Shown: one piece after another, positions 1 to 47,878 of the stretch
Position numbering within the stretch: the first letter of the stretch is position 1
Layout: each line of letters opens with the position of its first letter
Source: an uncultured Anaerolineaceae bacterium
Lineage (GTDB): Bacteria; Chloroflexota; Anaerolineae; Anaerolineales; Anaerolineaceae
DNA: 47,878 nucleotides
Assembly: GCA_964546745.1 (NCBI GenBank)
Contig: CAZJLN010000001.1
Coordinates: 1-47,878 of the forward strand
Reading direction: 5' to 3'
Translations under genes and position numbers: made by a program
Notes under the pieces: model-generated
Seen by the model: only the letters and a program-made list of their open reading frames with translations
The model's database searches: none
Told to the model about the DNA's origin: nothing

Positions 1-623
1 TGAGAAACCTGACCGGCATACTTCTTAATATATTCCCAACCAGCTTCCTCACCGCGAATTTGTAAAACAGTTGCGAGGGCTGTATAAGAAGTGCCTGAGG
101 TAGAGGGGTGAGCAACCATAACCTGTCCAGTAAATTCAGGTTTCAATAGATCATCCCAAGACTTGGGGGCTTCTACGCCAGGATGTTCTGCAAGCCAATT
201 CGCATTGGTAGCAAAACCCAAACTGCCAACATATACACCCACCCAATAATTATCTGAATCCTTCATCTTTTCTGGTTCACGGATGTTTTTGAAATTTGGG
301 GAGTCATATTGCTCAAGAAGACCCTTCCCTTTGGCGGAAACAAAGCTGTCGATCGGGCCACCCCACCAGATATCGAAAGTGGGAGCGTCTTTTTCAGCTT
401 CAATACGTGCCAAGGCTTCACCTGAAGACATACGAACATAGTTCACGGTAATTCCATACTTGGCTTCAAACTCTTGCTTCATACCCTGACACCATTGTTC
501 CTGTGGGGTGCAGAGAACATTAAGTTCAGTGTCAGTGATGACCTCTTCGGTGGTCTTGCATGCACTTAATACAGCAACACCTAAGAGTAATACAACTAAC
601 AAAATACTTACTTTTCTTGACAT
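1..623 (-). CDS. ABC-transporter substrate-binding lipoprotein, N-terminal part (gene continues beyond the left edge); Fe3+/polyamine-type SBP
   Basis: Missing from the ORF track because it is open at the window edge. The reverse complement from ATG 623..621 reads MSRKVSILLVVLLLGVAVLSACKTTEE, a signal peptide with lipobox LSAC. It continues VLCTPQEQW..YGITVNYVRMSSGEALARIEAEKDAPTFDIWWGGP..YWVGVYVGSLGFATN, which looks like FbpA/AfuA-type solute-binding proteins. AAGGAG sits about 6 nt upstream of the ATG. Confidence 0.7.
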   Translation of the reverse strand, partial: MSRKVSILLVVLLLGVAVLSACKTTEEVITDTELNVLCTPQEQWCQGMKQEFEAKYGITVNYVRMSSGEALARIEAEKDAPTFDIWWGGPIDSFVSAKGKGLLEQYDSPNFKNIREPEKMKDSDNYWVGVYVGSLGFATNANWLAEHPGVEAPKSWDDLLKPEFTGQVMVAHPSTSGTSYTALATVLQIRGEEAGWEYIKKYAGQVS

Positions 624-1241
624 TTTTCTCTCCTTAAAATATTTGGTTTGTAACAACCTTACTAAAACTGATTACTGAACAGCATTCAACAAATATCATT
701 ATATCATTCTTGATACTTCCTAAATATTGTCGATGACTGTTGTGTTACAGTATCAAATATCCATAGAAAAGGGATAGACAAAAGAGGAGAGACCCAATCA
801 TAATAAAGGTTGCAAAACCAATCCTAAAAGGAGCCCTCCAAAGACAGAGTTAGAGAAAACCCAATCCAGTTTATCAACCCAATTCAGGCTCAATTTCTTT
901 ACTTCATGGAGGTGATCAGTACAAACCTTGGGTACAATTACTCAAGCTTAAATTAAATTATGGACTCTCTCTTAATGCTTATTTCTGATTCAATGGGAAA
1001 TTGAAAAAATAAGATGACTGTTTAAATTATTGACAGAAAGGGAGTAAAAATTTCAATTAGGATAAATGCGAAGATTGCACGATTGTTTATAAACACCAAA
1101 AATAATAATCTCCGAGTAAATTTTATAATTTCAGTCTAAAAATTTTATTAATGTATAATCTAATGGTTGTACTTGACGACTATTTTGTTTGTCAATAATC
1201 TCAGTTATTTAAAAATTTCAACGTTTTATTATGTAAGCGAG

Positions 1242-2870
1242 ATGTTAATAAACAATAACAAAACAAAAAATATGATACCGGATGTAATGACTTATTTGCT
1301 TTACATCATTTTTGTTGCTTTCTTTGGGTTATTTCTTGTTAAGTGCATTTCTGTTGTTAAAACGTCCACATTTTCTTTTGATGGAGCTATGAATGCATTA
1401 GCTGTTCACAGTCTATTCGATTCCAATAACAATGTGTACAGCGGCTACAATTTTTTTGATTATCGAATCCAAACAGGAACACCTGTAACAGGGTTAGTAG
1501 CCATTTCATTTTTGATTTTTGGAGAGTCATTTGAAGCAGGGTTACTTATTAATCTTATTTATGCTCTATTTTTTGTCTTTGCGTTGGTCTATTATCTCAA
1601 ATCTTGTCTGAATCTAGATTTTATCTATGTATTATTAGCGTTTCTTATGTTTAGTAGTACTCGACAACTTTTTTATCATGCATTCAGTCTTTATGGAGAA
1701 CTTCCTGCCCTAACATTCTTTTTGTTTTCGTTGATATTTTTTCACAAATATTTAACTCTACATAAACCTCAGCAGTTGATTCTATCAGGCATGTTTCTAG
1801 GACTGAGCATCCTTACAAAGACAGTGCTCTTAATTTCAATTCCTGCGTTTGCATTGACAATAATCTTGTTGTTCTCCATAAAAAAGTGGAAAATGACGGA
1901 AATCTTGAGGTTTTTGGGCAGTTTCCTTTTAGGTATTACAATACCAGTGGTTATTTTCGAGGTTGTTAAATTAATGGCATTGGGTAAAAGTGCATATATC
2001 CTTTGGTGGAAGGATATGTCAAAATCCATCGCTGCCCAAGCAGGGGTAATTTCTACTTACGAAGATACACCCGGACTGATTAATAAACTTCAAAACCATC
2101 TTACCAACCTTTCAATTAATACCGACATACCTGTCTGGTTTATCTTATTCATTCTAAGTTTTATTCTATTAAGTTTTATATTGTTGAGTCTTTCCCTCTT
2201 TTTGAATAAAAATGCTTCAAGATACAATGTTGATAGCCAAAATCCACCAGTTGAAATTTTAACCATAATTATTATTACACTTTCTTATTTTGGATGGTGG
2301 TTGTTAATTACGCCTTCACAGAAAGCCATGTTTCGAAGAATAATAAATGGAGTTTACCTGGCTGAAATTTGTATTCCAATTATTTTATTTTATTTACCGA
2401 AATTAATCACAAAAAGCACTAATAAAAAAAAGAAAGATCATTTTGTTTCATTTACTAAGATATTATCCTTATCTATTACTGTTTTATTAATTTTCGTGTC
2501 AATTACCAGATTTATAAAATATCAACATTTCATAATTAGTTTCAAAAACTCTGATTTAAAGAACTCTTACTTAACCGCGGGAGACTACATCCAGAATCTT
2601 CCTGAAGAATCAAAAGTATATGGAACCGGCTGGTGGCAAGCGCCTATTCTCTCTTTTTCTTCAAAAAGAGACTTCTACAATATTGACCCTGTAATTGATG
2701 AGCTTAGTAACTCCAATCTATTAAATAATTATTTTGTCTCTGATCACTATGAATATCTTATTGACCCCAATGCCCCTCTTCGGATTTTAAATTTGTTTGA
2801 GTATGAATTAAAATTTAGTGAAAATCAGGTTGAAATCTATAAACTAATACGAAAATTACCGGAATCTTAA
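1242..2870 (+). CDS. Polytopic integral membrane protein with a C-terminal soluble domain; putative GT-C-type (ArnT/PMT-like) glycosyltransferase
   Basis: 567-aa ORF with more than 10 hydrophobic segments followed by about 110 soluble residues. It is AT-rich relative to its neighbours. The track start at 1167 is TTG; in-frame ATGs lie at 1242 and 1272 (MIPDVMTYLLY). The function is inferred from topology and context only. Confidence 0.55.
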   Translation: MLINNNKTKNMIPDVMTYLLYIIFVAFFGLFLVKCISVVKTSTFSFDGAMNALAVHSLFDSNNNVYSGYNFFDYRIQTGTPVTGLVAISFLIFGESFEAGLLINLIYALFFVFALVYYLKSCLNLDFIYVLLAFLMFSSTRQLFYHAFSLYGELPALTFFLFSLIFFHKYLTLHKPQQLILSGMFLGLSILTKTVLLISIPAFALTIILLFSIKKWKMTEILRFLGSFLLGITIPVVIFEVVKLMALGKSAYILWWKDMSKSIAAQAGVISTYEDTPGLINKLQNHLTNLSINTDIPVWFILFILSFILLSFILLSLSLFLNKNASRYNVDSQNPPVEILTIIIITLSYFGWWLLITPSQKAMFRRIINGVYLAEICIPIILFYLPKLITKSTNKKKKDHFVSFTKILSLSITVLLIFVSITRFIKYQHFIISFKNSDLKNSYLTAGDYIQNLPEESKVYGTGWWQAPILSFSSKRDFYNIDPVIDELSNSNLLNNYFVSDHYEYLIDPNAPLRILNLFEYELKFSENQVEIYKLIRKLPES

Positions 2871-2956
2871 AATTATTGGGTGTATCCCTGTCGATTTAAG
2901 ATATAAATCTAATAAATTTTTACAAAATATCCGGACCCATGATAAGATTATTTTCT

Positions 2957-3838
2957 CTAACTTATTTCCATCGCCATTCTCAGTGCTTTTTCCCAGTATG
3001 GAAGCCTTAACCCAAATACTTCTTCAAATTTATCACAACACAGGACTGATACCATTGGCCTCTCAGCCGGGGTGGGAAATTCAAAGCTTTTTGCCGTCAG
3101 GACTTCTTTTACTTTCTGCTCTTCTTTTCTCGGATCCAGTTCAATGATTGCCTTAGCCCACTCAAAACGACTACAAGAACCTTCGCCTGCCAGATGATAC
3201 AATCCTGCGCGTTTGGCAAAGTAATGATAAGAATCTGAATTTGCTTTTGCAATCATCAAGGCTGTCGCTTCAGCTAGCATGCGTGCAGCAGTAGGACCGC
3301 TAATCTGATCATCGACAACACGTATCACCTCTTGCTGACGTGCCCAACTAAGCACTTTGCTAACAAATCCACCTTGTCTCATTGAGTATACCCAGCTTGT
3401 ACGCAGGATAATACCAGCTGCACCAGTATCTAATACCACCCGTTCTCCAGCAAGTTTACTTTCGCCATATACACTTAAAGGGCTAGGTGTATCATTCTCA
3501 AAATATGAGCTTCCTTTTTTACCATCAAATACATAATCTGTAGAATAATGAATAAAAGGAATCTGACGTTTTGCCGCTTCTTTGGCTAAAATAGCTACTG
3601 CATCCCTGTTTATCAGGTAGGCAATCTCTGGTTGGCTTTCAGCTTTATCCACAGCGGTATATGCAGCTGGATTGACAATAATATCAGGTTCGATTTGGGC
3701 GACAAGATCAGATAAAGTCTCTGGTTTTGTAAAGTCCACTTCTGGATAGTCTAAGGCTATTACTTTACCGAGGCAAGCAAGTGTGCGTTCTAATTCCCAA
3801 CCAAGTTGACCGCTTTTCGCAAATGTAAGAATCTTCAT
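2957..3838 (-). CDS. rfbD: dTDP-4-dehydrorhamnose reductase
   Basis: 293 aa. [16 protein letters not shown].., [25 protein letters not shown] are RmlD hallmarks. Its ATG overlaps the rmlA stop in an ATGA overlap at 3835-3838. Confidence 0.93.
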
Positions 3839-4713
3839 TCCGCCTCTAAATCATCCAAAAACCTTAATAAATATTGACCATAACCATTACTTGCCAACTC
3901 TTGAGCGCAGGCGCGCAGTTGTTGCTTATCAATATACCCCATACGATAGGCAATTTCCTCAATACAGGAAATCATCATACCTTGCCTATCTTCAACAGCC
4001 TGAACAAACATGGATGCCTGAAGTAGAGATTCATGAGTTCCAGCGTCCAACCAGGCAACCCCACGCCCTAGAATCTTGACATTAAGATTGCCTTCGTCTA
4101 AGTAGCGTTTATTCAAATCTGTAATTTCAATTTCTCCGCGGGGGCTGGGTTTCAATGCTTCTGCATATGGAACAACACTAGAATCATAAAAATAAATTCC
4201 TGGCACAGCAAATTTGGAACGTGGTTGCTTAGGTTTTTCTTCAAGGCTAATTGCCTTACCTGTTTCATCAAATTCCACCACCCCATAACGCTCCGGATCG
4301 CGGACAGGATAGGCAAAGACCACTGCACCCTTCGTAAGGTTAGCAGATTGTCGTAATATCTCGGGCATGCCATGTCCAAAGAAAATATTATCACCCAGAA
4401 TCAAACAAGCGCCTTCGCCCTGTAAAAATTCCTTTCCTACAATAAAAGCATCTGCTAAGCCTCGAGGCTCTGTTTGAATAGCATATTCAAAATGGATTCC
4501 CCATTGAGATCCATCGCGCAATAAGCGTTGAAATTGGGCTTGATCTTCAGGGGTGGTAATGACCAATATTTCACGAATACCCGCCAACATCAACATTGAA
4601 AGGGGATAATAGATCATCGGCTTGTCATAGACAGGCAGAAGCTGCTTGCTAACCGCCATGGTCAGAGGATATAGGCGTGTTCCTTTGCCGCCAGCTAAAA
4701 TAATTCCTTTCAT
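3835..4713 (-). CDS. rfbA: Glucose-1-phosphate thymidylyltransferase
   Basis: 292 aa. [53 protein letters not shown] is canonical RmlA. Confidence 0.95.
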
Positions 4714-4716
4714 CGC

Positions 4717-5796
4717 TTATCCTTTCCTTTCTTGATAATTTTTCTGGACCCAGGCATTATAGTCCGATTGTTTAATGATCGCATCCACCCAATCCGGATT
4801 ATCTAAGTACCATTGGATAGTTAGCCGCAAACCCGCATCAAGATCATAACTTGGCTCCCATCCTAACTCTGATCCAATCTTGTCAATCTTGATATCGTAA
4901 CGCCTGTCATGCCCAGGTCTATCCGTTACATAAGTAATGAGCTGTTGATGGGGCGTGAAAGCTGAGTTTGGCTGCAACTCATCCATAATAGTGCAAACTT
5001 TTTTGACTATTTCGATATTAGGTGGTTGGTTATCACCACCAATGCAGTAGGTTTCACCTACTTTGCCTTGGGTCACAACTTTCCAGATCGCCTCGCAGTG
5101 ATCATTCACATACAACCAATCACGCACTTGCATACCATCGCCATAGACCGGCAATGGTTTTCCATTTAGTGCATTTAAGATCATTAACGGGATTAATTTT
5201 TCAGGAAATTGTCGAGGTCCGTAGTTATTTGAGCAGTTGCTGATGGTAATCGGCAGTCCATAAGTGGTATAGTAAGCCCTCACAAAATGATCACTGGAGG
5301 CTTTTGAAGCTGCATAGGGAGAGCGAGGTGCATATGGGGTCGATTCCTCAAAGGGTGGATCCTCTCGAGATAGAGTGCCAAAAACCTCGTCTGTTGAAAC
5401 GTGGTGGAAGCGTACTGTTTCCAGAGGATATTTTTTTTCCACCAGCCAAGCTCTACGAGCTGCTTCTAGCAAAGTGAATGTTCCAACCACATTTGTCTCA
5501 ACAAAAACGCCGGGATTTACAATGGAGCGATCCACATGAGATTCAGCTGCAAAATGAACGATTGTATCTATGTGCTGTGTATCCATGATTTGATCAAGGA
5601 GCACACGATCCGTAATATTTCCTTGAATAAATGTGTGTCTCTCTGAATTGGGCAGGTTTTTTAAGTTCTCAAGGCTGCCAGCATAGGTTAGTGCATCCAA
5701 ATTTACGATACGAACCTCAGAGTCAGTTTCCAAGAGGTAGTGAATAAAGTTAGAACCAATAAATCCTGCTCCACCAGTCACCAATACGTTTTTCAT
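4717..5796 (-). CDS. rfbB: dTDP-glucose 4,6-dehydratase
   Basis: 359 aa. VLVTGGAGFIGSNF, HFAAESHVDRS, STDEVFG, YAASKASSDH, RPGHDRRY are canonical RmlB motifs. Confidence 0.95.
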   Translation of the reverse strand: MKNVLVTGGAGFIGSNFIHYLLETDSEVRIVNLDALTYAGSLENLKNLPNSERHTFIQGNITDRVLLDQIMDTQHIDTIVHFAAESHVDRSIVNPGVFVETNVVGTFTLLEAARRAWLVEKKYPLETVRFHHVSTDEVFGTLSREDPPFEESTPYAPRSPYAASKASSDHFVRAYYTTYGLPITISNCSNNYGPRQFPEKLIPLMILNALNGKPLPVYGDGMQVRDWLYVNDHCEAIWKVVTQGKVGETYCIGGDNQPPNIEIVKKVCTIMDELQPNSAFTPHQQLITYVTDRPGHDRRYDIKIDKIGSELGWEPSYDLDAGLRLTIQWYLDNPDWVDAIIKQSDYNAWVQKNYQERKG

Positions 5797-5824
5797 AAAA
5801 CTTCCTTTAGCCTAATTGAATTTA

Positions 5825-6376
5825 TTAATTATCAAAAACTTCCGCATCTTTTAGCAAAGGTGCATTTGCATCCTTCAGTGAAAGTTCAGGAGGCTCCCCT
5901 TCCAATAATGGCCAATTTATTCCAATTTCTGGGTCATCCCAGCGGATGGTTCTTTCCCATTGGGGTGCATAATAATCAGTAGCTTTGTAATGTACTTCTG
6001 CCCAATCAGAAAGCACAAAAAAACCATGAGCAAATCCTGGTGGGATCCATAAGAGCTGCTTTTTCTTGGCTGAAAGCACTTCACCAATCCACTTGCCAAA
6101 AGTTGGCGAATTCTTTCTTAAATCTACAGCCACATCAAATATTTCCCCAACAATTGCCCGAACTAACTTTCCCTGCGCCTGCTTGATCTGATAATGAAGC
6201 CCTCTTAAAACGTTACAATGCGATCCTGAATGGTTATCTTGTACAAAGTCAACTGTGATACCCTCTGTCGTAAACTTTAATTTGTGATAGGTCTCCAAAA
6301 AAAAGCCTCGCGAGTCTTCAAATACTTTTGGTTCTATTACTAAGACTTCTGGCAGTTCAGTCGGTAAAATCCTCAT
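5825..6376 (-). CDS. rfbC: dTDP-4-dehydrorhamnose 3,5-epimerase
   Basis: 183 aa. FEDSRGFFLETY, LRGLHYQ, QGKLVR, VAVDLRKNSPTFGKW, PPGFAHGF are canonical RmlC motifs. Confidence 0.95.
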   Translation of the reverse strand: MRILPTELPEVLVIEPKVFEDSRGFFLETYHKLKFTTEGITVDFVQDNHSGSHCNVLRGLHYQIKQAQGKLVRAIVGEIFDVAVDLRKNSPTFGKWIGEVLSAKKKQLLWIPPGFAHGFFVLSDWAEVHYKATDYYAPQWERTIRWDDPEIGINWPLLEGEPPELSLKDANAPLLKDAEVFDN

Positions 6377-6534
6377 TCAAGTCCTCTATTAGTTAATATA
6401 GTCGACATTTCATTATTATACACGCTAAAAAAATCAAAACCCGGTGATGATTTTGAGATTTTATTTTCACCCTTTTTTTGGGCTATAATCTTAATGAATC
6501 TTAAATTTTAAAAAATTTTTACGGATACTAACTT

Positions 6535-8706
6535 ATGAAACAACTCCTCCAGGATATGAAATCAGGTGAGACCCGGATTACAGAAGTACCAGTGCCATCC
6601 ATAGGTACAAAAACTGCCCTTGTGCGAACTGCTGCATCCCTGGTATCAGTCGGCACTGAGCGCATGCTGGTTGAATTTGCACAACAGAGCCTGATTGGAA
6701 AAGCCAAATCCCGCCCGGATCTCGTAAGGCAGATAGTAGAGAAAGCCAAACGCGAAGGGATTCTAACCACCTTACAAGCAACCACCAATCGCCTTGATCA
6801 GCCCATGGAACTCGGTTACTCCTCATCAGGCACCATCGTTGAGGTAGGGCAGGAATTACAAGGATTCAAGGTGGGAGATCGAGTGGCTTGCGGGGGAGGT
6901 GGTTACGCTGTCCATGCGGAGTTTGCTAACGTCCCGCAAAACCTGCTGGTCAAATTAGCAGATACAGTGGATTTTGAATCTGCGGCGTTTACCACCCTGG
7001 GGGCTGTTGCTATGCAAGGCTTTCGACTATCATCCCTTAAGGTTGGGGAGTCTGTGGCTGTGATCGGTTTGGGGCTGTTGGGACTGCTCTCTGCGCTGAT
7101 CGCTCGTGCGGCAGGCTGTAAGGTACTTGGGGTGGATCTTGACCCTGAGCGAATCAAACTGGCTGAAAGCATGGGCTTTAAGGCTGTGTTGCTCAAAGAT
7201 GCTGAAGAAGCGGCTTCCACCATGAGCTTTGGGCAGGGAGTGGACGCTGTTTTGATTTGTGCAGATACGAGCTCGAATGATCCGATCACGATTGCCGGCT
7301 CAATTTGCAGAGCCAAAGGGAATGTGGTTGCAGTCGGCGCGGTTGGGTTGAACATTCCAAGAAAGCCTTACTATGAAAAAGAGCTCAATTTTGTAGTGTC
7401 GCGTTCCTATGGACCCGGACGGTATGACCCCACTTATGAAGAGGAAGGAAAAGATTACCCGATTGCCTATGTGCGGTGGACGGAAAGGCGCAACATGCAG
7501 GCGTTTATGGATTTGCTGGCTAATGGGCAAATTGACCTACAACCCTTAATAAGCCACCGCTTTCCGATTGATCAGGCACCCCTGGCTTATGCAATGATTA
7601 CGGGCAAGATCCAGGAGCCCTTCCTAGGAGTTCTGCTTACCTATCCAAATCAAGAAATTTCCCCTGAAAAGAAGATTTACAATCCTGCTGCGCCTAACCA
7701 CCAGCAGAAGGTTCCATCATCTATCTCATTAGGTGTGCTTGGCGCGGGTAATTATGCCAACGCTGTTTTTCTGCCAGTGATTCACAAGACTGGTAACGTG
7801 ACTCCCGTTGGGATTGTTTCTGGGTCAGGGCTTAGTGCACAAAATGCGGCAAAAAAATTTGGCTTTGCCTATGCGGGTTCAGACCCACAAATTATTCTGG
7901 ACGATGAGACGATCAATATAGTTGCCATTCTGACAAGACACCATTTTCATGCATCACAAATTTTGGCAGCATTAAAGGCGGGTAAACATGTTTTTTGCGA
8001 GAAGCCTTTAGCCATAACCCAAAACCAGCTAGCTGAAATTGCGGAGGTGTTGACACAATCCGATACTCCTTTGCTCATGCTTGGTTTTAATCGGCGTTTT
8101 GCACCTCTCTCAACTCGTTTGAAATCTTTTTTTGCAGGACGCTCTGAACCAATGGTTGCACACTATCGGGTCAATGCCGGATACTTACCCCAAGAACACT
8201 GGACGCAAGACCCAACGCAAGGTGGAGGACGCATTATCGGCGAGGGATGCCATTTCATTGACTTCCTGACCTTTTTAGTGGGAGAAAATCCTGATAAAGT
8301 GAGCGCTCAGGCGCTTGAAGATCATGGAAAATATCATCAGGATAATGTCATAATGACTTTCAATTACCCAGATGGATCCATTGGCAATGTTACATATCTT
8401 GCGAATGGTGATAAGTCATTTCCAAAAGAGCGGGTGGAAGTGTTTTGTGGTGGAAAAGTTGGCGTTTTGGATAATTTCCGTGGTCTTGAACTTGCCCAGC
8501 ATGGACGGACAAAGCGCGTGCGTAGTCACTTTATTCAGGACAAAGGTCATCAGGCTGGTTGGCAAGCCTTCGTGCATGCCCTTAAAACGCAAGGACAGCC
8601 CCCGATCCCTTATGAGCAGTTAATTGGCACCACACAAGCGAGTTTTGCTGCCATGGAAGCCCTTAAGGACGGTAACGCCCACATCATTAATTTACCTGAA
8701 ATCTAA
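6535..8706 (+). CDS. Bi-domain oxidoreductase: N-terminal MDR/alcohol-dehydrogenase-like domain fused to a C-terminal Gfo/Idh/MocA NAD-binding oxidoreductase
   Basis: 723 aa. The N-terminal half carries an MDR Rossmann segment (VAVIGLGLLGLL). The C-terminal half starts with ISLGVLGAGNYA and has EKPLA and GFNRRF, typical of Gfo/Idh/MocA enzymes. It is divergent from the rml operon. Confidence 0.85.
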   Translation: MKQLLQDMKSGETRITEVPVPSIGTKTALVRTAASLVSVGTERMLVEFAQQSLIGKAKSRPDLVRQIVEKAKREGILTTLQATTNRLDQPMELGYSSSGTIVEVGQELQGFKVGDRVACGGGGYAVHAEFANVPQNLLVKLADTVDFESAAFTTLGAVAMQGFRLSSLKVGESVAVIGLGLLGLLSALIARAAGCKVLGVDLDPERIKLAESMGFKAVLLKDAEEAASTMSFGQGVDAVLICADTSSNDPITIAGSICRAKGNVVAVGAVGLNIPRKPYYEKELNFVVSRSYGPGRYDPTYEEEGKDYPIAYVRWTERRNMQAFMDLLANGQIDLQPLISHRFPIDQAPLAYAMITGKIQEPFLGVLLTYPNQEISPEKKIYNPAAPNHQQKVPSSISLGVLGAGNYANAVFLPVIHKTGNVTPVGIVSGSGLSAQNAAKKFGFAYAGSDPQIILDDETINIVAILTRHHFHASQILAALKAGKHVFCEKPLAITQNQLAEIAEVLTQSDTPLLMLGFNRRFAPLSTRLKSFFAGRSEPMVAHYRVNAGYLPQEHWTQDPTQGGGRIIGEGCHFIDFLTFLVGENPDKVSAQALEDHGKYHQDNVIMTFNYPDGSIGNVTYLANGDKSFPKERVEVFCGGKVGVLDNFRGLELAQHGRTKRVRSHFIQDKGHQAGWQAFVHALKTQGQPPIPYEQLIGTTQASFAAMEALKDGNAHIINLPEI

Positions 8707-8749
8707 TTGTAGTAAGCAAGTGAAAAAATACTTGTGAAAGAAGATTGCG

Positions 8750-9778
8750 ATGCCTGATAATCAGATTCACTTTGTTCAAATATCACCCACTGGGAAGATC
8801 AAACTGATATCATCCTTGAGCGATGCCATTGCTTCTATTAAGGATGGTGGTTATTTATGGCTAGATTATTTCCATCCCACCAAGGAAGATCTGTTTCATC
8901 TTGTTGAACCCTTTGGACTGCATCCCCTTTCAATTGAAGACTGTACAGACCAAGAACAAATTGCCAAGTTGGAAAACTTCCCGACTTACAGTTTTATGAT
9001 TTTTAACACCTATGAAAAGGTTGATGATGTATTAAGCCTGGGGGAGTTGGATGTGATGTTGGGGAAGAATTTTCTCATCACTGTATCAACCCCTTCGACG
9101 GTTGGTGAAAATATGTTGAAAGTCATCGAACGTTCATTAGGAGCGGATACCAGCAACCTTACCCAGGGTCCTTCCTATTTATTGCATCTGATATTGGACA
9201 AGGTGGTGGACCGAAAATTTGAAGCCATTGAAGCACTCGAAGAAGATCTTGATCATGATGAGGAAACGATCATGGCCGATTTATCGGGATTCGATCCTTC
9301 CACGCTAACAGATTCTCGACGGGATTTGCTAACTATACGGAGATCTCTTTTTCATGAACGAGAGATCGTTGGCAAAATTATCCGAGGAGACAGCAGCTTT
9401 TTTCCTGAGAAGTCTATTCTTTATTTCCGGGATATTTACGATCACCTTTCCAAGTATTACGAAATGTCAGAATCGGCACGCGACCTGGTTACCAGTTTGA
9501 TGGAAATGTATTTATCCCTTCTGAATAACAAAATGACAAGAGCTGCAAACCAGACAAATGCCATTATGCGGAGGTTAACCCTGATCACAACCATTTTTAT
9601 GCCGTTGACACTTATTTCAGGCATCGGCGGTATGTCAGAATTTACCATGATGACCGGAGGAGAGTCCAACTGGCGTATCGCTTACCTATTTTTGATGGTA
9701 GCCATGGTGATGATCGCCATCATCAACTATATCTTACTAAAACGTCTTGAGAAGAAAAGCGCTGATTTGGATTATTAA
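8750..9778 (+). CDS. CorA-family divalent-cation channel with a non-canonical pore motif
   Basis: 342 aa. It has a cytoplasmic N-domain plus two C-terminal TM helices. LTLITTIFMPLTLISGIGGMSEF aligns with the CorA ..TIFMPLTFIAGIYGMNF segment, but reads GMS instead of GMN. Confidence 0.8.
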   Translation: MPDNQIHFVQISPTGKIKLISSLSDAIASIKDGGYLWLDYFHPTKEDLFHLVEPFGLHPLSIEDCTDQEQIAKLENFPTYSFMIFNTYEKVDDVLSLGELDVMLGKNFLITVSTPSTVGENMLKVIERSLGADTSNLTQGPSYLLHLILDKVVDRKFEAIEALEEDLDHDEETIMADLSGFDPSTLTDSRRDLLTIRRSLFHEREIVGKIIRGDSSFFPEKSILYFRDIYDHLSKYYEMSESARDLVTSLMEMYLSLLNNKMTRAANQTNAIMRRLTLITTIFMPLTLISGIGGMSEFTMMTGGESNWRIAYLFLMVAMVMIAIINYILLKRLEKKSADLDY

Positions 9779-9849
9779 TTGAGTATAGTTAAGGAGTGAT
9801 AGTGTTTTCTAATACTTGACAAACCCTGATTAAGGAAAAGGATGGACCT

Positions 9850-10332
9850 ATGAAAGCATTAGTTGTTTACGATTCTTTTTTTGGCAATACTGAGAAGGCA
9901 GCTCAGGAAATTGGTAAGGCATTGAGCAAATACGGGGATGTCAATGTGATTAAGGTGGATCAATACGAGGCGAGTTACCTTAATGGCATCAAGCTTTTGG
10001 TTGTCGGTTCTCCAACACGCGCCTTTTCAGCTTCACCCAATATCAAGTCATTTCTAAAAAATCTGCCTGGGGATACAATTAAGGGGATGAATGTGGCAGC
10101 TTTTGATACGCGTTTTACTCCAGACGAAAAATCTCCTAAGTTCCTGGTATTCATGATCAAAATATTTGGTTATGCCGCAGAAAAAATCCTTAAGGGGATG
10201 GTCCGAAAGGGCGGCAATCCGGCTGTGCCAGAAAACTGGTTTGCGGTATCCGCCTCAGAAGGACCCTTGATGGATGGAGAGATGGAACATGCAGCCCAAT
10301 GGGCTGATGCCATCGTTGAAGCAATAAAGTAG
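9850..10332 (+). CDS. Flavodoxin-like protein
   Basis: 160 aa. MKALVVYDSFFGNTEKAAQEIGKAL is the flavodoxin FMN-phosphate loop; the length fits a short-chain flavodoxin. Confidence 0.72.
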   Translation: MKALVVYDSFFGNTEKAAQEIGKALSKYGDVNVIKVDQYEASYLNGIKLLVVGSPTRAFSASPNIKSFLKNLPGDTIKGMNVAAFDTRFTPDEKSPKFLVFMIKIFGYAAEKILKGMVRKGGNPAVPENWFAVSASEGPLMDGEMEHAAQWADAIVEAIK

Positions 10333-10366
10333 CTCAAATAATTTCAACAGAAATTTGATTGGTGTT

Positions 10367-11137
10367 TTAGCCGAGCCTGCCGGTGATATAGTCTTCTGAT
10401 ATTTTTTGGGTCGGATTGGTGAACATGATATCCGTGGGAGACATCTCCACCAGTTCGCCCATCCAAAAAAGGCCGGTAAAGTCGGAGATGCGAGAAGCCT
10501 GCTGCATATTGTGAGTCACAATAACAATGGTGTAATTCTTTTTGAGCTCAGTTATCAGGGCTTCGATGTGGCTGGTGGCAATTGGATCCAAAGCTGAAGC
10601 TGGTTCATCCATCAGAATGACCTCTGGATGCACTGCCAGCAACCGTGCGATGCACAGCCTTTGCTGTTGCCCGAGAGATAGGCTTAATGCATCTTGTTTC
10701 AAGATTAATTTAACATCATCCCAAAGAGCTGCCTGTCGTAAACTTTGTTCTACCAAATTGTCTAGTTCATTTTTGTTAAGTTTCATGGCAGTAACGCGTG
10801 GCCCAAAAGCTACGTTATCAAAAATAGATTGGGGAAAGGGGTTCGGCTTTTGAAAAACCATACCGATACGCTGACGCAGGAGCGGAAGATCGACCGTAGG
10901 ATCATAGATATTATTGCCCTCAAATAAAATTTCCCCTTCAAGTCGGGTGCCTTTGATGGTGTCATTCATGCGATTTAGACAGCGTAAAAATGTGGATTTA
11001 CCGCAGCCTGAAGGCCCTATCAGGGCTGTCACTTTTTTTGGCAAAACATGCAAATTGATATCTTTTAAGGCAATCTTTTTACCGTAAAAGAAATTTATAT
11101 GATTTGCTTCTATGATTGCTTCTTGAGGTGTTTCCAT
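10367..11137 (-). CDS. pstB: Phosphate ABC transporter ATP-binding protein (canonical copy)
   Basis: 256 aa. [56 protein letters not shown] and C-terminal YITGRLG are PstB signatures. It is divergent from pstS. Confidence 0.93.
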
Positions 11138-11248
11138 CGCAACAATTGTACCTTATAGTCAATACTGACAAGTGTGCGTCGAGGCGCAAGAGAAGTTCTT
11201 AACAATTTAATAAAACAATAGGCTTGTTTTTCGAATATAATCCAAACA

Positions 11249-12139
11249 ATGAGAAGGGTTGTCTATCTTGCCATTACGCTTTTTGTTTGGATTGCAGTCT
11301 CTTCCTGCGTAGCACAACCTTCTGATTCAATTCAACAAACCAATGACGTTCAGACGATTTCTTTTGAGAACAAAGGCTCTGATACAATTGTCAACCTTGC
11401 TCTGGCTTGGGCTGAGGCATATCAAAAACAACACCCGATGATCAATATTTCAGTTACTGGCGGGGGAAGCGGAACAGGTATTGCTGCTTTGTTGAATGGC
11501 ACTGCGGATATTGCGAATGCATCCAGAAAAATCACAGAAGAAGAAATTTCAAATGCCCAGGCAAATGGTATTGAGCCTTACGAAACTGTCATCGCCCGGG
11601 ACGCTATTGCGATTATTGTCAACCGTAATAACCCGGTTGACCAACTGACATTAAAGCAGATTTCGGACATCTATTCCGGGAAAATCAATAATTGGCAAGA
11701 AGTTGGGGGAAACGATTTGGAAATCGTGCGCCTATCGCGTGAAACCAATTCGGGCACACATGTCTATTTCCTTGAGACTGTCTTGCGAATGGGTGACAAA
11801 ACAAGCAAGCTGCTGCCCGATCCCCGCACACTTTTGTTGCCTTCCTCAGAAGGGATCACAACCGAAGTAAGGGATAACCCGCACGCCATTGGGTATGACG
11901 GTCTGGGGTATGTGACATCTGAAGTAAAAATGATCAAGGTAAGCAAGGGAGCGGAAGGTCCTTTTGTTTTACCATCTGCTGAAACGGTAAATGCATTAAA
12001 CTACCCCATTTCACGTGATCTTTATATCTATACTGATGGTGAACCAATGGGTGCGCTCAAAGATTATGTGGAATGGATTTTGTCAGATGAAGGGCAAAAA
12101 ATCGTGCTTGAACTGGGTTTTGTGCCAATTGGAGAATAA
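11249..12139 (+). CDS. pstS: Phosphate-binding lipoprotein
   Basis: 296 aa. Signal peptide with lipobox (AVSSC). SVTGGGSGTGIAAL, ASR, RETNSGT and GYDGLGY are PstS-family phosphate-binding motifs. An in-frame TAG at 11219-11221 excludes an upstream start. Confidence 0.9.
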   Translation: MRRVVYLAITLFVWIAVSSCVAQPSDSIQQTNDVQTISFENKGSDTIVNLALAWAEAYQKQHPMINISVTGGGSGTGIAALLNGTADIANASRKITEEEISNAQANGIEPYETVIARDAIAIIVNRNNPVDQLTLKQISDIYSGKINNWQEVGGNDLEIVRLSRETNSGTHVYFLETVLRMGDKTSKLLPDPRTLLLPSSEGITTEVRDNPHAIGYDGLGYVTSEVKMIKVSKGAEGPFVLPSAETVNALNYPISRDLYIYTDGEPMGALKDYVEWILSDEGQKIVLELGFVPIGE

Positions 12140-12150
12140 GATTTCGATTT

Positions 12151-13080
12151 ATGAGCAGCATTTTTTTGAAAGCGTTTCAGAAAGACACCCCTCCCGCGCA
12201 AAAGGCTGATGCTATTATCACACCTTTGATCAGGACATGCGGCTATTCTGCCATTATTTTTGTGTTGATGATCTTTTATTTCCTGTGGGGCGAAGGGATT
12301 CCAGCGCTAAGAGAAGTTGAACCAGGCAACTTATTTTCAATTCGCTGGTATCCAATTGAGGGGTATTACGGTATTCTTCCGCTGCTCGGTGGAACTCTTT
12401 TGGTGACTTTAGGTGCGGCAATTTTTGCAGTGCCAATCGGATTATTTACCGCAATTTTTATCTCTGAAATTGCTCCACGTTGGCTACGCAACTTGCTCAA
12501 GCCCATTATTGAAATTCTGGGTGGGCTGCCCTCAGTAGTACTTGGGTTTTTGGGGATTCTGGTTTTGTCTCCTTATCTACGTAAACTGTTTGACCTGCCA
12601 ACAGGATTAACTGCTTTGGCCGGCGCAATCCTGTTAGGTGCCATTTCTATTCCAACCATTGTTTCCATCTCGGAAGATGCGCTGGACGCTGTACCTCGCT
12701 CGTATCGGGATGCCTCATTGGCGATTGGGGCTACCCCATGGCAAACAATCTGGCGGGTCACTCTTCCTGCAGCACGATCCGGCGTTTTGACTGCAGTCAT
12801 GCTTGGAATCGGGAGGGCGATTGGCGAGACAATGACAGTGATGATGGTTACGGGAAATGCGGCTGTCATGCCAGATGGATTAAAATCGCTTTTTCTACCT
12901 GCCCGAACCATGACTGCAACCATCGCGGCAGAAATGGGCGAGGTTGCCAAAGGCAGTACCCATTATCATGTACTGTTTTTTATTGGAATCATCTTGTTCT
13001 TAATTTCACTGATTGTTAATGTGACTGCTTCATTATTAATGTATCGAAAGCAGAAGCGCGCAGAGAGAATCCTTTCATGA
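12151..13080 (+). CDS. pstC: Phosphate ABC transporter permease
   Basis: 309 aa, 6 TM. The EAA-like loop SEDALDAVPRSYRDASLAIGATPWQT is typical of PstC. It overlaps pstA by 4 nt. Confidence 0.9.
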   Translation: MSSIFLKAFQKDTPPAQKADAIITPLIRTCGYSAIIFVLMIFYFLWGEGIPALREVEPGNLFSIRWYPIEGYYGILPLLGGTLLVTLGAAIFAVPIGLFTAIFISEIAPRWLRNLLKPIIEILGGLPSVVLGFLGILVLSPYLRKLFDLPTGLTALAGAILLGAISIPTIVSISEDALDAVPRSYRDASLAIGATPWQTIWRVTLPAARSGVLTAVMLGIGRAIGETMTVMMVTGNAAVMPDGLKSLFLPARTMTATIAAEMGEVAKGSTHYHVLFFIGIILFLISLIVNVTASLLMYRKQKRAERILS

Positions 13081-13937
13081 ATCACTCCTCCCGCAAACGT
13101 CAAGTTACCCAAAGTGTTGGATATTCCGCCCTGAGCATAATTGCCATCCTGATTGTTATCCTGATTCTGAGTGTTGTGATTTACATTTTCACTAAAGGCG
13201 CAAAGGGGATCACGCCGGATTTCATCCTGGGATATCCGTATAACGGCATGCGTTCTGGTGGAATATTGCCGGCCATTGTAGGAACACTTTACCTGACATT
13301 GGGGACTGCAATTTTTTCTGTGCCACTTGGGATCGGCGCAGCCATCTACCTATCAGAATATGCACCGGACAATGTTTGGACACGGTTGATACGAATTGCA
13401 ATTACGAATTTGGCAGGTATTCCATCTGTCGTTTATGGGCTATTTGGGTTAGGTTTATTTGTCCTGTTCCTGAATTTAGGAACCAGTATCCTGGCTGGAT
13501 CCCTCACCCTTTCGATCATGACATTGCCAGTCATTATTAGCACAACTGAAGAAGCCTTGAGAGCCGTGCCGCAATCGTTTCGCGTGGTCAGTATATCACT
13601 TGGAGGGACGCACTGGCAAACGGTCTGGAAAATTGTATTGCCACAAGCCCTGCCGGGTATCCTGACGGGTGTGATCCTTGGACTGGAAAGGGCTGCAGGC
13701 GAGACTGCGCCAATTATGTTTACGGTGGCAGCTTTCTTCCTACCTCGCCTGCCAACCTCACCGATGGATGCGAGCATGGCACTGCCTTATCACTTGTTTG
13801 TCATTTCCACACAGGTGCCAGGGATGCCAATCCAAATTCAATTTGGAACGGCTTTAGTTTTGTTAGTATTTGTTATCAGTATGAACCTTATTGCAACTTT
13901 AATCCGAACGCGCGCACGTGCCAAAAGGCAATGGTGA
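13077..13937 (+). CDS. pstA: Phosphate ABC transporter permease
   Basis: 286 aa, 6 TM. TEEALRAVPQSFRVVSISLGGTHWQT is typical of PstA. Confidence 0.9.
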   Translation: MNHSSRKRQVTQSVGYSALSIIAILIVILILSVVIYIFTKGAKGITPDFILGYPYNGMRSGGILPAIVGTLYLTLGTAIFSVPLGIGAAIYLSEYAPDNVWTRLIRIAITNLAGIPSVVYGLFGLGLFVLFLNLGTSILAGSLTLSIMTLPVIISTTEEALRAVPQSFRVVSISLGGTHWQTVWKIVLPQALPGILTGVILGLERAAGETAPIMFTVAAFFLPRLPTSPMDASMALPYHLFVISTQVPGMPIQIQFGTALVLLVFVISMNLIATLIRTRARAKRQW

Positions 13938-13938
13938 C

Positions 13939-14697
13939 ATGATGGATAAGATCCTCATAGAGAACTTGACTATACAATACGCGGACGGTACAGAATCGCT
14001 CAAGAATATCAATTTAACCATTCCAGCCAATCAGATTACTGTTCTTTTTGGACCAGCAGGCGGAGGAAAATCTACCTTATTACGAACGATCAATCGATTA
14101 AACAATTTGGCAGACGTGAAAGTTGCGTCAGGAAAAGTTTGGCTGGATGGCGCAGACATCTTAGCTAAAGATGCTGATGTCATCTCTCTACGAAGAAAGA
14201 TCGGGATGGTGTTTGCCAGCCCGGTAGTTCTGCCATTTAGCATTCGCCGAAATGTTCTGTATGGGCTTGAGCTAGCTGGCGAGAAAAACGTAAGCCTTTT
14301 ACAGGAATCACTGGAACGCAGTCTTACGCAGGCGGCTATTTGGGATGAGGTGAAAGATCGGCTTGATGATCCTGCTTTTGCGCTTTCTGGCGGTCAACAA
14401 CAGCGGATTTGCCTTGCCCGCAGCCTGGCATTAAAACCTGAAATCATTCTTCTAGATGAACCTACTTCAGGTCTGGATCCCATATCCACATCCAAAGTTG
14501 AATACTCACTGCAGGAATTAAAATCAGACTATACCATCATTCTTGTTCCACATTCCATTCAACAAGCAGCCAGGGTGGCAGATTTAGCAGCATTTTTTCT
14601 GCAAGGTGAACTGATCGAAACTGCGAAAGGGAAGGAAATCTTCACCAGACCCATGGACAAACGTACTATCGACTATGTGGAAGGCAGATTTGGGTAA
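13939..14697 (+). CDS. pstB: Phosphate ABC transporter ATP-binding protein, divergent second copy
   Basis: Walker A GPAGGGKST, LSGGQQQRICLARSLA, ILLDEPTSGLDP, H-loop VPHSIQQAA and C-terminal YVEGRFG. I prefer the ATG-ATG at 13939 (MMDKILIENL), directly after the pstA stop, over the track's GTG at 13918. Confidence 0.85.
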   Translation: MMDKILIENLTIQYADGTESLKNINLTIPANQITVLFGPAGGGKSTLLRTINRLNNLADVKVASGKVWLDGADILAKDADVISLRRKIGMVFASPVVLPFSIRRNVLYGLELAGEKNVSLLQESLERSLTQAAIWDEVKDRLDDPAFALSGGQQQRICLARSLALKPEIILLDEPTSGLDPISTSKVEYSLQELKSDYTIILVPHSIQQAARVADLAAFFLQGELIETAKGKEIFTRPMDKRTIDYVEGRFG

Positions 14698-14740
14698 GCA
14701 AAATTTTTGTTGTGTCTATGAAAATAGGGAGTTAAAGAAC

Positions 14741-14769
14741 AAAGTGCGCAGATACGCACTTTTTATTTT
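14741..14769. terminator. Rho-independent terminator between convergent pstB2 and phoU, probably bidirectional
   Basis: AAAGTGCG (14741-14748) pairs with CGCACTTT (14755-14762) around the 6-nt loop CAGATA. It is followed by TTTTATTTTA on the plus strand and by TTTGTTCTTT on the minus strand. Confidence 0.65.
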
Positions 14770-14789
14770 ATTATCCAATCGGCGTTGAC

Positions 14790-15473
14790 TTACTGCTCGT
14801 CTTCCCATTCCTCGTAGGAACCAGCCATTTCCATTAATTCACCAGTAGCGATGAAGATTGTGCGTTCACAAATATTGGTGACCCTGTCTGCAAAGCGCTC
14901 AATATTATGAATCACCCACATAATCAAACTGGCATGGTCAATGACGGCGGGATTTGCAATCATGCTTTCAATCAGTTTATGATAAACAAAATTGTAAAGA
15001 TCATCTACTTGTATGTCTTCATCAGGAATACTGCGTGCTTGATCGACATCTTCCAATATAAACGCATCCAAAGCGCGATGTAGCATGGAGACAGACAAAT
15101 CCGCTGCACTAATAATCTCACGGATGGGGATGGGGGTTTCGTCTCCATCTACCCTGCGAGCAACTTTGGCTATGCCTTTGGCATAGTCCCCCATACGCTC
15201 TAGTTCGGTGTTGATTTCGAGAGCGGAGGCGAGGAAGCGCAAATCCCGTGCCAAGGGTTGTTGGGTGGCAATGACAATTAAGACTCGATTTTCGATTGCG
15301 AAACGCTTTTCATTGATCTTGTCATCGGCGCGTTCAATTTGCAAAGCAAATTTGACATCTCGCCTTTTCAGGGCATCGACCGCATTGAGCAAAGCTTGTT
15401 CGACCAAGCTGCCAAGTAACAGGATTTCATCCTTTACCATTTGAATTTCTTTATCCAATGTCAATCGAGGCAT
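14790..15473 (-). CDS. phoU: Phosphate signalling accessory protein PhoU
   Basis: Two PhoU repeats with the E/D-x3-D motifs (ADDKINE.., ELERMGDYA.., PDEDIQVDDLY, NIERFADRV). The start is probably MPRLTLDKEI at 15473, which has GGAGG upstream; the track start is 15503. Confidence 0.9.
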   Translation of the reverse strand: MPRLTLDKEIQMVKDEILLLGSLVEQALLNAVDALKRRDVKFALQIERADDKINEKRFAIENRVLIVIATQQPLARDLRFLASALEINTELERMGDYAKGIAKVARRVDGDETPIPIREIISAADLSVSMLHRALDAFILEDVDQARSIPDEDIQVDDLYNFVYHKLIESMIANPAVIDHASLIMWVIHNIERFADRVTNICERTIFIATGELMEMAGSYEEWEDEQ

Positions 15474-15647
15474 ATTTCCTCCAGGCTTTTTTTGGCAATC
15501 CATTTACAGCGTCAGTTTACACACTTAGAGCAAGATTTAGCATGATAATAATATCAGACTTGGTGATTTTTACGAAACTAGTTTGTCAAGAACAGATTAA
15601 AGATTTGCATAAAAGCAGAAAAACCTTAATGTTGTCTTAAACTAAAA

Positions 15648-17036
15648 TTATGCCAGGGGAATAGTGAAAAAGAATGAACTACCACTACCCTCTTCGCTCT
15701 CAGCCCAGATCGTACCGCCATGAGCCTCGATCATGTGCCTGGCAATTGATAAACCCAATCCTGTACCCCCCCCAGATCTTGCCCGATCCGCCTTATAGAA
15801 GCGTTCAAAGATGCGGGTTAGATCTTTCTTGGCAATTCCAACGCCGGTATCTTTCACCCAGAAGAGAATGTTTTTCCCTTCCTGACATGCTCCAACCCAA
15901 ATCGTACCCCCATGGGGTGTGAATTTGATGGCATTGTGAAGAAGATTGATAATCACCTGAGAAATTCGATCTTTATCAGCAAACACTGGAGGAAGATCTG
16001 ATGGACATTCATTAATCAACGTTAAGCCTACCCGTTCTGCCTGGAGCGACATACGCTCAGTGGGAATGATCAGTAAAGTGCTTGGGGTGATGCGTTGAAA
16101 CTCAAAATTGACGCGCCCACCCTCAATGCGAGAAAGCTCCAGTAATTCATTGACAAGCAAAGTAAGGTTGTCAACTTCTGTATCCATGCGGGTGACAAAG
16201 CGCCTGGCAGCAGGAGGGTCATCCAGCGCACCACCTAGGAGAGTGTCGCTCAAGGCTTTCAATGATGCCATGGGTGTGCGAAGTTCATGAGAGACGTTGG
16301 AGATAAAATCCCGCCGGACAGTTTCAAGACGATGGATCTGGGTTAAATCCTGAAAAAGAAGCATGGAACGCTCTGACAGTTGAGGGCTTAAGGGGATACC
16401 AATAACCTGAAGAAAAGTGTGATTTGCGCCTAACTCCAATGAAATTGTTTGAGGATCTCCTTCGCGGGTTTTTGACCAAAGGTCAACAAGCTGGTGATGG
16501 CGCATGACCTCGACAACCGAGCGCCCCAAAGCATCGAATTCTTTGATGCGAAATAAGCGTTCAGCGGCAGGATTGAGCAGCTGAACATGCCCATCAAAGT
16601 CTGCAATCAAGACGCCATCTGTCATCGATTTAAGAACCGTAGAAAGCATGGCACGTTCTGTGGTAAGGGCTTCTATTTGCGCACCAATTTGCTGCGATGT
16701 CATGCGCAATGCGTTTCCCAGAACCTGGACTTCGCTGCTGGCACCAGGTATATCCGCTTGCTTATAGGCTCCTGTTCCAATTTGCCTGGCAGCATCTATT
16801 AGCTGCTGAAGGGGACTAAGAATGCGAACATAAAAAAGGTGGGCAAACAATAAGGCAACAGCAATTGCCAGCAGACTAACAACCCCCAGAATCCAATAGA
16901 ATAGTGCCAGTTTGTGTTCTCCGGCAGCAATGGTTTGCTTTAGAACTAATGGAAGTGCTACTGCCAAAATCACGACAACCCCCAGTATTAACAGGATATA
17001 TGGTAGAGCAATCCGTTTATAAAACGAAAATCGCAT
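15648..17036 (-). CDS. phoR: PhoR-type sensor histidine kinase (2 TM, HAMP, PAS, HisKA, HATPase)
   Basis: 462 aa. H-box FISNVSHELRTPM, N-box NLLHNAIKFT, and G-boxes DTGVGI and GGTGLGLSI. It lies next to an OmpR-family regulator and the pst/phoU genes. Confidence 0.8.
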   Translation of the reverse strand: MRFSFYKRIALPYILLILGVVVILAVALPLVLKQTIAAGEHKLALFYWILGVVSLLAIAVALLFAHLFYVRILSPLQQLIDAARQIGTGAYKQADIPGASSEVQVLGNALRMTSQQIGAQIEALTTERAMLSTVLKSMTDGVLIADFDGHVQLLNPAAERLFRIKEFDALGRSVVEVMRHHQLVDLWSKTREGDPQTISLELGANHTFLQVIGIPLSPQLSERSMLLFQDLTQIHRLETVRRDFISNVSHELRTPMASLKALSDTLLGGALDDPPAARRFVTRMDTEVDNLTLLVNELLELSRIEGGRVNFEFQRITPSTLLIIPTERMSLQAERVGLTLINECPSDLPPVFADKDRISQVIINLLHNAIKFTPHGGTIWVGACQEGKNILFWVKDTGVGIAKKDLTRIFERFYKADRARSGGGTGLGLSIARHMIEAHGGTIWAESEEGSGSSFFFTIPLA

Positions 17037-17038
17037 GA

Positions 17039-17746
17039 TTAACCCTCAAAACGGTAACCAGCACCTCTTACAGTTACAATCCGTTCAGGTAATTCTGGAG
17101 AAACCTCAATCTTTTCCCTTAGCCAGCGGATATGAACATCTACAGTACGCGAATCTCCGACAAAATCCCATCCCCATACACGCTCCAAGATGAATTGCCG
17201 TGAAAGGACCTGTCCCTTGTGCTGCCCCATAAAGGTAAGTAATTCATACTCCTTTGGTTTTAGGGGAAGAACAACATCATTCAGTTTAACTTCCCGGCGG
17301 GATTGGTCAATGATCAAATTACCAAAGACAAGCGGACGGATAAGCGTATCCTTTTCTGCGGTTCCAATTTCTTCAAGAATAAGACGGACGCGTCTCAGCA
17401 TAGCTTTTACCCGCGCAATTAACTCGCGCATGCTGAAGGGTTTGGCAAGGTAGTCATCTGCACCAACTTCAAGCCCAACAACACGATCAATTTCATCATC
17501 ACGGGCAGTCAGCATCAGCACAGGGATGTTGCTTTCCTGACGTAAAATACGACAGACTTCAAAGCCGTCCAAACCCGGCAACATGACGTCCAAGATGATC
17601 ATGTCGGGTTTTTGTGCGCGCGCCAAATCTATCGCAGCTGTTCCATCACCTGCAACCATGACTTCGTAACCCTCTTTTGTGAGATTATACGCCAGGGTTT
17701 CCTGGAGTGAAATTTCATCATCTACTACTAGAATTTTTTCGGGCAT
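17039..17746 (-). CDS. phoB: PhoB/PhoP-type OmpR-family response regulator
   Basis: 235 aa. Receiver domain ([24 protein letters not shown]) plus a winged-helix domain ([20 protein letters not shown]). It starts 1 nt after the GT4 stop codon. Confidence 0.8.
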
Positions 17747-17747
17747 G

Positions 17748-18959
17748 CTACCTCCTTAATGACAAAAGCAGATTATTAAATTGATCTGCTATTTTTGCAC
17801 GTGAAAAATTATTTTCAATATACTTGCGCCCAGATTCCCCCATGGTCTGAGCCACTGCCTTATCTGCCATGAGTTGATGGATGCCATCTGCCAAGGCACT
17901 CGGATCCCCAGGGTTAATAAACAACCCAGCGTTGGCTTGCTCTACCAAGTGCCGAATGACTCCATCGATTGCTAGCAAAACAGGTTTTCCTGCTGCCATA
18001 TAGTCAAAAACTTTATTAGGATAAGTCGTTTTATAAAGCTCAAGTGGCTTTAAAATGGCAAGGCAGGCATCGGCTGATGCCAAGGCACCTGGAATTTCAC
18101 TTTTGGGCAAGGGTGGAAGAAACACCACGTTTTTGAGATCAAGGGCTTGTGCCCTTGCTAACAAGATCGGCTTTTCTTTACCATCCCCTAATAGGACTAT
18201 TACCAGGTTTGGCTGGTTTCGCATGAGATCTGCGGTATCCAAAACAACATTGAGATCGTTTGACATGCCATGTGCGCCGGCATATAACACCACAAATTGA
18301 TCGTTAAGTCCAATGGCTGCCCTGAATGCTGATCCGGATATTTTGGGGTCAAACATATTTGGATCAGCACTATTGGGGATTAAGGTTACCTCTTTTGCGC
18401 CATGCTTTTTGACATGATCTATAAAACCAGGAGAGTTGACCACCAGATGATCTGCATGTCGATAAAGAAAGCGCTCCAACCATTCTGATAAACGAATTAA
18501 GCAACGATTCTTGAGAACACCTACAGCAATGGCAAACGCTGGCCAAAGATCGCGGACTTCAAAGAGAAATGGAATACGTTTTAGCCGTGTCAGCAGCCAG
18601 GCGGTGATGCCTTGAAAGATGGGTGGTGTGGTTCCCCATACCAAATCCACTTTTTTTACTGAAAGCCCAATCCAGAAGGATGAAAACATGAACGAAAAGA
18701 AACTGAACACCCTCCACACAAAGGAGCGATGCAGCGCAGGAAGTGTCCATGCACGGATAATAGTAACCCCGTGGTCGTCAATCTGCTGTTCAGACCAATG
18801 TGAGGGGGATTGTGATTTGCCAGTCAGGTAGGAAACCGGGCTGGCAATCACGGTCACCTTGTGTCCAAGGTCTGAAAGATAGCGTGCCAATTCGTGATGG
18901 CGCGTACCGCCGGGATCATTTAACGCAGCAAAAGCCTGGTGAATTAAGAGAATGTGCAT
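17748..18959 (-). CDS. Glycosyltransferase family 4 (GT-B, WcaI-like)
   Basis: 403 aa. [28 protein letters not shown] is the WcaI-type N-terminus. The C-terminal half has the GT1/GT4 nucleotide-sugar binding region ([15 protein letters not shown]). Confidence 0.85.
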
Positions 18960-19007
18960 GTTAACAATTTTACTCTACTTGAAGTTGGTACGAAGTACGT
19001 GACAAAA

Positions 19008-20936
19008 TTATGAGAGCTTGAAGGAAGACGAGAAAAAAGGCTTTACAACGGCTGTAGTGAAGGCAATTAAATGCAAGGCTGGAATACGCTGTCCATAGGT
19101 AGGTGAGTACCAACCCCAGGAAGGTTTGGGAGAGAGATCTCCTGAGAGGCATTCACCTGCTCGTACCAGTGCAAGGGATTCAGCGCCAGAAATGGTTAAT
19201 GACAGGCTGAAATCCGGTGTGGTGAGCGATAGACGATTGAGTTTTAGTTCCCAGGGCAAGTCAAGCATCAGCCAGGCAAGGCGGGCTTTGATGATATCCG
19301 GGTTCTTTCGGCATGGAACTAGCAAGTCATCGATAATGAATGTGTCTTCTGAGGGAGCGGAAAGCGTACGTTGATGCTGCCATCCTAGCCGTCGATAGCC
19401 ATTATGGACTGCGGTAAGTGCAGTTAACCGTCCATCGTTTGATAATGCTTGCTCAGTGATAGATGCTTGAGCCCAATTGAGCCAAAGGAAGCGGGAGGCA
19501 AAGGTCATCTGATCCTGATCATTAAGGGTGATGGTGTTATGAACCAGGCTAGAGGCAAGGGCGTTCTGCCAGGGAGGTAAGTCATTGTAAGAAAAGGTGC
19601 CTGGGTCTTGGGCAAGGTTTAAACCCTTAAACCACAGATCAACATGCAATTGATCCGCATGGGAAGGTCGGTCAGTGAAGTTGGCGACGTGGATAAATGC
19701 CCTGCCATTGGAACTGTCCAGACGTGGCATATCGACAGACTGGGGTTGAACAAGCATTTCAGAAGCAGGATTGAGCGGGATGTTCATCCAATATGCCAAT
19801 TCATCCCACTTGCCCGGCGGCAGGATGGTTTGTTTTAAGAATACGATCCCAGAAGCCTGTAGTATTGGGCGGTAATCCTGATAACTCAGCGATGTCAATG
19901 GAAGGATATGCGCGCCATCATTGGCGCCAAGATTTGGCACATAACCGGTTTCAGGATCGACTAACGCCCACAGCCACTGGACCGCTGCTGATAAACGCGA
20001 AAGCGTCGCTTCTGGCAAGGGCTGCGCGTTTGTTTGTTGAATTAAGAGCTGCATCCACAAGGTAAGATGCAGCATCAGGCGGTGATAGTTGGTAGAATGC
20101 TGGCTATAGGTGCCTTCTTCGCTGATCTGATTTTGAATGCCGCGATTGAACCACTTCCACCCCAACTTACGCCATGAGGTGGCATGCGGATGGGTTGGTA
20201 ATACAGCTGCTGCTGTGTAGAGCCCAACAGCTTCACTCAGCAAGTGATTATTGTTTTGTGAACGGGCATAAATTAGTGTGGGTGGGATACGGTCAGCATG
20301 ATCTGCAATAGCCTGGGCAAGTGCACCTTGGCGTTCAGTGGTGGAGGAAATAGATTGGTAAAAGATATGCCCACAAAAGGTAAAAGCGAGGATGCGCAGC
20401 GCAGATTCCTGTGCAGAGGTCCAATTGGGTCCCTGGTAAGGTGGATTGGCAAGCCGGAATTGTTCGAAATATCGCCAGAAAGCCTGTGAATAAGTTTCAT
20501 CCGGTTGAATAGCATATGCACGCGCCAGGGTGAAGGCCCAAGAAAAGCGTGCGGGTTCCCAAATCTCTTTAATATCCTCTTTTCCCCAGGTGGCATGACC
20601 TTGTTCATAGGCTGTCCAATGCAATAGTGGTGGCTGGGGAGAGAGGTTCATGGCGACTGGGTCTCCGCCAAAAAGTTTTACTTGACCCTTACTGATGGCA
20701 TCCGCTTCAGATAGAATTTGCCTTAATGAGATGCGATGTTCTTCGAAAAAGGTGGGAGGTGGAGGTGAAAAAAGATGCGTTATGATATCGGAAAATGCAA
20801 CTGGGCGAGGGATCGGGATGGGCGTGAGACGCTGGAAATGACCGGATTTGAGTCCGAAGCGGTAGACAGCAAGATTTAATAGCTTCGTAAACCCCAATTC
20901 GCGGAGGGCGGTGAGCGCCAATGTGAATTTGCTCAT
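19008..20936 (-). CDS. Heparinase II/III-like family protein, no signal peptide
   Basis: HADQLHVDLWFKGLNLAQDPGTFSY is the heparinase II/III C-terminal domain signature. The N-terminal half is an alginate-lyase-like alpha/alpha toroid. I prefer ATG at 20936 (MSKFTLALTAL); the track uses GTG at 21014. Confidence 0.78.
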   Translation of the reverse strand: MSKFTLALTALRELGFTKLLNLAVYRFGLKSGHFQRLTPIPIPRPVAFSDIITHLFSPPPPTFFEEHRISLRQILSEADAISKGQVKLFGGDPVAMNLSPQPPLLHWTAYEQGHATWGKEDIKEIWEPARFSWAFTLARAYAIQPDETYSQAFWRYFEQFRLANPPYQGPNWTSAQESALRILAFTFCGHIFYQSISSTTERQGALAQAIADHADRIPPTLIYARSQNNNHLLSEAVGLYTAAAVLPTHPHATSWRKLGWKWFNRGIQNQISEEGTYSQHSTNYHRLMLHLTLWMQLLIQQTNAQPLPEATLSRLSAAVQWLWALVDPETGYVPNLGANDGAHILPLTSLSYQDYRPILQASGIVFLKQTILPPGKWDELAYWMNIPLNPASEMLVQPQSVDMPRLDSSNGRAFIHVANFTDRPSHADQLHVDLWFKGLNLAQDPGTFSYNDLPPWQNALASSLVHNTITLNDQDQMTFASRFLWLNWAQASITEQALSNDGRLTALTAVHNGYRRLGWQHQRTLSAPSEDTFIIDDLLVPCRKNPDIIKARLAWLMLDLPWELKLNRLSLTTPDFSLSLTISGAESLALVRAGECLSGDLSPKPSWGWYSPTYGQRIPALHLIAFTTAVVKPFFSSSFKLS

Positions 20937-21099
20937 ACGATTATTATAGCTGAAAGGATCAGGAGAAAATGCCTGTAGTTTGGAAAGAAATATTGTTTTA
21001 AATCTTACAAACACAATTTTTACAGCATCTGCTTACCAAAAAAATCTACTGATCAAATAAATGTGCTTATTCTGTCGATAGCTTATCTACATTTTCCGT

Positions 21100-21149
21100 C
21101 CAAAAAAGGGTACCCCAATCAACTTAAGTACTTAAATTGCTTGTTGATT
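21100..21149 (-). terminator. Candidate terminator at the end of the AT-rich sugar operon
   Basis: On the minus strand, AATCAAC..GTTGATT flanks a TTAAGTACTTAA palindrome. It is followed by GGGGTACCC and TTTTTT. The stems are weak and AT-rich. Confidence 0.3.
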
Positions 21150-21189
21150 TCAGAATGATGGAAGAATAAGGTGTAAAGCTAAATAAAAT

Positions 21190-22815
21190 CTATGGGACCT
21201 TTATGACAATAATCCCATTAATCATCTGTATGTATCCGTCATTGGGATAAATAGGCATATTCAAAAATTCTTCAGAACTTTTAATAATATTTAGATCACT
21301 GGTTTTGGGACCTATAACCCTAAAAGAAAGAAAATTATTGAACATTTGATAATAATCTAATCTATTCATATATATATCATCTCCCTCAATCCCAGAAATT
21401 TTATTTAGAGCTGTAAACTCAGGACGAGTGGTGATGAACGGGACTGGCTCTGTTATAATTGCGACCCTTGTATCAGTAGTGTAACCTTCCATCTTTGAAA
21501 TATCATGTGTAATACGAACAGCAGTGGCATAAGATGATTCATAAGAAAGTTGCATATGGAAGTATCCCAGATTTGCTAATTTGAACCAATTAAATATCAA
21601 AACTACTGTGAATATTACCGCTGTCCAATTTAGAACGCTCAAACTATTATTCTTAAATATATTAATTTTATTGGTTTTTTTGTCAGTTAACTCCAAGCTT
21701 TTTTGTTTTTTATCTTCAGAAATATCATTAAGTATTTCTGTTAATTTAACTAACAATATGTATACCAACACAAAAGGATAGATCATTAACCAGTGCGTGT
21801 CCGGGTTTTGTCCTAAAACAGCAATGATATGAACCCCCAATGGAAATAATATCGCAAGAAAAAACGCCAGTATCAAATTAAGCTTTCTATATAATTTGGT
21901 AAATAAACCAATTAGGATTGAGAATAATACAATTAAGAATATTGAAATACGATATGCCCAAATAAAAAATGGAGTGGTTATTCCGTACTTGTCATAATAA
22001 AAAAAACGATATACTTTTTTGTATGCTTGATAAATTAATTCAGGTATAGATGCGAGAGATGGACTTTGCATATTGTCTATATCCCGATAAGCCGTGAGTG
22101 TTGTTCCAGTGGCTTTCAAACTAAGTTGAAGAATCCCATAATATAAGGCTATACTGATTATTATGATCAGAAGATATCTTAAACCTTCTAAGAGGATTTC
22201 CCTGGATCTCACCTCGTTTTTTATTGCTTTTACAAAACAAAGAATTATAAATAATCCTAAACTATATCCTATGTAAGCTTGATAGGTCCCTAGTGACAAA
22301 GTCAAAGAAACAATACTGACAACCCATGCCCATGATTTCTCTTTGGTGGCAAAATAAACAGCTAGAGTAGCTAAAAGAAGTGCAAAGAAAAATTTATCAG
22401 CGCCACCATATACAAATATGCCCACAGTAGATGGAAATGTTACTAATAGGCCTGATACTAAAACAATGTTGAGCCAGTTCTTTATTTGCAAAACATGGAT
22501 GGTTAGAGAAGCGGTTATGCTTAGTAAGATGATTGCCAGAGGATTGATTATCCCATTAACAAAAAAACCACCTCTAACTTTGTTTAGAAAAAAATAGAAC
22601 CACCTTCCCTGATCAAGACGAATACCAGATCCATACAAATATCCAACAGAATCATGATTGATAAGTTTGTTGGTGAGTATCGTTAAATGAGTAATTACTG
22701 CAATAATCAAAGCAGAAAAAAAAGCAATTCGAACTTCTCTTGATAATCGTAAATACCTTGTTTTTATCCAAGAGGAGATATCTATTATTTCCATAACTTG
22801 ATTTAAGACCTCCAC
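21190..22815 (-). CDS. Polytopic membrane protein, putative GT-C/GtrII-like lipid-linked-sugar glycosyltransferase
   Basis: 541 aa with about 11 TM segments plus a soluble domain of about 150 aa. It starts 5 nt after the GtrB-like GT2. The track start is GTG at 22815; an alternative ATG lies at 22794. The family assignment rests on topology and context. Confidence 0.55.
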   Translation of the reverse strand: MEVLNQVMEIIDISSWIKTRYLRLSREVRIAFFSALIIAVITHLTILTNKLINHDSVGYLYGSGIRLDQGRWFYFFLNKVRGGFFVNGIINPLAIILLSITASLTIHVLQIKNWLNIVLVSGLLVTFPSTVGIFVYGGADKFFFALLLATLAVYFATKEKSWAWVVSIVSLTLSLGTYQAYIGYSLGLFIILCFVKAIKNEVRSREILLEGLRYLLIIIISIALYYGILQLSLKATGTTLTAYRDIDNMQSPSLASIPELIYQAYKKVYRFFYYDKYGITTPFFIWAYRISIFLIVLFSILIGLFTKLYRKLNLILAFFLAILFPLGVHIIAVLGQNPDTHWLMIYPFVLVYILLVKLTEILNDISEDKKQKSLELTDKKTNKINIFKNNSLSVLNWTAVIFTVVLIFNWFKLANLGYFHMQLSYESSYATAVRITHDISKMEGYTTDTRVAIITEPVPFITTRPEFTALNKISGIEGDDIYMNRLDYYQMFNNFLSFRVIGPKTSDLNIIKSSEEFLNMPIYPNDGYIQMINGIIVIKVP

Positions 22816-22820
22816 ACTTT

Positions 22821-23774
22821 TTACTTCTGTGCAGAAATATCCTTAAAGTTAATCCTTTTTTCTTCAATAACCAAGGGTCTGCGCATCACCCTGGTATTGA
22901 TGCTTATTATGTACTCTCCAAGAATTCCTATAAAAAACAGCTGAACAGAGGAGAAAAAAAACAAACCTATAAGAATTGGTGCAGTCCCCGCTGGGAAACG
23001 GTCCCAAAACAACAATTTTAAGATCAAATATACGATTCCGATAATGATACTGATAGCAGCAATACCAAAGCCGATTAATGTTGAAATCCGTAAAAATATT
23101 TTTGAGTATGAAGTGATTCCGATCATTGCATAATCGTAAAGTGATATAAAATTATTTTTACTTTTTCCGCCACGACGTTTATGTTGTCTGTAAGGAATGG
23201 CTTTGTAATCAAATCCGAGTTCAGCTACGATTCCGCGAAGGTAAGGAAGGGGGTCATCTAACTCGCGTAAAATATCGATAAATTGTTTGTCATACAGACC
23301 AAATCCAGTAAAGTGGCGAATTTGCTCTACATCAGATATTTTCTGGATAAGTTTGTAAAAGCTGGAGCGAATGAAATAATTAACTTTGCTCTCTTCACTT
23401 GAATCTTTGATTCCAATGACAATCTTCCACCCTTTTTCCCACTCCTTTAGAAAATCTACAATCATTTCTGGAGGGTCCTGAAAATCTGCGCAAAGCTTTA
23501 TTACACAATCTCCATATGCCTGCTTGAGTCCATAGACTGGAGACTTTAATTGTCCAAAATTCCTAGTATTGAAGATTGCTTTGATCCGATGGTTTTGGCT
23601 GCAAATCACTTCTATTTCATCTCTCGTTCCATCAGTGGAATGATTATCGATAATTATAATTTCATAATCATAATGTGATAGCTGGGTTTCAAACAAAGTG
23701 ATAAGCACATCACAAAGTTGTCGGATATTTTGGACTTCGTTATAAGTTGGGATCACTATGCTGATTTTCTTCAT
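22821..23774 (-). CDS. Polyprenyl-phosphate glycosyltransferase, GT2 (GtrB/ArnC/DPM1-like)
   Basis: KKISIVIPTYNE, YEIIIIDNHSTDGT, RNFGQ, LCADFQDPPE and two C-terminal TM helices make up the GtrB/ArnC architecture. ATG at 23774 forms an ATGA overlap with the upstream stop; the track start is 23798. Confidence 0.85.
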   Translation of the reverse strand: MKKISIVIPTYNEVQNIRQLCDVLITLFETQLSHYDYEIIIIDNHSTDGTRDEIEVICSQNHRIKAIFNTRNFGQLKSPVYGLKQAYGDCVIKLCADFQDPPEMIVDFLKEWEKGWKIVIGIKDSSEESKVNYFIRSSFYKLIQKISDVEQIRHFTGFGLYDKQFIDILRELDDPLPYLRGIVAELGFDYKAIPYRQHKRRGGKSKNNFISLYDYAMIGITSYSKIFLRISTLIGFGIAAISIIIGIVYLILKLLFWDRFPAGTAPILIGLFFFSSVQLFFIGILGEYIISINTRVMRRPLVIEEKRINFKDISAQK

Positions 23775-24709
23775 GCAATTTTCTCCGCTTTCATCCATTC
23801 GATGGTTTTCCTTACCCCATCTTCAAAAGTAAATTGAGGGACAAATCCTGTGTCATTGGTGAGGGATGAAATGTCTACGCACAAGTTGGTTGGTTGGTTT
23901 GAATTTAAAGCCATGTTTCCCAAAACCACCTTATATTCAGGGTTAATAATATCACGCATAGCATAGATGTAATAAGAAAGTTTATAACTTCTTCCACTTC
24001 CAAGACAGTACACATGTCTAGTGTTTTTAGATTGTCCTATCATATAAAGCGCAATTCCTGCATCCTCAGAAAATAAGTAATCCCAATATTGTTCACCAGA
24101 AGTAAAAGACATTTGTTCATTGTTTAAAAATTTTCTGATTGCTGAACTTATCATCGTGGTTGGTTTGTCATAAATCCCAAAAACACTAAATATTCTTACC
24201 CAAACAAATTCCAAACCAAGCATCTGACACTCGAGTTCAGCACATTTAGCCGCGGCATATTTAGCAATTCCGTAAGGAGTATCAGGATTGGTGGGTGATT
24301 CAGGTGTTAAAATAACTCCTTGTGTTTTCCCGTATTCTGCTTGGGATCCAGCACCTATGAACCGTTTACACCCAAGTTCTTTTGCAGATCTCGATGCATG
24401 GATCGTGAAGCGGATATTTTCTAGTTGCAAAAAAATATTTTCGTTGCGTTTTACTCCTGTCGCTTTCCAACCCAGATGGAAAAAAGTATCACATTCATGG
24501 CTAATTAAATTTGGAAGATTGCGATAGTTTTCACTATCGCACTGTATTATTTTTATCAGATCTGATGAAGGAATTCGGTTCATCTTTTTTGTGCCAGGCT
24601 GAACCACTGAAAAAACACGCACATCCTTCTTGATAAACTGTTGCGTTAACGCAACACCAATCATTGAGGTAGCTCCTGTTATTACCACACTTTTTTTTGG
24701 CTGTGTCAA
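23771..24709 (-). CDS. NAD(P)-dependent SDR sugar ketoreductase/epimerase (RfbS/RfbJ/YerF-like)
   Basis: 312 aa. Rossmann motif VVITGATSMIGVAL and catalytic YGIAK (YxxxK). It overlaps the upstream ThDP enzyme gene by 4 nt. Confidence 0.8.
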   Translation of the reverse strand: MTQPKKSVVITGATSMIGVALTQQFIKKDVRVFSVVQPGTKKMNRIPSSDLIKIIQCDSENYRNLPNLISHECDTFFHLGWKATGVKRNENIFLQLENIRFTIHASRSAKELGCKRFIGAGSQAEYGKTQGVILTPESPTNPDTPYGIAKYAAAKCAELECQMLGLEFVWVRIFSVFGIYDKPTTMISSAIRKFLNNEQMSFTSGEQYWDYLFSEDAGIALYMIGQSKNTRHVYCLGSGRSYKLSYYIYAMRDIINPEYKVVLGNMALNSNQPTNLCVDISSLTNDTGFVPQFTFEDGVRKTIEWMKAEKIA

Positions 24710-26526
24710 GGTATGTCTTCCTCCCAGAGCGGAATCAACATATTGGCTTTAAGTTCGTCTAACGGAAGGAAGGGATACATATTCTCCAGGCTTTGTGATA
24801 CTATTCTGCCATCCCTAAGTTGACGGCTGGAAAGTTTTGGTTGGGTTTCTTGATCTAATCCTACAATTACTTCGCAAATTGCTGAACTTTGACTTGTAAG
24901 GACTTCTGTTATTACAGAATTAAGATCATGGGTCTTTGAACATGAATAATATGTAATACCATAGGCACAGGCAATTTTTGAAAGATCAGGAAAGCTCAAG
25001 TCACCGCTATCATTACCCACGCCAACCAAATTTCCGTTGAAATAATGGTTTTGTGTTTGCCGAATCGAATGATAACCTTCGTTATTGATAACAAATATCT
25101 TTATCGGTAATTTATTTTGGACGATAGTCTGTAATTCCTGAATATTCATTTGAAAACTTCCATCCCCAGTGACACAGACAACGGATTGCTTCCCATTTGC
25201 GATACAGGCTCCGATGGCTGCAGGGAGACAATAACCCATGGATGCAGTAGTTGGGTTGGTAATAAAACGTTGCCCCTTTTTAATTATCACAGATTGACTT
25301 CCTGCAACTCTAACCATACCGATACTTACTACTAATATTGACGATTCAAGCATTTCCTTGCTTAACTCATTGAAAAAAGCATATATATTAGTCTTTTGAT
25401 CGTTGTCATAGTGACTTTGGCCAACAACAGGATAATTGTTTTTCCATTTAGAACATGTTTTATTCCATGCAGTGTGTTTAGTGAGATTCTTGTTTTTGCA
25501 CACCTTAGTTAGTGCAGTTATAAATAATTTTGCATCAGCACAAATCGGTAAATCAATTTGAATCTGTTTTTTCTTAAGCTCTTCTTCGTCAATATTTACC
25601 ATCACTTTGTAAGCAGCTCTTGCCCAGGCTTTAAAATTAAAACCAGTTACAGAAATCCCCAATCTACTTCCGATAGAAAATAAGAAGTCACAATTTTGCA
25701 TAGCAAAATTTCCTGCCCGTGTACCAGTAGGACCACATCGGCCAATATATAAAGGATTATTTGATTCGATAACATCAATACTGCTCATACAACTTATGAC
25801 AGGAATATTCAATAGCGATACAAGTCTTAAGAATTCTTGATGTGCTCCCGCTAATCGAATCCCATTTCCAGCAATTATGACTGGTCTTTCTGATGATTGA
25901 ATCTTTTCTAAAAGCTTAACCAGAATTTGTTCGTCTTCTAATTCATGCTGATTCTTTTGGCTCTGTTTGTGGTACTTTTTAAGGTCTACAGTCTCAATGA
26001 TCGCACCTTGAACATCCAATGGAATGTCTAGCCATACTGGCCCGGGTCTCCCAGATCTTGCCAGTTGTAGTGCCTTTTCTAGATGATATCTAATTTCAAG
26101 AGGTTCATTGACAGTTACAGCATATTTTGTCATGCTTTTGATTGCAGAAACAATGTCGACTTCTTGAATTCCAAAAAAACGCACTTTTGTTCCTGTACTT
26201 GCAGCTGAATTGCCTCTAGGTACCTGACCAGAGATAAATAAAACGGGAATCGAATCTGTATATGCACACAAACATCCTGTTATCGCATTTGTAGCTCCAG
26301 GACCTGATGTGACACAGGTGCATGACATCTGATTATTAACACGAAAAAATGCTTCTGCAGCCATAGCCGCAGCTTGTTCGTGATGATGATAAGTCACATG
26401 AAGTCCATCCTGATGCCCAAAAGCATCGTTTAGATGCATTGATCCACCACCTACTACTGAAAAAATATTGGTGAATCCATTTTCCACCAAAAATTCAGAA
26501 ATATACTTAGACAACTTTATTTGCAT
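24706..26526 (-). CDS. Thiamine-diphosphate-dependent enzyme of the acetolactate-synthase large-subunit family (YerE-like)
   Basis: 606 aa with a three-domain ALS-like layout. The N-terminal Pyr domain has HHHEQAAAMAAEA. The ThDP motif is TGDGSFQMNIQELQTIVQNKLPIKIFVINNEGY, matching GDG-x(24-27)-NN. Confidence 0.85.
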   Translation of the reverse strand: MQIKLSKYISEFLVENGFTNIFSVVGGGSMHLNDAFGHQDGLHVTYHHHEQAAAMAAEAFFRVNNQMSCTCVTSGPGATNAITGCLCAYTDSIPVLFISGQVPRGNSAASTGTKVRFFGIQEVDIVSAIKSMTKYAVTVNEPLEIRYHLEKALQLARSGRPGPVWLDIPLDVQGAIIETVDLKKYHKQSQKNQHELEDEQILVKLLEKIQSSERPVIIAGNGIRLAGAHQEFLRLVSLLNIPVISCMSSIDVIESNNPLYIGRCGPTGTRAGNFAMQNCDFLFSIGSRLGISVTGFNFKAWARAAYKVMVNIDEEELKKKQIQIDLPICADAKLFITALTKVCKNKNLTKHTAWNKTCSKWKNNYPVVGQSHYDNDQKTNIYAFFNELSKEMLESSILVVSIGMVRVAGSQSVIIKKGQRFITNPTTASMGYCLPAAIGACIANGKQSVVCVTGDGSFQMNIQELQTIVQNKLPIKIFVINNEGYHSIRQTQNHYFNGNLVGVGNDSGDLSFPDLSKIACAYGITYYSCSKTHDLNSVITEVLTSQSSAICEVIVGLDQETQPKLSSRQLRDGRIVSQSLENMYPFLPLDELKANMLIPLWEEDIP

Positions 26527-26620
26527 TAATAGATCCTTCTATTTATTGCGCAAAAGGTGCATTACCAGACTCTATGTCACCTCAAGGCTTTTAAAAATTA
26601 ATCCAAAACCCTTCCTTTTG

Positions 26621-27958
26621 CTAAATATTCACAGCTTCACTAAGTCGTAAAGTAATTTGTCCAAGTGTTTCCTCAGTCATACCTGGATAAATACCCACTA
26701 AAAATGTATCGCGCATGATCTTATCCGTATTTTGTAGAGACCCTACAACCCGATATCCTTCTTTTGTTTTTCGCATTTGATCAAAGCAGGGGTGTTTTAG
26801 TAGATTTCCTGCAAACAAGGAACGGGTTTGGATTCCGTGATTTTCAAGATAACGAACAATTATTTCTCTTCTATTTTCCTGTAGACATGTGAGTGGGAAT
26901 GCAAACCAACTAGGAATCGAATTCTCAAGAGGTTCTGGAAGCAATAATTTGTCAGATATTGAAATTAATGCTTGATAAAGATAATTGAAGTTCCTGATTC
27001 TTTGTTCAATAAAATACGGTAATTTCTTAAGTTGGGAGCATCCTATCGCCGCTTGCATATCAGTGGCTTTAAGGTTATATCCGAAATGAGAATACACATA
27101 TTTGTGATCATATCCATAGGGTAATTCTCCATATTGTGCATCAAAGCGGTGATTACAGGTGTTATCCATGCCGGGTGGACATTTACAATCCCTGCCCCAA
27201 TCCCTCAGAGACCGCATTATTTTGTGCAGCAATGGATTATTCGTGTAAACAGCCCCGCCTTCCCCCATGGTGATATGATGGGCCGGGTAAAAACTTGAGG
27301 TTCCAATGTCACCTATAGTACCTGTAAGGATCTCCTCCCCTTTAATATTTACTCTAGAGCCTAATGCATCACAATTATCTTCAATTAACCATAAATCATT
27401 ACGTTCACAGAAGGATTTTACTTTTTCTATGTTAAAAGGATTGCCTAGTGTGTGTGCCACCATGACTGCTTTTGTTTTTGGTGATAAAGCTGTTTCCAGC
27501 AAGTTCGGATCGATGTTATATTGAGGTATTGTGACATCTACAAAGACAGGAATTGCTCCAAATTGGATTATCGGTGAAACTGTAGTCGGGAAGCCTGTGG
27601 CAACTGTAATAACCTCATCCCCTCTTTTCACAGCTCGATCTCTCAGCAATGGAGATGTTAGGCACATAAAAGCCAACAAATTTGCTGATGAGCCAGAGTT
27701 TACTACTGAACAATACTTTAAATTTAAAAAACCTGCAAAGTCCTTTTCAAATTGATCTGTAAACCGCCCAGCAGTCAGCCAAAAATCTAATGCACTATCA
27801 ACTAAGTTAATCATATCGTCTTTGTCATAGATACGAGAAGCATAAGGAATACGTTGCCCTTCCTTATAAGCAATGCTCTTATGATGCTTTTCACAATATT
27901 GACTAACTAGGTTAAGGATGGCTTGCCGATCCTCCTGCTCGCCTTTCTTCTCAAACAT
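26621..27958 (-). CDS. rfbH: CDP-6-deoxy-L-threo-D-glycero-4-hexulose 3-dehydrase (E1; RfbH/DdhC/AscC type)
   Basis: 445 aa, DegT/DnrJ/EryC1 fold. SFYPAHHITMGEGG has His where aminotransferases carry the Schiff-base Lys (codons 27275-27280). The Cys cluster DCKCPPGMDNTC (CxCx7C, 27155-27187) is characteristic of E1. Confidence 0.88.
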   Translation of the reverse strand: MFEKKGEQEDRQAILNLVSQYCEKHHKSIAYKEGQRIPYASRIYDKDDMINLVDSALDFWLTAGRFTDQFEKDFAGFLNLKYCSVVNSGSSANLLAFMCLTSPLLRDRAVKRGDEVITVATGFPTTVSPIIQFGAIPVFVDVTIPQYNIDPNLLETALSPKTKAVMVAHTLGNPFNIEKVKSFCERNDLWLIEDNCDALGSRVNIKGEEILTGTIGDIGTSSFYPAHHITMGEGGAVYTNNPLLHKIMRSLRDWGRDCKCPPGMDNTCNHRFDAQYGELPYGYDHKYVYSHFGYNLKATDMQAAIGCSQLKKLPYFIEQRIRNFNYLYQALISISDKLLLPEPLENSIPSWFAFPLTCLQENRREIIVRYLENHGIQTRSLFAGNLLKHPCFDQMRKTKEGYRVVGSLQNTDKIMRDTFLVGIYPGMTEETLGQITLRLSEAVNI

Positions 27959-29018
27959 TTATCACTGATCCTTTCAGGTATTCAGTTATTTGTTGTTCCA
28001 TGATGATACCAATATCGGAATTTGACAGATAGGCTTTGTACCATTCTACAGTTTTTTCAATGGCTGTTTTAATATCCCATAAGGGCATCCAGCCGATAGT
28101 ATTTACTATTTTGGAGTTATCTAATTTGAGAAATGCTGCCTCATGAGGGGCGTCACTCTCTTGTTGTTGTGTGTAACCTAAGCCTTCCCCCCATGCGTTA
28201 CAGAAAAGCTTAACTAATTCTAATGTCGTAACACAATCCTGATCAAAAGGCCCAATATTATATTCCCCTTCAAGATAGTTCTTTTGTGTTTGCATCTGAA
28301 GAATTGAAAGGTAAGCGGTGAGGGATTCTAAGACATGTTGATAGGGTCTGATGGAGCTTGGGTTTCTAATAACGATATCCCGCCGGTCCTTTGCCGCCAC
28401 AAAACAATCAGGGATGATCCTATGAGGTGCAAAGTCTCCTCCTCCAATGACGTTTCCAGCTCTTGCAGTAGACACTAGCACATTTTGCCTTGAAAAATAA
28501 GACCGTTTATAACACCTGGTCACTAACTCTGAACATGATTTGCTATTTGAATATGGATCAAAACCGTCTAGCGTATCTTTTTCTTGATATCTTGTGGCTA
28601 TTCCGTCATTCATGTAAACCTTATCTGTTGTCACATTTATTGCTGAACGCACACTGGACGAAAGACGGATACACTCTAAGAGATTAACTGTTCCTAACAC
28701 ATTTGTTTCGTAAGTATAAACGGGCATTCGATAGCCATCTCTCACGATAGGTTGGGCAGCTAAGTGAATGACAAATTCGGGTTTGGCTTCCAGAAAGACA
28801 TTAGTAAGGGTGTTTTTATCTCTAATATCTCCAATAAATGAATTTACAAACCTGCCGATCTTTGCTACTTTGTAAAGTGATGGATTGGTTGGCGGTTCAA
28901 GAGCATATCCCGTTATTTCCGCGCCCAGCATGTGGAGAAGCATACATAACCATGACCCCTTGAAACCTGTATGCCCAGTTAAAAAGATCTTCTTTCCCTT
29001 AAAAAAAGTGGTTATCAA
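27951..29018 (-). CDS. rfbG: CDP-glucose 4,6-dehydratase
   Basis: 355 aa. GKKIFLTGHTGFKGSWL, HLAAQPIVR and YSNSK are canonical DdhB/RfbG motifs. Confidence 0.92.
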   Translation of the reverse strand: MITTFFKGKKIFLTGHTGFKGSWLCMLLHMLGAEITGYALEPPTNPSLYKVAKIGRFVNSFIGDIRDKNTLTNVFLEAKPEFVIHLAAQPIVRDGYRMPVYTYETNVLGTVNLLECIRLSSSVRSAINVTTDKVYMNDGIATRYQEKDTLDGFDPYSNSKSCSELVTRCYKRSYFSRQNVLVSTARAGNVIGGGDFAPHRIIPDCFVAAKDRRDIVIRNPSSIRPYQHVLESLTAYLSILQMQTQKNYLEGEYNIGPFDQDCVTTLELVKLFCNAWGEGLGYTQQQESDAPHEAAFLKLDNSKIVNTIGWMPLWDIKTAIEKTVEWYKAYLSNSDIGIIMEQQITEYLKGSVINV

Positions 29019-29029
29019 ATAATATTCTC

Positions 29030-29815
29030 CTACTTATCTTCCCATCTCATCCAGGGTGCATTATGGTTGTTAATTAAACCCTCGAGATAAAATTTATCTC
29101 TAAGGGTATCCATACATTGCCAAAAGCCATTATATCGGTAAGCCATTAACTCACCCTCAAATGCCAGTCTTTCAAGAGGTTCTTGTTCTAGTATCGATTC
29201 GTCACCCGATATGTAGTCAAAAATTTTTGAATTTAGAACCATAAAACCTGCATTTATCCAGCCCCCATCTTCCTTTCGTTTTTCTGCAAACCGCTTGATC
29301 TCACCAGTTTCATGCATATCAAGAGCTCCAAACCGTCCGCCTGGTTGTACGGCTGTAATAGTTCCAATTTTTTTGTGATTATTGTGAAAAGCAACAAGCA
29401 TCTTTAGGTTGATATCACTTAAACCATCTCCATAGGTTAAAAAGAAGGATTCATCACCAATATATTTTTGAACTCTTTTTACTCTCCCCCCTGTCATAGT
29501 ATTTAACCCAGTATCTACGACAGTGACTCTCCAAGGTTCCGACACATTATTTAAGATAGTGACCTTGTTACCGTTAGAAAAATCATAAGTGACATCTGAA
29601 TTCCTCATATAGTAATTAGCAAAATATTCCTTGATGACACTTCCTTTATATCCACAGCAAATATAGAAATCATTAAATCCATAAAACGAGTAGGATTTCA
29701 TAATATGCCACAGGATAGGCGTATCAACCAATTCAATCATTGGCTTTGGAATTAAATGACTTTCCTCCGATATTCTTGTGCCAAACCCTCCTGCAAGGAT
29801 TACAACTTTCATCAT
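29030..29815 (-). CDS. rfbF: Glucose-1-phosphate cytidylyltransferase
   Basis: 261 aa. MMKVVILAGGFGTRISEE..PKPMIEL..PILWHIMKSYSFYGFNDFYICCGYKGSVIKEYFANYYM is canonical DdhA/RfbF. Confidence 0.93.
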   Translation of the reverse strand: MMKVVILAGGFGTRISEESHLIPKPMIELVDTPILWHIMKSYSFYGFNDFYICCGYKGSVIKEYFANYYMRNSDVTYDFSNGNKVTILNNVSEPWRVTVVDTGLNTMTGGRVKRVQKYIGDESFFLTYGDGLSDINLKMLVAFHNNHKKIGTITAVQPGGRFGALDMHETGEIKRFAEKRKEDGGWINAGFMVLNSKIFDYISGDESILEQEPLERLAFEGELMAYRYNGFWQCMDTLRDKFYLEGLINNHNAPWMRWEDK

Positions 29816-29940
29816 TTCACCTTTTGTCCGATTTTTCGATCATGTTTTAGCAAACGAGACCCCATAAGTAAATAATACTTACCGGATTGAGGTCATTAAT
29901 TACAATTCTTTTCATTTAACTATTTATCATTCACTTGTGG

Positions 29941-31062
29941 TCAGTAAGCCCTTTTTTGTAACAAAACAGTATCTTGATAATTATCTATACCCAATGCCAT
30001 GATTTCAATAATTTCAAAATATCTTCGCCACTCTCTTTTTATGTAAGCATGAGAATGATAGGCATTTTGATAAAAATCCGGCAAGGATATGCTTTTCCCG
30101 TAATTAAAACCAGGTTCACAATAAAAGAAACCTTTCTCATTCATTATCTTAACAATCTCATCATCCATATTCTTATAATGTTTTTCTCCATGAGTTGTTA
30201 ATATTACATATCCGTTTTTTTTGGTGATACGGTTCAATTCGCCCAACCATTGAAATTGCATATCTTCTGGTAGATGCGTTAATACGCTAATCCCAAATAT
30301 TAGATCAAACTTTTCATCTGAGTATTGAGTAGGTGGATTCGGAGGAGCCACTGTGAATTTGGCAAACTTCGAGTAATTATTGTTTAACCATTCAATCGCT
30401 TCTCCATCGATATCGGTTCCATGAAGCTCAGTTACTTGAAGAAGAGTCGCTAATGCCCTTATAGCACGACCACACCCACAACCAAAATCTAATATGGATT
30501 TAAAGTCACGTAATTCCTTGCCAACCGGCCGTAATACATTATTTAACGCCGGGTATACACTAGTATATCCACTCTCAATAAAGTCCCGTGAGTATCCACC
30601 AACTACTCTAACTTGTAAATGTTTAGGAGGTGCGGGTGGAATATTTATCTCCCTATGTAATATGGATTGTAATTGGATTAATGATGTTTCAATATCCTTT
30701 AGTTGATTTCTTATTTGTTTTGAGGAAAAATCAAAAATTTCGTCAGTTGAAGATGAAAAACTCTCTTTTGTGTTTCCAGACTCAAGATAATGGATAAGAG
30801 GATTTATACCTGTCTTTTTTACCTCCTCGTGAATCTCTAGATATCGTCTGGTACTGAAATTGGGTCCTGGATCCCGACCCTCAAAACCTCCATAAAGTAA
30901 AAAGTGACTTAAAGGATTTATTTTTGACTGAGCTACATCACTATATTTTTTCAAATACCAACTTTCATCGAAAAAACCAGATTTTTTTATTAGGCTTTTA
31001 TTTTTCAATGCACCGATTCGAGACTTAATCTTGATATTCCAATCCCTAAAATGGTTATTCAT
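29941..31062 (-). CDS. Class I SAM-dependent methyltransferase with an N-terminal tandem WYL..Y.DVA..NPL.HYL..G repeat module
   Basis: 373 aa. SAM motif I is ILDFGCGCGRAI, with post-I DIDGEA and motif II DLIFGISVLTHL. The N-terminal module is at aa 31-96. Confidence 0.8.
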   Translation of the reverse strand: MNNHFRDWNIKIKSRIGALKNKSLIKKSGFFDESWYLKKYSDVAQSKINPLSHFLLYGGFEGRDPGPNFSTRRYLEIHEEVKKTGINPLIHYLESGNTKESFSSSTDEIFDFSSKQIRNQLKDIETSLIQLQSILHREINIPPAPPKHLQVRVVGGYSRDFIESGYTSVYPALNNVLRPVGKELRDFKSILDFGCGCGRAIRALATLLQVTELHGTDIDGEAIEWLNNNYSKFAKFTVAPPNPPTQYSDEKFDLIFGISVLTHLPEDMQFQWLGELNRITKKNGYVILTTHGEKHYKNMDDEIVKIMNEKGFFYCEPGFNYGKSISLPDFYQNAYHSHAYIKREWRRYFEIIEIMALGIDNYQDTVLLQKRAY

Positions 31063-31229
31063 TTATCTTTTGACTCCTAAAACTTTGTTAGATACTCTTT
31101 ATTCATTAAGTGTTGATTTGATATAAATTAAACCCAAATACGACATCCTCAAATTATAATACAGGTAATAATTAGAGGAAGACATCCAAAATTACTAGAT
31201 TTATAATTGATTTAGATCTTATTGAACAA

Positions 31230-32273
31230 CTATCTAATTTCTTCCATAAGCCAGATTAGTGCATCGTCAAATCTTTTTGCCCACTCGTCACGGCTACTTA
31301 CCGCGCCTTCAAAAATTTCAAATTTAAGATTAGCACCTGGAACACCTTGAGATAATAAAGTGTTATATAAATAGTCCGCCCCTTCAAGATAAGCTTGTGG
31401 ATAGGTGATACGTTCTCCATCTTTATCTAATACATTTGGCGGCGGTCCGCTAGATTCCTCTGTACCGATATCCATATATATTCGCACATTAGTAGGTACT
31501 TCGATTTTTTTGATGTAATCGATAAGTTGATTATTTGACAACCACGGACCTCCACTTTCTGCAAGCCAAACTGACGGTGACATCACCATCACTTTAGAGA
31601 AAATATCTGGTCGGTTAAGCCCAGCATACAAGGGAATCAATGCAGTCCTACAAGCCCCACCTATGATTGTATGGATCCTGTCGGGAAGAGTTCTATAACG
31701 AGAATCGATATCGAGTTTTAAAGTGTTTATGATGAAATCTAAATAAGCGTCCCCGTCACCTCCCTCAGTTGGTTTGGAGTTGTTTGTTTTCACCCAACGA
31801 TGCATATCATTATTTACCCATGGAATATACTCACCCCAAAGGTTTTCTGGATCAAACTCAATACCGACTACAATAATCCCTTGTAGCAACTCTTCCTCAA
31901 AAAGCCGATCTAATGTTTCATCAATTAGCCAATCCCCCACCCTTTCTGGAGGAGGATTGAATAATGAATCACCATCATGTAGGTAAATCACAGGATATCG
32001 AATTTCATTTGCATCATATTTGGGTGGTAAATAGACTTGAATGTTTCTCTGACGATTTCCGAGTTGAGGTGCTATGATTTTGAGGGTTTCAACTCGACTA
32101 TCTAACATTGGATTTAAGGGGGTATCATGAGATTCGGTCGTATTTGCAGTAGAGGTTGCCTGATTTGGGAAATCAGTTTTTTCTCGTTTAGAGTATTTAC
32201 AACCCGCAATAGTAAATAAGATAATTGTTATTAGTAGAAGTATTTTCCAGGTCTTTGAATCAATTTTTTGCAT
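31230..32273 (-). CDS. Esterase-D/'putative esterase' family (alpha/beta-fold) lipoprotein with an atypical nucleophile elbow
   Basis: 347 aa. Signal peptide with lipobox (TIAGC). YPVIYLHDGDSLF and PDIFSKVMVMSPSVW fit the PF00756-like fold. The elbow reads IIGGACRTAL, with no GxSxG. Confidence 0.6.
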   Translation of the reverse strand: MQKIDSKTWKILLLITIILFTIAGCKYSKREKTDFPNQATSTANTTESHDTPLNPMLDSRVETLKIIAPQLGNRQRNIQVYLPPKYDANEIRYPVIYLHDGDSLFNPPPERVGDWLIDETLDRLFEEELLQGIIVVGIEFDPENLWGEYIPWVNNDMHRWVKTNNSKPTEGGDGDAYLDFIINTLKLDIDSRYRTLPDRIHTIIGGACRTALIPLYAGLNRPDIFSKVMVMSPSVWLAESGGPWLSNNQLIDYIKKIEVPTNVRIYMDIGTEESSGPPPNVLDKDGERITYPQAYLEGADYLYNTLLSQGVPGANLKFEIFEGAVSSRDEWAKRFDDALIWLMEEIR

Positions 32274-32631
32274 TTTTTGTTAATTTTTGCGTTGATGTGA
32301 TCTTTTAACTTCACATTTATAAACTCAGTCAATTTCTCTTTCAATTATGTAAGACTCACTTAAAAGCATTCATCTTAAAAAAGATTGTACTATATTTCAC
32401 TTTTAGTAATAATTTAAGATTATATATACCCATCGAAGCCATGAAAACTTGATAAAGGTAATGTAAATAGTGCCGCTTATCTATATTTTGATCTCTGCCT
32501 GATCCTAAAGCAGGGAAATGATTTTTTATTGAATTGCTTATGAGTACCAAATTTTTATCATTCTATTGGTAAGATATAATACAAAGTAATTTGGTAGGAT
32601 TTTGTGATGAAAGAAATCAACAGGTATTGTA

Positions 32632-35600
32632 ATGAAAATTAACTCAGTTGCTTTTTTTACCCACTATACGCATACCTCTGCAATTGAAATATATCGAGTC
32701 TTTTCCCCATTGAAAGAGGCAGGCTTTAATATAATATCTGGCATCAAGGATGGTCAAGTCAACTTTGAGGCAATTGATCAAGCAGAATTAATCCTTTGTC
32801 AACGGGATTTTGGTCAAGACCTAACTAGATATGAAAAGCTTGTCAAGTATGCGCGAACACAGAGAAAACCAATTGTTTTTGATATAGACGATTTATTAAT
32901 TGAAATTCCAGAAATCCACCCCGATCGTCTAAATCTGACTTTCAATCATGCTGTTTTACCCATGATTCGTTCAATTAGTGAAGCTGACTTAGTTACAGTT
33001 TCTACTAAAAAATTAAAAGAAACCCTGACTTCTTTTAATCCAAACATTGTTGTTTTACCAAACTACTTAGATACTTCTATTTGGCAACTAAGGGAGCCAA
33101 GACTAAATAATATTGAAGATTCTCCCATAACCATAGGGTACATGGGGGGAGGAAGCCATACTTCGGATTTGGAATATATTCAGCCAGTTATTTCTGATCT
33201 ACTCACTAGATATGAAAACAAAATAAAATTTGTTGTTTGGGGTTTACAGCCTCCTAAGGAACTATTACGCTTTGCTCAAACAAAATGGATCAGGATATCC
33301 ACCTACTCCTATGAAGATTTTGTTAATTTCTTTCAACGCCAACAGGCTGACATATTTATTGCACCGCTTGTAGATAATTTATTTAACAGATGCAAAAGTG
33401 AGATTAAGTTCTTGGAATATTCTGCCTTGGGATCTCCAACTCTTGCTAGTAACTTGGAACCTTATAACAGTATCATCAAGAATGGACAAAACGGTTTTCT
33501 TGCAAGCAATTACGAGGAATGGACAGAATACCTGATTCAGCTTATAGAAAATCATGATCTTAGGTATAAAATTGCTTTGAGTGCTCTGGAAACGGTCAAA
33601 AATGACTGGTTAATATCAAATAATTCTGATAGATGGAAATCCTCATACCAAAATATCAAAAGTGAGGGCTTAAATATCGAAACACATGTTATTCTAAAGA
33701 AGCCATTATTTAATTCAATAACTCAGCAAATCTTTGATCTGGACCAATATCAAAAAAAAGAAATCCGTAATCTCCACGAAAAACTTAAAGACAAGGATCA
33801 AACTATTCGTACCAAGGATCATATGATTCAAGATAAGGACTTGGTCATACAAAAATTAAATTTTCAATTAGCAAGCCGTGCAGTAATTTTGGGACAAAAA
33901 ATGCAAAAATTCTACAACCGTCTTGCTCCTGAAGGAAGTTCAAGAGATAAAGCCGTAAGCCACACAATTAGATTCTTTAAAAAGATAAATAAATCTGTTT
34001 TCAAACAAGACAATCTCTCTAATGATGTAAACCTGATAAAAGCCTCACCTTATTTTGATGAGGATTGGTACTTATCGACATATCAGGATGTCGCAAAATT
34101 AAAAATGGATCCCGCAATGCATTATTTGAAATATGGTGGCTTTGAAGCTAGAGATCCTGGGCCAAATTTTAATAGTGCTTTTTATTTAACGGCCTATGAT
34201 GATGCAAAAAGAGCAAATATGAACCCTCTTTTACATTACATTCGTTTTGGCGAAAAAGAAGGTCGGAAAACCAGCTCTAATCAACAAGTAGATCAAGCCC
34301 CAATAAAAACCCAAGAAAGTCGTCAGATTCCTCAGAATTCCAAAAAAGTTGAGATAAAAATGGAAGAAAAAAAGAACATTGCCTACTATAGTAAAAGATC
34401 TCTTAAGATTCTCAGGGATGACGGTTTGGGTGGGTTGCTAAGTCGTGGAAAGCAAAAGGTTATGAAACAAATCACCTATGAAAGCCCGTTAGATTCAAAT
34501 TATGATCCAAACATGTTTGATGCCAGTGTTATTATTCCAGTTTATAACGCCTCTGATTTTACCAAGTCTTGTATTGAGAAATTATATGCATCGCCAAATC
34601 TTGCAAAATTTGAAGTTATTGTAGTAGACAATGGTTCAAAAGACGAAACAAAAAAAATATTAGCTGAGGAACAGAAAAGGCGTGAGAACTTTTCATATTA
34701 TCGTATGGCTGAGAATTATGGATTCTCTGGTGGGGTGAATTATGGTTTTTCCAAGGCGAAAGGGAAACATTTCATTATCCTAAATAACGATACACTCGTT
34801 ACACCCGGTTGGATTGATCGCCTAATTGAAGCATTTAATTATGATGAATTAATTGGTATTGTTAGTCCGGTCACTAATTATGTGGGAGAGGGAAATCAAG
34901 TAGATCGGGACGCAAAAGATATGACTCCAACAGAAATTGATGCATATGCCGAGTCAATAGTCGACAGAGGTGTAATATTCGAATCTCATCGCTTGGTTTT
35001 CTTCTGTGTTGCCCTAAAGCGAGAAGTAGTCGACCACTTGGGTATTATGGATACGGGGTATGTAAAGGGCAACTTTGAGGATGATGATTATTGTCTTCGA
35101 GCAATCCTTGCAGGGTTTAAATTAGCCATTGCTCAGAATTCTTTTGTTTATCATTTTGGTTCAATGACGTTTAAGAAGAATCGCATCATTCACGATGATT
35201 ACATGGATAAAAATCGGATGCGCTTTTACCCTAAAGTACAAGGCTTATCGCTCACACTCAAACCAGCAAAGCAATTATCAAACCAAGTCGATATAAGTGT
35301 AGTGCTTCGCACTTTAAATCGTCAAGCGCTTCTGAAAAGGGCATTAACCAGTCTCTCCAACCAAACTTATAAAGACTTTGAGGTTGTATTAGTAAATGAT
35401 GGTGGGGAGGATGTTTCCGAATTAGTAACTTTCTTTTCAAAATACTTTTCAATTAAGTATGTTCATAATAAAACTTCTCAAGGGAGAACCCCCGCCCTGA
35501 ATATTGGCGTAGCAGAAAGCAATGGATCTTGGGTTACCTTTCTTGACGATGATGATATTATCTACCCATGGCATCTTGATATGATGCACAAAAATGTGGA

Positions 35601-36138
35601 ATCTGAAATAGGGCATCGCTTACTATATACCAATTTTAATCGCAGCATCTTCAGGACAATAAAGGATGATTATGCATTTCTAACCCAAAGTATCGACCCA
35701 TGGTTTTATGACAAAAATGAGCTTTTAATCCGTAATCGTATGCCCATTCACACATGGTTGGTTCACCGATCTGCGTTCAATGAAGTTGGCTGGTTTGATG
35801 AATCAATGTCAATGTTGGAGGATTTTGAATTTTTAATTAGATTGAATAAGATCACAGATTTTTATCATATTAACCGGGTATCCTGTGAGTATAGATACTA
35901 TTTGGATGGGATTAATTCCATGATTAATCAAAGATCTAAAACACTGGAAGCTTTGGAATCCATTTATGCTAAACATCCCGTAAAAGACCTCGATATTGAA
36001 GAAAATCGAATGCTGGAATTAGGTGCTCTTAAACGTCAAATTAACACAATTGAAGAGATAGAAAAAGAATTATCCCAAGATCCACAACATGCAGAGGTGT
36101 ATCAAAGAAAAATGTTGAGCCAAATTTTGGGGATATAA
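32632..36138 (+). CDS. Multidomain glycosyltransferase: N-terminal GT-B (GT1/GT4-like), coiled coil, tandem WYL..HYL module, then two GT2 domains
   Basis: 1168 aa. Aa 1-340 are GT-B-like (KSEIKFLEYSALGSPTLAS). Aa ~370-410 are heptad-rich. The repeat module is at aa 475-540. The first GT2 has VIIPVYNA, VVDNGSKDET and ILNNDTLV. The second GT2 has ISVVLRTLNR, VLVNDGGED and FLDDDDIIY. Confidence 0.85.
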   Translation: MKINSVAFFTHYTHTSAIEIYRVFSPLKEAGFNIISGIKDGQVNFEAIDQAELILCQRDFGQDLTRYEKLVKYARTQRKPIVFDIDDLLIEIPEIHPDRLNLTFNHAVLPMIRSISEADLVTVSTKKLKETLTSFNPNIVVLPNYLDTSIWQLREPRLNNIEDSPITIGYMGGGSHTSDLEYIQPVISDLLTRYENKIKFVVWGLQPPKELLRFAQTKWIRISTYSYEDFVNFFQRQQADIFIAPLVDNLFNRCKSEIKFLEYSALGSPTLASNLEPYNSIIKNGQNGFLASNYEEWTEYLIQLIENHDLRYKIALSALETVKNDWLISNNSDRWKSSYQNIKSEGLNIETHVILKKPLFNSITQQIFDLDQYQKKEIRNLHEKLKDKDQTIRTKDHMIQDKDLVIQKLNFQLASRAVILGQKMQKFYNRLAPEGSSRDKAVSHTIRFFKKINKSVFKQDNLSNDVNLIKASPYFDEDWYLSTYQDVAKLKMDPAMHYLKYGGFEARDPGPNFNSAFYLTAYDDAKRANMNPLLHYIRFGEKEGRKTSSNQQVDQAPIKTQESRQIPQNSKKVEIKMEEKKNIAYYSKRSLKILRDDGLGGLLSRGKQKVMKQITYESPLDSNYDPNMFDASVIIPVYNASDFTKSCIEKLYASPNLAKFEVIVVDNGSKDETKKILAEEQKRRENFSYYRMAENYGFSGGVNYGFSKAKGKHFIILNNDTLVTPGWIDRLIEAFNYDELIGIVSPVTNYVGEGNQVDRDAKDMTPTEIDAYAESIVDRGVIFESHRLVFFCVALKREVVDHLGIMDTGYVKGNFEDDDYCLRAILAGFKLAIAQNSFVYHFGSMTFKKNRIIHDDYMDKNRMRFYPKVQGLSLTLKPAKQLSNQVDISVVLRTLNRQALLKRALTSLSNQTYKDFEVVLVNDGGEDVSELVTFFSKYFSIKYVHNKTSQGRTPALNIGVAESNGSWVTFLDDDDIIYPWHLDMMHKNVESEIGHRLLYTNFNRSIFRTIKDDYAFLTQSIDPWFYDKNELLIRNRMPIHTWLVHRSAFNEVGWFDESMSMLEDFEFLIRLNKITDFYHINRVSCEYRYYLDGINSMINQRSKTLEALESIYAKHPVKDLDIEENRMLELGALKRQINTIEEIEKELSQDPQHAEVYQRKMLSQILGI
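33793..33855 (+). repeat. Three imperfect 21-bp tandem repeats inside the GT gene encoding KDQTIRT-KDHMIQD-KDLVIQK
   Basis: aaggatcaaactattcgtacc / aaggatcatatgattcaagat / aaggacttggtcatacaaaaa, read directly. They form the heptad units of the coiled-coil segment. Confidence 0.6.
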
Positions 36139-36209
36139 TAGCCCGATCTTATAAATAATAATATGCAAATCGAAATATTGATAATCTAGATTGTTAAAGA
36201 TATTTACAC

Positions 36210-38246
36210 TTACTCTTCTGTTAACCCATAGATGGTGTTTTGTGAGAAAGGACAAATATTTTCTGCAATAGTAATTGGATTATCCAATGCAATAAGATAA
36301 TCTTTACCACCTTCGAGTAAATGTTCACAGTTAGGGAACGAATTTTCATAAGAGAGCAATAATATATAGTCAGCTTCATTTTGCTCTGCAAACGGAATAA
36401 TTTCATCAATAGTTGTGCGATATTGACCACCAATCGAATTATTCATCAGATAATATCGAATAAATATTGCTGTTTGATTAAGATTATCAACAAGATTTGC
36501 CTTTAATTTGTCATCAGCTATTAGTATTCTGGCATCCTCTTCAGCAATTTTTAAGACTTTATCTGATATTGATGAATGATATGGCATTGCATCGGTAAAA
36601 GAACCCCCTACAAATTTGACATCATGGTTGACAGGAGCTACTCTATAAATTTTATAGTTAAAGAGATAAACAACCACAAATGTTAGGATGCAAATAGAAA
36701 TGATCCTAAGAATCTTTGTGTCTTGAGGTTGCGAAGTCCCTAAAAGCTTCTTAGGAATGTGATAACCAGGTAATATGAATACAGAGGGAATGAGGTATAT
36801 AACTAAAGAAGTATACCTGATTAGACTTCCACTTAATAAGGGATATTGTTTATTTATATATGCGATAATAAAGAAGAGAAACCCAAAAATCGTGAGAACA
36901 TAAGTAAAAGAAAACCTTTTGTTTTTAAGGGGATTCTTTACGAAAACGACTGAAATAACACTAATAATCCACAAAATAGTTACATATCTTGAATAATTCA
37001 ACAGTCGAGTTATTAGATCTTTTGTATAAGAAAAATATGAAAGGAGAGAATATTCACTAGGCTGAACGAATGTTTCTACGCCTGTGGTTAATGTATAGCC
37101 ACCCCAAACCGTCGTTTGAAAGGTAATGTAAGATCCCCAAAACAACAATACAATTAACAAGCAGAGAATAAATGTAGGCGTTCGGACAATACTTTTCCAC
37201 TCTCTTTTTAAGTATTGGAAATCATAAATTAATACTATAAATGGTAATCCAATAGTTAAAAATAGGAATTTGCTCTTAACTAAGGAAAAGGATAGGGAAA
37301 TGAGTAACAGTAATAGAAACCGTACACCGTAATTTTTTAAGCGATATTGATAGTCTGTTGTTAATATTAAAGTAAAAACTAATAACAAGAATGCAGAAAT
37401 GATGTCTCCATATAAGGAGTACATAAATGCTGTGTCATCAGCGGTGTAACTGATGATAGTTGATGCAGTGACGAGCAGTAATTTTTGAAAGACACTTTTT
37501 TTATACGAGAGGTTGTAAACCAAGAGCATAGCAATAAGATTAATAAAAACATTGATCCAACTTGCAAATTGCTCGACAACCTTTCCGTAAAAATCGTAAA
37601 TTAGTGAGTATATAACCGTAATAAAAGATGATTCTTGTCTAAACCTCCAAAAAATGTCAAGTTCGTTACCATGAAGTTTGTTGAAGTTAAAGATATACTT
37701 TGCATCAAGACCCCAGTAAGTAAACACATCCCAACGGGGGAACCAGTCTGTCATATTCTGAAGTGTTAGTATTGAGGTGAATGCAAAAAAAACGCCAAAG
37801 AAGAAATAATCGACAACATAAAGACCATTAAAACTAACGAGGTCAGGGATCAGATTTTTCTGCATACATAAAAATAAAATCAGCATACTGATAATAGCAA
37901 GTAATCGCAAGATAAATATACTGTGAATAAAAATAAAATTAAAGTGTAACCATCCAAACAATAAGAAAAGTAAAGGGATAAAGAAAATCCCGAACACACT
38001 TGCATTTGTAAGCCAACCAACAATATTCTTATACGGAAAAATATTACGCAAGAAATAAGCAGGGGCAATACCAATGACAACTAAGAGGAAAGTAAATTCA
38101 ATAACACGAAAGGACGATGATATTTCAGAAATCCCTTTAATTAATAGATATAAAGCAATAAAAAAACCTAATAATATGAAAAGACGCTTTCTTTCTGTAA
38201 TATAGTTCCTTATGTTATTTAACAGCTTAGTTAGCTTTTGACGCAT
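36210..38246 (-). CDS. Large polytopic membrane protein with a C-terminal soluble domain; putative GT-C-type transferase or polymerase
   Basis: About 678 aa with 14 or more hydrophobic segments, then about 130 soluble residues. I prefer ATG at 38246, which has GGTGGAG 6 nt upstream, over the track's GTG at 38261. The function is inferred from context only. Confidence 0.55.
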   Translation of the reverse strand: MRQKLTKLLNNIRNYITERKRLFILLGFFIALYLLIKGISEISSSFRVIEFTFLLVVIGIAPAYFLRNIFPYKNIVGWLTNASVFGIFFIPLLFLLFGWLHFNFIFIHSIFILRLLAIISMLILFLCMQKNLIPDLVSFNGLYVVDYFFFGVFFAFTSILTLQNMTDWFPRWDVFTYWGLDAKYIFNFNKLHGNELDIFWRFRQESSFITVIYSLIYDFYGKVVEQFASWINVFINLIAMLLVYNLSYKKSVFQKLLLVTASTIISYTADDTAFMYSLYGDIISAFLLLVFTLILTTDYQYRLKNYGVRFLLLLLISLSFSLVKSKFLFLTIGLPFIVLIYDFQYLKREWKSIVRTPTFILCLLIVLLFWGSYITFQTTVWGGYTLTTGVETFVQPSEYSLLSYFSYTKDLITRLLNYSRYVTILWIISVISVVFVKNPLKNKRFSFTYVLTIFGFLFFIIAYINKQYPLLSGSLIRYTSLVIYLIPSVFILPGYHIPKKLLGTSQPQDTKILRIISICILTFVVVYLFNYKIYRVAPVNHDVKFVGGSFTDAMPYHSSISDKVLKIAEEDARILIADDKLKANLVDNLNQTAIFIRYYLMNNSIGGQYRTTIDEIIPFAEQNEADYILLLSYENSFPNCEHLLEGGKDYLIALDNPITIAENICPFSQNTIYGLTEE

Positions 38247-38490
38247 GTAATACTCCACCAAGTAAAATTAATCTATCCAAAAATGTTTACAAAAATAAGC
38301 TTAGTCCGTTTATTTTACCGACAATTATTATACCTTAGGTATAAATACTGTCGACCATTTACAAAAAACCATTGTTATCATGAAATTGTCTCAATTCATT
38401 AGAGACAACGATTGTTTCTCTCCTAAAGTCCGGAATCACACAGCATTATTGGTGGACGTTTAAAGTCTTTATTTCTAAAAATAATTATGC

Positions 38491-38519
38491 TTGCTTATAT
38501 CGTATTTATCTTGTACAAT
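38491..38519 (+). promoter_or_regulatory. Candidate sigma-70-type promoter for spoVS
   Basis: TTGCTT (38491-38496), a 17-nt spacer, then TACAAT (38514-38519), about 80 nt upstream of the spoVS ATG. The background is AT-rich, so chance matches are possible. Confidence 0.4.
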
Positions 38520-38597
38520 ATAATTAATACCTATTAATGATGAATTAGGTTTTGCTAAGATTTTTCTCTTGCCTATAAGATTTATGGGAGATGAGAC

Positions 38598-38900
38598 ATG
38601 AACATTATAAAAGTATCGGCAAACTCCCGCACCGCTGCTGTAGCAGGGGCTATTGCAGGCGTCATGAGAGAAAAGCATTTTGTGGAAGTCCAATCTATTG
38701 GAGCTGGTGCTGTTAACCAGGCAGTCAAAGCCATCGTGTTAGCAAAGAGCTATTTGATCAACGATGGTATTGATATCATTTGCGTGCCCGAATTTGTCGA
38801 TATTACTATCGAAGATAAGGTGCGCACTGCTATAAAGTTTGTGATCACACCCAGAGAAGAGGTCTTAAAATTCGAAGCGGTCAATCCTGAAGAGTTTTAA
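38598..38900 (+). CDS. spoVS: Stage V sporulation protein S family protein
   Basis: 100 aa. IKVSANSRTAAVAGAIAGVMRE..VEVQSIGAGAVNQAVKAIVLAKSYL..IDIICVPEF..RTAIKFVITPRE is near-canonical SpoVS. GGGAG lies 7 nt upstream. Confidence 0.9.
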   Translation: MNIIKVSANSRTAAVAGAIAGVMREKHFVEVQSIGAGAVNQAVKAIVLAKSYLINDGIDIICVPEFVDITIEDKVRTAIKFVITPREEVLKFEAVNPEEF

Positions 38901-38952
38901 CTCTTTTTTACTTTAGGGGGTGATCTACCCACAACGGGTATTTCAATTTGGA

Positions 38953-39585
38953 TTAAATCTGAACAACTTCTTTTCCTGTTAACCTTTCGTTGATCTTTTC
39001 AATGATCAGCGAAAGGTGTCCTGGCTTTGACACAAAATCTAGATCATCACAGGATATTGTCAGGAGGGGGCATAAATTGAAGGATGATACCCAATCTTCG
39101 TAAAGACCATTCAATTGCCTCAGGTAATCTGTGCTAATTGTGCGTTCATAATCCCTGCCTCGTTTGGCAATCCGATTTTGAAGGGTCTCAACCGACGCTC
39201 TTAAATAGATAACTAAGTCCGGTGGTGGAAGGAATTCAACAAGCACATGATAAAGATCCTGGTAAACACTGTAATCTCTTTCATTGATAGCGTCCTGCAG
39301 GTAGAGATTACGTGCAAAAATCTCAGCATCCTCAAACACACTACGGTCTTGGATGACTGAGCCTTTGATAGCAGTCAGTTGATGATGGATGCGCAGTCGG
39401 CGGGTAAGAAAGTAAATTTGGGAATGAAATGCCCAGGTCTTCATGTCCTTATAAAAATCGGGAAGGTATGGATTGTCGTTGACTGGCTCATAAAAAGCAG
39501 TAAACCCCATATGTTCGCTCAGCAATCCCACCAGAGTAGACTTTCCAACCCCAATATTCCCGGCAACCACAAGATACTTATCCAT
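38953..39585 (-). CDS. Deoxynucleoside kinase (dAK/dGK/dCK family)
   Basis: 210 aa. P-loop VAGNIGVGKSTL, then FYEPV..NPYLPDFY, QIYFL, DRSV.ED.IFA and an arginine-rich lid (RIAKRGRDYE). Confidence 0.88.
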   Translation of the reverse strand: MDKYLVVAGNIGVGKSTLVGLLSEHMGFTAFYEPVNDNPYLPDFYKDMKTWAFHSQIYFLTRRLRIHHQLTAIKGSVIQDRSVFEDAEIFARNLYLQDAINERDYSVYQDLYHVLVEFLPPPDLVIYLRASVETLQNRIAKRGRDYERTISTDYLRQLNGLYEDWVSSFNLCPLLTISCDDLDFVSKPGHLSLIIEKINERLTGKEVVQI

Positions 39586-39606
39586 TAATTCCTTGTATAT
39601 CTATTA

Positions 39607-41073
39607 TTATTTTACAACCATCGGCAAATAGAGCTCGTACCCTACATCAAAGAAAATTGCACTAACTGCTCCCCAGTTATCATTCTCACTTTGGCCGTGC
39701 AGATAAAGAATATGCGTACCAAGCCCCAGCTCAGTTGTATCCACTTCTGCAGAAACAGATTCAAACACGCTGTTAAAAGCGCCGTCAATGCTTTGCATTT
39801 GTGTTGGTAAAGCATTTATATCCCAGACAGGTACGTCAAGGCTAAATTCTGCCGCTTTTATATCTTGAGCAAATTGATCCTCATCCCAATAACCTGCCCC
39901 ATATATTTCTGCTGTCAGGGTGATCGGTTGACCTACCCGGATAATCTCCTGTGAAACTTGGGTATTGAGCACTTCTGGTCCTGATCCGATTAGGTAAGGC
40001 ATGCGTGCTGATTTGACAGCATACAGCAGAGCAGGGAGGTTTTTGGGTAATATCGAATCTGAAAAATGTGAACAATTTTCGTTCAGGATTGTGCCAAGAT
40101 TGAGCATAAAGGAAGCAATCCCTAATGTCCCATACACAAAGTCAGTGACGGTCCCGTAATGGGGCACTTGGTAAAAACTGAAATAACGCATGGGCTCGTA
40201 ATTGTTGAAAAATCCTAGTTTATTGCCTATTATGGCAAGTTGCGCGTCGTTTGGTGCAGGTACATCTGTGTAAGCAAATGGCCAAAGAATGTTGCCAGGG
40301 TAGCTGTGTAGGTCAATCACAATGCCGGTTGCATCCAGCGGTGCCAGTCCACCGTCATCTTCTCCGTTTTGATCCACAAATTCAGCTAGGATATAAGCTT
40401 GGATGGCGCTTGTTTCAGGCTCTGAATTTGCGCTTGCTCCGCTATAGTCATCTTCACAAGGATTGAACGAATCCTGCCATTGAAAAGCAAAATTTCGGTT
40501 CAGGTCTGCTCCTCTTTGGCTCGGATCACTGGGGCAGTATGTTGCGTTTGTATTCTTGTGCCAGTAAGTGCCAGCTTCCACCAATGAACGTCCATCTGGG
40601 TTGGCAATCAACAATAAGTGAACCTCTTGATGATCTAATATCCAAGTGATATCTGGATCTGTCCCATAGCTAGATAATAAGTATTCTCCAAAGCGTAAAT
40701 TTAATTCAACTGGCGCCAATTCACCTGCATGCTGACCGCTCACGATCAAGATTTTGGGCTTTCCCGATGTAATTGATTGGTTTGTAAGCTTCAAAACCCA
40801 TACATCATATCCTAGCCGTTCATCTCCCTCGTTTGTCTTGTCCCATGAATCACCGATGTCAATCCATTCTGCCAAATTAGGATATGCCAATGTCAAAGTT
40901 GCGCCGGTGGCTTGTACCTCTTCTATTGTCCGGTAGCAAGGATAGCCAGGAATGCTGGTAAGCTCTAATTCTTGAGTACCGACCTTTGCAGAAGTACTTA
41001 TGAGCGGGATTAATAGAGAACATATGAAGAGAACTGAGAAAATAAATCGGAGAGGAACTGCTTTTTTGGGCAT
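39607..41073 (-). CDS. Secreted M14-family carboxypeptidase paralog, catalytic Glu replaced (possible pseudo-enzyme)
   Basis: 488 aa with a signal peptide. The Zn ligands are present (QHAGE, DLHSY), as is DLNRNF. The position equivalent to Glu270 reads FMLNLG (Asn codon at 40099-40101), versus CFELG in the neighbouring paralog. Confidence 0.78.
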   Translation of the reverse strand: MPKKAVPLRFIFSVLFICSLLIPLISTSAKVGTQELELTSIPGYPCYRTIEEVQATGATLTLAYPNLAEWIDIGDSWDKTNEGDERLGYDVWVLKLTNQSITSGKPKILIVSGQHAGELAPVELNLRFGEYLLSSYGTDPDITWILDHQEVHLLLIANPDGRSLVEAGTYWHKNTNATYCPSDPSQRGADLNRNFAFQWQDSFNPCEDDYSGASANSEPETSAIQAYILAEFVDQNGEDDGGLAPLDATGIVIDLHSYPGNILWPFAYTDVPAPNDAQLAIIGNKLGFFNNYEPMRYFSFYQVPHYGTVTDFVYGTLGIASFMLNLGTILNENCSHFSDSILPKNLPALLYAVKSARMPYLIGSGPEVLNTQVSQEIIRVGQPITLTAEIYGAGYWDEDQFAQDIKAAEFSLDVPVWDINALPTQMQSIDGAFNSVFESVSAEVDTTELGLGTHILYLHGQSENDNWGAVSAIFFDVGYELYLPMVVK

Positions 41074-41205
41074 AGTTATCTACCTACACAATTTGATTTC
41101 AGCAGGTAATCTATTTTATCAGGCAATTGTAAGAAACCGACCATGTTAAACAAAAAACAACCTGACACACGTCAAGTTGTTTTCTGATCAATTTAACTCT
41201 GTGAA

Positions 41206-43212
41206 TTAATTCATAATCACCGGCAAGAAGAGTATGAAATCGACATGGATGGTTACGGTTGCCAACTCACTCAGTAGTTGCCCATCGTTTGCTTTATAAG
41301 TGAAAGTATCTGTCCCAACAAAGCCTTGATTGGGTGTATAGGTCAAGTCAGGTGATGTCCCACTCAGGCTGCCATGTAAAGGCTCGTCCACGACAGCAAA
41401 GGTGATCGGGTCTGCATCAGGATCAGATCCCGTCAGGGTGATGCTTATAGGAGCCTCATATCGTGTCCATACCTCAATATCATTGGCAACAGGTGGGTTA
41501 TTGAGATCCCCTTCGATTGTCAGGAAAATTGCACTGACTGCTCCCCAATTATTTCCCGTGTCTTTTCCGCGCACATAAATAATATGACGTCCAGGATTTA
41601 AACTGGTCGTGTCGATGGTAGCAGTAACATTCTCAATAGTGCTGTTGAAGCTGCCATCGCTTGGATTCATTGCAATTGGCGAATACCCATCTTCCCAATA
41701 GGGAATGTCGATGGCATATTCAGTCTGGGCAATGGGTTGGGTTGGGTCGCTGTAACCACTGCGGAATTGAGTATCATTGACCTGTGCTGTAAGCGTAACG
41801 GGCGTACCGGCTGGTACAGTACTATCGTCCAGCGCCAGATTAATGGTGTTGGGTCCAGCTGGGGTTATGTAAGGAGTGCGTGAGACCTTGGATGCATAAA
41901 GTAAAGCTGGCAGGTTATTAGGCAGGATATCGTTTTCGAAAACAGAGCATTCCTCGAAAAACTCGTCTCCCAGCTCAAAGCAGTACCCAGCCACACCCAG
42001 TCTGCCGTAAGCGTAATCATCCGTACTGCCGTCCGTTGGATAAAGATCTGAAGATTGCTGAGGCACATGGTTATTAAAGAAGGCAAATCTGCGACCTAAA
42101 GTTTGTAATCCAGTTGCATTAGGCGCTGGATCGTAAGAGAATCCCCAGGACCACAATACCAGACGGCTGTAGCTGTGCAGATCAATATATACGCCGGTGG
42201 CGTCGTCAGGGGCAGGGTTGCTCAGGCTGCTTTCGTCGCGTTGATCAGGGAATATCAGGTTCATATAATTCTGAACGGCTTGTGTCTCGGGTTCTGAGGC
42301 TGCTACTGGTCCACGGTAGGTTGTATCACACGGATTGCCGCTTGAGCATCCATAATATGATGGACATCCATTCCAAAGGAAGTCAAAGTTCCGATTAAGG
42401 TCTGCCCCCCGATTCGTGCTGGTTACACCGCAGTAATTCTCATTCGTGTTCTTGCGCCACGAGAGCCCAATCTCTGCTTCCTTGCGCCCATCCGGGTTAG
42501 CTTGCAGCATAATATGGATTTCATGGTAATCCAGGAGCCAGTGAATATCGGCATTGTTATTGTAATTTTCTATCAAATAGCCTGAAAAACGTGCTGCCAG
42601 TTCGGCAGTCGTATACTCACGCGCGTGGATTGCAGCGGTGATGAATAACTTAGGTTTATCTCCCGGAATGGTTTCATTAGTCAACCGTAGAATCATCATA
42701 TCATAACCATCCGGCTGCCCAACACTCTTCTCCCAGGAATCTCCCACGTCAATCCATTCTGCTAAGTCCGGGTATGTGGTGGCAATGGCGTTTGCATAAG
42801 CAAATATTTCTTCTACAGTCCTGTAGCAGTTATAAGGAGGTGGCAGTGTATTGAGAGAGTATTGCCGGAGCATATCCAGCTTCTTGAAATTGGCAGTCTC
42901 TTCAAGATCTAATACCGTTCTAAACCCCAGTGATCGGATTTGCAGCAGCTCTGTTGGGCTGGCTGCCACTAACACATATTGTTCTAACCGGTTGTTAAAC
43001 TCAAACAGGTCAAAGGACACTAACAAGCGGATGTCCTCTGGTTTCTCATAATAAACACGGTAAACTTGCCTTTCAACGCCTGTGCTCAAGGTACACATTT
43101 CACCTTCAGCCAAAGGCGGCAGTTGTGAGGACGCGGCAAGGGCACTCTCGCCGTTCATCACAGATAAAACCAGCACAAAAAGGATGACGATTAAAGGAAT
43201 TCTTTGTTTCAT
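41206..43212 (-). CDS. Secreted M14-family zinc carboxypeptidase with N-terminal pro-like extension and C-terminal cadherin/Ig-like domain
   Basis: 668 aa with a signal peptide. IHAREYTTAE (HxxE), GADLNRNF, DLHSY and CFELG form a full catalytic set. The C-terminal segment PPVANDIEV..LTGSDPDADPITF..TDTFTYKANDG is a cadherin-like repeat. Confidence 0.85.
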   Translation of the reverse strand: MKQRIPLIVILFVLVLSVMNGESALAASSQLPPLAEGEMCTLSTGVERQVYRVYYEKPEDIRLLVSFDLFEFNNRLEQYVLVAASPTELLQIRSLGFRTVLDLEETANFKKLDMLRQYSLNTLPPPYNCYRTVEEIFAYANAIATTYPDLAEWIDVGDSWEKSVGQPDGYDMMILRLTNETIPGDKPKLFITAAIHAREYTTAELAARFSGYLIENYNNNADIHWLLDYHEIHIMLQANPDGRKEAEIGLSWRKNTNENYCGVTSTNRGADLNRNFDFLWNGCPSYYGCSSGNPCDTTYRGPVAASEPETQAVQNYMNLIFPDQRDESSLSNPAPDDATGVYIDLHSYSRLVLWSWGFSYDPAPNATGLQTLGRRFAFFNNHVPQQSSDLYPTDGSTDDYAYGRLGVAGYCFELGDEFFEECSVFENDILPNNLPALLYASKVSRTPYITPAGPNTINLALDDSTVPAGTPVTLTAQVNDTQFRSGYSDPTQPIAQTEYAIDIPYWEDGYSPIAMNPSDGSFNSTIENVTATIDTTSLNPGRHIIYVRGKDTGNNWGAVSAIFLTIEGDLNNPPVANDIEVWTRYEAPISITLTGSDPDADPITFAVVDEPLHGSLSGTSPDLTYTPNQGFVGTDTFTYKANDGQLLSELATVTIHVDFILFLPVIMN

Positions 43213-43458
43213 TCTATTTTCTCCGTTTTGTCTTGTAATAAATTCAACAGATTTTTAATTTTAGGTAGAAAATTTTTGTCTTGGCTCATTAGCTAACATA
43301 TCCAAGTAAATTTGATAATTATGAATAGGCCATACAATATGAGATACCCTGGGGCACATGTTTTGACCGAACGAGATAATCCTTGATAAAGGTTGGGGTC
43401 GTATTTTTATTGTAACACTAATTCGGAAAAGTTAATTAATTTTAACCATAAATGGTGT

Positions 43459-44640
43459 TTAAACAATAACAGGTTCAGGAGAGTGGACTTTAACGCGGGT
43501 AAGCAACAACAACGCAATAATATTCAACCCCACCGCAGCCAAACAGCTTACCCAAAAATCAATGCGATAAAAACTGGGTCCGACCAAAGATCCCACCATA
43601 CGGCCTAGCGAAAAGGCTGCAATCGTTATCGACATCAAAGTGGCACGTGCCTGTGGCATTACTTCGCTCATCAAAGTCATCCCGCTGATCAGGGCAAATT
43701 CAAAGGTAATGTAGAAGGCACCCAATCCTACCAATGCCAGGCTCAGGGCTTTGCTTGTGAGGGGTAATAATGCGGCTGCCAGGCAGTTGAGACCCAAGGC
43801 AATTCGGAGAGAGCGTTTTTTACCAAGACGATCCAGGAGTGCTACGGAGAGCAATTCAGATCCCATCTCAGAAGCACCGATCACCACCGTTGCCACAGAC
43901 AGCGTAGCAAATGTCAATCCAAAGGCTTGCTTGATCCAATCACCGAATACGAGGTTGACAATCTCGTTGGCAGATGTAAAAAGGACTCCCATTAATATGC
44001 CTGCAATAGCGGGACTGTAAGATAGAACTTTTTTAAAATTCTGTATTATTTCTGTTTGAAGACCCGAACCTTGTTCATCGTGTGGGATGCGCCAGAAGAG
44101 CAATGAGTTCAAGATCAAACCCAAGGCTGTCAAACCTAAAAAAACAATCGCATAATTTGACTTGAGCATCAATGCGTTAACAATGGGCACACTAATGATA
44201 AAAGCTAACGCCCAACTCAGTTCGGTAATCGAAAGTACGGTACCACGGCGCTCAAATGCAACTCGGTCGCTTAGGTAAGCCTGCATAGAAGGGATAAATA
44301 TTCCATTTCCAATGATGACTAAGGAGGAGCCGAGGATGAATGTGACGAACCCTGGCAGGGCAGCAGTCAGACCTGTTCCCAGGGTGAATAATCCCACGCC
44401 AAGAAGCATGCCTGCTTTTCTACCACGAGTATCGGCAATCGCAGCTAAAAAAGGCGCCAGGATTCCTAAAAAAGCCCGTACAGACAAGCCCAGCGCTAAC
44501 TGATCAATGGAGACGCCTAACTGAATAGCAAACAGTGGCAATAGTGGATAGACCATACGAAAACCAGTATTGATCGCTGTTCGTATGAGTGTAAATAGAA
44601 TAATCTGAAGCCTTATCTGCTGTTTACCTTGTTGGATCAT
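43459..44640 (-). CDS. MFS transporter
   Basis: 393 aa, 12 TM. The MFS loop 2-3 motif is present as ADTRGRK. Confidence 0.85.
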   Translation of the reverse strand: MIQQGKQQIRLQIILFTLIRTAINTGFRMVYPLLPLFAIQLGVSIDQLALGLSVRAFLGILAPFLAAIADTRGRKAGMLLGVGLFTLGTGLTAALPGFVTFILGSSLVIIGNGIFIPSMQAYLSDRVAFERRGTVLSITELSWALAFIISVPIVNALMLKSNYAIVFLGLTALGLILNSLLFWRIPHDEQGSGLQTEIIQNFKKVLSYSPAIAGILMGVLFTSANEIVNLVFGDWIKQAFGLTFATLSVATVVIGASEMGSELLSVALLDRLGKKRSLRIALGLNCLAAALLPLTSKALSLALVGLGAFYITFEFALISGMTLMSEVMPQARATLMSITIAAFSLGRMVGSLVGPSFYRIDFWVSCLAAVGLNIIALLLLTRVKVHSPEPVIV

Positions 44641-44651
44641 CGCTGTTTGTC

Positions 44652-44687
44652 TAAAAAATAAAAGCGCCTATCATAAAGGATAGACGC
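44652..44687 (-). terminator. Rho-independent terminator/attenuator after the Rrf2 gene, just upstream of the MFS start
   Basis: On the minus strand, GCGTCTATC, loop CTTTAT, then GATAGGCGC (9 bp with 1 mismatch), followed by TTTTATTTTTT. The plus-strand arms are at 44664-44672 and 44679-44687. Confidence 0.55.
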
Positions 44688-44706
44688 ATCGTTCATGTAT
44701 TTTTTT

Positions 44707-45126
44707 CTAAAATGGAAGTGAGCCTTCACGTTTGAGTAAATCGGTGAGTGATGTGCCCTTCAATTTTTGAACTAACAATTCTTGTGCCTCAATCCACATC
44801 TTGTGAATGGGGCAGGTCTCCCCAAAGGGACAGGTAGTGGAGTCATGCGTACATTCGTTTAAATAAATGGGTCCATCAATTGCTGTGACCACATCATAGA
44901 CAGAGATCTCATCTGTGCTTCGGGTAAGGCTGACACCACCTTTTGCGCCACGCACAGTCGTAATCAGGCTGCTAACAGCAAGTTGAGAAACAATTTTGGC
45001 CAAGAATGATTTTGGAATCATCATTTCTTCTGCAATTTTATGGGTCGATGCTTGGGTGTTGGATTCTAATCGAGCCAGATATAACATGGCTCTCAAGGCA
45101 TAGTCGGCTTGGCGTGTTATTTGCAT
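44707..45126 (-). CDS. Rrf2-family transcriptional regulator with an IscR-like Cys3-His cluster ligand set
   Basis: 139 aa. MQITRQADYALRAMLYLA is the Rrf2 wHTH N-terminus. ECTHDSTTCPFGETCPIH gives C-x6-C-x5-C-x2-H. Confidence 0.9.
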   Translation of the reverse strand: MQITRQADYALRAMLYLARLESNTQASTHKIAEEMMIPKSFLAKIVSQLAVSSLITTVRGAKGGVSLTRSTDEISVYDVVTAIDGPIYLNECTHDSTTCPFGETCPIHKMWIEAQELLVQKLKGTSLTDLLKREGSLPF

Positions 45127-45249
45127 GTTAACTTATCCTCTCATTAATTCTTAATCTAATTATAATAAATTAGGCTAAGTTTATCATACATTCTTGGTTT
45201 TGTTTCATTTTGCATCAATAACCCATTTATCCAGGTTTTATGGGTTGAT

Positions 45250-45277
45250 TTGAAAATTTGTGCAACCTCATTATAAT
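45250..45277 (+). promoter_or_regulatory. Candidate sigma-70 promoter for the thioesterase/M42 pair
   Basis: TTGAAA (45250-45255), a 16-nt spacer, then TATAAT (45272-45277). GGAG at 45284-45287 and ATG at 45295. Confidence 0.45.
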
Positions 45278-45294
45278 ATCTATGGAGTGTAAAC

Positions 45295-45762
45295 ATGACA
45301 TCTCTTAAACCAAATTACCCTTCTAGCTTCTCATATTTTCATCCTATCACTGTGCGTTATTCAGATCTTGATCCTCAACAGCATGTCAACAACGCCGCAG
45401 TCATAACTTATCTTGAATCTGCGCGGATGGGTTATTATCAGGCTAGTAGCATTTGGGATGGAAAGAGCTTTGACCAATTTGGCATGGTTGTTGCCGCGAT
45501 TCATATCGACTATCTGAGTCCCATCCGATTCAACCAGGCAGTTCAGGTCGGTCTCAGCATTATCCACATGGGCAAGAAAAGCCTGCGCTTTGCCTTTCAG
45601 GTCAATGAAGTATCCTCCGATTTGATCTTTGCTCGCGGTGAGATTGTCATGGTAGCATATGACCCACAGGCAGAGCATTCCACCCCAATTCCTTCGGAAT
45701 GGCGCGAAAAGATAAACCAATTTGAACAAAATGGAGATAATAATGTCCCTACCAACAATTGA
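45295..45762 (+). CDS. Acyl-CoA thioesterase, hotdog fold (YbgC/4HBT-like)
   Basis: 155 aa. The N-terminus VRYSDLDPQQHVNNAAVITYLESAR is the 4HBT class catalytic Asp region. Confidence 0.8.
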   Translation: MTSLKPNYPSSFSYFHPITVRYSDLDPQQHVNNAAVITYLESARMGYYQASSIWDGKSFDQFGMVVAAIHIDYLSPIRFNQAVQVGLSIIHMGKKSLRFAFQVNEVSSDLIFARGEIVMVAYDPQAEHSTPIPSEWREKINQFEQNGDNNVPTNN

Positions 45763-46789
45763 TGAAACTTACTTCCTTGAATTTCTAATTCGTTTGCTTA
45801 AGACTCCCAGCCCCACCGGATTTACTGAAAAAGCTATAGACCTGGTAGAACAGGAACTGACTGCATTTCCAGAACTGCAAATCAGCCGAACCCGTAAAGG
45901 GGCTTTGCTAGCCCTATTCCCCGGTGAAGACACCTCGGTGATACATGCCATTACTGCTCATACAGACACTCTGGGTGCAATGGTCAAAGAAATCAAAGGC
46001 AGCGGCAGACTTAAGCTGACCAAGATCGGCGGCTTTGCCTGGAATACCGTTGAAGGAGAAGGTTGCCTGGTTCACACCCGATCTGGTAGTGCAGTCCGCG
46101 GATCTCTCCTGCTGCATAAAGCATCCTCCCATGTTCATGGATCTGCGGTAAATGAGGATAAAAGAGACGACGACGCCATGGAAGTTCGTCTGGATGCCCG
46201 AACACTCAGCGCTGATGAAACCCGCGGGCTGGGCGTTGAGATAGGCGACTTTGTCTCCTTTGATTCGCGCGTGGAAGTTGTCAATGGATTTGTGCGCTCA
46301 CGACACTTAGACGATAAAGCCTGTGTTGCTAACCTAGTATCTGCCATCCACACCCTTCATCAAGCAGGTCTCAAGCCAAAAGTAACGACCCTCTTCCATT
46401 TTAGCAATTATGAAGAAGTTGGGCATGGGGCAGCCGCCGGAATACCCACTGAAGCAAGCGAGCTGATTTCGGTAGACATGGCGGCTGTTGGCGATGGACA
46501 ATATTCAGACGAATTCCATGCTTCTTTATGTGTCAAAGATTCAGGTGGTCCTTATCATCATGGGCTGAGCAACAAGATGCGTGACCTTGCTGAGAAGTAC
46601 GGCATTCCCTATAAGGTGGATATCTACCCTCAGTATGGGTCTGATGGAGAAGCCTTTTGGCGCGCCGGAGGTGATGTAGCCGTGGCACTCATTGGTCCGG
46701 GTGTGGATGCCTCGCATAACTACGAGCGCACCCATATGGAAGCTCTTCTGGCAACCACTCAGTGGGTTCTAGCGTATCTGCTTAATTAG
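45743..46789 (+). CDS. M42-family metallo-aminopeptidase (FrvX/PepA-like)
   Basis: LLKTPSPTGFTEKA, AHTDTLG, RHLDDKA, NYEEVGHGAA and PGVDASHNYE are the M42 metal-ligand blocks. I prefer ATG at 45743 (MSLPTIDE) with GGAG 6 nt upstream; the track start is 45722. It overlaps the thioesterase 3' end. Confidence 0.85.
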   Translation: MSLPTIDETYFLEFLIRLLKTPSPTGFTEKAIDLVEQELTAFPELQISRTRKGALLALFPGEDTSVIHAITAHTDTLGAMVKEIKGSGRLKLTKIGGFAWNTVEGEGCLVHTRSGSAVRGSLLLHKASSHVHGSAVNEDKRDDDAMEVRLDARTLSADETRGLGVEIGDFVSFDSRVEVVNGFVRSRHLDDKACVANLVSAIHTLHQAGLKPKVTTLFHFSNYEEVGHGAAAGIPTEASELISVDMAAVGDGQYSDEFHASLCVKDSGGPYHHGLSNKMRDLAEKYGIPYKVDIYPQYGSDGEAFWRAGGDVAVALIGPGVDASHNYERTHMEALLATTQWVLAYLLN

Positions 46790-46866
46790 TCCAAGGCAAT
46801 CTGTGCATTATTAACATTTCATCATAAAGTCTTTACAGACAAGACTCTTATACCTTTATTTGGTAG

Positions 46867-46910
46867 AATCAAATTACCTAGAGAGATAATTTCTCACAGG
46901 TAATTTGATT
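46867..46910. promoter_or_regulatory. 13-bp perfect inverted repeat (operator or 5'-leader hairpin) overlapping a TGgTAGAAT extended -10 upstream of clpC
   Basis: AATCAAATTACCT (46867-46879), 18 nt, then AGGTAATTTGATT (46898-46910). TAGAAT lies at 46864-46869, preceded by TGg. GGAGG at 46915-46919. Confidence 0.45.
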
Positions 46911-46935
46911 TTATGGAGGTAATGCCTTGGCTGGC

Positions 46936-47878
46936 ATGGAACAATTTACCCAGAAAGCAAAACGGGTACTCAGCCTGGCTCAAAAAGAAGCAGAGCATCT
47001 GCAAAAAGAGCATATTGGCACAGAGCATTTTTTGCTTGCACTGATGCTTGAAGAAGGCGGGATTGCCAACCGCGTTCTACGCGATCTAGGACTTGAGCTT
47101 GAAGGGGTAAAACAACTGGTTATTGATCTAACGGGCATGGGAACTTATACAGGCAGGATCACGCTGGCGCTGGACTCACAGCGTTTATTAGAACTTGCCA
47201 TTGAAGAAGCAAAAAAAAGCGGACAGCCCAGTGTGGGTACTGAACATATCCTGCTGGCGATGACTCATCTAGAGGAATCAACCGCAATGCAAATCCTGAC
47301 CAGTCTAGGATACACACCGGAACAAATTCGTCGGCATACTCGCCGTATCATCCTCGAAACTCGGCAGGAAACACGAGATGAAGAAAACACCTCCATCGTC
47401 CCACAAGCCCCTGCCGGACGCTCTACCCCGAAGCGCGAAAAAAAGGAAGCAGGGAAAACCCCTCTGGTGGATCAACTTGCTACGGATCTGACTTCTCTTG
47501 CAGAACAAGGCAAACTGGATCCCGTCATAGGGCGACAAAAAGAAATTGAACGCGTCATTCAGATTTTAGCGCGCCGTACTAAAAACAATCCTGCGTTGAT
47601 TGGCGAACCTGGAGTGGGTAAGACTGCCATTGTTGAAGGTCTGGCACAGCGCATTATCGAAGGCAATGTCCCTGCCTTATTATTGGACAAGCGCGTGCTG
47701 CAGCTGGATGTGGGCTCGCTAGTGGCGGGCACCATGTATCGAGGTCAGTTTGAGGAACGCCTGAAACGCGTCATTGATGAGCTTAAAGCTTCTGAAAATA
47801 TCCTCTTTATTGACGAAGTACACATGCTGGTCGGCGCAGGTTCTGCCGGCTCCAGTGTTGATGCGGCAAATATTCTCA
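46936..47878 (+). CDS. clpC: ATP-dependent Clp protease ATP-binding subunit ClpC, N-terminal part (continues beyond the right edge)
   Basis: Missing from the ORF track because it is open at the edge. [37 protein letters not shown] and a second Clp_N repeat ([10 protein letters not shown]). Then [47 protein letters not shown] and [14 protein letters not shown]. An in-frame TTG at 46927 is an alternative start. Confidence 0.9.

Follow-up and report, generated by a model that had tools for sequence, protein, structure and literature searches.

A predicted operon for the synthesis and lipid-carrier delivery of a yersiniose-type branched sugar in a Chloroflexota anaerobe

Branched dideoxy sugars and their gene clusters

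Yersiniose and other C-branched deoxy sugars are known from textbooks as rarities. C-branched dideoxy sugars have been reported, up to now, mainly from lipopolysaccharides and mycobacterial lipooligosaccharides. YerE-like enzymes are wanted as biocatalysts for chiral tertiary alcohols. The best-known system is that of yersiniose A in Yersinia pseudotuberculosis O:6 and O:12, where ddhA-ddhB-ddhC are followed by the genes for a ThDP carboligase and a reductase (PMC5399914, PMC9306805); the complete order is ddhD-ddhA-ddhB-ddhC-yerE-yerF-wzx-GT (PMC5399914). ThDP-dependent branching of CDP-4-keto-3,6-dideoxyglucose, then reduction, also characterizes ErwE/ErwF of Pectobacterium (erwiniose) and MMAR_2332 of Mycobacterium marinum (caryophyllose), and in the ErwE and MMAR_2332 clusters an aldolase makes the hydroxylated 2-oxo acid donor (PMC9306805). 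JanthE from Janthinobacterium sp. HH01, with the structures 8rph, 8rpi and 8rpj, is a further YerE-like enzyme whose physiological substrate is unknown (PMC12188165).

Layout of the operon

The window, i.e., the whole stretch of 47,878 nucleotides that was analysed, derives from a metagenome-assembled genome of the Anaerolineae (Chloroflexota). In a low-GC island of this DNA, seven co-directional and tightly packed genes on the minus strand (29815..21190) form one operon. Five minus-strand sugar genes had been recognized in the initial annotation, and all of them are present with the identities given there; the short gaps and overlaps reported between them measure 11 nt (gap), 8 nt (overlap), 94 nt (gap) and 4 nt (overlap). 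The five-gene unit proposed at that time was too short, as a GT2 gene (22821-23798) and a GtrII-family gene (21190-22815) continue on the same strand, the former overlapping the reductase gene and the latter following after a gap of 5 nt. The SpoVS/ClpC context was also seen correctly, with SpoVS at 38598-38900 and a ClpC-type N-terminus crossing the 3' end of the window. All functions in this operon are predictions made from sequence.

The comparison with the gene logic of Yersinia O:6, drawn in the same annotation, stands for the order ddhA-ddhB-ddhC, ThDP enzyme and reductase. It does not extend to ddhD and wzx, which are absent from the window together with the Leloir side-branch glycosyltransferase, a GtrB-like/GtrII-like pair being found instead. 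The host differs as well, being a Chloroflexota anaerobe with no lipopolysaccharide O-antigen genes in view.

Directly upstream of the operon and on the same strand, a class I SAM methyltransferase of 373 aa is encoded (29941..31062, minus strand; Methyltransf_12/23/25/11, 1e-11 to 3e-13). It may modify the sugar or the glycan; its membership in the operon is uncertain, and no conservation of this gene was detected among the related loci. The window also contains dTDP-rhamnose genes at 2957-6376.

The CDP-sugar core

The first three genes were judged by the curated equivalog cut-offs of NCBIfam, and all of them pass. Ep (DdhA/RfbF), a glucose-1-phosphate cytidylyltransferase of 261 aa (29030..29815, minus strand), matches TIGR02623 over its full length with 377.4 bits (cut-off 300.25); the product of Ep is CDP-D-glucose. 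Eod (DdhB/RfbG), the CDP-glucose 4,6-dehydratase of 355 aa (27951..29018, minus strand), reaches 411.6 bits with TIGR02622 (cut-off 278.45). Its TTG start retains the Rossmann motif LTGHTGFKGSW; an identical Logan contig carries a shorter call of 330 aa, which would remove this motif. E1 (DdhC/RfbH; 445 aa, 26621..27958, minus strand) scores 681 bits with NF011936 against a cut-off of 423, and belongs to the PMP- and [2Fe-2S]-dependent CDP-6-deoxy-L-threo-D-glycero-4-hexulose 3-dehydrases.

E1 matches the Yersinia E1 structures 3bcx and 3bb8 with 489 bits, and its cofactor motifs are intact. In the alignment with 3bcx, the stretch SFYPAHHITMGEGG with H227/H228 is conserved (AHH at 226-228), a histidine replacing the Schiff-base lysine, and so is the iron-sulfur motif C196-X61-C258-X-C260-X7-C268. 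The pattern C-Xn-C-X-C-X7-C is the [2Fe-2S] motif of E1 enzymes, in which histidine also takes the place of the Schiff-base lysine. The sequences mark all three proteins, Ep, Eod and E1, as orthologues of the enzymes leading from glucose-1-phosphate to CDP-4-keto-3,6-dideoxy-D-glucose, the intermediate predicted here as in the yersiniose A pathway.

A gene for the E3 reductase (DdhD/AscD) was sought in two ways. A Pfam scan of 37 of the 43 listed open reading frames of at least 100 aa in the window (the other six being short and nested antisense) gave no Fer2, FAD_binding_6 or NAD_binding_1 domain, and the motif C-X4-C-X2-C with RxY[ST] had zero matches in the window and in 85 related loci. 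Because no E3 gene was found, a general ferredoxin or flavodoxin would have to take over the reduction of E1. A flavodoxin-like open reading frame is located at 9850-10332, 16 kb from the operon.

A YerE-like carboligase

The fourth gene (24706..26526, minus strand) follows E1 after 94 nt and shares the operon with Ep and Eod. It encodes a ThDP enzyme of 606 aa with the TPP_enzyme_N, M and C domains (PF02776, PF00205, PF02775), which probably also uses FAD. Superfamily, three-domain architecture and the GDG...NN motif are shared with the large subunit of acetohydroxyacid synthase (AHAS; IlvB/IlvI/IlvG), whereas the enzyme falls below every curated NCBIfam cut-off for AHAS, Gcl and Xsc. The highest score is that of TIGR00118, the AHAS large subunit, with 369 bits (cut-off 538); the other AHAS models give 250-350 bits against cut-offs of 738-1084. 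No ilvN/ilvH, ilvC, ilvD or ACT-domain small subunit was found among the neighbours of the gene, so that a regulatory subunit, too, is lacking there.

Among solved structures, the two closest relatives are the only two YerE-like ones, JanthE (8rph; 385 bits, 5.8e-114) and PpYerE (5ahk; 255 bits, 1.3e-74), AHAS enzymes reaching 230 bits at most. Identity amounts to 34% with JanthE, 31% with PpYerE and 29% with IlvI, the AHAS group as a whole lying at about 26-29%. In a simple neighbour-joining tree with few outgroups, the enzyme forms a clade with JanthE and PpYerE at 100% bootstrap, and IlvI, IlvB and Gcl of E. coli, as well as PoxB, fall outside. The alignment with JanthE spans residues 2-598, and the C-terminal tail (567-598) can be aligned to JanthE only. 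The active-site lysine K567 of JanthE corresponds to K564, which is invariant in the family alignment; V121 and Y297 of JanthE correspond to I120 and F296. Invariant among the 13 sequences of that alignment are also the catalytic glutamate E50, and G454-D-G456 and N481-N482 of the diphosphate/Mg motif GDG-X(24-27)-NN, in agreement with the ThDP motif GDGS...NN (454-482) pointed out in the initial annotation; the GDG is canonical, in contrast to the CDG of JanthE.

On these sequence comparisons the enzyme is a member of the YerE-like, sugar-branching clade and not an AHAS. The proposal that it is YerE-like is thereby upheld by the structure ranking, the clade, the failed AHAS cut-offs and the CDP-sugar neighbours, and the clustering with bona fide AHAS that had been named as its refutation was not seen. 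Its predicted role is to attach an acyl group, as a branch, at C-4 of CDP-4-keto-3,6-dideoxyglucose. Any orthology to YpYerE, ErwE and MMAR_2332 is indirect and putative.

The reductase and the transferases

The fifth gene (23771..24709, minus strand, TTG start) encodes an extended SDR of 312 aa (PF01370, 113.6 bits). The motifs GATSMIG and YGIAK (146-150) had been noted before and are present, and the family conserves TGATxxIG, GSQAEYG and YGxxK. Where NAD-specific SDRs have an aspartate, Arg/Lys residues are found in the family (Q37, K41 and K42 in the window protein). Matches to solved structures are generic and do not exceed 60 bits, and the enzyme has no characterized close relative. It is predicted to reduce the side-chain carbonyl with NADP(H), in the role of YerF; the names YerF for the enzyme and yersiniose for its product are used by position and analogy only.

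The sixth gene (22821..23798, minus strand) encodes a GT2 enzyme that belongs to the GtrB/ArnC/DPMS type of polyprenyl-phosphate glycosyltransferases. The open reading frame has 325 aa, and translation probably begins at the second ATG (23774), with an overlap of 4 nt. Its matches to GtrB (5ekp, 4e-43) and ArnC (9hwj, 1.6e-30) span the full length, and two C-terminal transmembrane helices are found at 233-269 and 270-295; the NCBIfam models for PgfS (185 bits) and ArnC (115 bits) both score below cut-off. The seventh gene (21190..22815, minus strand) encodes a polytopic GtrII-family glycosyltransferase of the GT-C type with 541 aa (PF14264 Glucos_trans_II, 1.1e-47, 163 bits), which has about 10 transmembrane segments and, after them, a soluble C-terminal portion.

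The position of both genes directly after the SDR implies delivery by a lipid carrier. The GT2 is predicted to make a polyprenyl-phosphate-linked branched sugar from the CDP-sugar, and the GtrII-type protein to transfer the sugar from this carrier onto a cell-envelope glycan outside the membrane. The pair of a GtrB-like GT2 and a GtrII-family transferase recalls the Gtr-type systems, i.e., GtrA/GtrB/GtrII of Shigella phages and the CsbB/YfhO and GacI/GacL types of Gram-positives. It differs from them in the predicted donor, a CDP-C-branched dideoxyhexose instead of UDP-Glc or UDP-GlcNAc, and in the lack of GtrA: tblastn gave no match to this flippase in the window, and there is no space for it between the operon genes. 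We know of no polyprenyl-phosphate glycosyltransferase that uses a CDP-sugar.

Related loci

Relatives occur in at least 585 species-representative genomes, mostly of Clostridia. Such sugars had been considered rare and confined to a few Proteobacteria; for the genes this view cannot be upheld, given this distribution and the more than 200 YerE-like clusters in the literature, including Mycobacterium, Spirochaeta and Rhodopseudomonas (PMC12247030).

The best 80 of these relatives were compared by locus. E1 is present in 56 of them, the SDR in 64 and the GT2 in 63, while an Ep homologue (55-65% identity) occupies the same position in half (40/80). In 51 loci the next gene after that of the ThDP enzyme encodes the SDR, which has an NADP(H)-type signature as in the window; in 39 the GT2 gene then comes immediately afterwards, and the identical six-gene order is kept in 11. 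In the three closest relatives examined (65%, 61% and 59% identity), ThDP, SDR and GT2 genes are retained throughout, with GtrA immediately upstream in two.

The flippase that is missing from the window thus appears in its relatives. Among the best 80, GtrA is present in at least 16 loci, YfhO-like proteins are present in at least 10 by clear matches, and GT87-like proteins occur in 11. GtrA adjoins the ThDP gene in the related loci L172 and L173, and in several loci its gene separates E1 from ThDP; GT-C enzymes other than GtrII (YfhO, GT87-like) stand at the equivalent place. The relatives add GtrA and YfhO, as in Gtr-type systems. RgpF/WbsX rhamnan genes adjoin the locus of the closest relative.

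Proposed pathway and alternatives

The pathway type is already known, and the operon of the window represents a variant of it, near-identical operons being common in gut Clostridia. The reading preferred here, with a probability of roughly 0.6, is that the seven genes make a yersiniose-type sugar and deliver it by a lipid carrier to the envelope. Ep, Eod and E1 would convert glucose-1-phosphate into CDP-4-keto-3,6-dideoxy-D-glucose, with electrons for E1 from a general ferredoxin or flavodoxin. The ThDP enzyme would decarboxylate a 2-oxo acid and add the acyl anion to C-4, giving a CDP-4-C-acetyl-3,6-dideoxyhexose; pyruvate would be the simplest donor, because neither an aldolase nor another donor-making gene is found in the window. 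The SDR would reduce the side-chain ketone to a yersiniose-type 4-C-(1-hydroxyethyl) sugar, which the GT2 would pass from CDP on to undecaprenyl phosphate. Flipping of the lipid-linked sugar would fall to a GtrA-type protein whose gene lies elsewhere, and the GtrII-like enzyme would then link the sugar, as a side branch, with a polysaccharide of the envelope, perhaps one that contains rhamnose. For the length of the branch, its stereochemistry and the target glycan, we can only infer.

The branch may differ from the C2 unit of yersiniose. Within the same pathway, the ThDP enzyme could use a longer or functionalized 2-oxo acid, as ErwE, MMAR_2332 and JanthE do, and form another C-branched sugar, an outcome that we regard as unlikely. 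The YerE-like family contains long-branch enzymes, and JanthE, the nearest solved relative, accepts C3 to C6 donors (PMC12188165, PMC12247030). Donor diversity is real among the related loci, 12 of which (Selenomonas, Pectinatus, Treponema and others) carry an HMGL-like aldolase beside the ThDP gene, while in the Blautia group E1 and ThDP are separated by three additional genes. The window operon, however, encodes no aldolase, ligase or other donor-supplying enzyme, leaves just 94 nt between E1 and ThDP, and the default donor of the founding enzyme is pyruvate.

Delivery could also be of another kind, with GT2 and GtrII carrying out an ordinary Gtr-type glucosylation from UDP-glucose or a common sugar as mere neighbours, and a cytoplasmic Leloir glycosyltransferase using the CDP-sugar; we consider this doubtful. 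To our knowledge, the donors of all characterized GtrB, ArnC and DPMS enzymes are UDP- or GDP-sugars. A candidate Leloir enzyme exists in the same island, a 1168-aa GT1+GT2+GT2 protein at 32632-36138, and Yersinia relies on a Leloir glycosyltransferase for its side-branch sugar (PMC5399914). This large protein is nevertheless conserved in no related locus, whereas the GT2 is the best-conserved partner of ThDP enzyme and SDR across distant hosts, adjoining directly in 39 of the 63 loci that have it. Its identity is 52-68% in most of these 63 loci and 71% in the closest relative, above that of the ThDP enzyme itself, and the placing of GtrA between E1 and ThDP in several loci likewise speaks against this alternative.

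The SDR might instead be an epimerase, or might reduce C-4 ahead of branching, in which case the sugar would keep its 4-C-acetyl group or be of an unbranched paratose/abequose type; this appears distinctly improbable. The enzyme does belong to the NAD-dependent epimerase/dehydratase family, its best solved match being UDP-glucose 4-epimerase (60 bits), and CDP-tyvelose 2-epimerase is an extended SDR too. Yet the latter is absent from the PDB matches at E <= 1e-8, the side-chain carbonyl is the sole ketone left after C-4 branching, the aspartate of tight-NAD+ enzymes is replaced by basic residues typical of NADPH reductases, and the gene directly follows ThDP in 51 of the 80 loci. Finally, a divergent acetolactate synthase or central-metabolism carboligase placed in a sugar operon by coincidence is hardly credible and already contradicted, since the top NCBIfam score for an AHAS model and the public annotation of homologues as 'acetolactate synthase large subunit' are outweighed by AHAS scores short of their cut-offs (for the models other than TIGR00118 by a factor of 2 to 4), the missing ilv neighbours, the separation from IlvI, IlvB and Gcl in the tree, and a linkage to E1 that is kept in 56 of the 80 loci.

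Implications

If the proposed pathway is true, the branching chemistry would reach Chloroflexota and, by way of the numerous relatives, dominant gut Clostridia, which points to unrecognized surface epitopes. It would also combine a lipid carrier of the Gtr type with a CDP-sugar donor, for which we know of no precedent, and E1 would function in anaerobes without a dedicated E3 reductase. Culturable organisms are pointed to by the data, namely the cassette-bearing Blautia caecimuris DSM 29492, Selenomonas artemidis DSM 19719, Hungatella hathewayi and Eubacterium xylanophilum.

A broader reading, which we hold tentatively and at somewhat less than even odds, is that a widespread module of ThDP enzyme, NADPH-dependent SDR and GtrB-like GT2, often with GtrA and a GT-C enzyme and usually with Ep-Eod-E1 but never with E3, loads a C-branched 3,6-dideoxyhexose on undecaprenyl phosphate and decorates wall polysaccharides on the outside of single-membrane strict anaerobes. 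By these anaerobes we mean the Anaerolineae together with a large number of gut Clostridia, among them Blautia, Ruminococcus and Lachnospiraceae. On this reading no polyprenyl-phosphate glycosyltransferase before the GT2 would have been seen to act on a CDP-sugar, and C-branched dideoxy sugars would be widespread epitopes on the surface of abundant gut commensals.

Organization of the operon

The yersiniose-type cassette that the initial annotation had proposed as five minus-strand genes was found at exactly the coordinates claimed, but proved too short, since two further genes follow downstream on the same strand. The first three genes exceed the curated NCBIfam cut-offs by which equivalog identity was assigned. 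They encode a glucose-1-phosphate cytidylyltransferase (Ep, 29030-29815; TIGR02623, 377 bits, cut-off 300), a CDP-glucose 4,6-dehydratase (Eod, 27951-29018; TIGR02622, 412 bits, cut-off 278) and the 3-dehydrase RfbH/E1 (26621-27958; NF011936, 681 bits, cut-off 423). They are followed by a ThDP enzyme with three domains (606 aa; 24706-26526) and an extended SDR of 312 aa (23771-24709). The quoted motifs, GDGS...NN (residues 454-482), GATSMIG and YGIAK, are all present, and the tight spacing was borne out, the first and third junctions among the five genes being gaps of 11 and 94 nt and the second and fourth overlaps of 8 and 4 nt. The two genes that had been missed, also on the minus strand, encode a GT2 protein (22821-23798), whose gene overlaps that of the SDR, and, after a 5-nt gap, a GtrII-family protein (21190-22815; PF14264, 1.1e-47). 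A methyltransferase gene (29941-31062, minus strand) lies directly upstream of the Ep gene. In a scan of 20800-32700, promoter and terminator sites were no commoner than in shuffled sequence.

An identical dehydratase occurs on a Logan contig (L175, 2112-3104), where the public gene call is 330 aa. As this shorter call would cut off the NAD-binding GxxGxxG motif, the TTG start giving 355 aa is the plausible one for the gene at 27951-29018.

Affiliation of the ThDP enzyme

The ThDP enzyme scores far below every curated NCBIfam cut-off for acetohydroxyacid synthase (AHAS), glyoxylate carboligase and sulfoacetaldehyde acetyltransferase. Its best matches among all solved structures are JanthE (8rph, 385 bits) and PpYerE (5ahk, 255 bits), the sole YerE-like enzymes with structures and classed as such in PMC12188165 and PMC12247030, against at most 230 bits for plant, yeast and bacterial AHAS structures. 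The JanthE alignment spans residues 2-598, including the C-terminal tail, whereas the AHAS alignments stop short of it. K567 of the JanthE active site corresponds to K564, which is invariant across the family alignment. Sequence identities are low throughout (JanthE 34%, PpYerE 31%, IlvI 29%). A simple neighbor-joining tree (28 sequences, 603 columns, 100 bootstraps), with JanthE and PpYerE as its YerE-like references, unites the window enzyme, 21 homologues and both references in one clade with 100% bootstrap; IlvI, IlvB, Gcl and PoxB of Escherichia coli lie outside. The phylogenetic comparison that had been suggested as a check therefore shows no clustering with bona fide AHAS, from which tree, cut-offs and structure matches all set the enzyme apart. 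An AHAS function was rejected in view of the cut-offs, the tree and the gene context, and a YerE-type, branched-sugar role of the operon is supported by evidence that is indirect but consistent. An exact-sequence look-up of the protein gave no match, and tblastn of plasmids returned only true AHAS genes at no more than 30% identity, with no annotated YerE-like context.

Electron supply to E1

E1 matches the Yersinia E1 structures with 489 bits. It keeps SFYPAHHITMGEGG, with His in place of the aminotransferase Lys, and retains C196, C258, C260 and C268 in the arrangement C-Xn-C-X-C-X7-C, the [2Fe-2S] motif of E1 enzymes. Because the His and the four cysteines are conserved, E1 should be a true, reductant-requiring 3-dehydrase. 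A gene for its dedicated reductase E3 (DdhD/AscD) was found neither among the 37 window ORFs scanned against Pfam (of 43 listed with 100 aa or more) nor by motif search of the window and 85 related loci. That the pathway is dead for want of E3 was rejected as the main reading, since E3 is absent from all 85 related loci and E1 keeps its Fe-S ligands. From the same consistent absence, we infer that electrons reach E1 from a general ferredoxin or flavodoxin system, for which SpnQ of spinosyn biosynthesis provides a precedent. Such a carrier would plausibly suit strict anaerobes.

Distribution and conserved gene order

When each species was represented by a single genome, scanning revealed at least 585 confirmed relatives. 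The best 80 of these come nearly all from Clostridia, including Blautia, Lachnospiraceae, Ruminococcus, Oscillospiraceae, Hungatella and Eubacterium; the rest include Selenomonas, Pectinatus, Treponema, Bacteroides-labelled MAGs and one Methanomassiliicoccales MAG. Isolates that bear the cassette include Blautia caecimuris DSM 29492 (L003) and Eubacterium xylanophilum ATCC 35991 (L048). At the gene level, these numbers contradict the earlier claim that such sugars are rare, with descriptions from a few Proteobacteria only. Among these best 80 of at least 585, homologues of the SDR are present in 64 loci, of GT2 in 63, of E1 in 56, of Eod in 44 and of Ep in 40. The SDR gene immediately follows the ThDP gene in 51/80 loci, with GT2 next in 39/80, and the complete order Ep-Eod-E1-ThDP-SDR-GT2 is contiguous, as in the window, in 11/80. 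All three closest relatives inspected (65%, 61% and 59% identity) keep ThDP-SDR-GT2, which in two of them is immediately preceded by a gene for a GtrA flippase; at least 16/80 loci carry GtrA. The closest relative has a GT2 with 71% identity, above that of the ThDP enzyme itself. A metagenome scan with a single protein recovered no nearer Chloroflexota relative; besides the 65% relative, it returned only a distant group from aquatic metagenomes.

Related loci also carry genes that are absent from the window. A gene for an HMGL-like aldolase (about 530 aa) adjoins the ThDP gene in 12 loci, e.g., in Selenomonas artemidis (L042, 7625-9229), L068, L031, L023, L053 and L055. The resemblance of these aldolases to those of the erwiniose and caryophyllose clusters suggests that long-branch sugars may be made in Negativicutes, Treponema and some Lachnospiraceae. 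In Blautia-type loci, three additional genes separate E1 from the ThDP gene (Blautia caecimuris DSM 29492, L003, 6022-9925; also L001, L004-L010, L012, L014, L020 and, more distantly, L024). They encode proteins of 438 and 404 aa without a Pfam family and an AMP-binding-like protein of 439 aa, conserved at 57-92% among most of those loci, which suggests an additional modification of the sugar or the donor.

The aquatic group comprises about 60 metagenome loci (L102-L165, e.g., L109, 8787-11683) with ThDP enzymes 38-41% identical to that of the window. Their ThDP gene directly follows a DegT-family gene, 34-39% identical to E1, and their surroundings contain no window-type Ep, Eod, SDR or GT2. 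These loci appear to represent another sugar-branching cassette, one that is very common in marine and freshwater metagenomes. A contig binned as Methanomassiliicoccales, methanogenic archaea (L079), carries a ThDP homologue of 50% identity together with an SDR, and in the tree the copy of a 'B. thetaiotaomicron' MAG (L050) hardly differs from the Hungatella hathewayi copy (L056). Both placements could be due to mis-binning or recent transfer.

Proposed pathway and fate of the sugar

Glucose-1-phosphate would be converted successively to CDP-glucose, CDP-4-keto-6-deoxyglucose and CDP-4-keto-3,6-dideoxyglucose, and E1 would draw its electrons from a general carrier. The ThDP enzyme would then join an acyl unit to C-4, pyruvate being the simplest donor, as the operon holds no donor-making gene. 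The side-chain ketone would be reduced by the SDR, whose family has basic residues at the Asp position of NAD-specific SDRs and conserves GSQAEYG and YGxxK.

The best solved relatives of GT2, over its full length, are the polyprenyl-phosphate glycosyltransferases GtrB (5ekp, 4e-43) and ArnC (1.6e-30), and it ends in two C-terminal transmembrane helices typical of such enzymes. It is predicted to move the sugar from CDP onto undecaprenyl phosphate. After flipping of the lipid-linked sugar, the GtrII-like enzyme, with about 10 membrane segments ahead of a soluble C-terminal portion, would place it on an envelope glycan. This glycan may contain rhamnose, as rml genes are present in the window and RgpF/WbsX genes lie beside the closest relative. 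The GT2 and GtrII genes would define the use made of the sugar; its exact identity, donor and stereochemistry, the acceptor glycan and the specificity of GT2 for the CDP-sugar are predictions. Many related loci encode downstream GT-C proteins of other families, YfhO-like (clear matches in at least 10/80) or GT87-like (11/80). The GtrII, PMT_2 and 683-aa membrane proteins of the window gave no tblastn matches in related loci. The membrane transferase is lineage-specific, other GT-C families substituting for it elsewhere.

Comparison with known systems

The Yersinia gene order is ddhD-ddhA-ddhB-ddhC-yerE-yerF-wzx-GT (PMC5399914). The likeness drawn in the initial annotation holds for ddhA-ddhB-ddhC, the ThDP enzyme and the reductase, but the window lacks ddhD and wzx and has a Gtr-type pair instead of the Leloir GT. 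In the long-branch systems of ErwE and MMAR_2332 an aldolase is present (PMC9306805), as in the 12 related loci, and the window differs in having none. Yersiniose has been reported from Gram-negatives only, namely Yersinia, Burkholderia brasiliensis, Budvicia and Pseudomonas mandelii (PMC4753412); for related branched sugars, the known sources are Pectobacterium, Mycobacterium, Rhodopseudomonas and Spirochaeta. According to PMC12247030, an in silico study listed more than 200 YerE-like clusters. The pathway type is thus already known, and it is not limited to Proteobacteria. In the literature searched, no description was found of a YerE-type cassette linked to a polyprenyl-phosphate transferase, of a systematic absence of E3 from such cassettes, or of their abundance in Clostridia and presence in Chloroflexota.

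Genomic setting

The reported SpoVS/ClpC context was recovered, with SpoVS at 38598-38900 and a ClpC-type N-terminus leaving the window at its 3' end. G+C falls to 31-41% over about 21-39 kb, against 43-50% in the flanks. This island also holds an esterase gene, a 1168-aa GT1+GT2+GT2 protein (32632-36138) and a polytopic membrane protein of 683 aa (36210-38261, minus strand), for which about 13 membrane segments and a soluble C-terminal portion are predicted. The latter has no Pfam or NCBIfam match, and the related loci retrieved hold no relative of it; it may act as another GT-C-type transferase or as a polymerase of the island. A module of about 120 aa, 41% identical, is shared by the methyltransferase (residues 23-136) and the 1168-aa glycosyltransferase (residues 467-585); it repeats the pattern FDExWYLxxYxDVA...NPLxHYLxxGxxEGRxPGPxF and matches no Pfam family.

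A second stretch of low G+C (about 1000-3000; 31-41% vs. 43-50%) covers glycan genes. Here a PMT_2-type membrane protein (1167-2870) adjoins the dTDP-rhamnose genes rmlDABC (2957-6376), beside which lies a 723-aa fusion of a zinc alcohol dehydrogenase-like protein and a GFO/IDH/MocA oxidoreductase (6535-8706, plus strand). Every named homologue of the M42 peptidase of the window (70-74% identity) comes from Anaerolineae, Anaerolineales or Chloroflexi MAGs, which identifies the host as an uncultured member of the Anaerolineae. The sugar genes, by contrast, have Clostridia as their nearest named relatives. These relatives and the low G+C suggest that the sugar genes were acquired horizontally, and the stretches at about 21000-39000 and 1000-3000 are consistent with horizontally acquired surface-glycan islands.
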